Shown here piece after piece: positions 1-64,000 of a DNA stretch of 64,000 nucleotides; position 1 is the first letter of the stretch; the number at the start of each line of letters is the position of its first letter. The stretch is from a virus. Below the pieces are notes generated by a model. The model saw only the letters and a list, made by a program, of their open reading frames with translations, did no database searches and had not been told where the DNA came from. The stretch is from positions 17,338-81,337 of the IMG/VR virus record IMGVR_UViG_3300023179_000072; one strand, written 5' to 3'. The position numbers and the translations under genes were made by a program.

Positions 1-2268
1 TAGATTTTATGGTTGATTATTATCTGTAATTTTTAGTATTAGATGATAATACTTTTGTTATTTAGTGCTTCTAGCATTGTCTTTTGGCAATAAATCATTA
101 TCTTGTTTATAATTAGGATTAGATGGCCTACCATTTCTAGCTAAATATAAAAAGGCTTTAACACGCGCTATTCCACCAATCATAAATACGAACACAAATC
201 ATATATCCTAAAATACTAAATAAAACTAAACCAGCCATTATATGTCACCTACTTCCATAAAATCCATATCAAGATTAAGTTCATCCCAATCATTTTCTGT
301 CACATTACCCACCACAATATATGTATCATCTTTATAATAATCTTTAGATCTATCATATTCTATATAAAAATCCTCAGATTGAGCCGACTTCATTTGATTA
401 AGATCAGTCACAAGTTCTTGAGCTTCTTTATGACCAATAACAGTACTAAAACATTTAATAAGGATCATCATTCTTTTTCTCCAATAGTCTTATAAATATA
501 ATCGGCCAAACCCTTCAAATCTTCCCTAGATAATGGTGGTTCATCAAAAAATCCGTTTCTAGCATGAAAAGCGACATCATAATCTTTAGTTCTTTGATTA
601 ATTGGATTTTCTCTTTTCTCAATAAAGAATTTTAGATAATCACAAGTATAAGGATTAGTATATTTCATTCTACCTCCCAACTTTCAATTTCCATATCATA
701 ATATCCATTACGATAATAAGACGTATCTCCATAAGATTGTCTTTTACATTTAGCCAATTTGTTATCGGCTACGAACTTTCTTGCGTCATCGTCATTAGAA
801 AATACTCTTACAATTTCTTTATCTGGATGAGGCAAAAACTCTCCACCAATAGTATCCTGATAAACATTTTCTTTTTCGCCAATCACAATATAAACTGTCA
901 TACTTTTTCCTTGGCCTGAAATTGAATTATTGGCAACCGACTAGATTGTATCAGTTGATCTAAACTTTGTAAAGAGGTTGAGTTTAAAGTTCGTAAATAA
1001 TCATCAAAATTATTCCAATCTTTTTTATCTATCATTAACCAATACTCTCGCTCAGAATATCCTAACGAATCTTCATTGTGACATTCTACTCGACCAGCCG
1101 CCCAATTATCTCCATTTTGTTCTATCCATTCTTGGTTCATTATAAGTTCTTGAACCAAATAGTAGTGCCACATAATTATTCTGGTTTCTCCACCAATTTA
1201 ACAATAGTTCCATCTTTAAACTTTATTTCAATCCAATCTTTCCAAGGACTATCAAAACCAGTATAAAATACTCGTTGTATACTAATTATAGGACAGGTTT
1301 TCTTGCCTAGTCGCCCCATTAGATAATTAATTAGTTGATTCATTTTTCTCATAAAATATTGTTCGGTTTTATCTACATCTTATCACTAGAACTAACAGCG
1401 TATGCAACTTAATCATGCCTTACTAGTTTGCTGATAGCAGACCGGACGCACCGAAACCGGGATAGCGTAAGTATACTATGTATATCGGAATTGTCAAGCA
1501 TAGCCTTTAAAGAAAAGCCTTGCCCCACATATATTTACCATTAAGAGTTTTTCCAAATCTCTCAATAGTAAAAATTGTCAACTTAAAATCTTCTTTATAA
1601 ATACAATCATGACGCTTAGACCAATCAGCAGCATCAGCCCAGTTATTAAATATCAAACATTCTGGAAATGGGCCAAGATTGCCAAGATTAGCAATCTCAA
1701 TAGGATCAAAATACAATACTAGTTTATTCATTTATTTTCCCCATTAGGATCAAATCCTATTAATTGATAATAAAACTTAAATAAGTTTTCAATACTCTCA
1801 CCAATTTTATGCCACAATTCACTATCAATATCCAGAGTATCTCTATAGTCTTGCATACAAGAAATAGCGATCATAATATCTTCAGCAAGAGTTGGTTTAT
1901 TTAGATTGCTCATGATTTATAGTATTGCTTTGTTTAGCGATGTTTTATCTATAATAGATATATTGCCGTCAATGTCTTGCTCAATGTATAGATTTTTGGA
2001 CTCATAGATTTTGATTGGATTCTTAGGTGGGCCATTATTTAATTTATCCCACTCTTGTTTAAGTTTATCAATATGATATTGAACCGCTTTATCAGTCATA
2101 ATCCATATCCTTTAAGAATATTTGTAACATAATTTTGTGTTTTAATAATATCTATGGCTCTGATAGCATCTTCTAGAGAAACAAACTCATTGGGTAAATT
2201 AGAATATGTGACTACTGTATTATTTTCTAGAATAATGAATTTATTATCTTGTTTAGTAATAGATAGAT

Positions 2269-2658
2269 TCATTTCTTTTGCTCATCAAAATAGGGAGGTA
2301 GTGGCATCCAATGACTACAGGGAAACCAATCATCATTAATATCTCCATATTCCATTACAATAGCCTTGCCGTCTGTCCATTGACCTTCCCACCATCCAAG
2401 ATTTACTTCTGTAAGAGGATCATCTAAGTAAAAAAGAACACGCTCCCCTTCTTGTGGTAATCTCTCTATTATAGAAATCCATTTTGTATTTATTTGAAAT
2501 TTTACCCACTCAAACCATTGATCTGGAGTAAAATTATAGTATCCTTCTGGCCCTTTGCTGGACAATAATTCTCCAAGTTTCAAAGCAACATTTTGCCATT
2601 CATTAGTCATTTCTTTACCTTTTGTCTCTATTAATAGATATTTGAATAGTACCAACAA
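2269..2658 (-). CDS. DUF551-family protein
   Basis: WISIIERLP...SHWMPLPP signature. Confidence 0.75.
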   Translation of the reverse strand: MLVLFKYLLIETKGKEMTNEWQNVALKLGELLSSKGPEGYYNFTPDQWFEWVKFQINTKWISIIERLPQEGERVLFYLDDPLTEVNLGWWEGQWTDGKAIVMEYGDINDDWFPCSHWMPLPPYFDEQKK

Positions 2659-5053
2659 TCAATCCTAGTTTTAGTTCTTTTAATTCTTGATCGAATCTAC
2701 TCATAATTTTATCAATTTTTTCTTTTAAACTCATTTTTTGTCTTTAAAATTAGTTGAAACTCTATCCATACTAACTTGACTAATTATACCATTCTGAAAT
2801 TCAATTTGCATATAACTCTTAAAAGGACGAATAAGTTCTATAATAGTATCACCATCAACTCCGTCCTCTTTTAACCAGTTAAGTCTTTCTATAAGTTCAT
2901 TTAATGTCATTTCTTTTCTCCAATCTTGATTGGTTTTATCCCATCAAATCCCCAACAATCTCGTATGCTCCAAAATAGATTATCATGCTCTTGTCCGCAA
3001 CATTCACAAATTTGTTGATAATCATATTCTGTTTTACCAGCCCTATCCAACCCTTTATAATCATAGCCATAAGGATCATACCCGTCCAGATCATAAGGAT
3101 TTTCACCAGCATATTTCTCAAACCAGTTTTGGTCTTTTTGATATGCTACACTAACTGTTGGACTATATTTGCCTTTCATTTATCATACTTTCTTTTTAGT
3201 CTTAGATAAGTTTGATATTCAACATCTTGTTGTTTTCTTTTTGATTGTTTGGTCTGATTTCTGGTTTTCATTAGTTTCTTAACTCTAGCATCAAATTCTT
3301 TATCATTTTCCCAACGCTCAATATAAACATCAAATTCACCAGTAAATTTATCTACCCAATTATTATCTTCTACCCAAATTTCATAAGCATCTGGAAATGT
3401 TTCCTGATAATATAGTTGAAGTTCTAGTATGCGTTTAATTATGTCGCCAAAATTTCCTGTTAAAGTTGAAAAATCAATAACTCCAACTCGTTCTTTTACT
3501 TTTTGTCGTTTAATTTTTATTGTCATTTCTTTCCCCAACTATCTATAAAAATAGGATTGCCGTGTTTATCAGTTCCTACTATTGGTCTAACATATTGCCA
3601 TTCTGTGTTTTCTTCTTTATCTTTACAAATTGAACACTTATCATTAGTGGACAATATTCTTTCTTTAGCATCTGCCCAAACTTTTCCACCATATTCAGCC
3701 ATCCAATCTTGATACGCTTGATGGGCCGCTTTGCTACTTTTAAATCGTTCAATTAAATTAAATTCAAAAGTATCTAGGCGACGAATAATATCAGTACCAT
3801 AAACCAGTTCGTTACCTTGGGGTTGGCCGTATTTCTCAGAGTATTTCATTTAACAATAATCCTTACATTTTAAATGAATATTGTGATTATAATCATAATC
3901 ATGTTTTTTGCTAATTGTTTCAACGATATCAATAGATTTATAGTAGTTTAAATCAAGAAGTTTAGAAGATATGAGATTTAGAAGTAATTTTGGTCTTAGA
4001 GATTCGCAAATGATTTCATAAGCATAATCTTCTTTGTTAATAGTTCCAAATCCATAAACACAAAAACATTTATTTGATTGAATAGATTCATCAGTAAAAA
4101 TTTGTAATTGATCCGTAAATACTTGTAAATCTTTTATATATGATAAGTATTTAGAAGGCGATTCCAAAAATTGAATTTTTTTATTAAAACCATCAATAAA
4201 TGCGTTAACCGCACTTTCATAATCTTTATAAATAGTCATTTGTTTCTTTCCACTAATTTTTCAATACCACCAGAAGCCCCACAAATTATCTCCATCATTA
4301 CTTTATTACATTCTAATATATCGTTATAAATAGTTTGATAATCTTTCCAAATCTCCAGACTAGGGCCGCTTGCAGATAGGGACAAAGGCATTTTACCCAA
4401 TCTTTTTAGACTATCTAACTGTTCATTTAATACAGTTTTAATATCGTCAATATCTTGATTAATCATTATTTTTCTCCAAATACTTGTAAATAAAATCGGC
4501 TATCTAATCTATGGTCGTTCCATCCTTGAGACAATTATAGCAAAAATGATGGACATAATTAGTCCTATAAGACTACCACCAAACCATGCTCCTAAAGTCC
4601 AGATAATTGCATCTCTACTAATCATTATTTTTTTCAACATTCCTTTCAAAGATTTAGCCAAATTTTCCACATCATCAATACCCCCCCACATATATTTATA
4701 TCCAAAAAATGACCCATTCTCAATATACCGTTGGTAACTTTCTAATTAGTCTAGAATTAGATCAATTTCATGCTTATCAAGATTAATATTCATTTTTCTC
4801 AATAGTCTTATAAAGAGTGTTAGACAAAATAACTTGTTGAACGAAATATATTATTTTAGTTTGCATTATTTTTCTCCAAATAGTTATTGATAAAATCGGC
4901 CAATCCCTTTAGTTCTTCCTTGGTTAATTTCATTTTCATCCATTCCCAAGAGATAGCATTATTAATAGTCAGATTAAGTAGGCTACCATGTCGTTCAAGA
5001 TCAAACCTGAAAACATCTGCCTTATAAGAATCTTTGATTATCAAACTCATTAT

Positions 5054-5437
5054 TTATTCTCCGCACTGGATTCCTGTTGTAAAAACTATACCCTTACGAG
5101 ACAGAATGGTTTGTGGTTGATCGAATTTGTTAATACGGCTAACCACCCATCCATATTTTGGCTTATCATCTTTCCAACCATACTCATTAGTAATATGAAC
5201 ACAATGTCTTTGATAATCGAAAGCCCAGTGGCCTTTATTCTGGTATTGAAAACAATGACTAAAAGTTATGGTTCCAATAATTCTGCTCTTAAACTTAGCC
5301 GATTTCCCCGGAGTCTCAATCAATGCCAACTCAACATTCTCATACTTCTTAGGTAGGCTATATGATCTTGTTTCTACGGTTTTAGATCCATTCATTAAAA
5401 GATGACTCCAAGGAGTCTGTATGTTTATACCAGTCAT
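5054..5437 (-). CDS. ASCH/PUA-like domain protein
   Basis: GINIQTPWSHLLMNGSKTVETR matches the ASCH GxKxxExR motif. Confidence 0.75.
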   Translation of the reverse strand: MTGINIQTPWSHLLMNGSKTVETRSYSLPKKYENVELALIETPGKSAKFKSRIIGTITFSHCFQYQNKGHWAFDYQRHCVHITNEYGWKDDKPKYGWVVSRINKFDQPQTILSRKGIVFTTGIQCGE

Positions 5438-5976
5438 TCTTGCACCAGAAAGTTATTGATTAAGTTAGCCAGTTTCCACCATTAAATAAGTTTGTGTTCT
5501 TTTAAAATCTTGTACAAATTTTCCATATCTTTTTCATCCAACCGTAGTTCTTCTGGATAATCATTGTTGTAATTGAATATTCTAATCAAATAAGGTTTGT
5601 TTTTCAAATTAGGATTGTAATGAATTTCTATAAGATCATAATCCAAATTTAGAGTTCTGATCTTTGTCATTTTTTGTCCAAGCTTTATTGTCTGATAAAT
5701 ATTGCATTATCTTATTGCCCACATTATTCACACTATCATTTTTAGCATAATAATCATCCAACATATTCTTTATAGTATATCTTTCATCTTGAGTTAAATC
5801 TCTTAATGAAGATGACCGATTTCCCCCATATTCATCATCAATATAATCTGCAACAGCCAGCAGAAATTGATTAAATGATAGGTTGTTTGATTTCATTCTG
5901 ATTTGTGGGTTTGTTTTGATTTGTGGGTTTTCGGTGTATTCTACCATATGAAGTATCGACTGTCAAGGAGACAAAC

Positions 5977-6609
5977 ATGAGAAAATGTCTAGATTGTGAA
6001 ATAGAATTAGGTCAATGTGGAAATGCTAAAAAACGATGTGATTCTTGTCAAAAAGAATATCGTAAATTATGTTGGAGAATGAGGGAGAAAGATCCAGCTA
6101 GAAAAGAACACAATAGACAACGAAATAAAAAATTTAGAGACGCTAATCCAGATAAGATTAAAGAGTATGCTAAAAAACATAATGATAATTATAGGAAGGG
6201 AATCAATAGACAAAATTATTTAGCTAAAAAAAGAGAACTGAATAAAAAATATTACCATGATAATATCGAAACTAAATTAGCTCAGGTATTGAGAAATAAA
6301 CTTTGGAAATCACTAAAAGACCAAAATACAAATAAGCAAAATTCTGCATTAGAATTGGTAGGTTGTTCTAAAGAAGAATTAATAGAACATATACAGTCAC
6401 AATTCAAAAAAGGTATGACATGGGAAAACTGGTCTTTAAATGGTTGGCATATTGACCATATTCGCCCAGTATCTTCTTTTGATCTTTCCGATCCTGCTCA
6501 AGTTAAAGAGTGTTTTCATTTCTCTAATTTACAACCATTATGGGCTATAGAAAATCTGAAAAAATCAAATTCGTGGGAGGAAGACCCGCAGGATGATATA
6601 TTCTTTTGA
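5977..6609 (+). CDS. HNH endonuclease, opposite to neighbouring genes
   Basis: CxxC...CxxC N-terminus; WHIDHIRP...NLQPLWAIENLKKSN; AAGGAG RBS before ATG 5977. Confidence 0.85.
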   Translation: MRKCLDCEIELGQCGNAKKRCDSCQKEYRKLCWRMREKDPARKEHNRQRNKKFRDANPDKIKEYAKKHNDNYRKGINRQNYLAKKRELNKKYYHDNIETKLAQVLRNKLWKSLKDQNTNKQNSALELVGCSKEELIEHIQSQFKKGMTWENWSLNGWHIDHIRPVSSFDLSDPAQVKECFHFSNLQPLWAIENLKKSNSWEEDPQDDIFF

Positions 6610-7818
6610 TTTGTTGCCCATTCATGCCCTATTTACCATAATTAAAGAATTGATTGTGTTGAATAGACGGTTGTATTTGCCTTAAACGGTTAAGAATAAT
6701 GGTCAAATTTTTAGCTTCTGGAACTATTTTTTCATGCAAAGTATCTCCAATAATCCTTTTGATCAGAGCAATTTCTTTATCTGTCAACAATACATTTTTA
6801 TACATTTTTCCCTCAAATACTAACTTATTCTTCCCTTATACCTCACTATACCACACACCATACCATTTGTCAACACAAGCCTTATATCGACAGTTTGATA
6901 AAATACTCTTTAAACTATTTTCCAACAGCCCCCTCGTACCACGGCATAGCATAATAAGTGAAATATAATCAAATTAAGGCTAAAATATAAGCTATTAGCT
7001 CAAAAAACCCTTATTTGTCGGATGTATATGATTTGGAAGAGGAAAAAGAAGGGGTATTTTTAAGGGGAGATAATGATTTTAATAGATAAAAATGCACAGA
7101 AATCATAGAAACCAGAGTCAAAACAGCAATAAATACTAGATTCTGGATAAAAGGAATGTAAAATTCGTTAATTTTTGATTTTTTCATTTTTGATCTCTAA
7201 TTGATAGTGCTAAAGATTTTATGATATGATGCAGATAGGAATCTTATGGACTATTAAATTTGACCAGTATCCCATATAGTATGTATAGTAGTAGTAGTAA
7301 TAATAAGGATAGTAATATTATGTTTTGGTTATATATCATAACAATGATTATTTCTTGGGAAAAATTTTATCTATAAAATATGTTATTAAGTCTATGACTA
7401 TAACCACCATTACAATACATAATACAATACTTATAACAATATCAGTATTATTAATAGTATATATAAGCTCGCTGACTATTTCCATAAATTCGAACTGGAT
7501 ATATTAGGTATGACAGATCGGTTCTTTCATTAGTAGTATAACTGAGCCAGACTATGATTTCAAGAGACTATATTTTTATGTTCTAATTTAGGAATAAGAC
7601 TACTAGTATCATCATAAGGTTTTTTAATATCAATAACTATAATATGATCAGTCAAATCAATATTATTATTATCTTTCCTATAATTTGTAATAGCCTCATG
7701 AAATTTTTTACAAATATAATTACAGTCCATTGTGGGTTGTAACTTGATACTGGTGATCATAATACTTTGTTACTGACTGTTACCATAAAAGCCGAACAGG
7801 ATATATTAGGTAGAACAA

Positions 7819-7891
7819 AGCAAGAGATGGGAATCGAACCCACGACATTTTGATTGGAAATCAAATACTCTACCAACTGAGTTACTCTTGC
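7819..7891 (-). tRNA. tRNA-Gly(TCC)
   Basis: Cloverleaf; anticodon arm TTTGA-TT TCC AA-TCAAA; GGTTCGATTCCC T arm. Confidence 0.9.
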
Positions 7892-7972
7892 TTAATTATT
7901 ATTTTAGATTTGTGCTATTTAATAGTAATCCTAATATAAAAATGAGTAATACAATAATAATTATATTTATAA

Positions 7973-8314
7973 TCAGCGCCAACTCCTTACTCTGTACCAT
8001 TTACCATTACGACCTTGAGCAGCAGCATCTCCTGTTAAAACCATATTAGTTCGGGGAACACAAGTGTTACAATATCTACTGGACCCATAACCTATTCCTT
8101 CAAAATTTCCTATGGTTCCCCATACATGAGATGTTATGTTATTTGATGCCATATAATTTGCTTCTGCCTGACAACGATCTTGATCACTATTAGTTATAGT
8201 ACTAGCATAACTTTCTACCCTTAAATTTTGCTGACTACTATAGTTAGGCTTGGATGCTTCAGCATTTAATGTTCTAACAAAAATTAAACATAAAACTAGC
8301 ATAAGGTTTTTCAT
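7973..8314 (-). CDS. Small secreted protein, possibly CAP/SCP-like
   Basis: N-terminal signal peptide; AEANYMA..SH..EGIGYG..GDAAAQGRNGKWY. Confidence 0.5.
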   Translation of the reverse strand: MKNLMLVLCLIFVRTLNAEASKPNYSSQQNLRVESYASTITNSDQDRCQAEANYMASNNITSHVWGTIGNFEGIGYGSSRYCNTCVPRTNMVLTGDAAAQGRNGKWYRVRSWR

Positions 8315-8346
8315 AATGTCCTCCTTGAATTATTATTGTTATTAAG

Positions 8347-8370
8347 AAAAAACCCCCGAAGACTCGGGGG
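8347..8370 (-). terminator. Intrinsic terminator
   Basis: CCCCCGA-GTCT-TCGGGGG followed by a T-run on the minus strand. Confidence 0.75.
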
Positions 8371-8393
8371 AATTTTCCTAAATAAAACTAATT

Positions 8394-8642
8394 TCATCGC
8401 ACAATATTACGAACTCTGGATACTGTTTTCCTACCAACATTACGAGTAGCCTCAACAGTGCGACGAGTTACTGTAACAGGAACACTAACTACTTCTTGTG
8501 TAACATTAACAACTCTGCTACGAAGAGTACAAGAATTTGAGGCACATTCTCCTGCTACAACAAATGAGCCCGAAAGAATAAAACATACTGCCATTACAAA
8601 TTTAATCATAATTTTCTCCTGGTAAAGTTCTGTCGCATCCAT
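8394..8642 (-). CDS. Small secreted basic protein
   Basis: Signal-peptide-like stretch ending VVA, CxxxxC, Arg/Val-rich tail. Confidence 0.55.
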   Translation of the reverse strand: MDATELYQEKIMIKFVMAVCFILSGSFVVAGECASNSCTLRSRVVNVTQEVVSVPVTVTRRTVEATRNVGRKTVSRVRNIVR

Positions 8643-8800
8643 ACGACCGTTTTCTATATAGTAAAACTATCTGATGTAGTGGTCAACATTGGTCTTTTAA
8701 ACACCATTTACTATGCTGACTACAACCAAAAAAACCAAATCCGCTAGATTAGCTGGGACTAACCTAACGGACTGGTTTTATTACTGATACTATATTGAGT

Positions 8801-9293
8801 TTAAACTACAAAAAATTCAGTATCAGGTTTTTCTGATGTGGTTATTTTTGATCGTCGTGATAGTTTTGTAATTCTGCCACGATTATCATTATGACAAGCT
8901 TCTAAAAAGCATTTGCCCTCATGATTATCTTGATAACCTTTGAATTTCCATTCATAACTTTTTATGATATCTTCTGGTAATGTAGAGTTATCATAAATTT
9001 CTCCTTCAACATCAAAATAGACTATTCTACGAAATGTTCTAGGCATGATGCTGATACTCCTTGGTTAAAGTTGCTGGTTTATCAAAGTCTTCCCAGTTAT
9101 CAACTAAAATATCAGGAGCCTCTTTTCTTATTTCTGATTCTAAAGCATAATTAGATTCTTTGTCTTTTTCTTTACTAAGATAATCTCGTAGTCTATCCTT
9201 TATTTGCATAAAGTCTAATTCACCCAAGATTTGATCTATATACTTTCTTTGAATTTCTTGACGATTAATCTGATTAATAACTTTAGTTTTCAT
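8801..9293 (-). CDS. Two coupled hypothetical proteins (9039-9293, 8801-9046)
   Basis: Overlapping ORFs with RBSs; 9039-9293 resembles 11263-11457. Confidence 0.6.
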
Positions 9294-9511
9294 AAATCAC
9301 CTCATAGAAAAAGTTAAAATACCATTTCTATGACTCCAACTATTCCCCTAGTAACTAAGGTAATATTTGGCACCGTAGTACTTTTGATTTTACCAAAAAT
9401 GAGTTATGAGTCAATTTGATATCTTATATCTTTTTTTATTAGGACCAAGCTATTTGGCTGACTATAACCAACAAAGCCAAATCTGAAAGATTAGCAGAGA
9501 CAGTTGTGCTA

Positions 9512-9808
9512 TTACTTAGTAGTATACTGATATTTATGTTTAAAAAATAACAAACAAAATAGTAATAGATTTAGTAATATAAAATATGAACTTGGTTCGG
9601 GAACACTATGAGAATGATAGTTGTGTATAGTATCAGAATCATGTGTTTTTGATTCTAGTAAAAAAAGATTATAAGAATCATCTTGTTCTTGTTCTTCAAG
9701 CAATTTAAAATTTTGGATATTTTTTATAAAGTCAGATTTATCAATATCTAATATTGAAAAATTATATGAGTATGATGTTAAGAAATCACTAGATAGAGTT
9801 TTTTCCAT
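9512..9808 (-). CDS. Short PEP-CTERM-sorted protein, possibly truncated
   Basis: C-terminal VPEPSS, hydrophobic helix and KHK. Confidence 0.6.
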   Translation of the reverse strand: MEKTLSSDFLTSYSYNFSILDIDKSDFIKNIQNFKLLEEQEQDDSYNLFLLESKTHDSDTIHNYHSHSVPEPSSYFILLNLLLFCLLFFKHKYQYTTK

Positions 9809-10344
9809 AGTTTATAATGTCTTTATTTGGGAAGTTTTTTGTTATATTTTTGATTATGGTTTATGTGAGTCTGTCCCGCGACCCACTCCACTATCATACA
9901 CCAGATGGCAATCAAAAATGATATGGGACATTTTATTAAAGGCTGTGTGTGGTTGGTCTATGTTTTTAAATGGCCATATCCTAGCTCTTCATAAATTTAA
10001 GTTGTACTCATAAAAAAATTTTTACTTGACAGAAATCAGAGAAAAAGTTACATATTATGCAGGTGGTAAGGTTAAATATTAAAAGGTCTATAACACAATA
10101 GATACTAGTGAATAATAAATCTAAGTAAAGTTACTATTAGCAACACCCCTGCATTCTTTCAGTCCACTAGCAACTCCAATAACCATAGCCAAACAAAAAA
10201 TATAACACATTGGCAAAATATCCTTTTACTAGAGTTTTGGTTGACAAGCACAGTTTTTGAGGTATGATGAGAAAGGGTTCCTTCCCTCCTGCTACCCATT
10301 GTAACACACGGAGCTATTGGCACAATGCGTTGAGAATGAAAGAT

Positions 10345-10737
10345 TTACATCATAACTTCAAGATCACGCAAGGTTTGAATGGTGGTCCACAGCCCAGGAA
10401 CTATTTCTAAACAGGATATTTCTTTTATGCTGGCCCAGATATAACCAGAATGTTCCCAGTTTAATTTTACACTATACTCTTTGGTACTAGTAGCATAAAA
10501 TACTATTTTACTATATTTAGGATAATTAATAGTAACAGACTTTAGTTCTGAATGTGATAAAACTATTCCTGTTTCCTCACTTAACTCTCTTACTGCACAA
10601 TCTAATAGAGTTTCATTATGTTCTAATTTTCCACCAGGCAAACAATACTTATCAGGATTCCAAGGTGCTGTTGATCCTCTTTTTAGCAACAGAACCTTGT
10701 TTTTATGTACCAATGCTACTGTGGAGCTTTTTTGCAT
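10345..10737 (-). CDS. Nudix hydrolase
   Basis: Nudix box GGKLEHNETLLDCAVRELSEETG. Confidence 0.92.
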   Translation of the reverse strand: MQKSSTVALVHKNKVLLLKRGSTAPWNPDKYCLPGGKLEHNETLLDCAVRELSEETGIVLSHSELKSVTINYPKYSKIVFYATSTKEYSVKLNWEHSGYIWASIKEISCLEIVPGLWTTIQTLRDLEVMM

Positions 10738-10901
10738 TTAATTTGATGATGGTTTGATTGTTATATTAGGTGGCAAAGAATTATCATAATCAGCAACTAA
10801 ATTATTACTTATATCTTCATTAACCAAAGTTAAAATTTCATTAACATAATCTAGCTCAAAAGTTTTGTAAAATTTATCTTGAACATAAACATCATATTTT
10901 C

Positions 10902-11705
10902 TCATAATTTAATACTTCCTGGTTTCCATAACATGCCTATAAAAAATCCAAGAATAAAATTTAAAAGTCCTACTATAACTATATTTTCATAAAAAGTTCT
11001 TATAGATAAATATCCATAGTAAGGATCTAGTGCCATATATTTTGAGTATGAACTATTTGTTAGAATTTCTAATTCTGTGCTCATCATAGAGACCGCGATC
11101 CATGCGAATAAACATCCGCAAAAAATAGACCGAATTAATCTCCATAAATTTTTCATACAGAGTCCAACTAGTTAAATAACTTATTATACACCCATTAATC
11201 ACCACTCTCCATATAAATAATAAGAGTAACAAGAAATATAGCAAATAGATACATTGTAAATATCATGATTGTTCCAAAATATATGGATAAAATTCATTTA
11301 TTTCATTTTCCAAAACCTCATTAGTCAACAAATCTTTTTCACTCATCAAATGTTCATAAGCAAAAGTATACAAAGTATCAGAGTCCATACCGTCTAATAT
11401 GGCACCCACATATTGCTCTGTTAACTCGTCACGATTAAAATCATTAATTTTGATCATATTTTTTTCTAATTGGTACTATTTATGTGAAAACCGGCCAAAT
11501 CCCTATTAACATTCTTACAACACTCTTTTAATTTTTCAGGATTAATAATATCCCCTAAATGTAAAAGTGCTTCATATGTTTTATCATCAATAGTATCATA
11601 CTTCAAAGCATCATGAAACAAATAGAAATATCTGGTTTCTATCTCTTTTAAAAGAGTATTAACTTGTTTATTAAGATATACTATACTATTTAAATCGCCC
11701 ACCAT
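10902..11705 (-). CDS. Three small hypothetical proteins (10902-11156 membrane, 11263-11457, 11466-11705)
   Basis: ORF track; two hydrophobic segments in 10902-11156. Confidence 0.55.
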
Positions 11706-12469
11706 ACTAATTAACCCTCTCTTTATACTTATACTTGAATATTTTCTTTAGAACTTTTTATACTATCAATTTCCCAACTTTCCATATAAATAGTATTCTC
11801 ATCAGGATACTGGATCATTAATTCGGTCAGTTTTATATAGCGTCCATTTTAGATTTACAATTTCTCATAACAATATTTACATTAACATAATAATAAGTTT
11901 TATCAGTTTCTTCCTGCATAATCAATGGACTCCCATTTGTTGCTGACTATCACCACGACCGCCAAATCCGAAGGATAAGGTGCGACAGTAAAGGGTTCCA
12001 ATATAAGCCAGACTACTAACAATAGTCTTATAAAGTTGGTGTTCATAATACTGAGATTTTGTCTCAAATATTTTCTACCACTTTTACTATCACTATCCCA
12101 CACACCAGTATACCATACTTTGCTACTGGTGGCAAGTCTTTTAGTTTCAAGGGTTTATGTTGAATCATCTCTTTTACTATTTGATCATATTCTGGCTGAC
12201 TATCGGCATGTGGGGCAAACCGGCTAGATAAGGTGGTACAGTTTAGGTATTCTCTTTTTTTACAAAACCTATTATAATTTTTATCTAAACCCTTTATTTC
12301 CATATACTTACAACCCCACCCCCCTATCCATTATATCGGCAGTCTGGCCTTTGTAAATTAGAAAACTTTCGTAACCCCTTATGGATATTAAACTTACGAC
12401 AAATTTTACGGGCCCCGGTCGTCACAAGTCCTTTGCTAGCAAGCACTTACGCACTTACCCACAATCTAC

Positions 12470-12512
12470 AAAAAAAAGGAAGCCGCCCCCCATTTCTGAG
12501 GGACGGCCTCCC
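12470..12512 (-). terminator. Intrinsic terminator after the DUF932 gene
   Basis: GGAGGCCGTCCC...GGGGCGGCTTCC hairpin followed by a T-run on the minus strand. Confidence 0.7.
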
Positions 12513-12540
12513 CGAGCCACGCACCACGAAAGGAGAGCGA

Positions 12541-13488
12541 TTAGATAGCGCTCGCAAACTCGACGGCTGTATTTAGAGCCTTGAGATTGTCCACGCCATT
12601 CTGGCCGAACCAGAGAGAGTCGAGGCGGTTGCTTACCGTGCGACCCTTAGTGTAGTTCAGGTATTCGTTGAAACCGTTGTATGCAGCCCACCACGTTCCG
12701 CGAACCCCAACCGCACTCTGCTTCGGTCCTTCGACGAGCGTAAGAATCTCGTCCATGATGTTGCGAGTACGAGTTTTGATATCCTCGTCCGGGGTCTTAT
12801 CAATCCCGAGCAGCACCTTGACGTACTTACGAACGTCGTTTTGGTTGAAGTCTTTCGACGCGAGGAACCGATACTGTTCCGCAGTCGCCTCAAACTGTGC
12901 ATTGATATTGTCCATGATATCTCGCACATTTTCCAAATTCGTCTTGCTGGAACGGGTATGACGAATCCTAATAAGTGAACTCTCTTTGCTGCTATGAGCA
13001 GCGGCGAGGGTGTTCACACACACAACCCGAATCGGCGTATAGCCGACGCGAATCGACGTTGTGCCGTCGTGACTGTTAGATAGCAGGATGAACTTGCTCA
13101 CCTCGTCACCCTTGACAATCTCGCAATTGTCGCGGTTGAGTTGAGCCAGTACCCAAACCTTCTCGCCTTCACTGAGCGAACCGGCAGTGTGCAGTTGGCA
13201 CTCGCCAGCATCGAGGAACGGCTGGAACCAGTCGAACGCATCCTGATTTTGCAGGGGCGTATAACGGGGGCCAACCACTCCCAGAACACGGTTGTCGGTC
13301 TTGCGGAAAGTCGCCTTGGCATTGACCTCCGTACCTTCAGCCGTAAAGAGCGGCTTGGTTCCGACCTCCCAATCCAGACCAGCAGCGGTAATCGCCTCGC
13401 TGATCGACGGATTCTCATCCAATTGCGTACCCTCACCGTGCCAAGGGGTGGCACCGACGAACATCATCTTTTCAACCATAGCGGGCAT
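12541..13488 (-). CDS. DUF932/DUF945 (TIGR03299-like) phage/plasmid protein
   Basis: PWHGEG..., LLSNSHDGT, TPIRVVCVNTL, GTWWAAYNG motifs; AAGGAG RBS before ATG 13488. Confidence 0.88.
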   Translation of the reverse strand: MPAMVEKMMFVGATPWHGEGTQLDENPSISEAITAAGLDWEVGTKPLFTAEGTEVNAKATFRKTDNRVLGVVGPRYTPLQNQDAFDWFQPFLDAGECQLHTAGSLSEGEKVWVLAQLNRDNCEIVKGDEVSKFILLSNSHDGTTSIRVGYTPIRVVCVNTLAAAHSSKESSLIRIRHTRSSKTNLENVRDIMDNINAQFEATAEQYRFLASKDFNQNDVRKYVKVLLGIDKTPDEDIKTRTRNIMDEILTLVEGPKQSAVGVRGTWWAAYNGFNEYLNYTKGRTVSNRLDSLWFGQNGVDNLKALNTAVEFASAI

Positions 13489-13650
13489 AACTAACTCCTT
13501 CGTGTCTAAGAACTTTTGCTTTGATAGTCTAAGTATACTACTATTATCGGCTCTGTCAAGGGGCAAACTTGCGAAAAAATTTCGTGACGCAAGTCGTTGG
13601 TATACAAGCACTTACGTCGGGCGGGGCCGCCCCGGTTTGCTCTAAGTCTT

Positions 13651-14148
13651 TTATGGTGAAGGATTTAGGAGAGGCATACCATATTTCTTTTCAAAAAGTT
13701 TTGATGTTTCTGAGGTATACGCACACTCTTCTGGAATATAACAATACAATCCAACACATCTGGCCTTCGGATTATCCTCATGAATTGCTTGCTTAATCCA
13801 TTTAAGAGTATCGCCAGAACAAATTAGATCATCCACTACAATATAACGAAAAGGAGAAACTCCCTCGATATGGAAATTACTATATCTTTTTTCATCAGGC
13901 TTACGAACAATCACAATGTTCTTATTCAGAATTTCACAAACTTGAGGGGTAACAACTAACCCGCTTACGCCACAACACGCAATACTATCAAAAGTATTAA
14001 TTATCTTTCGTAGATTACATACTGCCTTAATGATTATTTTATTTCTATTCTTGTGATTTAGCACCTGACAAGTATGAGAGGCTCCTTGGATAATTTGTCC
14101 ATCTGCTGTGCGACGAACATCTTCAATACTTTGATTCATTATATTCAT
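13651..14148 (-). CDS. Type I phosphoribosyltransferase-fold protein
   Basis: PRPP-binding motif IVVDDLICSGDT. Confidence 0.8.
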   Translation of the reverse strand: MNIMNQSIEDVRRTADGQIIQGASHTCQVLNHKNRNKIIIKAVCNLRKIINTFDSIACCGVSGLVVTPQVCEILNKNIVIVRKPDEKRYSNFHIEGVSPFRYIVVDDLICSGDTLKWIKQAIHEDNPKARCVGLYCYIPEECAYTSETSKLFEKKYGMPLLNPSP

Positions 14149-14151
14149 AAA

Positions 14152-14229
14152 AACGGATGGTACGATTCGAACGTACTATAAGATAAGAAATAAAGAGAGA
14201 TAATACTTGTCCCACCAAGTCGCATCCGT
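14152..14229 (-). ncRNA. tRNA-like element without a paired anticodon arm
   Basis: Acceptor ACGGATG/CATCCGT; T arm GTACG-TTCGAAT-CGTAC; D-like stem ACTTG/CAAGT; unpaired pyrimidine tract in the middle. Confidence 0.55.
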
Positions 14230-14244
14230 TAGAGAGAAGATCAA

Positions 14245-14442
14245 TTACTCATCATCTATTTCATTAGTTAGATTATGATAGTAATTATCCCAGTTGGTGT
14301 TTTCAGAATCCTCATAATCTTCGCTATCTTCTTCATCCATCCATGGCTCATCGTTATTACTATCATGATAGTAATTTTCGTCAATATAATCGGATTCTGC
14401 GACTAACTTGTGATAATCATATTCATATTCATTCAGATTCAT
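14245..14442 (-). CDS. Very acidic small protein
   Basis: D/E/Y/N-rich, 65 aa; own promoter at about 14462-14490. Confidence 0.65.
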   Translation of the reverse strand: MNLNEYEYDYHKLVAESDYIDENYYHDSNNDEPWMDEEDSEDYEDSENTNWDNYYHNLTNEIDDE

Positions 14443-14491
14443 TTCTTCTCTCCTTAGACCGATTATACACCAACTTTGCTAACTTGTCAAG

Positions 14492-14564
14492 TGGACCCTC
14501 TGGGGCTCGAACCCAGAACCAACGGATTAAAAGTCCGCTGCGCTGCCAATTGCGCCAAAGGTCC
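14492..14564 (-). tRNA. tRNA-Lys(TTT)
   Basis: GCGGA-CT TTT AA-TCCGT; GGTTCGAGCCC. Confidence 0.92.
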
Positions 14565-14601
14565 GTTTAATTAGCATACCACTAAAATTTTTTTTGTCAA
14601 G

Positions 14602-14673
14602 CAGCCCTATGGAGGATCGAACTCCAATCTCCGGGATGAAAGCCCGGTATACTAGCCATTATACGATAGGGCC
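14602..14673 (-). tRNA. tRNA-Glu(TTC)
   Basis: CCGGG-CT TTC AT-CCCGG; GAGTTCGATCCTC. Confidence 0.9.
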
Positions 14674-14702
14674 ACATCGCAACTCAATCGTCAGCCTCCG
14701 AA

Positions 14703-14778
14703 TAGGGCGTCAAGGAGTCGAACCTTGCTCATGAACTGCTTATAAGACAGGTGACCACTACCGGCGGTCGCACGCCCC
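14703..14778 (-). tRNA. tRNA-Ile(TAT)
   Basis: CCTGT-CT TAT AA-GCAGT; CAAGGTTCGACTCCTTG; acceptor GGGGCGT/ACGCCCT, discriminator A. Confidence 0.8.
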
Positions 14779-14914
14779 ATACTTCAATCATACAATACTT
14801 ATCGGCACTTGTCAACCAGATACTTGAAAAAATCCTAAGTCGTTACGAGATAAGAACTTACGTCAAATTCGGCCCGCCACATTTGCTCTAAGTCTTTTAT
14901 TTCCAACAACTTAG

Positions 14915-14994
14915 TGGTTGGTTAGGGACTCGAACCCCCGAAGCCGAAGCACCTGATCTACAGTCAGGCCCATTTGCCGCTCTGGAAACTCACC
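14915..14994 (-). tRNA. tRNA-Tyr(GTA) with mismatched acceptor stem, possibly degenerate
   Basis: CCTGA-CT GTA GA-TCAGG, long variable arm; two acceptor-stem mismatches. Confidence 0.7.
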
Positions 14995-15003
14995 TATATA
15001 TAA

Positions 15004-15090
15004 CAGAGGCCGAGAGAATTGAACTCTCACCGGTTTTATCCGGCCCGCTTTAGCAAAGCGGTGCAGCAAACCAATATCTGCCTGACCTCT
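15004..15090 (-). tRNA. tRNA-Ser(GCT)
   Basis: CCGCT-TT GCT AA-AGCGG, long variable arm, G73. Confidence 0.88.
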
Positions 15091-15098
15091 AAATATAA

Positions 15099-15180
15099 CT
15101 GCTCGGGCTGGACTTAAACCAGCAAGTCTTTCGACGGTTGATTAACAGTCAACTGCGTTTATCAATTTCGCCACCGAGCA
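15099..15180 (-). tRNA. tRNA-Asn(GTT) with atypical long variable arm
   Basis: GTTGA-CT GTT AA-TCAAC; extra arm GTC-GAAA-GAC; acceptor TGCTCGG/CCGAGCA, G73. Confidence 0.75.
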
Positions 15181-15185
15181 TCAAA

Positions 15186-15257
15186 TTCCGGAGTCTGGGT
15201 ACGATCCAGAAATAAAAGGGCCAAAACCTTTTGTGATACCAGTTTCACCACTCCGGA
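15186..15257 (-). tRNA. tRNA-Gln(TTG)
   Basis: AAAGG-TT TTG GC-CCTTT; acceptor TCCGGAG/CTCCGGA; T loop ATCGTAC. Confidence 0.8.
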
Positions 15258-15779
15258 TCATCTTCTACATTCTCTGCCATTTCCTCTGTTCATGTTCTTA
15301 TATGTATCTGTTAATGAGTGACAATTTGGACACAGTATCTGTAAATTATCTTCTTTATTATTTTTATAGTTACCATCCTTATGATGAATTTCTAGTGGAC
15401 ACTTATTCGTATTTGGATTAATTTTATTCCATCCACACTCTTCACACTTTCTACCTCGTTCTATCAATAAAAATTTTTTGATATAGCGTCTTACTGTTCC
15501 ATTATTTTCACATCCATCATCTTTTCCAAGTTTCCATAACTGTATTTTATTATTATATTGAAATATGTTCTGGCATTTAATACTGCAATAAATTTGTCCT
15601 TGACCTTTAATTAGATTGCTACAATTTTTACAATATTTAATCTTTTTATTGCGTTTTTTAAATAACTTGTTATTTACTTTAGCAGCACAACTACGAGAGC
15701 AATAATTTTTTGATGTTTTTTTAATCTCTGATATTTGTTTATTAAATTCTTTATTGCAGCAGTTACATTTAACTTTCAT
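15258..15779 (-). CDS. HNH homing-type endonuclease inside the tRNA cluster
   Basis: YCSxxC repeats; CEECG...LEIHHKDGNYKNN..NLQILCPNCH. Confidence 0.88.
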   Translation of the reverse strand: MKVKCNCCNKEFNKQISEIKKTSKNYCSRSCAAKVNNKLFKKRNKKIKYCKNCSNLIKGQGQIYCSIKCQNIFQYNNKIQLWKLGKDDGCENNGTVRRYIKKFLLIERGRKCEECGWNKINPNTNKCPLEIHHKDGNYKNNKEDNLQILCPNCHSLTDTYKNMNRGNGRECRR

Positions 15780-15854
15780 TTTTTGTTTCTCCTTTTGATA
15801 CGAATATATACACCAAAAGGAGAACTATTTACCGTTTTTTATTTCAATTCCCAA

Positions 15855-15927
15855 AGCCGGTAGTAGGATTTGCACCCACGACATTCAAATTACAAATTTG
15901 ACACTCTGCTAACTGAGTTATACCGGC
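15855..15927 (-). tRNA. tRNA-Thr(TGT)
   Basis: TCAAA-TT TGT AA-TTTGA; acceptor GCCGGTA/TACCGGC; T loop TGCAAAT. Confidence 0.85.
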
Positions 15928-15930
15928 AAT

Positions 15931-16119
15931 CTACATATCATACTCTTGACGCCAAGCCTTGTCAATGTCGCGTCGTGTTCGCTGACGCTTGGGCCTGTTG
16001 TCCATAGTGGTATCCCGATGCTCCTTGTGACCCGTAGGAACTTGCCACTGTGGCCTGACCTTGAGTTTGATATGGTTGCGGCGTGGTCGCATATCGTCGT
16101 TGTTGTGGAGCGTAATCAT
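15931..16119 (-). CDS. Small basic protein, paralog of 27647-27817
   Basis: RPQWQ..GH..H..DNRPKRQRTR. Confidence 0.6.
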   Translation of the reverse strand: MITLHNNDDMRPRRNHIKLKVRPQWQVPTGHKEHRDTTMDNRPKRQRTRRDIDKAWRQEYDM

Positions 16120-16281
16120 GATTTCATCTTACCTAAAAATTTTGCGTTGTCAAGTGCTTTTTTGGCGTATAATATCCCGTATACTTGTATTTTACACTAT
16201 AGGGGACAGAATGTCAAGATGAAGAAATTTCAAAATGTGAATGCTTATGTAGGACGTGTCATCATATAGACAGACATTATT

Positions 16282-17185
16282 CTAACGATAATACTCACCG
16301 ATCCTCTTCTGAGTAGGAGCGAACTCTCTCCAAATACCGTCTTCGTGTCTATAAAAAACCTTATCAAGGTTAGGATCGTATGCCATTACGCAATACTGAA
16401 TAGGATAAACTGGTTTTGTCAAGACCTGTTTTTGAGGAAGTTTAGGAAGTTTGATATCACCTTTCTGGTAGTCTTTTACACCATTATAGGCCAAACCAAA
16501 AATAGCAATCAAAACCCCAATCCACTGGATCATTCTTTCGCCCCTTCGCTTTGTTCTTCGTGTCATCATAGCATATTTATCGTCCAGCGTCCACCAGGAA
16601 CTTTAGAAGATTTTTGAATTTGCCCTAAAGTATTGTGGCTAAAGGACTTACGATGAACCCGGCCGGCCCCGCTTGCCCTAAGTGCTGTCGCACCAAGGGT
16701 TTGCGGCAAGCCTTATGATTCAATATCTATTTCTGTATGGATATATTCCATGTCATCGTCACACTCAGTACACATGGGAGTACCATTCTCAGAATACCAC
16801 CACGGTTGCACATAGGCGTGTTCATCGCAATTCGGACATTCCCATTTGTGCTTTAGTTTTTTCTCGTCAATAATTACCCACATAGTTATTTCTCCAAACT
16901 CCACCCAGCCTTTTCGATCACCTTCGTACTTTTATAGACTTTTGTGTCAGGTAACGCTGAAACATAATCCTTAAAACCTCTTTCGTCTACATAGAAATGT
17001 TCATCTAGCACATCAAACTTATTTGTTTCCCATAGTGCGTCCACTGCTGCTTCAAGAGGTTTTTTACTTGTAGAGTATATCAATTCTAGTGTGCCGCATT
17101 TGATATAGTATTTCATGACATTTTCCTTTCTTTTCAATGAGCAGGGAATAAAACATTCGCAAGCCCCCTTACGCAGAGATCGCAA
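16282..17185 (-). CDS. Three hypothetical proteins (16282-16569 membrane-anchored; 16713-16904 zinc-finger-like; 16886-17185)
   Basis: ORF track; CPNC...CTEC in 16713-16904. Confidence 0.6.
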
Positions 17186-17838
17186 GAGATACTATCCTTC
17201 GTGCCCGTGCAAGTAATAACCGAGCGGCCACGACGGATTTCTGGACATACCACAAACTTTGTATCATTAAGAACCACCAACTTCGGCAGTGCTTTTCTCC
17301 ATGCATCTGCCTTTGCTTTGTTCTTCGGTCGCTTGGGTGCAATCTTCATATCGCTATCGCACCACGCAAACTTTTTGAAACCCTGTGATAGTGCTTCGCC
17401 CATATCATTATCATCATGCACACTAGCGTACACATTCATATACTTTTCCAGGCTCACAAGCCTAGAATCGTAAATATGAGTGTAAAACCACATATCGGGC
17501 AGCGCATCACCATCGGCAAGAATACTCTCACAAGCCCATGTCACGTTGGCAACATAGTCTAGGTCAAGTTCGCCATTGAGAAACCAATCGCCACGCTCAT
17601 GCCAACGGATACTCTTCTCACGACGCTTGGCGTCAAGAATCATTGCCCGAATCTTATTCTTCTCAGTCACAACATTCGCAAAACCAGCCGTGCGGGCATT
17701 CTTATATTGATTTTCAGTCGCTTCAGCATAGCAACCATTCCCAAGATAATCGCAGTCAGGAGGACAAGTATCCCCAACCGGACGCGAAACCACAATGCAA
17801 CCCTTACCCAACTTATCATTACCATCAGCGGTTTTCAT
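17134..17838 (-). CDS. Gp88-like Cys-rich phage protein
   Basis: GNDKLG...TCPPDC...CYA...IRWHERGD...YTH; family assignment from memory. Confidence 0.6.
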   Translation of the reverse strand: MKTADGNDKLGKGCIVVSRPVGDTCPPDCDYLGNGCYAEATENQYKNARTAGFANVVTEKNKIRAMILDAKRREKSIRWHERGDWFLNGELDLDYVANVTWACESILADGDALPDMWFYTHIYDSRLVSLEKYMNVYASVHDDNDMGEALSQGFKKFAWCDSDMKIAPKRPKNKAKADAWRKALPKLVVLNDTKFVVCPEIRRGRSVITCTGTKDSISCDLCVRGLANVLFPAH

Positions 17839-18061
17839 AGCTTTCTCCTAGCGTGTCATCCGATTCTACTCTAGATTATCGGCAACGTCAAGTGAAAAAC
17901 TTGAAAAAATTATTTTTGATGCAAGTCCTTATGGGTAAAGAACTTACGATGAATCCGACCCGCCCCGTTTATCCTAAGTCTTTACCCTCAAAGAACTTAG
18001 AAGAAGCTCACAAGCTTTTAAGAATTGCTCGGTAGTTTCAGCATCGCTTTTCATAATCTAA

Positions 18062-18134
18062 TACTGCCGGAAGGATTTGCACCCTCGTAAATCAACTTAG
18101 AAGGTTGATGCCTAATCTACTCGGCCACGGCAGC
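18062..18134 (-). tRNA. tRNA-Arg(TCT)
   Basis: TCAAC-CT TCT AA-GTTGA; acceptor GCTGCCG/CGGCAGT; T loop TGCAAAT. Confidence 0.85.
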
Positions 18135-18398
18135 GTATATGTATTATACCATACCCACTCAACGCCGCAAGCCCACATGGCGTCCCATGCAGGCTATACG
18201 GGTTTGTGGCGTTATCCTTACCACTACATAGTATACTCTAGAGAGGATAACTTCGGAGTTACCATCTCCTTATTCGGTTGGTTAGACCTTCTCTAGGTTG
18301 CACCATTATTGTCCTGCAACGAGAACTTCATACGCGGGACGAGTCCCGCCGCACTATGCCTAAATTCTATTTATACTGGCATAGTCCAGTTTATTGAT

Positions 18399-18647
18399 TC
18401 AGGCCACAGCCTCCTCTTCAACCTTGGCATTATGGGCATCACCAGCCTGCTTCGCCGTAATACCCATAACCCTCGCACGGAAAACCTTCCAACCCTGTTC
18501 ACTGAAAGCCTTGACCTCACCAATCTTCACGTTAGCATGAGCATCTTCGGGCAGATAGTTAGACAAACACGACACAATAGTATCCCTAGTCTCATCACGA
18601 TCCAGATCCTCAGCAACCACATCAACCGTAAAAGAAAACTTCTTCAT
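18399..18647 (-). CDS. Hypothetical protein
   Basis: GGAG RBS; own TTGACA promoter at about 18691-18719. Confidence 0.7.
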   Translation of the reverse strand: MKKFSFTVDVVAEDLDRDETRDTIVSCLSNYLPEDAHANVKIGEVKAFSEQGWKVFRARVMGITAKQAGDAHNAKVEEEAVA

Positions 18648-18928
18648 GTTACATTCTCCAAAGTGTTACAGTTACCAATCACATAGTACCAGTATACGCT
18701 ACTGATACTCACTTGTCAAGTCTGCCATGAAGGTTTCTGTTGTTGGCATCGTGGCAGCCACTTGCGTCGTGTTCAATCATTCTACAGTATAGTATCGTCA
18801 TTGTCAAGAGCGAACTTGAGTCTCCCTCAAAAATTTTTTCTTTTGTTGTAAGTTGTTTGGTGGTAAGCACTTACGTCAAGGTCGGCCAGCCCCGTTTGCC
18901 GTAAGTCTTTACAGCATAGGGGTTTAGG

Positions 18929-19312
18929 TTACGAGAGATAACCCTCACAACCCAAACCCACCAGATCACGCAGCAGTGCCTCTGCCGCTTCGGGCGTTTT
19001 CAGAGTAATACTCTGCTTTGCACCGGACTTGGCAGGAACGAACTTGTCGTAATGCCAGCCACCAACCAGACAATCCGTCCAATCCTTGCTTTCCTTCAAT
19101 CCCCAACCAGTGTGGAGTCGAATAGCCTTAATGCAAGCGATACGATTATCCAGAGTCATACCACCAGTGATGGTTACGGTGCGATTCTGGTTCACGCCCA
19201 ATTCCATCTCAAAAGCGTTCACAATCTTGTGATACAGTTCGACATCATTATTGTATGCCCAACTGGTAGCCAGATTCATAGCCTCACGCACCGTCAGTTC
19301 CAACTTAATCAT
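18929..19312 (-). CDS. Protein with ribosomal L7/L12 C-terminal-like domain
   Basis: RIACIKAIRLHTGWGLKESKDW resembles KIxxIKxxRxxTGLGLKEAK. Confidence 0.75.
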   Translation of the reverse strand: MIKLELTVREAMNLATSWAYNNDVELYHKIVNAFEMELGVNQNRTVTITGGMTLDNRIACIKAIRLHTGWGLKESKDWTDCLVGGWHYDKFVPAKSGAKQSITLKTPEAAEALLRDLVGLGCEGYLS

Positions 19313-19314
19313 CT

Positions 19315-22300
19315 CTAAATCCTTTCTTCCAAAATATAAACTTGTCGATCTTGCGTAATCAAAGTAGCATACTCGCTACCATCCCAAGCAAATTCACCAC
19401 AATCACTTTCGCGTCTCCACCTTGGATCACGAATAGGATTATAGTATAGCTTTTCTAAGTTGTCAATACCAATCTCACTATTTAGAATCACTTCTTCACA
19501 TTGAACCCACCCACTAACATTCTTTTTCTGTTTTTTATGAACCCACTTGGCCCTAGCTAATTTGTTGATAAGTTTACAGCCCCTCATTTCCAACTGATAT
19601 TCGGCAGGATCAACATAATACTGGTCAACCCTTTTTCTCCCCTGCATAATATTCACCTGCCACTTACGGTAATTTTTACCATTTAGCAGATGAAATCGAA
19701 CTTCGGCGTGTAGCGGTTTCTGTTTCATTAATAGATATCTCCATCTATTTCGTCAATACCTAGCGTTGCTCCAACACCATAGTCACCATCTGCTATTCTA
19801 GCACTTCTGTTTTCGATAAACTCTTGTGCATCCGCATAGTTATCAAAACGATAGGTTGGAGTAGCAGAAAATGAGATCCACCCATCATCGCCAATAACTT
19901 CTCCATCGTATGGGCCACCACAAACAACCACTTTAAACATATAAAACCTCTTGCTATCAGTATACCTTATCGACCAACGCTTGTCAAGACCTTTAAATTT
20001 TCGCTGACTATACCCATCCAGCCCAAATCCGAAGGATTAGGAGAAACAAGGCTGGCTTCCGCCATACTCGACCAGCATTTCAGATAGCCTCTTTTGATAT
20101 CATTGTGGCTATCCCCAAGCCTTGCCTCCTAAGTATACCTCTATTATCGTCATTTGTCAAGGTGGAACTTTAAAAAATTTTTGAGACGTAAAGTATTGGT
20201 AGATAAAGAGTTACGACAAAAGTGGCCCCGCCGCCTTGCTCTAAGTGTTTTAGAGACAAGGACTTGCGTCAAACCACCAGATCGGCTGCATTCTTCACAA
20301 CAGCCTTTTCTCTGGCAGACCCGATATTTTTGATAATGATCTCTTTGGTTCCCTTGAACTCCACCGTGCCATTAGAGTGCATCACCAGATAAGCCTCTCT
20401 GCCGTTCTTTCCCTTGAAGAAATAGAGAAGTTCACCCTCGTCTTCAAAATCGCTTCGTGTCCACTGTCCGCTCATTTCTTCTTGTCCTCTACAACCTGAT
20501 AGAAACGCCCGTTAACGCTAATCGTACCACCAAACATATCCCAGGTCAACTCTTCCTTCAAAGCCCGCTTGTGAGCAGCCAAAACAGCCTTGCGATCCTG
20601 TTTCATCTGTTCCGCTGTTGCGTTTGTCGAAATGATCTTCATGTCTCAATTTTCTCCAGTTCGCTAAGATAAGCATCCTTTTCGCCACCGTCATCGTACT
20701 CAACCCAACACCAAGTGAGATTGCCGAGATCCTCACTAACCGCCACGACCGTTCCTTCGTGTCCGATCAAGCCTCTCTCTTGTCCAAATGGCTTCCAACG
20801 AATCCTGTCACCACTCTTAATATCGCTGCTCTTGCCGCTCATTTGATATTTACTCCGTACTTGTGTGCCTGAAACCTAGAATCAATCTGCTCCGGCTCGT
20901 CGCAAGGCTCGATCATAATCGAGATACCGTTTGGTGCGGTAAACACGTTACGATAGTCGCCATCTTCCCAATCGGGCATCTCGTTAGTTACGCCACGCTG
21001 ATCCATTACCAGACTGTCGGCATAGTAAGTTGCCAGATCAAAGTTTCTAAACGCCTTAACGTGAATCACCCGCTCATGCTGAACCATCAATACCAGATAC
21101 ATCTGCTTTATACCGGAAATCTCCCTCTTCATCTCTTCCGCTGCCATCTTGAAAGTCTTACCCAAGTTGTTCGCAATTCGTTCTTCGATATCCACAGTCT
21201 GCTCTCCTATTGTAAAGCCTCATTCTACAGTAAATTATCGGCATTGTCAAGTGGGTTTCTTTAAAAAATCACAAAGTGTTGTGGCTACAGCACTTACGTC
21301 GAAGTTGGCCGCCCCGGTTTGCTCTAAGTGCTTTTGTAGCAACTACTTATGTACCACTAACCACAATTTCCACACTTGTCTACAGCGTATAGAGTTTTCC
21401 TACAGTTACTACAGTAACAAATATCACTAAGAGTTTTCAAGAACCAACTCCACATATCTATTTACCAGTTCGCTCAAGTTAATTTTATGTAGATCAATTA
21501 ACTCCTTAGCCTTGTTCACATGAGATTTACTCATTGTCATTATACGAGAGTTAAAAAAGTGGATAATGTAGATCATGGCCTGTTCACGATTCATGTTGCA
21601 GGCTTCCACAGTATTCAAGTCTCTAAAGCTTTTAGCCACTGGGATAATCCTTTGGAATAATTCGTTCGGGTTTGTGCGGCCTAACCATCTTTCCATCGTC
21701 CGGCATCCACCAAGGTGCGTCCATACGATCTACCACACCGGGAGCTTCATCACAAAATATACGATGAGGACTAAAAGGGTCATTAGCACAATAAGAATAC
21801 CTACCAACCCACACACCGATATGTTGTCCATAATACCAGATACCCTGACCATCTTCTGGTTGACGCTCAAAAAAACTAATCCATTCCATCGTAACCCTTT
21901 CTATAAGGATCGATAAGATCGTATGCTTCTCTAATTTTTTCTAGTACCCGATCTTGCATTTTATAGAATTTATCTTGATCGCCCCAGTAAATTGAACTAC
22001 TAATATGATCTTCTACGATATTATACAGATATTGCAGTTCTGCTCTGGTCAACTCCAATTTTTCAGTTTTCATCACCAACTCTCCGGCATAGGAATCTCA
22101 TCAAAACCAATATAGCATACAACTAGATCATTGTCAAACTGGTTCCATGCTGCCAAACCATCATCATATTCACCGTGCCACCATTCTCCCCATCCGCCTT
22201 CTTCTTTATTCCAATCCAGATCAATAGGAGAAGAATATCCCCTCACACAACAAAGATATTTGCCATTTATGATAGGATCGCTATAATGCCAGGTCATTTT

Positions 22301-32486: not shown

Positions 32487-32687
32487 AATATTTAATTCAA
32501 TAGACTCGCCATAAATCCTTTACCAGATTAGACTTACATCAAATGTGGGCGTCCATATTGATCATAAGTCTTTATACCTCAATAACATAGGGGTGGTTTT
32601 TCTGTTTTTTTTACCCTTTTCCCAACCCAGACTAAAAGCGGAGGGTGGTTGATACGCAATCGAAACCAATAAAATATAATGTATTAC

Positions 32688-33848
32688 CTAAACTATCCCT
32701 GTAGACCCTTGTTTCTTACTCTTTCTTTGTCTTTTTAGCTGTCTATAAGACAAGCTGAATCTTCTGTTTCTATTAGAATCCAGTATATCAGGATACTTTT
32801 CTTTTAATTTAAGTTCCTTTTCCCATCTGTACGCAGCATATGATACTTTTTTACCGCACCATATTTGGTTACCACTCCAGCGGTCAGCAAAATATTGCGT
32901 TAACTTGTATAAATCTGCTTTAAACTCTATCCACTTTTCCTCAAATTCTTTTGGAAAATCCCCGCGTTTATCAAGACTGTTTTGTCTATGGCTTCCTTTT
33001 TCTAGATGATCAGGATTAAAGCACCGACCGTTACCACATTTATGTCGTATTAATTCGGGATACTCTCCAGTTTTTTCCCAATACGCAACCCTATGCTTTA
33101 ATAGTGTCTTGGTTTGACCAGAGTCTTTGGATTCGCCAATAGTTACCTGCATTCTAGCATAACCACTAACATGAACATCATTACTTTCTTTACATCCCGT
33201 CTCATTATTTATAGTATAAAATTTTGTATAAGAATTATACGTAATAGCTTTTTGTAGCCATGGTCTCAAATATTCTTCGTTATTGGAGGCCCACGTATTC
33301 AATAAGCAATTTTTATTGTATTTATTTAGATAATGTGTTTCTTTCCTCAATAGCTCAGCCTCACTACACTGCTCAATAATAGCATACTTGATAGTACAGT
33401 CTTTATTATTAAAATAAGACAATAACAATTTTGAATTATGCTTATTATGTTTTAAGTCTCTGCAATGTTCTGTTAGTCTTTTTTTAATGTTTATACTACT
33501 ACCTATATATAGTTTGATATCATTAATTTTAAAAGCAGCACACGAATCATTTTTGTCATATTTCCAAACAAAATAAATAGCATAGACACCAGAAACACTA
33601 TTTTTCATTCGTTTGATATTATTAATAGTTTTCCATTGTTTGATCACAGAATGATCTACATTAGTTTTTATATCTCTTAGCTTAAACATATTACTCAAAT
33701 ATGCTTTGCTCACATTATATTTTTTTATTAAACTATTAGTAGTAGCACCAGCTGCATATTCTGCTATTAATTTTCTTTCTTGGTTGCCATTTAATATGGT
33801 TTTAATTTTGCGTTTAGTTTTGTCCTTACTGCCTTTTGGTCTTGGCAT
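32688..33848 (-). CDS. Endonuclease with GIY-YIG and His-Me-finger (HNH) domains
   Basis: SGVYAIY...LYIGSS...KRLTEH; HRVAY...IRHKCGNGRCFNPDHL...N. Confidence 0.75.
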   Translation of the reverse strand: MPRPKGSKDKTKRKIKTILNGNQERKLIAEYAAGATTNSLIKKYNVSKAYLSNMFKLRDIKTNVDHSVIKQWKTINNIKRMKNSVSGVYAIYFVWKYDKNDSCAAFKINDIKLYIGSSINIKKRLTEHCRDLKHNKHNSKLLLSYFNNKDCTIKYAIIEQCSEAELLRKETHYLNKYNKNCLLNTWASNNEEYLRPWLQKAITYNSYTKFYTINNETGCKESNDVHVSGYARMQVTIGESKDSGQTKTLLKHRVAYWEKTGEYPELIRHKCGNGRCFNPDHLEKGSHRQNSLDKRGDFPKEFEEKWIEFKADLYKLTQYFADRWSGNQIWCGKKVSYAAYRWEKELKLKEKYPDILDSNRNRRFSLSYRQLKRQRKSKKQGSTGIV

Positions 33849-33849
33849 T

Positions 33850-35475
33850 TTATTTCCTAATAGTGAACTGATGGGTTATTGTTGTTTGTTTCGATACAGG
33901 ATCAAATACCTGAATCTTAACGTTATTATAACCCCTATGAAACCAGTTCCTATTAAATAAAATATTAAAGCCATGATTAGTACCCCACACAGTCTGCATT
34001 AATGCTGGCCTATACTGATTAGCCCACTGACCAGCAACTAATCTATTATTAACTAGTATTCTTACAATCACAGGAGAACTACCACTTATTTCACTATAAG
34101 CCCATCCCGTCACTCTTCTTAAACTTATAAAACCTACATGAACCACAGGAGGAGGAACGGTAACCTTTGTCGAAGCTATTTCACTCCAAGATCCGCTCTG
34201 AACGTCCTGAGCCTTGATACTTATAACATGTTCCCCTACCACCAGACCACCCAGATTAAAAATGAAAGATCCATCCGAGTTTGTTATCTTGGTAGTTACT
34301 AAAGTATTATCTATCCACAACTGAACGTTTACTGATACCGAACTATCAGGATCTTTTGCCCAACCACCTATAACTCTTAAGGTCTGGTAATTAATTGCCC
34401 CAATAGGAGCTTGATTATGAGTATATGGAATCCCCAACAAACTATCTACAGCCGCCTCTAAATTTAATTTGCCCCCAGTAGCTACCTTACCAAATAATTC
34501 TGGAATTTTATCCACGTTTGAGAATAACACAGTCTTAGTTTCTGCAACACTTATTCCTGGCTTAACAGCATTTAATAACGCCACAGCCCCAGCAACAAAT
34601 GGAGAGGCCATGCTAGTTCCACTCATATATCCATAATTGTTATCTGGTAAAGTAGATAAAATCATTGTGCCAGGAGCAGCTAAGTCCACAGTTTCATTTC
34701 CATAATTAGAATATCCAGATAAATTAATATTATCATCCCCTAATGATGCTACACTAATAATATTATCTAAATTATAACAACTAGGATAATTTAAGCTAAT
34801 ATCATTATTGCTAGAACTATTTCCTGCTGCCACCGTAAGCATAATATTACTATCATTTAATTTAGATATTTCATTATACATTACTGAACTATAATTAGTA
34901 CCCATATTCCAGCTAGCATTAGCCACAACTATATTTATATGATAAGTATTTTTCATCATTAAAATATAATCCATAGCTTTTAAGGCCCCACTTGTATATC
35001 CCACCCCCTTATCATCCATAAATTTTAAGCTCATTATACTAACATTCCAATTTATTCCACAAATTCCCAACCCATTATTCCCTTCTGCACCAATTATGCC
35101 CGCAACATGAGTTCCATGACCATAATTATCTTGAATATTATTAGTATTATCAACAAAATTCCACCCATGAATATCATCAACATATCCATTATGATCATTA
35201 TCTATTCCATCTCCTGGTATTTCTCCAGGATTAGTCCACAAATTATTTTTTAGATCATTATGGTTTACATCAACTCCACTATCAATAATAGCCACCACCA
35301 CATTTTTTGATCCTGTATAGTTTGTCCATGCATTATAAGCTGAAGTACTATTTAAGCCCCATTGATCATTAATTCTATTATCATTAGGAGCTATTGATAA
35401 TAGTTGTTTGGATTCTAATTTCTCTATGCCCAGAACTTTTGTGTTCACTTTTGCTCTTCCTTGAAACAAATTCAA
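33850..35475 (-). CDS. Subtilisin-family (S8) serine protease with planctomycete extracellular N-terminal motif
   Basis: IIDSG, HGTHVAG, GTSMASP triad; LGIEKLESKQLLS; real start probably GTG at 35448. Confidence 0.92.
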   Translation of the reverse strand: MNLFQGRAKVNTKVLGIEKLESKQLLSIAPNDNRINDQWGLNSTSAYNAWTNYTGSKNVVVAIIDSGVDVNHNDLKNNLWTNPGEIPGDGIDNDHNGYVDDIHGWNFVDNTNNIQDNYGHGTHVAGIIGAEGNNGLGICGINWNVSIMSLKFMDDKGVGYTSGALKAMDYILMMKNTYHINIVVANASWNMGTNYSSVMYNEISKLNDSNIMLTVAAGNSSSNNDISLNYPSCYNLDNIISVASLGDDNINLSGYSNYGNETVDLAAPGTMILSTLPDNNYGYMSGTSMASPFVAGAVALLNAVKPGISVAETKTVLFSNVDKIPELFGKVATGGKLNLEAAVDSLLGIPYTHNQAPIGAINYQTLRVIGGWAKDPDSSVSVNVQLWIDNTLVTTKITNSDGSFIFNLGGLVVGEHVISIKAQDVQSGSWSEIASTKVTVPPPVVHVGFISLRRVTGWAYSEISGSSPVIVRILVNNRLVAGQWANQYRPALMQTVWGTNHGFNILFNRNWFHRGYNNVKIQVFDPVSKQTTITHQFTIRK

Positions 35476-35533
35476 AACTCTATATCAGCACAAGTTAGCA
35501 TAAAAAGCTCAAAAATCAATAAGAATTTTTTAT

Positions 35534-36481
35534 TTATCTTATATAAATTTCTACTCTTGCAGACCTATTGATACCTGTACTATTATTACAACAATTAATT
35601 ATATCACCAGCTGAATAATTACCAAAATTAGAATCCAGACCAATACCATTGCTAACATCATTGGTTCCTGCCCAATAACCCCAACTATTACTAAGGGTGG
35701 ATGGAGAAGAATAATTTCCTTCTCCATTGTCATTCCAACCAAAACCCCATCGTACTCTTGCGGTACCATAGTTCCAAAAGGGTCTTGGATAACTTTTAAA
35801 ATTGAATCCATAAAAATTGATATCTTTCTGTGTTGCAAAAATATTATTCCCCCAGTTTGGAGAATTTGTTGCTAGTCCTTTAAAATATCCTCCATAGTTT
35901 CCTCCTGTATTAACACCACCAGTATTAAAGGTGCCAGCAGTATTAAAAAAATCGATTAAACATATTCTATTTCCATCAAAGAAATTATTCTCCAGCCATG
36001 TCCAACAATTAAAAGGATTAGGAGTTATTGCTCCACCCCCATTATTTACTAAAATATCCGGCCAAATAGCCATAATATCTTTAGCTTGAAAAGTATTCAT
36101 AATATGAAATTTAGCATCACTATTATTTCTATTAGCATCACTATGATTTAAAGTATTAGCTTGTGTCCAATAACTAGAAATATAATTAAATTTAGTACTA
36201 CCCAACGAAGCTTTCATAGCCAACATCCATGCTCCTCCATCAAAAGATGAATCCATTAAACAGTATGTTAAATTATTATTAATTAAATAAACTCCGTTAG
36301 GAGCTGTTGGTAACATATTTTTAATTTCTAAAGCATTATTAAAACTGATTGACCCATTAGTTGTTGGTGTTATATTATTTGATTCTATAGAATATGGACC
36401 ATTTCCACAATTATTAGCTGAGTATACTCTAAATTTATAATTAGTATTATTACTAAGATTATTAATTTTTAACATTTTCAT
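35534..36481 (-). CDS. FN3 C-terminal half plus fibrinogen-like domain protein
   Basis: NNLSNNTNYKFRVYSANNCGNGPYS; GVY...YCLMDSSFDGGAWML. Confidence 0.7.
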   Translation of the reverse strand: MKMLKINNLSNNTNYKFRVYSANNCGNGPYSIESNNITPTTNGSISFNNALEIKNMLPTAPNGVYLINNNLTYCLMDSSFDGGAWMLAMKASLGSTKFNYISSYWTQANTLNHSDANRNNSDAKFHIMNTFQAKDIMAIWPDILVNNGGGAITPNPFNCWTWLENNFFDGNRICLIDFFNTAGTFNTGGVNTGGNYGGYFKGLATNSPNWGNNIFATQKDINFYGFNFKSYPRPFWNYGTARVRWGFGWNDNGEGNYSSPSTLSNSWGYWAGTNDVSNGIGLDSNFGNYSAGDIINCCNNSTGINRSARVEIYIR

Positions 36482-36499
36482 TTTTATTTTTCCTTTTTT

Positions 36500-39400
36500 T
36501 TATTTTGGATTTATAAAAGGAGCATCAGATGGTGTAAAATTATCATTATATCTTGCAACACCCTTGGTTATACGGAATTCATCAAAATAACCCAGAATAT
36601 AACCAGCATTTCCGTTATCCCCACCTATTGCTAATGGCAAATTATCATTAATATTAGCTGATGAAGATCCTCCACCACAATAAATTCCATTAATATACAT
36701 TCTTATTGTGCCATTATCTCTAACAACTGCGACATGATTCCACTGATTAGGAACAACAGAAATATTGCCAGGTAAAAAGCTTGATGTTTCATCAATCCAC
36801 ATTAAGACGTTATTTACACCATTATTATAATTAGTATCTAACAAGAAATACCAACCTCCAGGATTAGGTGCTGTTGCGGTAGATGCTATTGATCCCCATG
36901 TGTAGTACCCCGATATGCTTCCTGTCCAATATAACCAACATTCTATTGTAAAGTTTTGAGTTCCAAATTGTATAGAAGAACTATTATTTACTATAGCTTT
37001 TTTACCCCATGAAGAGCAATCTAACGAATTATTGAATTTGCCTATTTGGTTTGTTATAGCAGCACCATTTATAGCATTTACAACATTACTATTAATGGAA
37101 CTATCAATCAGATTGGTATCTCCATTACCGCTATCCATGTGTAACAGTAGCGAAACATTATTTATATAAGGATCAGGATCACTGAATGGAACATTTGAAG
37201 GATTACAATAGTCGGGGAACGGCGCGGTGGGCGGAACGAAATTGGAGGTGTAACGGGCCATTGACGAGATGCGCAAATCGTCGATGAAACCCGAAAAATT
37301 AAACCCGTAGTTCGGGGCACTCCCAATCGAAATGCCGCTATTCGTGACGGGGAACGTCTGAGTGCTCGTGCCGATTAACGTGCCGTCCTGATACATCGAA
37401 TTGGTGCCGACATAACGAACGCACGCTATGTGCGTCCATGCGTCAACGCCAACGGAACCGCCCGCAATCGCCCCTGTGAGTGCGTTGTTCCAGTAGAGCG
37501 TTCCGTTTGGCGTCACGTACACGTTCATGCCTCCGACACCACCACGGATGTTGCCGGCCTCAAAAAAAGTTTGTACGCTACCACCACCGGCGGCGCGTCG
37601 CATCCACAGTTCAATCGTAAAATCGCCCGACCAATCAAATCCCGGCAGCGACGCAGACAGGTAATCGCCGATGCCGTCGAACGCCGCGGACTGAGATCCG
37701 AACTTGCATTGCGCCGACGATTGCGTTGCGTTGCCATTCGCCGTGACGGTTTTGGGAGTGCCGCTGGAATCGGTAAACGACGATCCGTTGCCTTCCATGT
37801 GTAACAGTAGCGAAACATTATTTATATAAGGATCACAATCACTGAATGGAACATTTGGTGGAGTGAAATTATTAGTATAAACTGCTTTGCTAACTATTCT
37901 AAGTTCATCTATATAACCATTTAACACATACTGGGATGCAGGATGTTTTCCTATTATTAGAGGAGCATTTTCTGTTACAGAATAATATGAGCCACTAGCC
38001 TGACTTTGTAGGTTTCCATCTACAAATAAAGATGTTAAATTACCATCGTAAACCACTGCTATATGATGCCAAGTTTGGGAAGATGGTTGGTTTATAGCTA
38101 TATTTCCCCATGATGGACTACCTGGATAAGCCATAGCATTTAACCACTGCCAGTATAAAGTATTATTTTCTACAAACAAATTGTATTGTAGTCCATTTAC
38201 ATAATTCCACTCACCTTGTGAAGCTCCTTTTGAGATTAAAACCTTATCTGTATTATCTATAAAATTAACAAACATTTCTATAGTAAAGGGTTGATTATTT
38301 AATCCGAGATCAAACTTAGTATCATCTGGTATCGAAATATAAGAATCATTCGTACCATTTACATATAAACTAGATCCTCCAAACTTGCTTTGATTCGTAC
38401 TAATTTTTGCATTATTATATGGTGTTATAGATGAATTATAACAACTACTATCAATAAAGTTAGTGCTTCCATCATTACCATCAAAATGTAGAAGTAAAAC
38501 ACAATCTTGACATTGATTTGAGGTCGGGGTTGGGGTTGGGGTTGGTGTAGCGGTTGGAGTTGGTGTAGCGGTTGGAGTTATATAAGCATCACAATCACTA
38601 CTGAATGGAGCAGTCGGAATTGCAATATTACTGTCTGATATTAAATTAAGTGCAGAGCCTGAGCCTATAGTAAGGCGTAATTCATCAATATAACCAACAA
38701 AAGATGGAAAATAATTTTCTCCACCATACCCAATATAGGTAGGCTCAGTATAAAAAGTTATAATACTATTATTAAAACCACTACCAGCAAAATTTCCATT
38801 TATATACCAACGCCATATATTAGATGCGCGAGAAAATGCAATATAATTCCATTGATTAACCACAACCTGACTATTAGCGGATAAATATAAATCGTTAGCA
38901 TTAGGAAGATTATTTATATGAATTTTAGGAACTAGAGAATCAATATGAACCACAAACTTTGCATGATCACCTGATCCGCCGCTAGTTGCATAAATTCCAT
39001 AACGCCCAGAAGATTGTGTTGGATAAATCCAGCATTCGAAAGCTAAATCACTATCATTAATATTAAAATCAGAATCATATTCACTATAGATCCATCCATT
39101 GTTGGTAATCATAGAATTACCAAATTTGGCGAACCATTTAAATTGTACTGGATTACCCGGTTCAGACAATATTAATGTTTTTGGAATATTACTAGAGTCT
39201 ATAAATACATTACTTCCATCCTCACCATCAAAATGTAGAAGTAGAACACATTTACATTGATTTGGGGTCGGGGTCGGGGTAATGTATTCGTTCCAAATCG
39301 ATCCACCATCAATACTATATTCTACTATATATTTTAGTGGTGATTTACCACTATTAATATCTGATATTTCATCCCAAATTAGATACGCTTCGCTATCACC

Positions 39401-40663
39401 CGCTATTGTTAGGATATTTGTAGGAGCTTCTGTTGGTGTTGTACAATTATTAGAATCAGGAATGACACTATTACTATTAACACTATATTTAGTATCATTA
39501 ATATTATATATAGCTCCAATTCTAAAAATATAAGAAGTTCCATTATTTAAATTTTTAAGTAGAATATAATTTAAAGTTGGATCTATATAATTTAAATAGT
39601 TATTCCAACTAATACCATTATTAATACTATATTGTATATTATATCCTAATACTTTTAATATATGATTATTAGGAAAGCTCCAACTTAAAAGAGCACTAGT
39701 ATCTCCACTTTCCGCCTCCACATTGAATGGTATATCCAACTTTACTTCACAGGACTCATAAGATCCTATACCAGCACTATTTATTGCAGCTACTCTAACT
39801 AAATATGTTTTATCAATAGTTAAATTATTAAGATTAATATTTGTATTTATAGAATTATTAATATAATCAACCCAATCTATTCCATTATTATTAGAATACT
39901 GTATACTATAATTAATAATTTCTCCGCCATTATCATCATCTGGTTTAGTCCATAATAATGATATACTGTTATTAGAATCAGCATGAGCAGATAAATTAGT
40001 AATATTATTTGGAATCGATATTTGTGTTCCTGTTGATGGAAATGGAGCAAGAATACTATTTATATTAAAATTATCGTTATATCTACATGATCCTACTCCT
40101 TTTGTAATTCTTAACTCATCTATATAGCCATTAAATGTTTCACTACCATAACTATGCATACCAGTACCAATATAAACTTCTCTAGAGTACCCCAAATCAG
40201 AAGCTGCTGCCCCACCACTAATTGATAAAGATTGGTTACCATTAATATATACGCTAATATTTCCATTATTTCTCACCAATGCTAAATGATTCCAAGCATT
40301 TAGGGTCACACTATTAGCTCCCCAATTCCAAGATGTGCCATTAAAATATAATTGGTCTCCATTTGTGCCCATTCTCCATAATAATCCACTATCATATCGT
40401 CCTATAGAAATAAGAGTTCTCCAATTAATATTATCTAAAGGATAAATCCACATCTCCACTGTAAAATCTTCTGTTCCAAATCCAAAAGCAGGATCGCTTT
40501 CTATAAAAACATACGGAGATCCACCGTTAGGAGCATAGTCACTTCGTCCACTTAGTTTTAAAGATCCCGATTCTGTACCAAATCTATCTTTATTCTTACT
40601 TATAAAAGCCCCATTATATAAAGTAACATTTTTAGGGGTTATAGATGAATCAATAATATTCAT
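36500..40663 (-). CDS. Large LamG (ConA-like) x5 / FN3 surface or fibre protein
   Basis: Repeated LLLHFDG..DSS..FTIE.W..WxH.A..GYIDELRI modules; AAGGA RBS before ATG 40663. Confidence 0.85.
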   Translation of the reverse strand: MNIIDSSITPKNVTLYNGAFISKNKDRFGTESGSLKLSGRSDYAPNGGSPYVFIESDPAFGFGTEDFTVEMWIYPLDNINWRTLISIGRYDSGLLWRMGTNGDQLYFNGTSWNWGANSVTLNAWNHLALVRNNGNISVYINGNQSLSISGGAAASDLGYSREVYIGTGMHSYGSETFNGYIDELRITKGVGSCRYNDNFNINSILAPFPSTGTQISIPNNITNLSAHADSNNSISLLWTKPDDDNGGEIINYSIQYSNNNGIDWVDYINNSINTNINLNNLTIDKTYLVRVAAINSAGIGSYESCEVKLDIPFNVEAESGDTSALLSWSFPNNHILKVLGYNIQYSINNGISWNNYLNYIDPTLNYILLKNLNNGTSYIFRIGAIYNINDTKYSVNSNSVIPDSNNCTTPTEAPTNILTIAGDSEAYLIWDEISDINSGKSPLKYIVEYSIDGGSIWNEYITPTPTPNQCKCVLLLHFDGEDGSNVFIDSSNIPKTLILSEPGNPVQFKWFAKFGNSMITNNGWIYSEYDSDFNINDSDLAFECWIYPTQSSGRYGIYATSGGSGDHAKFVVHIDSLVPKIHINNLPNANDLYLSANSQVVVNQWNYIAFSRASNIWRWYINGNFAGSGFNNSIITFYTEPTYIGYGGENYFPSFVGYIDELRLTIGSGSALNLISDSNIAIPTAPFSSDCDAYITPTATPTPTATPTPTPTPTSNQCQDCVLLLHFDGNDGSTNFIDSSCYNSSITPYNNAKISTNQSKFGGSSLYVNGTNDSYISIPDDTKFDLGLNNQPFTIEMFVNFIDNTDKVLISKGASQGEWNYVNGLQYNLFVENNTLYWQWLNAMAYPGSPSWGNIAINQPSSQTWHHIAVVYDGNLTSLFVDGNLQSQASGSYYSVTENAPLIIGKHPASQYVLNGYIDELRIVSKAVYTNNFTPPNVPFSDCDPYINNVSLLLHMEGNGSSFTDSSGTPKTVTANGNATQSSAQCKFGSQSAAFDGIGDYLSASLPGFDWSGDFTIELWMRRAAGGGSVQTFFEAGNIRGGVGGMNVYVTPNGTLYWNNALTGAIAGGSVGVDAWTHIACVRYVGTNSMYQDGTLIGTSTQTFPVTNSGISIGSAPNYGFNFSGFIDDLRISSMARYTSNFVPPTAPFPDYCNPSNVPFSDPDPYINNVSLLLHMDSGNGDTNLIDSSINSNVVNAINGAAITNQIGKFNNSLDCSSWGKKAIVNNSSSIQFGTQNFTIECWLYWTGSISGYYTWGSIASTATAPNPGGWYFLLDTNYNNGVNNVLMWIDETSSFLPGNISVVPNQWNHVAVVRDNGTIRMYINGIYCGGGSSSANINDNLPLAIGGDNGNAGYILGYFDEFRITKGVARYNDNFTPSDAPFINPK
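37134..37857. repeat. 64-bp direct repeats flanking a GC-rich LamG module
   Basis: 37134-37197 versus 37794-37857, two mismatches. Confidence 0.9.
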
Positions 40664-40673
40664 TATTTTATCC

Positions 40674-43409
40674 TTATGCGTCCATATGAAGAAGAAGTTT
40701 TGTTTTATTATATAGATTATCTGTTGCTCTAGGAGCAACATTTACAGCAGAAGATATTTCGCTGTATGGTCCAATTCCTGCAAAATTAATATGAGCTATT
40801 TTAAAAATATAAGTAGTATTATTTTCTAAATTAACTATATTTATAATATCATTTAATAGATAAGATATAAAATTATTCCAAGAAGATCCATTATCACTAG
40901 AGTATAAAACAGAATAACCTTTACTAGGCGAAGAATAAGTTGTACTTATATTTGGATTTATAGCTATAAATACTTGCTTATCATCTGGTATGATATTAAT
41001 TATTTGTGGAATATCAGTTATAGTAGATAATTCAACAATATTGCTATATGGTCCAGAACCAACACTATTAGTAGCTTTAATTCTAAATAAATATGAATTA
41101 TTTGTGCTTAAATTATATAATTGTCTATTATTAATACTATTATTAATATTAGCACTATATTTAATATAGTCTATATGCGAATATAATTCATTACTACAAT
41201 TATTGCTTTTAATATGATTATGAGAAAAATTCTTAAAACTATTACTAAATATATCATTATAATAAGTTTGTACTATTCCATTTATATTTATAGCTAAATT
41301 TTTTAATATAGGATTTATTGATATCTTAATAGTATTAAAAATTCCTGGATCAGAAAAAATTAAACTATCATGCAAAGACCAAACTGTAGATTGTCCTTGT
41401 GGTTCTATACCTACCACAACCCTAGATGGATAATTAATACCTAATGCTGAATTCCACTCTGTTTCTTCTGTTCCATAGCTATTATAGTATATTTTAACAG
41501 ACCCTAAATCATTATAAAAAACTATACTAGGATTTCTATTAGTATCAAATGTACTAAGAAAACTGATTTCAAAATCAAATAAATTTTGATCTTCAATAAA
41601 ACTATAAGAACTAAAATTATCTTGAGAATTACAGCAAAGTGTTATTCTATAATTGTTAATACTACAATTATTACCTGATAATATTTGAAAATTGTTATTA
41701 AAATTTACTAATTTATTTCGAGTATTTAGAGTTATAGTTTTTGTATCGCTATAAATATCAGTATATTCTATCCAAGAATCTCCATTATCATTACTATATT
41801 CTACAATATAATTATTTATACTAATAATATTATTTTTAGATATTGGATTTGGATAATTTGGATTATTCCATGATAAATTAATAATATTATTATATTCTAT
41901 GAGAGAAAGATCCAAGGGTTCTGAAGGAATAGTTGGAGGTGATCCAAAATCAGGATAAGGACGATATGATACTGTAAAATTAGGATATATACCATTATAT
42001 ATACGATATCTTGCTACCCCTTTAGTAACTCTAAATTCATCTATATAACCAGTAAACATCTGATTTCCAGTAGTATCACTGCCAATATATGCAGATGCTA
42101 TTGATGAATACTGTCTATCATCATTAATCGTAGCTGATACAGCTCCATTAACATATAAATTTAAAATACCTGAAGTTTTTACTAGTGCCAAATGTGTCCA
42201 TGTTGATAGTGGTATAGATGGCCCATTAATAATATTTTCATTATTATTAGCTACTACTATATTTCCTGAAGATGTGTTAGCATATATAGCTACTCCCTCA
42301 ACCGTTGAATCTTCATATCTTCTATTATCAAATAATATTTGATTATCATTTTTATTAGATAACCAAACCCAAGCTTCTATAGTATAATCTTCTGATCCAA
42401 AACCTAATCTTTCACTATTTTCAATAATTATATAATTACTACCATCAAGATACAAACTATTACCTCCCATAACGCTAGTATTATTACTAATAATAGGATT
42501 ATTATATGGTATTATATTATGTTTATATATCGAATAATCAACTAATAATTTATTTATATCATTGTCATTATATGATGATATCTCAAAACTATCTATATAT
42601 CTTGCTATTTTTTTGGTTACTCTAATATTATCCATATATCCAATAAAAGAATACTCAAAATTAATTAGTTGTCCAATTAGAGGATTAGATCTTTCACAAT
42701 TTATATCTTGTGAAAATACCATAGTATTATTTTGTATTTGACCGTCAATAAATAATCTACATAATCCGTCTTTTCTTGTAACTGCCACATGTGTCCATTT
42801 ATTAATTTGTATATTAGTATTTGATTGAAGTCTTGTATTTCCATAAACTCCACCAGGAGTAAAATCTAAAACAGAACCATATATACCAAATATATAAGAA
42901 TTATATGAAATTTCATTTCTTGTTTCTATAAATGGAGAATACGAAGAGTCCAATGAAGTAGGATATATCCATAACTCTATTGTGAAATCATCAGTTCCAA
43001 AACTTACACAATCAGAAGATCCTATCTCTAAATAAGAATAATCTTTTCCATTAAGATATAAACTTGTATTACCTTCTTTTTTTTCATCTGATGATAATTT
43101 AGCATCTCCTGCTCCTATAACAGCATTATTATATTTTGATATATCTCTAAAATCTATACTATTATTTTCTCCTTCCATATCCATTAATAAAGATGTATTA
43201 TCTACATAAAAATTATCCATATGTATTAACAAAGATGTATCATAATAATAATCGTCAGTATAATATGTTGGGGTTACTAATACGTATCTACTGAATAAGC
43301 CGTCTTTATTATTGTTTACAGCAGCAACTCTTACTTTATACGTAGAATTATTTTTTAATCCTCTTATAGCAATATTAGTATTAGTATTATTAGTAGTAAT
43401 AGTATTCAT
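40674..43409 (-). CDS. LamG/FN3 protein
   Basis: Two LamG modules and FN3 repeats. Confidence 0.85.
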   Translation of the reverse strand: MNTITTNNTNTNIAIRGLKNNSTYKVRVAAVNNNKDGLFSRYVLVTPTYYTDDYYYDTSLLIHMDNFYVDNTSLLMDMEGENNSIDFRDISKYNNAVIGAGDAKLSSDEKKEGNTSLYLNGKDYSYLEIGSSDCVSFGTDDFTIELWIYPTSLDSSYSPFIETRNEISYNSYIFGIYGSVLDFTPGGVYGNTRLQSNTNIQINKWTHVAVTRKDGLCRLFIDGQIQNNTMVFSQDINCERSNPLIGQLINFEYSFIGYMDNIRVTKKIARYIDSFEISSYNDNDINKLLVDYSIYKHNIIPYNNPIISNNTSVMGGNSLYLDGSNYIIIENSERLGFGSEDYTIEAWVWLSNKNDNQILFDNRRYEDSTVEGVAIYANTSSGNIVVANNNENIINGPSIPLSTWTHLALVKTSGILNLYVNGAVSATINDDRQYSSIASAYIGSDTTGNQMFTGYIDEFRVTKGVARYRIYNGIYPNFTVSYRPYPDFGSPPTIPSEPLDLSLIEYNNIINLSWNNPNYPNPISKNNIISINNYIVEYSNDNGDSWIEYTDIYSDTKTITLNTRNKLVNFNNNFQILSGNNCSINNYRITLCCNSQDNFSSYSFIEDQNLFDFEISFLSTFDTNRNPSIVFYNDLGSVKIYYNSYGTEETEWNSALGINYPSRVVVGIEPQGQSTVWSLHDSLIFSDPGIFNTIKISINPILKNLAININGIVQTYYNDIFSNSFKNFSHNHIKSNNCSNELYSHIDYIKYSANINNSINNRQLYNLSTNNSYLFRIKATNSVGSGPYSNIVELSTITDIPQIINIIPDDKQVFIAINPNISTTYSSPSKGYSVLYSSDNGSSWNNFISYLLNDIINIVNLENNTTYIFKIAHINFAGIGPYSEISSAVNVAPRATDNLYNKTKLLLHMDA

Positions 43410-43425
43410 TTGTTTTATATTAATC

Positions 43426-46400
43426 TTAATTAGTAGTAATATTTCCAGTAATTAAACCACACCCATTAGACGTTATATTTCCAATAAATATATTTGTAAA
43501 TGTAATATTGTCCATACTCCCAGAAACAGTAAAGTTAGATCCTCGTACTCCATCGCCATATGTAGAATAAATTTTTGCTGCTGTTGGTAATCCTATTACT
43601 CCATCTCCCAGATCAAGAGTATATGAAGATCCGACTCCTGGTATCTCTCCGCTATCAGAGCAATTATCATCAGTAAATACTACAACATTTACATCTATAT
43701 TATCAATAGTTAATATAATTCTTGAACATCTGGGGTGATGAGACTCTGTGATACTAGTACTAGTATATTGTAAATATCTATATCCTTTAGGAATATTCGA
43801 AGGGGTTGGCGTCGAAGTTTTAGTTGGAGTTATGGTTAGAGATACAGAAGGAGACGGAGTTGGAGTTGGAGTAGATTCAATTTGTTCCTCAAATGCGCAA
43901 ATTCCAAAAGTACCCGTGCCCCCACCATATTTCCAGTATTGGATCCATAAAGTTTCTCCCGGAGTTCTATCGCTTAATGATATAAGAGGTTGATATCCAG
44001 GACCAGAATCATCGTCGCAAGTTATTAAATTTAAATTATTACAATCGCTTCCAGAATAAACAGCCATAGCTCCATCTATTATACCTATACCTTGTATAAT
44101 TACAGATCCGGATTCCGGAACTATTAAATAGAACCATATACTATTATTATCTGAATAGTTGGCGCACGGAGGTATCCAGCCACTGATATCTAAGTATCCA
44201 ATATTATTATAAGTTAAAGGAATACAAGATGATCTATTAACAGACAATTGTATTGCATTACAAGGATAAATATTAATTTTTTCTATCATTTCATATTCTA
44301 CTATATAATGGTCGATATTATCATGAATAAAATCTAAAGAATTATAAAGCGTTATATTTATATCTATAGTATTATTTGATTCTATAGCTATTAAATCAGA
44401 AACTATATTTTGCTTTTTTCTAGAATCTCTAAAAACAAATTGGTTTAAAGAACTATTTGATGGAATAAAATTATAAGTATAAACAGCAACTCCTTTACAA
44501 ATACGAAGATCATCTATATATCCTCTAAATTCATTGCCTATTCTAACTTGACCGCTAAATCCTGACGAATATACTGTAGATTCTAATAAAATACCATTTA
44601 AATACATAGATATAATATTTGAGTCTCTAACAAGACAAATATGGTTCCATGTATATCCTTGTGCTGTTATAGTGTGTCCTCCACCTAAGATATAATTATC
44701 ATTTCCAAAGAAAAATAATCCTCGATAATCGTCGTGTAACCAAAGACTATGATTACCAATAAATACAATTCCTGGCTGTCCACCATACAGGTCTTTTGGT
44801 CTGGTATCATATATCCAAAATTCTATAGTAAAATCTTCTTTTTCATCAATTACAATATTTTTATCTATTAATAAATAATCTTTCTCCTCAAAGTATCCAC
44901 TACTTAATCCAAATTTATTTTCATCTTCACTAATTTTTACATTACCATAACAGGTTATTGGTAATTGGTATTTGCTACTATCTACAAAATTATTGGTATT
45001 ATTCTGGCCCTCAAAATGTAGTAATAAAGATGCTGGTATACCATTAGGATCAGAATTATCAAATGGATTATTTGGTGGTATAAAGTCATTATCATAACGT
45101 GATATACCTTTGGTTATACGGAATTCATCAAAATATGCAAGAATATAACCATCATTTCCATTATCCGCACCTATTGCTAAAGGTAGACCATCATTTATGT
45201 CAGCCGACGAAGATCCTCCTCCGCAATAAATTCCATTAACATACATTTTTATCACACCACTACTACGAACTACAGCTATATGAGTCCATTCATTACTAGG
45301 TATAGAAATATTACCATTTAATGGTCCTGATGTTTCATCTATCCATACTAATCCATTATTATTATTAGTATCCAATATCCAGCGCCATCCGTTAGTATTT
45401 GGGGCCGTAGCCGTAGAAGCTATTGAGCCCCAAGTATAGGAACCAGAGATACTGCCTGTCCAATATAACCAGCACTCTATTGTAAAATCATTAGTTCTAA
45501 ATAATATAGAAGAGCTATTATTTACAATAGCTTTTTTACCAGATGACGAACAATCCAAAGATTGTTCGAATTTACCAAGGTTATTTGTTATCGATGCTCC
45601 ATTAATACCATTAACAATATTATTGTTTAATGAACTATCATATAGAGTTGTTGTTCCATTAATACCGTTCATATGAAGTAATAAAGAAACATTAGAATTA
45701 TAGGGGTCATAATTTTCTAATTGAGTTGTTCTGGGAGTAAAATTAGATATATAAATTGCTTTATTATTATTTATAATCAATTCATCTATATAGCCTAATA
45801 ATGTATATTGATAACCAGCTATAGGATGTTTTCCTATTATTAGAGGAGCATTTTCACTAACAGAATAATATGAGCCATTAGAGGTTGTTTGAATTTCTCC
45901 ATCTATAAATAATGAAGTTAAGTTTCCATCATAAACAATTGCTAAATGATGCCAAGATTGTATACTTGGCACAGACGCAAATATCTCGCCATAAGAATTA
46001 TCACTGTTTAACCATCTCCAATAAATATTTTCATTTTCTATTGACAACGTATACTGTATACCATTTATTGAGTTCCATTGATTAATCGAAGCTCCTTTTG
46101 ATACTAAAAATTGATCAATATTATCTTCTAAATTAATAAATAATTCTATTGTAAATGGCTTATTATTTAAACCTAAATCTAAATTTATACTATCCTGTAT
46201 TAAAAGATAAGAATTATCAACACCCGGTATATATAGACTTGAACTACCTAAATATTTCGTATTATTATCTAGTATCACACCTCCATATGGTGTGACTGTA
46301 AAATTATTTATAGAACTATCAATAAATGTTCCATCAGGATTAATGTTATCAAAGTGCATAAGTAAAGATGTGGTATAATTAGTTGAAATTATATCTAATA

Positions 46401-47367
46401 GAGTAGGAGTATTACTAGGCGTTATTGTAATTGTGGGTGTTCTGGTATTTGTTGGTGTTGTTCTTGGAGTGTGGGTATTCGTTGGCTCTATAAATGATGT
46501 ACTTGTGGGAGTTAGTCCGGGAGTAGACGTACTTGTGGGAGTTAGTCCGGGAGTAGACGTACTTGTGGGAGTTAGTCCGGGAGTAGACGTACTTGTGGGA
46601 GTTGCAGTAGATGTTCTTGTTTGAGTTCTTGTATTTGTTGGTGTTCTTGTAGAAGTTTTAGTTTGAGTCGGTGTAATTGTTTGTGTTGGAGTGACAGTTT
46701 GAGTACTTGTTTGAGTTTGAGTTACTGTTGGAGTACTTGTTTGAGTTGGCGTAACAGTTTGAGTTGGAGTTAGTCCGGGAGTATTTGTTCGAGTAGGAGT
46801 CAAACTAATTGTCGGAGTTGCTGTTGGATCGTTTGTTGGAGTTGGTGTTTTTGTCGCTGTTTTTGTAAGAGCAGGAGTTTTTGTAGGAGTTATAGTTTGT
46901 GTATTACTTGGTGTTGTTGTTATTGTAGGAGTATTAGTAGATGTTACTGTAGCTGTTATTGTAGGAGTTGCAGTAGATGTTGAAATTGGTGGACATATTC
47001 TTGTTTGTGTTCTTGTTACTGTTCTTGTTGGAGTGGGAGTTCTGGTATAAGTTCTGGTTAATGTTCTCGTGGGTGTATTTGTACGAGTTAAAGTAGGAGC
47101 TATCGTTGGTGTTCTACTCGCATCAGGAGTAGGACACATAATCGATAGTGATTCTGTAGGTGTTACAGTTTGTGTAGGAGTTACTGTTGGGGTTGCAGTT
47201 TGTGTTACTGTTGGTGTTGGAGTTACAGTTTGTGTAGGAGTTACTGTTCGAGTTGCGGTCCTTGTAGGAGTTAGTGTTATGTCTAATATTTTATATAATG
47301 AACCAGAATCATTTATATTTTGAATAGAATCATCATTATTAATATCTGAATTATCATTATATATCAT
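43426..47367 (-). CDS. Thr/Pro-rich stalk plus LamG x3 protein
   Basis: About 290 aa of TPT repeats, then LamG modules and Cys-containing C-terminal domains. Confidence 0.85.
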   Translation of the reverse strand: MIYNDNSDINNDDSIQNINDSGSLYKILDITLTPTRTATRTVTPTQTVTPTPTVTQTATPTVTPTQTVTPTESLSIMCPTPDASRTPTIAPTLTRTNTPTRTLTRTYTRTPTPTRTVTRTQTRICPPISTSTATPTITATVTSTNTPTITTTPSNTQTITPTKTPALTKTATKTPTPTNDPTATPTISLTPTRTNTPGLTPTQTVTPTQTSTPTVTQTQTSTQTVTPTQTITPTQTKTSTRTPTNTRTQTRTSTATPTSTSTPGLTPTSTSTPGLTPTSTSTPGLTPTSTSFIEPTNTHTPRTTPTNTRTPTITITPSNTPTLLDIISTNYTTSLLMHFDNINPDGTFIDSSINNFTVTPYGGVILDNNTKYLGSSSLYIPGVDNSYLLIQDSINLDLGLNNKPFTIELFINLEDNIDQFLVSKGASINQWNSINGIQYTLSIENENIYWRWLNSDNSYGEIFASVPSIQSWHHLAIVYDGNLTSLFIDGEIQTTSNGSYYSVSENAPLIIGKHPIAGYQYTLLGYIDELIINNNKAIYISNFTPRTTQLENYDPYNSNVSLLLHMNGINGTTTLYDSSLNNNIVNGINGASITNNLGKFEQSLDCSSSGKKAIVNNSSSILFRTNDFTIECWLYWTGSISGSYTWGSIASTATAPNTNGWRWILDTNNNNGLVWIDETSGPLNGNISIPSNEWTHIAVVRSSGVIKMYVNGIYCGGGSSSADINDGLPLAIGADNGNDGYILAYFDEFRITKGISRYDNDFIPPNNPFDNSDPNGIPASLLLHFEGQNNTNNFVDSSKYQLPITCYGNVKISEDENKFGLSSGYFEEKDYLLIDKNIVIDEKEDFTIEFWIYDTRPKDLYGGQPGIVFIGNHSLWLHDDYRGLFFFGNDNYILGGGHTITAQGYTWNHICLVRDSNIISMYLNGILLESTVYSSGFSGQVRIGNEFRGYIDDLRICKGVAVYTYNFIPSNSSLNQFVFRDSRKKQNIVSDLIAIESNNTIDINITLYNSLDFIHDNIDHYIVEYEMIEKINIYPCNAIQLSVNRSSCIPLTYNNIGYLDISGWIPPCANYSDNNSIWFYLIVPESGSVIIQGIGIIDGAMAVYSGSDCNNLNLITCDDDSGPGYQPLISLSDRTPGETLWIQYWKYGGGTGTFGICAFEEQIESTPTPTPSPSVSLTITPTKTSTPTPSNIPKGYRYLQYTSTSITESHHPRCSRIILTIDNIDVNVVVFTDDNCSDSGEIPGVGSSYTLDLGDGVIGLPTAAKIYSTYGDGVRGSNFTVSGSMDNITFTNIFIGNITSNGCGLITGNITTN
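46499..46603. repeat. 30-bp tandem repeat, about 3.5 copies, coding TPTSTSTPGL
   Basis: ACTTGTGGGAGTTAGTCCGGGAGTAGACGT unit. Confidence 0.95.
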
Positions 47368-47404
47368 ATATTATTAATTTTATATTGAATATATAAAATA
47401 TATA

Positions 47405-47650
47405 TTATTCAATACTTTCTATATTATTTGATAATGTTTCTTTTTTAACAGGACGCCCTCTTTTTTTAGATATTCCTAGTTTTCTTCGTTGTCTTCTAAT
47501 CATTCCTGTTGTTATAGTTTCTCCAGTCATTTCACTAAGTTTTTCAGCTAAATTTTTATCATTATAATCATTAATATTATTTTTAATATATTCCAGCTCA
47601 TTAGAAGCCCATTTTTTATAAGATCTCATAAAATTCTCCTTTTTTGACAA
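47405..47650 (-). CDS. Small HTH-like DNA-binding protein
   Basis: KKW...ELEYIK...LAEKL...IRRQRRKLGI..KRGRP. Confidence 0.6.
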   Translation of the reverse strand: MSKKENFMRSYKKWASNELEYIKNNINDYNDKNLAEKLSEMTGETITTGMIRRQRRKLGISKKRGRPVKKETLSNNIESIE

Positions 47651-47848
47651 AAAGTGTAGATTAACTATGATATAGTAGTCATTTTTATTGTTGAGGCAAG
47701 ATAATTATGGATATTCCTCCTATATATAATATAGTTGGTTCAGTATTAAAAGTTACAGCATCTGAAAATTTAGATATTTCTAAAGATCTATTATTAGATA
47801 GTAGCACATCGTTAGACCAACTAATCGAAAATCAAAAAGAGAATCCTG

Positions 47849-48523
47849 TTGAAAAAGATAAACAAAAAAATAGTAAAAAAGAATAAAAACCAAGAAACTA
47901 ATGCCAATATAAATCAAGATACACTAAATGGTATTAGTGAAGAACAATTTTTATCCGCTATTGATAATATAACCAAAAATTTAGCTTATAAATTTAAGTT
48001 TGGTTATCATGAGATAGAAGATATGAAGCAACAAATAATAGTTTTTGCTTTAGAGGGACTTAAAAACTATGATCATAATAGACCACTAGAAAACTTTTTA
48101 TGGACTCATGTTAGAAATCGTTTATTTAATTATAAGAGAGATAATTATCAAAGACCCAATAAACCATGTTTAAGTTGTCCATTTTATGATCCTTATTTAA
48201 AAAATAGTTCAAGTGAATGTTCAAAATTTACAAATAAAGATGAGTGTGAGCTTTACACCAGATGGTTTAATAGAAATAATTCTAAGAAAAAATTAGTACA
48301 TTTTACTCCTATAGAAGATATTAAAGATTATAGTAATATTTTTTGCGAAAATAATATTTCATTATCTAATTTAGCATCAAAAGAAATTATAGATTTAATA
48401 GAAAGTAAATTAACTGGTGAATTAAGAACAATATATCTTAAACTTAAAAACGGATGTAAAGTTAACAATAGCGATAAAAGTAAACTCCTTAACTTTATTA
48501 AAACATATATATCCTATGAGTAA
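47849..48523 (+). CDS. Sigma-70 region-2-like factor, putative late sigma
   Basis: EDMKQQIIVFALEGLKNYD...LENFLWTHVRNRLFNYKRD resembles sigma region 2; heads the morphogenesis operon. Confidence 0.6.
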   Translation: MKKINKKIVKKNKNQETNANINQDTLNGISEEQFLSAIDNITKNLAYKFKFGYHEIEDMKQQIIVFALEGLKNYDHNRPLENFLWTHVRNRLFNYKRDNYQRPNKPCLSCPFYDPYLKNSSSECSKFTNKDECELYTRWFNRNNSKKKLVHFTPIEDIKDYSNIFCENNISLSNLASKEIIDLIESKLTGELRTIYLKLKNGCKVNNSDKSKLLNFIKTYISYE

Positions 48524-49346
48524 AAAACGTGGACAATTAAGCATATCAGAAGAAACATTTATTAAAAACAATGTATTTAATTTAACAATTGAACAAATTG
48601 CCGAATCTTTGAATAGAAACACTGATCCTATTGAAAGATATATAAAAGAAAATCAATTATATGAATCACAAGACTCTAAAGCAGAATATAACAATTTAAA
48701 AAATAAATTACATAGTAAAACATTTTGGAAAGAAATATCACGACAATTCGACGAAGAAACTGGTGAATTAGAATATTTTGAAGATGTTTGGATAAATTTA
48801 ATTAAACAATTTAGAGAAGATGTTTTACCAGCAGAGGAACTTCAAATTAAACAGTTTATCACAATAGATATTCTTATTAACAGAAGCATGAAAGAACGTA
48901 AAAGACATATTAGTGAAACTGAAAAATTACAAAAATTAGTTGATCTAGAATATTCTAAACCAGAAGATCAAAGAGATCCTGCTCGTTTACTTAATTTGGA
49001 AAACCAGCTTAGTTTTTCTAGGAATAGTATAGCTAGTTATACAAATGAATATACTAAATTATTAGCTGAATATCAAAAAATTAGTAAAGATCTAAAAGCT
49101 ACTAGAGAGCAAAGAATAAAAAGGATAGAAGATGGAAAAAGCTCTTGGGTTGGATTAATACGAATGCTAGAAGAAGAAGATATCAGAGAGAAAGAAGGAC
49201 GAGAAATGTCTATTCTTAGTTTAGCCACAGATAAAGCCAGATCTAAATTATATGAATATCATGAGTATGCTGATTCTAAAATAGATATGCCTATTTTAAA
49301 TAGTGAAAGTATAACACTAAGAGAAAAAAATGAGAAACTACAATGA
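48516..49346 (+). CDS. HTH/coiled-coil protein, possible terminase small subunit
   Basis: LTIEQIAESLNR HTH, coiled coil, position upstream of terL. Confidence 0.4.
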   Translation: MSKKRGQLSISEETFIKNNVFNLTIEQIAESLNRNTDPIERYIKENQLYESQDSKAEYNNLKNKLHSKTFWKEISRQFDEETGELEYFEDVWINLIKQFREDVLPAEELQIKQFITIDILINRSMKERKRHISETEKLQKLVDLEYSKPEDQRDPARLLNLENQLSFSRNSIASYTNEYTKLLAEYQKISKDLKATREQRIKRIEDGKSSWVGLIRMLEEEDIREKEGREMSILSLATDKARSKLYEYHEYADSKIDMPILNSESITLREKNEKLQ

Positions 49347-49596
49347 TCCACAATATAAATCATGGCGTCAAAAAATAAAAAAAAGAGATAACTATAGTTG
49401 TCGTTGGCCTGGTTGTTTAAGCAAAAATAAAATTCATGCTCATCATATTATGAAATGGAGCGATTATCCTGGATTAAGATATCATCCTAATAATGGTATA
49501 TCTTTATGTAAAATACATCATGATATGATTAAAAATAATGAAGATAATTATATTTCTTTTTTTTTAAGATTAGTGCATTCTTTAGAGTCTAAATAA
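49330..49596 (+). CDS. Small HNH endonuclease, packaging-associated type
   Basis: WR..IKKRDNYSC..PGC...HAHHI...NGISLCKIHH. Confidence 0.85.
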   Translation: MRNYNDPQYKSWRQKIKKRDNYSCRWPGCLSKNKIHAHHIMKWSDYPGLRYHPNNGISLCKIHHDMIKNNEDNYISFFLRLVHSLESK

Positions 49597-49667
49597 TATA
49601 TATAATTTTATGTTACTTATTAATATCTTAATTATTGTGTATATTTTTAGAGCAGATATAATATGAT

Positions 49668-50147
49668 ATGAATATAAATAATTTTACTATTATCGTTGAT
49701 ACTCGTGAACAAAAGCCTTGGACATTTAATAATTATACAGTAGCTAATAAAAAATTAGATACTGGAGATTATAGTATCGAAGGACTAGAAAAAATATTTA
49801 CTATTGAGCGAAAAAGAAGTGTTAGTGAAATCGCTAATAATATTTCAGAAAAACGCTTCTACGATGAATTAGATAGGATGAGAGATTTTAAACATAAATT
49901 TATATTGTTAGAATTTAGTCTTAATAGTGTTTTAGATTATCCAGTAGGATCTACAGTACCTAAAAGACTATGGAATAACCTTAAAATAACTGGTAAATAT
50001 GTTTTGAAATACTTAATAGAAATTAGTATAAAATATGATGTTCATATAATATATTGTGGATCTTCAGACAATGCTGAAGAAATGGCTATTTCCATAATGA
50101 AAAGAATGGTTGAAAAATATGCAAGATCACAAACTGAAAATTTATGA
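49668..50147 (+). CDS. ERCC4-domain nuclease
   Basis: IVDTREQ...LDTGDYS...IERK. Confidence 0.82.
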   Translation: MNINNFTIIVDTREQKPWTFNNYTVANKKLDTGDYSIEGLEKIFTIERKRSVSEIANNISEKRFYDELDRMRDFKHKFILLEFSLNSVLDYPVGSTVPKRLWNNLKITGKYVLKYLIEISIKYDVHIIYCGSSDNAEEMAISIMKRMVEKYARSQTENL

Positions 50148-52146
50148 GGAAGCTTGGCTTGGACTTGGTGATCTTGATAAGTTAATTATCAATGACAATC
50201 CAATGATAGGCAGATCCAAATCCGATATAGAGAAACCAGATTTGCACCTATTAAGACTATTAAGAGATCCAAAATATTTAGGAAGCACTTGTAAACTATT
50301 ATTTGACATAGAATTACATCCTATACAGATTGTTTTATTACAAGAATTCTGGTATACTCCTTTTCCAATGTTTATTGCTACTCGTGGTTTTGGTAAAAGT
50401 TTTATACTCGCCCTATATGCTTTGCTTAAATGTATCTTTATTCCCGGTACTAAAATTGTTATTGTTGGTTCAGCATTTAGACAAAGTAAAATTATTTTTG
50501 AATATATGGAAAATATTTGGAATAACAGCGCTATTTTACGTAGTATTTTTACTGGAAATAATGATGGTCCTAGAAGAGATGTTGATAGATGTACCATAAG
50601 ATTAGGAGATAGCTGGACTATTGCCGTGCCTTTAGGAACAGGAGAAAAAATTAGAGGTTTAAGAGCCCATATAATTATAGCAGATGAATTTGCTTCTATC
50701 TCTCCTGAAATATACGAAACTGTGGTTTCGGGTTTCGCTGCTGTTAGTGCTAGCCCAATACAAAATGTTAAAGAAGAAGCTCGTAAACAGGCTATGATAG
50801 CAGATGGATTATGGACAGAAGAACTCGAAGATATTCAAATTAAAAAGAACAATCAGGCTATTATCGCAGGTACAGCGGATTATAGTTTTAAACACTTTGC
50901 ATCATATTGGAAAAGATATAAATCTATTATAGAAAGTTGTGGAGATAAAAATAAATTAGAAGAATTATTTAAGGGAGAAATACCAGAAAGCTTTAACTGG
51001 AAAGATTATTCTATTATTAGAATACCCTATGAATTAGTACCTAAAGGATTTATGGACGATAAACAGGTATCTAGATCAAAAGCTACTATACATACTGGTA
51101 TATATAATATGGAATATGCCGCATGTTTTACAGAAGATAGCGATGGATTCTTTAAAAGAAGTCTTATTGAGAGCTGTGTGTGTAATGAAACCAAACCAAT
51201 AATTATTGGAGAAAAACCCATAATATTTGATGCATCAATAACAGGAAGCCCAAATCTGCAATATATTTATGGAGTTGATCCAGCATCAGAAAAAGATAAT
51301 TTCAGTATTGTGGTATTAGAACTTCATTCAGACCACTCTAGAATAGTATATTGTTGGACAACAAATAGAAATAATTTTAAAGAAAGACAAAAAACAGGAT
51401 TAGTTAAAGAATATGATTTTTATGGATTTTGTGCTAGGAAGATCAGAAGCTTAATGAAAACTTTCCCATGCTACAGAATAGGAATGGATGCTCAAGGTGG
51501 TGGAGTAGCTATAGAAGAAGCACTTCATGATCCTAGAAATTTGGAAGAAGGAGAAAGCCTAATATGGCCAGTAATAGAATCTACAAAATATAAAGAAACA
51601 GATGATAATCAAGGTCTTCATATTTTAGAATTAGTTCAATTTGCTAGAGCAGACTGGACTACTCAAGCTAATCATGGATTGCGTAAAGACCTAGAAGATA
51701 AAATTATTTTATTTCCAAGATTTGATCAATTAAGTTTAGCATTGGCTCTAGATAAAGAAAATCAAGATATTATGGAAACATCTTTTGATAATTTATATGA
51801 TTCAGAAAGTGAGTGCATATTAGAGATTGAAGAATTAAAAAATGAATTAACTACTATTATTATGACACAAACTAGTGGTGGCTCAGGAGCTAGAGACAGA
51901 TGGGATACTCCTGAAGTTAAAACTCCTAATGGTAAAAAGGGCAAACTAAGAAAAGATAGATATAGTTCACTAGTTATAGCAAATATGTTAGCTAGACAAT
52001 TAAGTAGAAGTTCTGAGCCAATTCAATATGATATTATTGGAGATAATCTTGCTAATCTGGAAAAACAAAAAGGAACTATGTATAGAGGGCCTAATTGGTT
52101 TACAGAAGAAGCTAATAATAATATATATAGAGGTATTTACAGGTAA
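50110..52146 (+). CDS. terL: Terminase large subunit
   Basis: Walker A ATRGFGKS, IRGLRAHIIIADEF Walker B, YGVDPA RNase H Asp, KDRYS. Confidence 0.9.
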   Translation: MKNMQDHKLKIYEEAWLGLGDLDKLIINDNPMIGRSKSDIEKPDLHLLRLLRDPKYLGSTCKLLFDIELHPIQIVLLQEFWYTPFPMFIATRGFGKSFILALYALLKCIFIPGTKIVIVGSAFRQSKIIFEYMENIWNNSAILRSIFTGNNDGPRRDVDRCTIRLGDSWTIAVPLGTGEKIRGLRAHIIIADEFASISPEIYETVVSGFAAVSASPIQNVKEEARKQAMIADGLWTEELEDIQIKKNNQAIIAGTADYSFKHFASYWKRYKSIIESCGDKNKLEELFKGEIPESFNWKDYSIIRIPYELVPKGFMDDKQVSRSKATIHTGIYNMEYAACFTEDSDGFFKRSLIESCVCNETKPIIIGEKPIIFDASITGSPNLQYIYGVDPASEKDNFSIVVLELHSDHSRIVYCWTTNRNNFKERQKTGLVKEYDFYGFCARKIRSLMKTFPCYRIGMDAQGGGVAIEEALHDPRNLEEGESLIWPVIESTKYKETDDNQGLHILELVQFARADWTTQANHGLRKDLEDKIILFPRFDQLSLALALDKENQDIMETSFDNLYDSESECILEIEELKNELTTIIMTQTSGGSGARDRWDTPEVKTPNGKKGKLRKDRYSSLVIANMLARQLSRSSEPIQYDIIGDNLANLEKQKGTMYRGPNWFTEEANNNIYRGIYR

Positions 52147-52195
52147 GCTGGTGTATATTAATATAAATCTATCGTAATACCAATGTAATACTATT

Positions 52196-54388
52196 ATGCC
52201 TAGAAAAAAAACAAACCAAAACAAAAATATCAAAAATGCGCCTCCGGCTCAGCCAGAATTAGCCTATATAACATGGTCAGATGATACAGCTTCCAAGCAA
52301 GAAGCCCTAAAAGAAGCATCCAAAGGACTAGATGAATTTAGACTAATAGATAAAACAGTTGCTAATAATAGTAGATATCGTTTAGATTTTTCTAACTTAG
52401 AGCCCAATACTAGCGGTAGACCAGGTTTAACTAGACGAGATTATGATTATTTTCGTCCAGAAGAATCTATTCCCATATACATAAAATCGATTTTTCAAAA
52501 AGCGATAATAATGTATGATAGGGTAGGAATAGTTAAAAATGTTATTGATTTAATGGCAGATTTTGCTTCTCGCGGCATCAGACCGGTTCATCCCAATAAA
52601 AGAATAGAAAGATTTTATCGTAATTGGTTTGATAAGGTTAATGGTGAAGATAGAAGTGAAAGATTTTTAAATAATCTTTATAAAGTAGGAAATGTTGTTA
52701 TTAATAAACAAACAGCTAAAATTACTGTTAAAATAGAAGAAAATTTATACAAGGCCACAGGAGCCACCGATATTATATTGGATAATGATGCAAAAACAGA
52801 AAAAAGAGAAATTCCATGGAAATATACTTTTATAGATCCAACCTATGTCGATGTAATAGGTGGACCTCTAGCTTCCTTTCTGGGAAATAGAGCATATTCT
52901 ATTACTCTCCCCGCAGGATTACGACAAATTATTAATTCACCAAAATCAGAATCTGAACAAGAAATGTTGCGTCAACTTCCTCAACAAATACTAGAGGCAG
53001 CTTTAAGTAAAAAAGAGTACATACTAGATTCTGCTAAAACTTATGTTTGTCATTATAAAAAAGACGATTGGCAGACTTGGGCATATCCAATGACATATGC
53101 TATTATGGATGATATTAATATTATAGAAAAATTAAAATTAGCAGATCTTGCTGCTTTAGATGGAGCAATATCAAATATTAGAATTTTTAAATTAGGAAGC
53201 TTAGAGCATAAAATAGCTCCAACAGCTGCTGCTGCTAGTAAATTAAGCTCTATTTTAGAAAATAATGTTGGTGGAGGTACTATGGATCTGGTTTGGGGAC
53301 CAGATTTAGAACTAATAGAATCAAAAACAACTGTTCATGAATTTTTGGGTGAAGCTAAATATATTCCACATCTTAATAGTATTTATGCTGGTCTTGGTAT
53401 TCCTCCAACCTTAACAGGAGCTTATGGAGCATCAGGAACCACAAATAATTTTATATCACTAAAAACTTTAACTCAAAGATTAGAATATGGCCGTAAAAAA
53501 TTAATTAATTTTTGGAAACAAGAATTTATAGCAGTACAAAAAGCTATGGGTTTTACTTATCCAGCTAAACTAGAGTTTGATAGAATGGATCTTAGTAATG
53601 AAGATGCAGAAAAAGCATTATTAGTTCAACTAGCTGATCGTAATTTAGTATCTGATGAAATGCTACAAAGAATTTTTGGTTTTGATCCAGAAATAGAACG
53701 AAATAGACTAAATAGAGAAAATAGAGATAGAAATAATGGTCGTATGATTAGAAAATCTGGTCCTTGGCATGATCCTCAATTGGAAAATTCATTAAAGAAA
53801 ATAGCATTACAAGGAGGTTCAGTTTCACCATCTCAAGTGGGACTAGAACTGGAAAAGAAAAAAAGTGGAGAAAAAAATTCATTAGAATTAAGATCCGAAT
53901 TAAATCCATCAAAAAATTTAAATAGTACACCCCAAATTGAAGATACTCCATCAGGACAACCTGGACAGGGTAGGCCAAAATTATCCAAAGACACCAAACC
54001 TAGAAAAAGTAAAACTTTTGTTCCTCAGACTGGCGCTTCTTTACATTTGTGGGCAATATCATGTCAAGATAAAATTTCTGAAATTTTAAATCCAATTTTA
54101 CTAGAATTTTATAGTAAAAAAAATATGAGAAGTTTATCTAGTTTAGAATATGACGAGGCAGAAAAAACTAAAACTAAAGTATTTTTATCATTAGAACCTA
54201 TGAAAAATATTGATGAAAATATTATTTTAGGTAAATTATCAATAATTAATGACTCTAATATTAATACAATATATAATGAATATATCAAATGGGCCAAAAA
54301 TATCTCTATAAATTTATCTAAAACCTTAACCTCAGAAGAACACAAATATAATAAAGCCTATTTTTATAGCTTGGTGTATAGTTCTTAA
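52196..54388 (+). CDS. Portal protein
   Basis: Directly after terL; VKNVIDLMADF, IYAGLGIPPTL portal-like motifs; size. Confidence 0.75.
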   Translation: MPRKKTNQNKNIKNAPPAQPELAYITWSDDTASKQEALKEASKGLDEFRLIDKTVANNSRYRLDFSNLEPNTSGRPGLTRRDYDYFRPEESIPIYIKSIFQKAIIMYDRVGIVKNVIDLMADFASRGIRPVHPNKRIERFYRNWFDKVNGEDRSERFLNNLYKVGNVVINKQTAKITVKIEENLYKATGATDIILDNDAKTEKREIPWKYTFIDPTYVDVIGGPLASFLGNRAYSITLPAGLRQIINSPKSESEQEMLRQLPQQILEAALSKKEYILDSAKTYVCHYKKDDWQTWAYPMTYAIMDDINIIEKLKLADLAALDGAISNIRIFKLGSLEHKIAPTAAAASKLSSILENNVGGGTMDLVWGPDLELIESKTTVHEFLGEAKYIPHLNSIYAGLGIPPTLTGAYGASGTTNNFISLKTLTQRLEYGRKKLINFWKQEFIAVQKAMGFTYPAKLEFDRMDLSNEDAEKALLVQLADRNLVSDEMLQRIFGFDPEIERNRLNRENRDRNNGRMIRKSGPWHDPQLENSLKKIALQGGSVSPSQVGLELEKKKSGEKNSLELRSELNPSKNLNSTPQIEDTPSGQPGQGRPKLSKDTKPRKSKTFVPQTGASLHLWAISCQDKISEILNPILLEFYSKKNMRSLSSLEYDEAEKTKTKVFLSLEPMKNIDENIILGKLSIINDSNINTIYNEYIKWAKNISINLSKTLTSEEHKYNKAYFYSLVYSS

Positions 54389-54420
54389 TAACCATTTATT
54401 TTTTGAAAGCTATAAAACAT

Positions 54421-56007
54421 ATGATTATATATAAATCAGAAATAGATGATGGTTTATCTGAAAAACTATATGCTAGTGCATTTGTATCATACGCATCTTT
54501 AGCATTCAAAGCTGATCAATTTGAAGAAAAAACCAAGTCTAATATTAAGAGTTTAGCTAATATTAATGATAAAGATTTATATTATGTTCAATCTATTTTA
54601 GTAAGTTCTTCATGGAATAAGAATGATGATATTTTTGATAAAGAAGAAGTATGGGCCGCTCGCAAAACACCAGAAGACAAACCAACTAATCTAGAACATG
54701 ATGAACATAATATTATTGGTCATATTACCGCTAATTGGCCAATTAATGAAGATGGAGACATTATAGATGAATCAACACAACCAAAAGATTTACCAGAAAA
54801 ATATCATATATTAACAGGATCAGTAATCTATACGGGATTTTCTAATACTGATCTTAGAAATAGAGCTTTAAATCTTATATCAGAAATTGAATCAGGAAAT
54901 AAATATGTTAGTATGGAGTGTTTTTTCCAAGGATTTGATTATGGATTATTAAATAATAATAATGGAGAATATAGCATATTAACTAGAAATGAATCTACTG
55001 CTCATTTAACAAAATATTTAAGAGCATATGGTGGATTAGGACATCATGAAAACTATAAAATAGGTAGAGTGCTCAGAGATATAACTTTTTCTGGAAAAGG
55101 TTTTGTTAATAAACCCGCTAATCCAGATAGTATTATATTTAATTCTGACAATCTAAAAATTAGTAAAGGTTATATAATAATAGAACCTAATAATAATTAT
55201 ATTATTTTATCCGATAACAAAGAAAAAAATATCAATTTATCAAAAATAGGTGTAAGTAATTGTTACGTTAATTCTAAGGAGAATATTAATATGAATTCAG
55301 ATAATCAAGTTGAAAATACCGAAACAAATACAGATTCTTCAAATCAGCTAACAGAGGCATTAAATCTAGTTTCATCATTAAAAAATGAACTAGCTCAAGC
55401 TCAAGTATCTTTAGCTGAAAAAGATAAGCAATTAGAAGAATATCTAAATAAGCTTAACTTAACTGATGAAGATCGTAAAACAATTCAAGCTCAACTAGAC
55501 GAAACATTAGCTCGTGAAAATTCTACTGTTGAAAGACTAAAAGCTGAGTTAGTTGCTGCAAATGAACTTATCGCAGCTTATAAAGCTAAAGAAGAAGAAA
55601 CAGCTAAAAAAGAGAAAAAAATGAAAAGAGTTTCTGATCTAATGGAAGCTGGTCTGGATAATGATACAGCAGTCTCAAGCGTCGAACAGTTTGAATCTCT
55701 TGACGATAATTCTTTTGATAATATCAAAACATTGATTACTGCTGTTAAAAAATCTCCTCTAACTAAAGAAGAAAAAGATCAGCTAGAGGATAAAGAAGAA
55801 CAAGATGAAGAACAAGATAAAACAGAAGATTCAAAGTCTTCGGTAGTCTTAGCCGATGTATCTATTCTTGAAACAGTAGAAACAGAACAAACAGCTGATT
55901 TAAGTGTTGGTGGTGAAGTTGCAACATCCGAATCTTCAACACGAGCTGCTTTGGTAGATTTTGTGTATAATAGACTAGGCAAAAAACCACATAATAAGGG
56001 AGAGTAA
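54421..56007 (+). CDS. Prohead protease/scaffold fusion
   Basis: N.NDD.F, LEHD, VSMEC, FSGKGFVNKPANPDS, then acidic coiled coil. Confidence 0.72.
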   Translation: MIIYKSEIDDGLSEKLYASAFVSYASLAFKADQFEEKTKSNIKSLANINDKDLYYVQSILVSSSWNKNDDIFDKEEVWAARKTPEDKPTNLEHDEHNIIGHITANWPINEDGDIIDESTQPKDLPEKYHILTGSVIYTGFSNTDLRNRALNLISEIESGNKYVSMECFFQGFDYGLLNNNNGEYSILTRNESTAHLTKYLRAYGGLGHHENYKIGRVLRDITFSGKGFVNKPANPDSIIFNSDNLKISKGYIIIEPNNNYIILSDNKEKNINLSKIGVSNCYVNSKENINMNSDNQVENTETNTDSSNQLTEALNLVSSLKNELAQAQVSLAEKDKQLEEYLNKLNLTDEDRKTIQAQLDETLARENSTVERLKAELVAANELIAAYKAKEEETAKKEKKMKRVSDLMEAGLDNDTAVSSVEQFESLDDNSFDNIKTLITAVKKSPLTKEEKDQLEDKEEQDEEQDKTEDSKSSVVLADVSILETVETEQTADLSVGGEVATSESSTRAALVDFVYNRLGKKPHNKGE

Positions 56008-56009
56008 AT

Positions 56010-56462
56010 ATGGCTCTAAAACCAGATCGTATTGAATCTTACACTGATATCTCATTTTTTTGTGATACAGTATCTGAGCGTGGCGGTATAGTATCCCATG
56101 TTACCGGCGGTAGCGGTGTAAGCATGGATGATGCTAATTCTGTTGTCAGATATGCGACTAATCAATCAGGCACTAAGCCAGCAGGCTTACTATTGAACGA
56201 TGTTGTTAATATTGATTTAACTAGACAGCATATCAATTGGAATAAAGATGAAGTCCAAGTTGGTGGTAAAGTTACTCTGCTTCGTCAGGGTCAAGTAACA
56301 ACCAATATGGTAGCTGCTGTAACTCCAGCAATTGGTGATGATGCATACTATGGCGCTAGTGGATTACTAACCAATGTTAGCACTAACAGTGTTAAGGTTG
56401 GCAGATTCCTAAGCGTCAAAGATGTTAATGGTTATGTTAAAGTTGACATCAATATTACCTAA
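56010..56462 (+). CDS. Capsid decoration/cement-like protein
   Basis: Between scaffold and capsid genes; beta-rich, PAGLLLNDV. Confidence 0.6.
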   Translation: MALKPDRIESYTDISFFCDTVSERGGIVSHVTGGSGVSMDDANSVVRYATNQSGTKPAGLLLNDVVNIDLTRQHINWNKDEVQVGGKVTLLRQGQVTTNMVAAVTPAIGDDAYYGASGLLTNVSTNSVKVGRFLSVKDVNGYVKVDINIT

Positions 56463-56484
56463 TTTTATAATGGAGAATAAACTT

Positions 56485-57489
56485 ATGACCACAAATAGAT
56501 TTGAACCCACACCAGAACTAACAGATCTTCTAGTACGTTCTGGTTCACAGAATAGAGAAGTTAGTTTAGCAGCCTGCCATGAGTTTGCTAAAGCTCTTGA
56601 GCTACCATTGCGTAAAGGTATTCTAAGCGGCGATATTCTAAGTGGTCTCTTTGAGCCAATCAAATTGGCCCCAGGAGCTACCCCAGAATTCCCACTAGAC
56701 TTTCTTGCTCCAGGTAGCGAAAAAGATTTTGTTGCTTATGTTATTCCTAATCACGGTTATATCCCAGAAAGACATGTCGAAGGCGATTATGTCATGGTTC
56801 CAACATATGATGTTGGCGCTAGTATTGACTATCTCCTAAAGTATGCTCGTGATGCTCGTTGGGATGTTGTTGGTCGTGCTATGGAGGTTCTAGAGGGTGC
56901 TTTTGTTAAGAAGATGAACGACGACGGTTGGCACACATTGCTAGCCGCTGGTGTTGATCGTAACATTGTTGTATTTGATAGTGATGCTGCTAATGGCCAG
57001 TTTACAAAGAGATTAGTCTCTCTCATGAAAACAGTAATGAGACGTAATGGCGGCGGTAACTCTACAAGTATTAACAGAGGCAAACTGACTGACCTTTATA
57101 TCTCGCCAGAAAGTATGGAAGATATCCGTAATTGGGGTATTGACCAAGTTGACGAGATTACTCGTAGAGAAATCTATGTTGCAGATGATGGCACTCTAAA
57201 TCGTGTATTTGGTATTAACCTACATGATCTTGATGAATTGGGCGAAGGCCAGCAATATCAGCTATTCTATAGCGATATTCTCGGAGCTTCACTACCCGGT
57301 TCAAAGAGCGAGCTTGTTGTTGGCCTTGATCTTCGCAATCGTGATAGTTTCATTATGCCAATAAGAGAAGAAGTACAGATCTTCGAAGACGATACTTTAC
57401 ATCGTCAGCGTAGAGCTGGTTACTATGGACATGCTGAAGTAGGCTTTGCCGTGCTAGATAACCGTAGAGTTCTTCTAGGCGCCGTCTGA
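56485..57489 (+). CDS. Major capsid protein
   Basis: Synteny, 334 aa, GGAG RBS, strong terminator downstream. Confidence 0.8.
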   Translation: MTTNRFEPTPELTDLLVRSGSQNREVSLAACHEFAKALELPLRKGILSGDILSGLFEPIKLAPGATPEFPLDFLAPGSEKDFVAYVIPNHGYIPERHVEGDYVMVPTYDVGASIDYLLKYARDARWDVVGRAMEVLEGAFVKKMNDDGWHTLLAAGVDRNIVVFDSDAANGQFTKRLVSLMKTVMRRNGGGNSTSINRGKLTDLYISPESMEDIRNWGIDQVDEITRREIYVADDGTLNRVFGINLHDLDELGEGQQYQLFYSDILGASLPGSKSELVVGLDLRNRDSFIMPIREEVQIFEDDTLHRQRRAGYYGHAEVGFAVLDNRRVLLGAV

Positions 57490-57521
57490 TCCTAAGATCT
57501 GCATTATAGTGTTATGTAAAT

Positions 57522-57557
57522 AAGAGAGCCAGAGGTATCTGGCTCTCTTTTTTTTTT
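57522..57557 (+). terminator. Intrinsic terminator
   Basis: AAGAGAGCCAGA-GGTA-TCTGGCTCTCTT plus T-run. Confidence 0.9.
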
Positions 57558-57610
57558 AAGGGTGTATATTACAGATAATATCATATTAGTAAAATCAGAG
57601 ACTAATTATT

Positions 57611-58015
57611 ATGCCAGCAAGCAAATATGATTTTTCTATCGAGCAAGGAACATCTTTTAAATTAGCATTAACTTATAAAGATTCTCAACAAACTCCCATA
57701 GATATTACCAATTGGTGTGCTAGATTAATTTGGACAACAGATGATGGATCTTCTCAAGCTTTTAGTACAACTAATAATGATAATAGCATTTATAAGTTTG
57801 ATATTATTGGACCAGATGGAAAACTAATATTACAAATACCAGCAAATACTACTAATCAGTTTTTATTTAATAAGGCTAAATATGATCTGGAATTAGAAAG
57901 TCCATATGATATGTATACCGGAGGAGGAAAAGAAACTATTAGATTATTATTTGGAACAATAAAAATTACTCCTAGATATAGTGAAACTAATACTCTATTA
58001 GATTGTCAAACATGA
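57611..58015 (+). CDS. Ig-like virion protein (BppU-N-like)
   Basis: IEQGTSF...PIDIT...YDLEL...RLLFG.I.I.P. Confidence 0.6.
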   Translation: MPASKYDFSIEQGTSFKLALTYKDSQQTPIDITNWCARLIWTTDDGSSQAFSTTNNDNSIYKFDIIGPDGKLILQIPANTTNQFLFNKAKYDLELESPYDMYTGGGKETIRLLFGTIKITPRYSETNTLLDCQT

Positions 58016-58275
58016 ATGATTTTATTGTAATAGTAGAAAATAATGAACCAAATACTATTTCTATAGAAACTAGTTTTTTAGACAATATAGATACCATAGA
58101 AATAGAAAGATTTTCAGCTCCTAGTGTAAATATATTAAGTGCTTCTACTATTATTAATGTTAGTGATTTACCTGATATTCCTTTTAGTAAAATAACAGGA
58201 AATTTGGATGTATCAAGAATAAGTAATTTGGATGCTTATCTTAATAGCTATACTTTTGATTGCGGCACACCATAA
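58003..58275 (+). CDS. Small virion-associated protein
   Basis: Ends FDCGTP, like the IDGGTP end of the next protein. Confidence 0.5.
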   Translation: MSNMNDFIVIVENNEPNTISIETSFLDNIDTIEIERFSAPSVNILSASTIINVSDLPDIPFSKITGNLDVSRISNLDAYLNSYTFDCGTP

Positions 58276-58302
58276 CTTTTTTATTTTAATGGAGAATACA
58301 TC

Positions 58303-60393
58303 ATGCCAGCCCTCACCACTATTCAGTTAAGAAGAGGAACATCAGCTCAATGGGCTAGTTCAACAAATGCATTAGCTCAAGGAGAAATGGGCTATGATAC
58401 CACGATTAAAAAATTCAAAATAGGAGATGGTACTAGTTTATGGTCTAGTTTACCATGGGCAAATATAACAGGATCAGATTTTGTAGCTGGTAGCGGTATT
58501 AATTTATCTTATAATTCGCCATCAGGATCAGTAACAGTTTCAGTATCAGGATTATCATCATCTTCTATTAGCGATTTTAATAGTAGTGTTAGCGGATTAT
58601 TACCTGTTAAAAGTATCACAGCTGGTAATAATATTACTATTACTCCTTCTGGAGACAAAAATTTTGTTATTAGTTCACCAGTAAATTCAGCTACTGTTCA
58701 GGATCTTATAGGATCCACTATAGTTGCAGGTAGTGGCATAAGAACAAGTTATGATAGTATTAATAAGGTAGAAACTATATCGGTTAGCGGATTAAATGCT
58801 TCTTATATTAGTGATTTTAATACTACTGTTAGCGGATTAGTAAATGGTATATATGCTCCATTAGTTAATCCAGCTTTAACAGGAACTCCCACAGTTCCTA
58901 CAGCAGCTGTTGATACTAATACTAATCAAATAGCTAGTACCTCATTTGTTCTTAATCAAGCATCATCTAGCACTCCACTAGCTAATGGAAGTGCTGCTGT
59001 GGGTATTTCAACAAGATATGCTAGAGCTGACCACGTTCATCCAACTGATTCATCAAGAGCAGCTTTGTCTGGTGCAGTATTTACAGGATCAGTTTCTATT
59101 CCTAGTGGTACTGGTAATTTTAATACTTTAACAGTAAATAATACTTCTGTTAGTGTTAGTGGTCATACTCATACATCAGCAAATATTACAGACTTTAATA
59201 GTGCTGTTAGTGGACTATTAAATGTAAAAAGTTTGGCTCAAGGAAGTGGTATTGGAATAGTTAATAATGCTGGAGTTCAAACTATTAGTGTTACTGGTAT
59301 TCCAAGTTCTTTTATAACAGATTTGGGCAACTTAGCTACTACCCAAGTTATTGGCAGAACAGGAATTGCTCTAACATATGATTCTGTTAGTGATATTATG
59401 TATATTGATGTTTCTGGGGTGTCTTTTAGTGGACATAAACATGTTTGGGGTGATATTACTGATGCTTCAACTAAAGCCTCATTAACAGAATTATCTTATT
59501 TATCCGGTGTTGTTCCTGGATCAGCAAGTGCTAGTAGAGCTTTGGTGGTAGACTCTAGTAAAAATTTAACAGGTATTAATAGTTTAATTACAGCTAGTGA
59601 TTTAACTGTTGGAGGTAATCTTACTGTTCAAGGAACCACAACAACAGTTAATAGTACTACTGTTAATATTGGTGATAATATAATCAGAGTTAATACTAGC
59701 GGATTAAATACTGGTGGGCTAGAAGTTTATACTGGTAGTACTACTCAATCGGTATTATGGAATAATACATCTAATAGATGGGAATTTAGTGGTGGAAATA
59801 TTTATACTAGCGGTAGTTTTATAGGAAGTTTAAGCGGAAATGCTAGCACTGTTACTAATGGTATTTATACTACAGATGTTGGAACTGTTACTAACTCTAT
59901 GTTGGCTGGTAATATAGCTAATAGTAAATTAGTAAATAGTTCTGTTACTATTGGTTCAACCCCAGTAGCTCTTGGTTCAACAATAACATCAATATCTGGA
60001 CTATCAACAGTAACATCTAATACTTTTGTTGGATCTTTGAGCGGCACAGCCACCAATGTTATAACTAATGCTAATTTGACGGGTCCAATAACTAGTATCG
60101 GTAATGCTACTACCATATCATCAGGAGCTATAGATAACTCTCATATTAGTTCATCTGCTGGTATATCTTATAGTAAACTAAATCTTTCTAATAGTATAAC
60201 TAATAATGATATTAGTAGTAGCGCAGCAATAGCTATTACTAAATTAGCTAGTAGTGGAATTACAATAGGATCAACATTTTATAGTTTAGGATCAACAGTT
60301 TCATCATTAAGTGGCTTAACCAGTATTGGTGGATCTAGTTCGTCAAGCCCCACCACCTTGTCATACTGTGTTATTGATGGCGGTACACCCTGA
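58303..60393 (+). CDS. Fibre protein with Mtd-N/hyaluronidase-like N-terminus
   Basis: IQLRRGT.AQW...LAQGE.GYDT...FKIGDG; AG.GI repeats; Ser/Thr/Gly-rich. Confidence 0.78.
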   Translation: MPALTTIQLRRGTSAQWASSTNALAQGEMGYDTTIKKFKIGDGTSLWSSLPWANITGSDFVAGSGINLSYNSPSGSVTVSVSGLSSSSISDFNSSVSGLLPVKSITAGNNITITPSGDKNFVISSPVNSATVQDLIGSTIVAGSGIRTSYDSINKVETISVSGLNASYISDFNTTVSGLVNGIYAPLVNPALTGTPTVPTAAVDTNTNQIASTSFVLNQASSSTPLANGSAAVGISTRYARADHVHPTDSSRAALSGAVFTGSVSIPSGTGNFNTLTVNNTSVSVSGHTHTSANITDFNSAVSGLLNVKSLAQGSGIGIVNNAGVQTISVTGIPSSFITDLGNLATTQVIGRTGIALTYDSVSDIMYIDVSGVSFSGHKHVWGDITDASTKASLTELSYLSGVVPGSASASRALVVDSSKNLTGINSLITASDLTVGGNLTVQGTTTTVNSTTVNIGDNIIRVNTSGLNTGGLEVYTGSTTQSVLWNNTSNRWEFSGGNIYTSGSFIGSLSGNASTVTNGIYTTDVGTVTNSMLAGNIANSKLVNSSVTIGSTPVALGSTITSISGLSTVTSNTFVGSLSGTATNVITNANLTGPITSIGNATTISSGAIDNSHISSSAGISYSKLNLSNSITNNDISSSAAIAITKLASSGITIGSTFYSLGSTVSSLSGLTSIGGSSSSSPTTLSYCVIDGGTP

Positions 60394-60421
60394 TTTTACC
60401 AAAATAAAAGGAGAATAATTT

Positions 60422-63175
60422 ATGGTCTCATTTTTTAGTTTTGGTAATAAATTTAAATTTAATTCAAATACTAATAAAGTTGTAATATCAAATAATAGTT
60501 TGCTCAATACTAATTCAGCAGCTATAGGAGCAGCAGCATTTTGGAATGGTGGGTTAAATTTTAATAGTGTGGGTACTAATGGTAAAAGTAGTAGTTATGG
60601 GACTTTTGATCAAACAGGATTAGCTTGGGAATGGTGTGATGCTAATTCTACTAGTAACACATATAAGGTTATTCGTGGAGGAGATATTAGTAATACTGGT
60701 GGAATAGCCAACTACTATAATAGTGATAAAAGTAAAAGATACTTAAAAACAACAACTGGAGGAGATACTAATCCGGTATCTTTTGTAACATCTCCTAATA
60801 GAAACAAAGGAAAACCACAAGATCAAGATTGGAGTGGTCGTATAGTATCAATATCTAATCCACTCAGTTTAAATAATTATGTTACTATAGGAAATACTAA
60901 TAATTCTAGTGATACTAATGGATATGGATCAGTTAGCTATTCTTACCAAATTAGCAAATATTTATTAACTAATGATGAATATTGTGCATTTTTAAATCTT
61001 AAAGCGGTTTCTGATCCTAATCAGTTATATGCCACTCAAATGAGTACCGAAAGAGTAGGAGGCATAGTAAGATCAGGGGTCTCAGGATCATACTCATATT
61101 CTGTTAAAACTAATATGGGTAATAAACCAGTATATTTTTTAAGTTGGTTTAGTTTAGCTAGATATTGTAACTGGCTACATAATGGAATGGGCTCAGGATC
61201 CACAGAAACTGGAGCATATACTCTTAATAATGCTTTAACTGGTATTATTAATAAAAATGTTGGAGCTAATTATTATATACCAAATGAAAATGAATGGTAC
61301 AAAGCTGCATACTATAAAGGAGGCAGTTCTAATGCTGGATATTGGAAATTTGCTACACAAAGCGATAGTATTCCTCAAATAGTCGCATCAACATTAAATG
61401 GTGATGGAACTATCAGAAATGTTAGCATAAAACCAGTTAATACTATAGGATCTAATGTTAGCGTAACTGGTATTAATGATAGTATATATAATGTTGGTAT
61501 ATCAATAAATTATGCTCAAATTAGTAGTAGCGGAGTTACAAAAGTTACTCCAGTAACATTAAATGATCCTAAATTACCAGTTAATTTTAGTTTAAGTAAT
61601 AGTTTAGGCAAATATAATATATCTACTACTTCATCAAGATCGGGTAATATTGATATTTGTTTTACTTTACCATCTACTATTAGTTTAAGTACTTTTAATA
61701 AAACTAAAGTATTTCATACCTCATCTGGAATTACAACTAATGTTACCATAACCACAGGAGCTAATGCTCCAAATTTCTCTAATAAAACTATATGTGCTAG
61801 AGTTAGTAATTTTAGTGATTTTCATATTATACCAGAAAATGATAATTTTAATTATGCTATTCCTTCTAATGTTAGTGGATCAGTTAGTAATGGGAGTGTT
61901 AATTTAAACTGGAATATGAGTGATACTACAGATATATTTGATTATAGCATTAAATATAGTAGTGATAGTGGTAATAGTTGGAGTGAGTATAATCATTTAC
62001 CAAATTCTGGTTTATCATTAGTTGTTGATGGATTAACCAACAATACCTCATATCTATTTAGCGTGGCAGCTATTGGATTATCTGGCATAGGTAATTATTC
62101 ATCCTATAGTTCATCATTAACTCCAGTAGCTAGTGTTCCTGATATTGTTACCGGATTGTCTGGATCCCCAAATATTAATTCTGTAGATTTAATTTGGAAT
62201 GTTCCAAATAACAATGGATCAAATATAATAAATTATTCTGTTCAATATAGTAGCGATAGTGGCTCAACTTGGATTTCATCAAATGATCCGTTATATTTGT
62301 TTGCTGATGATGTTTCAACCACCAGAAATTTAACAGTTACAAACTTAAATTCTTCTAATAGTTATATTTTTAGAATATCTGCTATTAATAGTATTGGTTC
62401 TGGAAATTATAGTAGTTATAGTAATAGTATTATTCCATTAAGCAATATACCAAATTGTGATTTTGTTATTAGTGATACTATAACTATTAGTGCTACTCCT
62501 ACAGTAACACCATCACCAACACCAACAAATACTCCTGCTCCTAAATTTACTCCTATGTCAGTTTTACTTACAACCGGTGATACTTATACAGTACCATCCG
62601 GTGCTACTACAATGAAGGCTTGGGCGGTGGGTGGTGGCGGAAAAAATGTTGGCGGTGGTGGTGGAGGCTGCGCATACAAAACGTGGTCTGTTACTAGCGG
62701 CCAAACAATTTCCTATACTGTGCCATCTGCAAGAACAACAACAAATGGCAATGGAGGCTCGGCCACTGTTACCGCATCTGGGGTCACTATTACAGGCGGG
62801 GGAGGGGGAGGGGTAGGTTACTTTCAGCCCGGAGGAGGTTTCTCGGGAGGTGACGGAGGCGCTAATGGCGGTTCCGGTGGTAGTGTCGAGGGAGGAAGTT
62901 ATGGTGGCGCAGTGGGCGGAAATAGCGTTACGGCCTCTTGCGGCAGGAGAACAATGACCGACGTATCTGGACTAAAAGCCGCACTATCTCTTGCGGGTGT
63001 AAATACCACCGAAACCTGCGGCAGCACGGCTGCATTTGGCAGCGGCGCATATGGAAGCAAATATGCAAACCCCAGTTTGCTAAGTCCCGGCCTTGGCGGG
63101 GGGGCGGGGGAGGAAAATTATGGTCATACTAATTCAGGTGCAGGGGGCGGCGCGGTTGTGCTGTATTTCACATGA
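60422..63175 (+). CDS. FGE-sulfatase-like (permuted) + FN3 x2 + Gly-rich domain protein
   Basis: YGTFDQ.G..WEW...IRGG; TNDEYCAFLN, KPV...SW...RYCNWL, IP.ENEWYKAAYY. Confidence 0.8.
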   Translation: MVSFFSFGNKFKFNSNTNKVVISNNSLLNTNSAAIGAAAFWNGGLNFNSVGTNGKSSSYGTFDQTGLAWEWCDANSTSNTYKVIRGGDISNTGGIANYYNSDKSKRYLKTTTGGDTNPVSFVTSPNRNKGKPQDQDWSGRIVSISNPLSLNNYVTIGNTNNSSDTNGYGSVSYSYQISKYLLTNDEYCAFLNLKAVSDPNQLYATQMSTERVGGIVRSGVSGSYSYSVKTNMGNKPVYFLSWFSLARYCNWLHNGMGSGSTETGAYTLNNALTGIINKNVGANYYIPNENEWYKAAYYKGGSSNAGYWKFATQSDSIPQIVASTLNGDGTIRNVSIKPVNTIGSNVSVTGINDSIYNVGISINYAQISSSGVTKVTPVTLNDPKLPVNFSLSNSLGKYNISTTSSRSGNIDICFTLPSTISLSTFNKTKVFHTSSGITTNVTITTGANAPNFSNKTICARVSNFSDFHIIPENDNFNYAIPSNVSGSVSNGSVNLNWNMSDTTDIFDYSIKYSSDSGNSWSEYNHLPNSGLSLVVDGLTNNTSYLFSVAAIGLSGIGNYSSYSSSLTPVASVPDIVTGLSGSPNINSVDLIWNVPNNNGSNIINYSVQYSSDSGSTWISSNDPLYLFADDVSTTRNLTVTNLNSSNSYIFRISAINSIGSGNYSSYSNSIIPLSNIPNCDFVISDTITISATPTVTPSPTPTNTPAPKFTPMSVLLTTGDTYTVPSGATTMKAWAVGGGGKNVGGGGGGCAYKTWSVTSGQTISYTVPSARTTTNGNGGSATVTASGVTITGGGGGGVGYFQPGGGFSGGDGGANGGSGGSVEGGSYGGAVGGNSVTASCGRRTMTDVSGLKAALSLAGVNTTETCGSTAAFGSGAYGSKYANPSLLSPGLGGGAGEENYGHTNSGAGGGAVVLYFT

Positions 63176-63660
63176 GCGAGATTCTTCGGGCACCTAACGG
63201 AAACGCAATTCTGTTGACCCCTCGCGGCGGATCGCATTCGCTAGCGACAGTTGCAATGCAAGTGTTCTGGCAGAATTCATTTGTTGGCGAGCAGGGTCAT
63301 CCTGCGTGGTACTTCGGGGAGCAGGAAGCATGGACGGGCACCAATCGAAATGTAGGCATCATCGTCCGCAACCCAATTGAACGCTTCCGCAGCACGGTCG
63401 CTCATCGACCAGAGTTGACGCTGGAGGAACATCTCGCGCAGCCCGTCTACGGTCCGCTGACGAAGGGCAACTTTGCCCGTTACTTCCGCTTCGAGGATCA
63501 ACTCAACGAAGCCGCCGAATGGTTGGGCCTGCCGACGCCTCTACCGCAGGAGGACGCGAGCGACCCGGCACTCAAGCCGACGCTCACCGCAGAGCAAGAG
63601 GCCCGCGTGCGCGAACTCTACGCCGATGACATCGCCCTCTGGCAGTCCCTCCAGCCATAA
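63172..63660 (+). CDS. Sulfotransferase family-2-like protein (GC-rich)
   Basis: TPRGGSHSL, IVRNPIERFRS, FRFED motifs; coupled to the upstream gene by ATGA. Confidence 0.55.
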   Translation: MSEILRAPNGNAILLTPRGGSHSLATVAMQVFWQNSFVGEQGHPAWYFGEQEAWTGTNRNVGIIVRNPIERFRSTVAHRPELTLEEHLAQPVYGPLTKGNFARYFRFEDQLNEAAEWLGLPTPLPQEDASDPALKPTLTAEQEARVRELYADDIALWQSLQP

Positions 63661-63665
63661 CGCGC

Positions 63666-63926
63666 ATGCTCCGCCCCCTCTACGCCCTGTTCGGTGCGCT
63701 GGCCGCCGCGAGCCTCACGGCGTGCCTGCCGCTCGGCGAGATGTGGCTGATCGAGCAGACGCCGCTGGTGCGATGGATGGCGGCGGACCCGGAGTACGGA
63801 TACGAGACGTATCGCTCGCTGGGCGTCGTGCTTCCGTGGCTCGCGACTCACAACGGCATCGCGGGCGCGGCAATCGGGTGGTGGTGCGGTGGACGGCAAC
63901 TGCCAGACAGCAGCAATCGCCGGTAG
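63666..63926 (+). CDS. Small membrane protein (GC-rich)
   Basis: Two hydrophobic segments. Confidence 0.45.
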   Translation: MLRPLYALFGALAAASLTACLPLGEMWLIEQTPLVRWMAADPEYGYETYRSLGVVLPWLATHNGIAGAAIGWWCGGRQLPDSSNRR

Positions 63927-64000
63927 CGTGGGTGTAGGCATTTAGCCGGGCACGACCCGGGCCAGGAGGACACATGAGCCAGGTACGGATCCGCACGAGC

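Follow-up and report, generated by a model that had tools for sequence, protein, structure and literature searches.

Four adjacent sugar-binding fibre genes of an uncultured lake phage are divided within FN3 and LamG domains that pairs of chains probably rebuild

An uncultured lake phage carries four adjacent sugar-binding fibre genes whose three boundaries all fall inside protein domains. The same cuts recur in distant relatives, and we therefore consider it most likely that the four proteins plug together, each split domain being rebuilt from two chains. The genes lie in the window, the 64,000-nt stretch of the phage record that was analysed. A first-pass annotation of this DNA had proposed that the subunits assemble by beta-strand complementation, a proposal that now draws support from the conservation of the cuts, from the stop codons and from a complex model of one junction. 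The incomplete folds are seen directly in the proteins; their completion is supported by that model together with conservation.

The gene chain and its divided domains

A check of the open reading frames reproduced the four genes in the order and on the strand first described, all co-directional on the minus strand. Half-domain HMMs for FN3 and an HMM for LamG were built from this family, and they place each of the three cuts inside a domain, as the first reading had claimed. At junctions a and c the FN3 domain is cut between strands C' and E; at junction b the LamG domain is cut after its first strand. The features are as follows, with P0003 residues numbered from the methionine at 40663.

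43426..47367 (-): gene 1 (P0001, 1313 aa), with a 30-aa head, a ~300-aa Pro/Thr-rich linker, three LamG modules (residues 331-973), an FN3 N-half that is degenerate and, at the C-terminus, an arm of two domains
44293..44409 (-): candidate "socket" in gene 1, a weak FN3 N-half at residues 987-1025
43429..44292 (-): arm of gene 1 behind the N-half, with a putative Cys-rich beta domain, then a Pro/Thr linker, then a small putative galactose-binding-like domain
43410..43425 (-): junction a, a 16-nt spacer behind the TAA stop (43426-43428), with a change of frame and no clear ribosome-binding site (RBS)
40674..43409 (-): gene 2 (P0002, 911 aa), which opens with an FN3 C-half, continues with two LamG modules, an FN3 carrying a ~200-aa insert and a further, complete FN3, and ends in a tail that matches LamG strand 1
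43281..43406 (-): N-terminal "plug" of gene 2, residues 2-43, an FN3 C-half of strands E-F-G
41151..41750 (-): ~200-aa insert of gene 2, residues 554-753, nested in an FN3 between its N-half (41751-41939) and its C-half (41034-41150)
40677..40721 (-): tail of gene 2 that would donate LamG strand 1, DNLYNKTKLLLHMDA, residues 897-911
40664..40673 (-): junction b, a 10-nt spacer with TAAGGA behind the TAA stop (40674-40676), the downstream gene in the +1 frame
36500..40663 (-): gene 3 (P0003 from M27, 1387 aa), with a LamG lacking strand 1 (residues 2-203), two complete FN3, an FN3 N-half and a four-LamG arm
40055..40660 (-): LamG acceptor of gene 3, first strand missing
39260..39445 (-): "socket" of gene 3, residues 407-468, an FN3 N-half of strands A-B-C-C'
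36515..39259 (-): arm of gene 3, four LamG modules after the FN3 N-half
37133..37794 (-): third LamG module of this arm, foreign, GC 0.544 against about 0.30
36482..36499 (-): junction c, an 18-nt spacer with AAGGA behind the TAA stop (36500-36502), in frame
35534..36481 (-): gene 4 (P0004, 315 aa), with an FN3 C-half (residues 2-35, 36377-36478) and then a predicted intelectin-type lectin domain (residues 40-315, 35537-36364)

The plug of gene 2 scores 45 bits with the C-half HMM over residues 6-43, and that of P0004 scores 50 bits over residues 2-35. The socket of gene 3, an orphan half followed directly by the four LamG modules, reaches 61 bits with the N-half HMM. A weaker N-half match had been reported in gene 1. 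It is located as claimed, its Y[IV]VEYE motif can be aligned, and in L245, an unrelated contig from a metagenome, the syntenic gene (ORF 91-882) shows a clear FN3 N-half at the corresponding place, but the copy itself is degenerate and, as the sole match in P0001, scores just 4.7 bits (E 1.3e-3 within that protein). At junction b, residues 897-910 of gene 2 correspond to LamG HMM positions 2-15, and the acceptor in gene 3 starts at position 22. Over the window, six FN3 C-halves stand against five strong N-halves and one weak one, and the halves follow one another in bracket order.

P0002 (52.2 bits) and P0003 (73.9 bits) lie above the curated cut-off of 25 for the Pfam fibronectin type III profile, PF00041, and P0004 matches at 20.3 bits over profile positions 52-81 only, that is, half a domain. 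None of the FN3 copies at the junctions forms a complete seven-strand sandwich in one polypeptide; elsewhere in P0002 and P0003 the FN3 copies are complete. With PF13385 (Laminin_G_3, concanavalin A-like lectins, cut-off 27.6), P0001, P0002 and P0003 score 150, 127 and 297 bits, and the family HMM counts three, two and five LamG modules in them, respectively. Translation of gene 3 is assigned to the ATG at 40663 rather than to the upstream ATG at 40741, because six homologues begin at the same residue, with M(S/N)IIDSS. The first-pass annotation's separate RBS for the genes behind junctions b and c are present in the two spacers. Promoter and terminator scans inside the cluster gave background levels only.

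The phage is T4-like by its terminase, and its record is 58% complete. The cluster sits in a variable island and is missing from 80 terminase relatives (loci L002-L081), which marks the island as accessory and counts against the fibre assembly proposed below. It adjoins a subtilase and a homing endonuclease. Of the flanking ORFs, the larger ones were scanned with Pfam and PHROG, and they matched only a subtilase, a GIY-YIG/HNH endonuclease, a sigma factor and packaging or head proteins, with several ORFs unmatched. The small ORF at 47405-47650 neighbours gene 1. Genes with Mtd_N and FGE-sulfatase domains are found at 58-63 kb; a diversity-generating retroelement was rejected there, as neither a reverse transcriptase nor template and variable repeats were found.

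Stop codons and cuts in other assemblies

The stops might be assembly or sequencing errors in one long gene, as the region is repetitive and Logan contigs are frequently broken there. Contigs from an independent study nevertheless keep the stops of junction a (42509-43827 and 43181-43678) and junction c (35400-37133), and they differ by substitutions only, with no indels. Junction b is spanned explicitly only in the probable source run; the independent runs have depth at this place and list no difference, none of their listed pieces spanning it. Equivalent stops are present in four further assemblies from other samples, and an artefact can practically be dismissed.

On L245 an equivalent four-gene chain has three identical cuts in identical order. 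Two records of large phages, G001 (139,964 bp) and L138, contain parts of the chain with the LamG cut and FN3 cuts, and the start of the LamG acceptor is common to G001, L138, L245, P0158, P0175 and P0217. The last three begin with MSIIDSS at 39-58% identity, P0158 being apparently complete when judged against L245. P0005 and P0006 begin with an FN3 E-F-G half. Relatives are thus cut at the same residues and in the same order, not broken at random positions. The cut ends are also better conserved than the proteins that carry them: the plug of gene 2 is 54% identical to the N-terminus of P0125 of G001, whereas the remainder of the protein reaches 30%, and its LamG tail, a type also found in L138 and L245, matches the G001 tail at 11 of 18 residues (61%), against 33-40% for the bodies. 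Pairing is less tidy in the G001 cluster, with three orphan plugs and two orphan sockets. Near-identical phage records were not found by megablast, and exact-word scans of IMG/VR with P0004 or P0002 alone returned nothing useful. The split LamG and FN3 start is absent from the cultured phages in the collection searched; T4-like cyanophages have generic LamG only, in baseplate wedge proteins, and an intelectin-like domain without the FN3 half.

A further possibility is that recoding fuses the pieces into a protein of ~3,900 aa, with ribosomes passing the stop of junction c and shifting frame, by +1 or otherwise, at a and b. Junction c is in frame, and a +1 shift at the GCA-TAA-G of junction b would restore a LamG of normal length. 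Phage Ig-like domains are reportedly sometimes added via frameshifting, a statement attributed to Fraser et al. in 2006, and we counted this for recoding. The frame relation, however, changes among relatives. Junction b is +1 here and in frame in G001 and L138; in G001 it carries two consecutive stops (TAA TAG), and one FN3 junction of that phage (L093 ORFs 3340-8112 and 8097-9992) consists of overlapping genes in different frames. Each downstream gene retains its own ATG at the same residue, besides the RBS at b and c. Since the frame relation differs between relatives, the conserved feature is the presence of two polypeptides, which makes recoding very improbable. Programmed events, whether a prfB-type +1 frameshift or read-through, were rejected on the same finding.

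Models, arms and strain-level variation

Structure prediction of adjacent pairs had been suggested as a check on the rebuilt domains, and at junction c the two halves co-fold in the model. The complex of P0004 with residues 425-500 of P0003 scored 0.70, and the best of three controls 0.00; among solved complexes 58 of 80 come up to the 0.70 mark, and among mismatched pairs 2 of 110. The runs have at least 95% of their contacts in common, and the pLDDT of the partner is at least 73. The modelled contacts are the canonical FN3 pairings C-F, B-E and A-G, with residues 1-45 of P0004 touching the P0003 socket. This pass may partly reflect the model's memory, because FN3 is a much-solved fold. When P0004 is modelled alone with AlphaFold2, residues 1-40 have little regular structure (pLDDT 62-70) and the lectin domain is confident; the model has a pLDDT of 86.8 with a 79-sequence alignment and 42 with 15 sequences.

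In the model, the tip domain of P0004 folds as an intelectin-type lectin. VIA-align superposes it on intelectins with Z 14.1-14.5 and an rmsd of 3.5-4.0 A over 214-222 residues, against Z of about 7 for ficolin and fibrinogen domains, and Foldseek matches it to intelectins with E 9e-6 to 1e-4 and probability 1.00. A profile of the family also matches the lamprey LSVL (7e1e) at E 0.003. The predicted fold is that of the intelectins or X-type lectins of the fibrinogen-related superfamily, including human intelectin-1 (4wmq, 6usc), Xenopus XEEL (4wmo, 5zc0) and LSVL, but the phage domain is only 14-18% identical to them and is fused to half an FN3.

What follows an FN3 N-half varies: nothing in L245 and L138, one domain elsewhere, two in P0001 and four LamG modules in P0003. 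The arm of P0001 has only a weak Pfam match, to GBD_T9SS_assoc (E 0.07), and Pfam recognises neither the P0001 head nor the ~200 aa inserted in P0002. Two modules of the gene 3 arm, 2 and 4, are paralogous at the DNA level to modules of gene 1, with 69-73% identity. The foreign third module is missing from the strains in runs X2 and X3 through a 660-nt in-frame skip, the loss having occurred through a 42-nt shared end. The first-pass annotation had pictured swappable lectin arms hanging from an FN3 loop. The swapping is supported by the variable content and by the absence of the foreign module from strains in other samples; the geometry needs correction, as the arms are C-terminal extensions after the cut and not strict loop insertions. 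The insert of ~190 aa noted earlier within an FN3 of gene 2 (N-half residues 491-553, C-half residues 754-792) is real, because the same FN3 is uninterrupted in the L245 orthologue (ORF 917-3040), which is collinear with gene 2 end to end and lacks the insert.

Alternatively, the boundaries might be gene-fission or recombination scars of a once continuous giant adhesin gene, with half-domains left over from cassette insertions and with proteins that are independent, or in part dead, and do not reassemble. In favour of this, the region is a mosaic with internal DNA paralogues, a LamG module of GC 0.54 and module indels between strains; strain differences comprise 19 non-synonymous and 11 synonymous changes, the P0001 N-half is degenerate, and one G001 gene begins mid-LamG with no donor found. 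Yet the cut points persist across lineages that are just 34-58% identical, and the cut ends are the best-conserved parts. Lone half sandwiches would be unfolded and should decay, and the plugs and sockets match in number and order. We regard scars without reassembly as rather unlikely. The family also includes unsplit nested FN3[LamG] forms and plain FN3-lectin fusions, which fits gene fission with complementation retained.

Recombination between phages might likewise preserve the junction sequences. The half-domain coding sequences would then serve mainly as homology handles for module exchange during co-infection, or as recombinase sites as in a shufflon, and complementation would be incidental. 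The module loss through a shared end is in line with this, as are a tyrosine-recombinase-like gene within the G001 cluster and a contig of run X3 in which the donor tail is kept and the upstream body is different. On the other hand, what is conserved is the protein sequence, across DNA of GC 0.25-0.37 and DNA of higher GC, and exchange leaves the stops inside domains unexplained. Tyrosine and serine recombinases (PF00589, PF00239) were not found in this record, at its 58% completeness, and inversion switching would not work since all four genes are co-directional; a shufflon or invertible switch was rejected on these two grounds. As the principal role of the half-domains, recombination is distinctly improbable.

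Proposed assembly and comparison with known systems

In the assembly that we favour, each of the four genes would supply its own subunit to a single branched, modular fibre or adhesin that binds glycans and belongs to a large T4-like phage of fresh water. Fold complementation would hold the subunits together without covalent bonds. FN3 strands A-C' would come from the C-terminal part of P0001 and strands E-G from the N-terminus of P0002. The last 15 residues of P0002 would supply strand 1 of the LamG that opens P0003, and the FN3 N-half of P0003 would be completed by the N-terminus of P0004, whose intelectin-type lectin would end the chain. The position of the FN3 cut, in the C'-E loop, leaves the socket protein with its C-terminus free. 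Lectin modules may be appended there, lost or exchanged, as side arms, and the joint would stay undisturbed. Three things are inferred: binding between the halves, a location of the chain on the virion, and recognition of host glycans by the chain.

We lean slightly towards a broader reading, in which large environmental phages share a plug-and-socket code: FN3 and LamG domains divided at gene boundaries would direct the ordered self-assembly of branched lectin fibres, and free C-termini would act as landing sites for arms, even foreign ones, gained and lost within populations. It would be a natural assembly system based on split domains and distinct from pilus donor-strand exchange. The assembly of long modular phage fibres and their rapid change of specificity are known in detail for few model phages. 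With a conserved set of such joints, the partners of each fibre protein and their order could be read from sequence by a simple rule. Gene boundaries that annotation pipelines take for errors or pseudogenes would be accounted for, as would the swapping of lectin arms in a fibre that stays intact. The system could be reused in engineering the host range of phages in laboratory strains and in protein nanostructures.

In chaperone-usher and type V pili, a strand of the next subunit completes an incomplete Ig-like fold, giving a non-covalent fibre. The phage chain resembles these pili in its separately encoded subunits, their incomplete folds and a fibre that would be non-covalent. It differs in that its subunits are unlike one another and each joint is unique, and in that three strands rather than one would be donated at the FN3 joints. 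A phage fibre is made in the cytoplasm and would not be expected to use a periplasmic chaperone and an outer-membrane usher, and neither was recognised when the larger ORFs around the cluster were scanned with Pfam and PHROG.

The long tail fibre of T4 is reported to be a chain of four separately encoded proteins, gp34-gp35-gp36-gp37 (PMC5537660, PMC3004832). The two systems would be alike in having four adjacent genes, a serially joined fibre and a receptor-binding part at the far end. T4 fibres are trimeric beta-structures joined end to end, whereas the present chain consists of FN3, LamG and lectin beads with split globular domains as its probable joints.

Split FN3 or LamG joints in phages are not described in the literature searched, and the nearest solved case is BppU-BppA of Lactococcus phage Tuc2009. 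In the baseplate tripod of that phage, a C-terminal beta-hairpin of BppU completes the sheet of BppA domain 2, producing a composite titin-like (Ig-like) domain (PMC4742702). A sequence relation of our proteins to BppU or BppA was not seen. The Tuc2009 joint is a single crystallographic one, whereas here three successive boundaries, with three-strand FN3 halves and a LamG strand 1, are known from sequence and a model. Both are phage adhesion devices in which, on the reading preferred here, terminal strands complete the Ig-like sandwich of a neighbouring carbohydrate-binding protein.

Genomic setting and domain map of the four fibre genes

The source record, whose final 64 kb form the window, is a single viral record of 81,337 bp from an uncultured freshwater phage, estimated to be 58% complete. 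Its genes include those for a T4-type large terminase, a sigma factor and a head protein, and it also has ten clustered tRNA genes and a pistol ribozyme. The four fibre genes have the early-gene region on one side and the divergent packaging/head module on the other.

Features of the window around the fibre genes
14491-18390, early region: ten tRNA genes and the pistol ribozyme (18328-18390, 53.9 bits)
32688-33848: fused GIY-YIG/HNH endonuclease, downstream of the four genes
33850-35475: S8 subtilase, 541 aa, directly downstream of the four genes
35534-36481, minus strand: gene 4 (P0004); FN3 C-half at 2-35 (50 bits), then a 275-aa domain
36500-40663, minus strand: gene 3 (P0003, numbered from M 40663); LamG from HMM position 22, two complete FN3, FN3 N-half at 407-468 (61 bits), four LamG
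40674-43409, minus strand: gene 2 (P0002); FN3 C-half at 6-43 (45 bits), two LamG, FN3 N-half at 491-553, ~200-aa insert, FN3 C-half at 754-792, complete FN3, 15-residue tail
43426-47367, minus strand: gene 1 (P0001); 30-aa head, ~300-aa Pro/Thr linker, three LamG, weak FN3 N-half, then ~290 aa forming two small beta domains

Genes flanking the cluster (homologues of 30524-31081 and 47405-47650) are kept in 80 phages whose terminases are 75-92% identical, yet none of the 80 carries the four fibre genes, and the spot measures ~3-4 kb in them against 16 kb in the window. The cluster therefore belongs to an accessory island, which also holds the subtilase and the endonuclease; a few of the terminase relatives have one of these two genes at the island spot, with the fibre genes missing. 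Elsewhere in the window, an Mtd N-terminal domain occurs in the protein at 58303-60393, and an FGE-sulfatase-like domain with two FN3 in that at 60422-63175. Proteins of both kinds are typical targets of diversity-generating retroelements; neither a reverse transcriptase nor a template/variable repeat was found in the 58% complete record. The GC content climbs to 0.52 at 62-64 kb.

All four ORFs were confirmed and run in one direction, and each of the junctions a (genes 1/2), b (genes 2/3) and c (genes 3/4) has a TAA stop followed by a spacer of 16, 10 and 18 nt, respectively. The reading frame shifts at junctions a and b and is unchanged at c. Gene 3 is taken to start at ATG 40663 rather than at ATG 40741 of the longer ORF because all homologues begin at the same residue. 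The AAGGA-type ribosome-binding sites that the first-pass annotation had read at junctions b and c are present; none is obvious at a.

A Pfam scan of the four proteins returned many Laminin_G_3 modules and FN3 domains, and family-specific HMMs were built for whole FN3, the FN3 N-half (strands A-B-C-C', the "socket"), the FN3 C-half (strands E-F-G, the "plug") and LamG. The resulting map bears out the claim that domains are split across all three gene boundaries, an observation we regard as confirmed. FN3 is cut at junctions a and c, although at a the N-half (P0001 987-1025, the only such match in that protein) is weak at 4.7 bits. At junction b the cut domain is LamG, and the 15-residue tail of P0002 aligns to LamG HMM positions 2-15. 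In bracket order, the window holds six FN3 C-halves against five strong N-halves and one weak. The reported insert of ~190 aa within an FN3 of P0002 was also recovered: residues 561-587, stretched into the C-half by the whole-domain HMM, score -8 bits with the C-half HMM, so that FN3 is truly interrupted, whereas the orthologue in L245, a 10.2-kb metagenome contig, has the same FN3 uninterrupted. An extra LamG strand-1-like segment, YYYDTSLLIHMDNF, lies at 43212-43256 (P0002 residues 52-66), immediately ahead of the complete LamG module downstream of the plug; this doublet is conserved in L245 (ORF 917-3040) and in P0125 of G001, a relative record of 139,964 bp that is 94% complete.

Conservation of the cuts in relatives and strains

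L245 (GC 0.37) carries the full four-gene chain in the same order. In its gene 1 a Pro/Thr linker precedes a clear FN3 N-half, and an arm of 163 aa comes last; gene 2, collinear with P0002 end to end, opens 'MTTINTNSS...YRARVSAINN' and ends DNLYNKTRILLHLDSN; gene 3 opens 'MSIIDSS...' and ends '...WENYTDPTP' immediately after the FN3 N-half; and gene 4 reads MSISTTKLLSGL...YKFKVAAVN followed by the lectin domain. At the LamG junction of G001 (loci L093 and L136), the upstream gene ends NKTRLLLHLDSN and then TAA TAG, and 15 nt later the next gene, with 51% identity to P0003 across 300 aa, opens MSIIDSSPKPKTVT. The C-terminal end of this gene product has two FN3 N-halves and a LamG-like domain, and both of the genes after it open with an FN3 C-half, the last one bearing the lectin domain; those proteins also hold unsplit FN3 with LamG nested in the same loop. 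In a 237,915-bp record (L137, L138) the LamG cut is identical, and in L138 one gene terminates with the FN3 N-half ('...WTNYP'), the C-half opening the gene that follows. Searching 1.8 billion representative proteins without a profile added P0158, P0175 and P0217, which all begin 'MSIIDSS' and are 39-58% identical, aligned from residue 1 of query and target; LamG modules within longer proteins reached only ~35% identity.

The relatives were checked for fused genes with breaks at random positions. L245, G001 and L138 instead have cuts at the same residues and in the same order, and unsplit forms also exist, as within the lectin-domain family of P0004 the proteins P0005 and P0006 (63-65% identical) open with the same FN3 E-F-G half while P0028, P0040 and P0064 have a complete FN3 fused ahead of the lectin domain. 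The plug is 54% identical against 30% for the protein bodies, and the LamG tail is identical at 11 of 18 residues against 33-40% for the bodies. If the half-domains were scars that no longer reassemble, their conserved position and sequence would be left unexplained. A second conserved LamG cut, at HMM position 51-53, begins L136 8391-11948 (P0124 of G001) and L138 3130-5985. No donor piece was found for it; a small unrelated ORF precedes P0124 in G001, and L138 has a ~400-nt gap at the corresponding place.

It is unlikely that recoding joins the pieces, given that frame relations vary among relatives. The LamG junction is +1 in the window, whereas both G001 and L138 have it in frame, with two consecutive stops in the G001 copy, and at one FN3 junction of G001 the genes overlap in different frames. 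What the junctions conserve is a stop codon, a short spacer and the residue position of the ATG.

Assembly or sequencing errors as the source of the stops are excluded, as the junctions recur in independent contigs and in the assemblies of relatives. Logan contigs from four runs were mapped to 35400-47500. In the probable source run, junctions a, b and c are all covered with zero differences. Contigs from two runs in a different study span junction c (record 9, 35400-37133) and junction a (records 13 and 19, 42509-43827 and 43181-43678) with substitutions and no indels; at junction b those runs have depth and no listed difference, and no listed piece spans it. Among the 30 listed strain differences across the cluster, none falls in a stop, start or spacer, 19 are non-synonymous and 11 synonymous; a non-synonymous excess is common in host-recognition genes. 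At 44082-44084, in the gene 1 arm, two runs of the other study have in-frame insertions, of 6 nt in X2 and of two adjacent 3-nt pieces (6 nt) in X3. A single low-depth X3 contig matches the donor tail at 40674-40721, DNLYNKTKLLLHMDA and stop, and is unlike the window upstream; it may represent a strain with another protein body on the same tail.

Variable arms, tip lectin and fit of the FN3 halves

The suggestion of swappable lectin arms agrees with what follows the FN3 N-half among relatives: nothing in L245 gene 3, L138 and P0158, one domain in L245 gene 1 and G001, two in P0001 and four LamG modules in P0003. At the DNA level, modules 1 and 2 of P0001 have paralogues in the P0003 arm, namely its modules 2 and 4 (69-73% identity). 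The GC of arm module 3 (37133-37794) is 0.544 inside a gene of ~0.30, and contigs belonging to two runs in the other study lack this module through a clean 660-nt in-frame skip with 42-nt shared ends; it has the look of a foreign lectin module gained recently and polymorphic within the population. The cut in the C'-E loop would give the socket protein a free C-terminus, so that modules could be appended after the socket without constraint, which fits the arm variability.

The single-chain model of P0004 (pLDDT 86.8) has little regular structure in its first 40 residues. The remainder is an intelectin-type lectin, matching human intelectin-1, Xenopus XEEL and lamprey LSVL at Z 14.1-14.5 and rmsd 3.5-4.0 A over 214-222 residues, with Z falling to ~7 for ficolin and fibrinogen domains. 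The domain is widespread (> 400 proteins at E <= 0.001). It occurs at 34-46% identity and without the FN3 half in the cultured T4-like cyanophages P-TIM40, S-H9-1, S-H9-2, ACG-2014h and P-HM2, each match lying under two annotated features of its record.

Co-folding of the halves in trans was supported by a model of junction c, for which P0004, aligned with its two closest relatives, was paired with P0003 425-500 (ORF numbering). The complex scored 0.70 against 0.00 for the best of three controls, a level that 58 of 80 solved complexes attained, as did 2 of 110 mismatched pairs; at least 95% of contacts agreed between runs, with a partner pLDDT of at least 73. The closest strand pairs are those of a canonical FN3: F/C (P0004 15-22 with P0003 471-476), E/B (4-9 with 451-454) and G/A (29 with 439). 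Because FN3 is among the best-represented folds, this pass may be memory of the fold; as modelled, the two pieces show themselves to be compatible halves, binding itself being a separate matter.

Proposed assembly and known systems

The most economical reading of the sequences and the model is a serial non-covalent chain, P0001-P0002-P0003-P0004, in which two composite FN3 and one composite LamG would serve as joints, side arms would sit at the FN3 joints and the intelectin-type lectin would form the tip, the whole acting as a phage fibre or adhesin that binds glycans. This interpretation, in which binding is proposed, draws its support from comparative evidence and a single model. A place in the virion is plausible since cultured T4-like cyanophages have LamG of this type in their baseplate wedge proteins. 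Less probably, the halves would be recombination handles or a shufflon, and the G001 fibre cluster does have a tyrosine-recombinase-like gene (P0126, L136 16322-17179) directly upstream of a gene opening with an FN3 C-half; against this, no recombinase was found in the 58% complete source record and the four genes share one direction.

Full-text searches turned up no account of phage genes whose boundaries split an FN3 or LamG domain. The closest solved case to the proposed chain is the Tuc2009 joint, in which the C-terminal hairpin of BppU completes a sheet of BppA domain 2 to form a composite titin-like domain (PMC4742702). Pili built by donor-strand complementation resemble the chain in mechanism, although neither a chaperone nor an usher was recognised in the vicinity of the fibre genes. 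We rate the split joints as a variation on subunit fold complementation.
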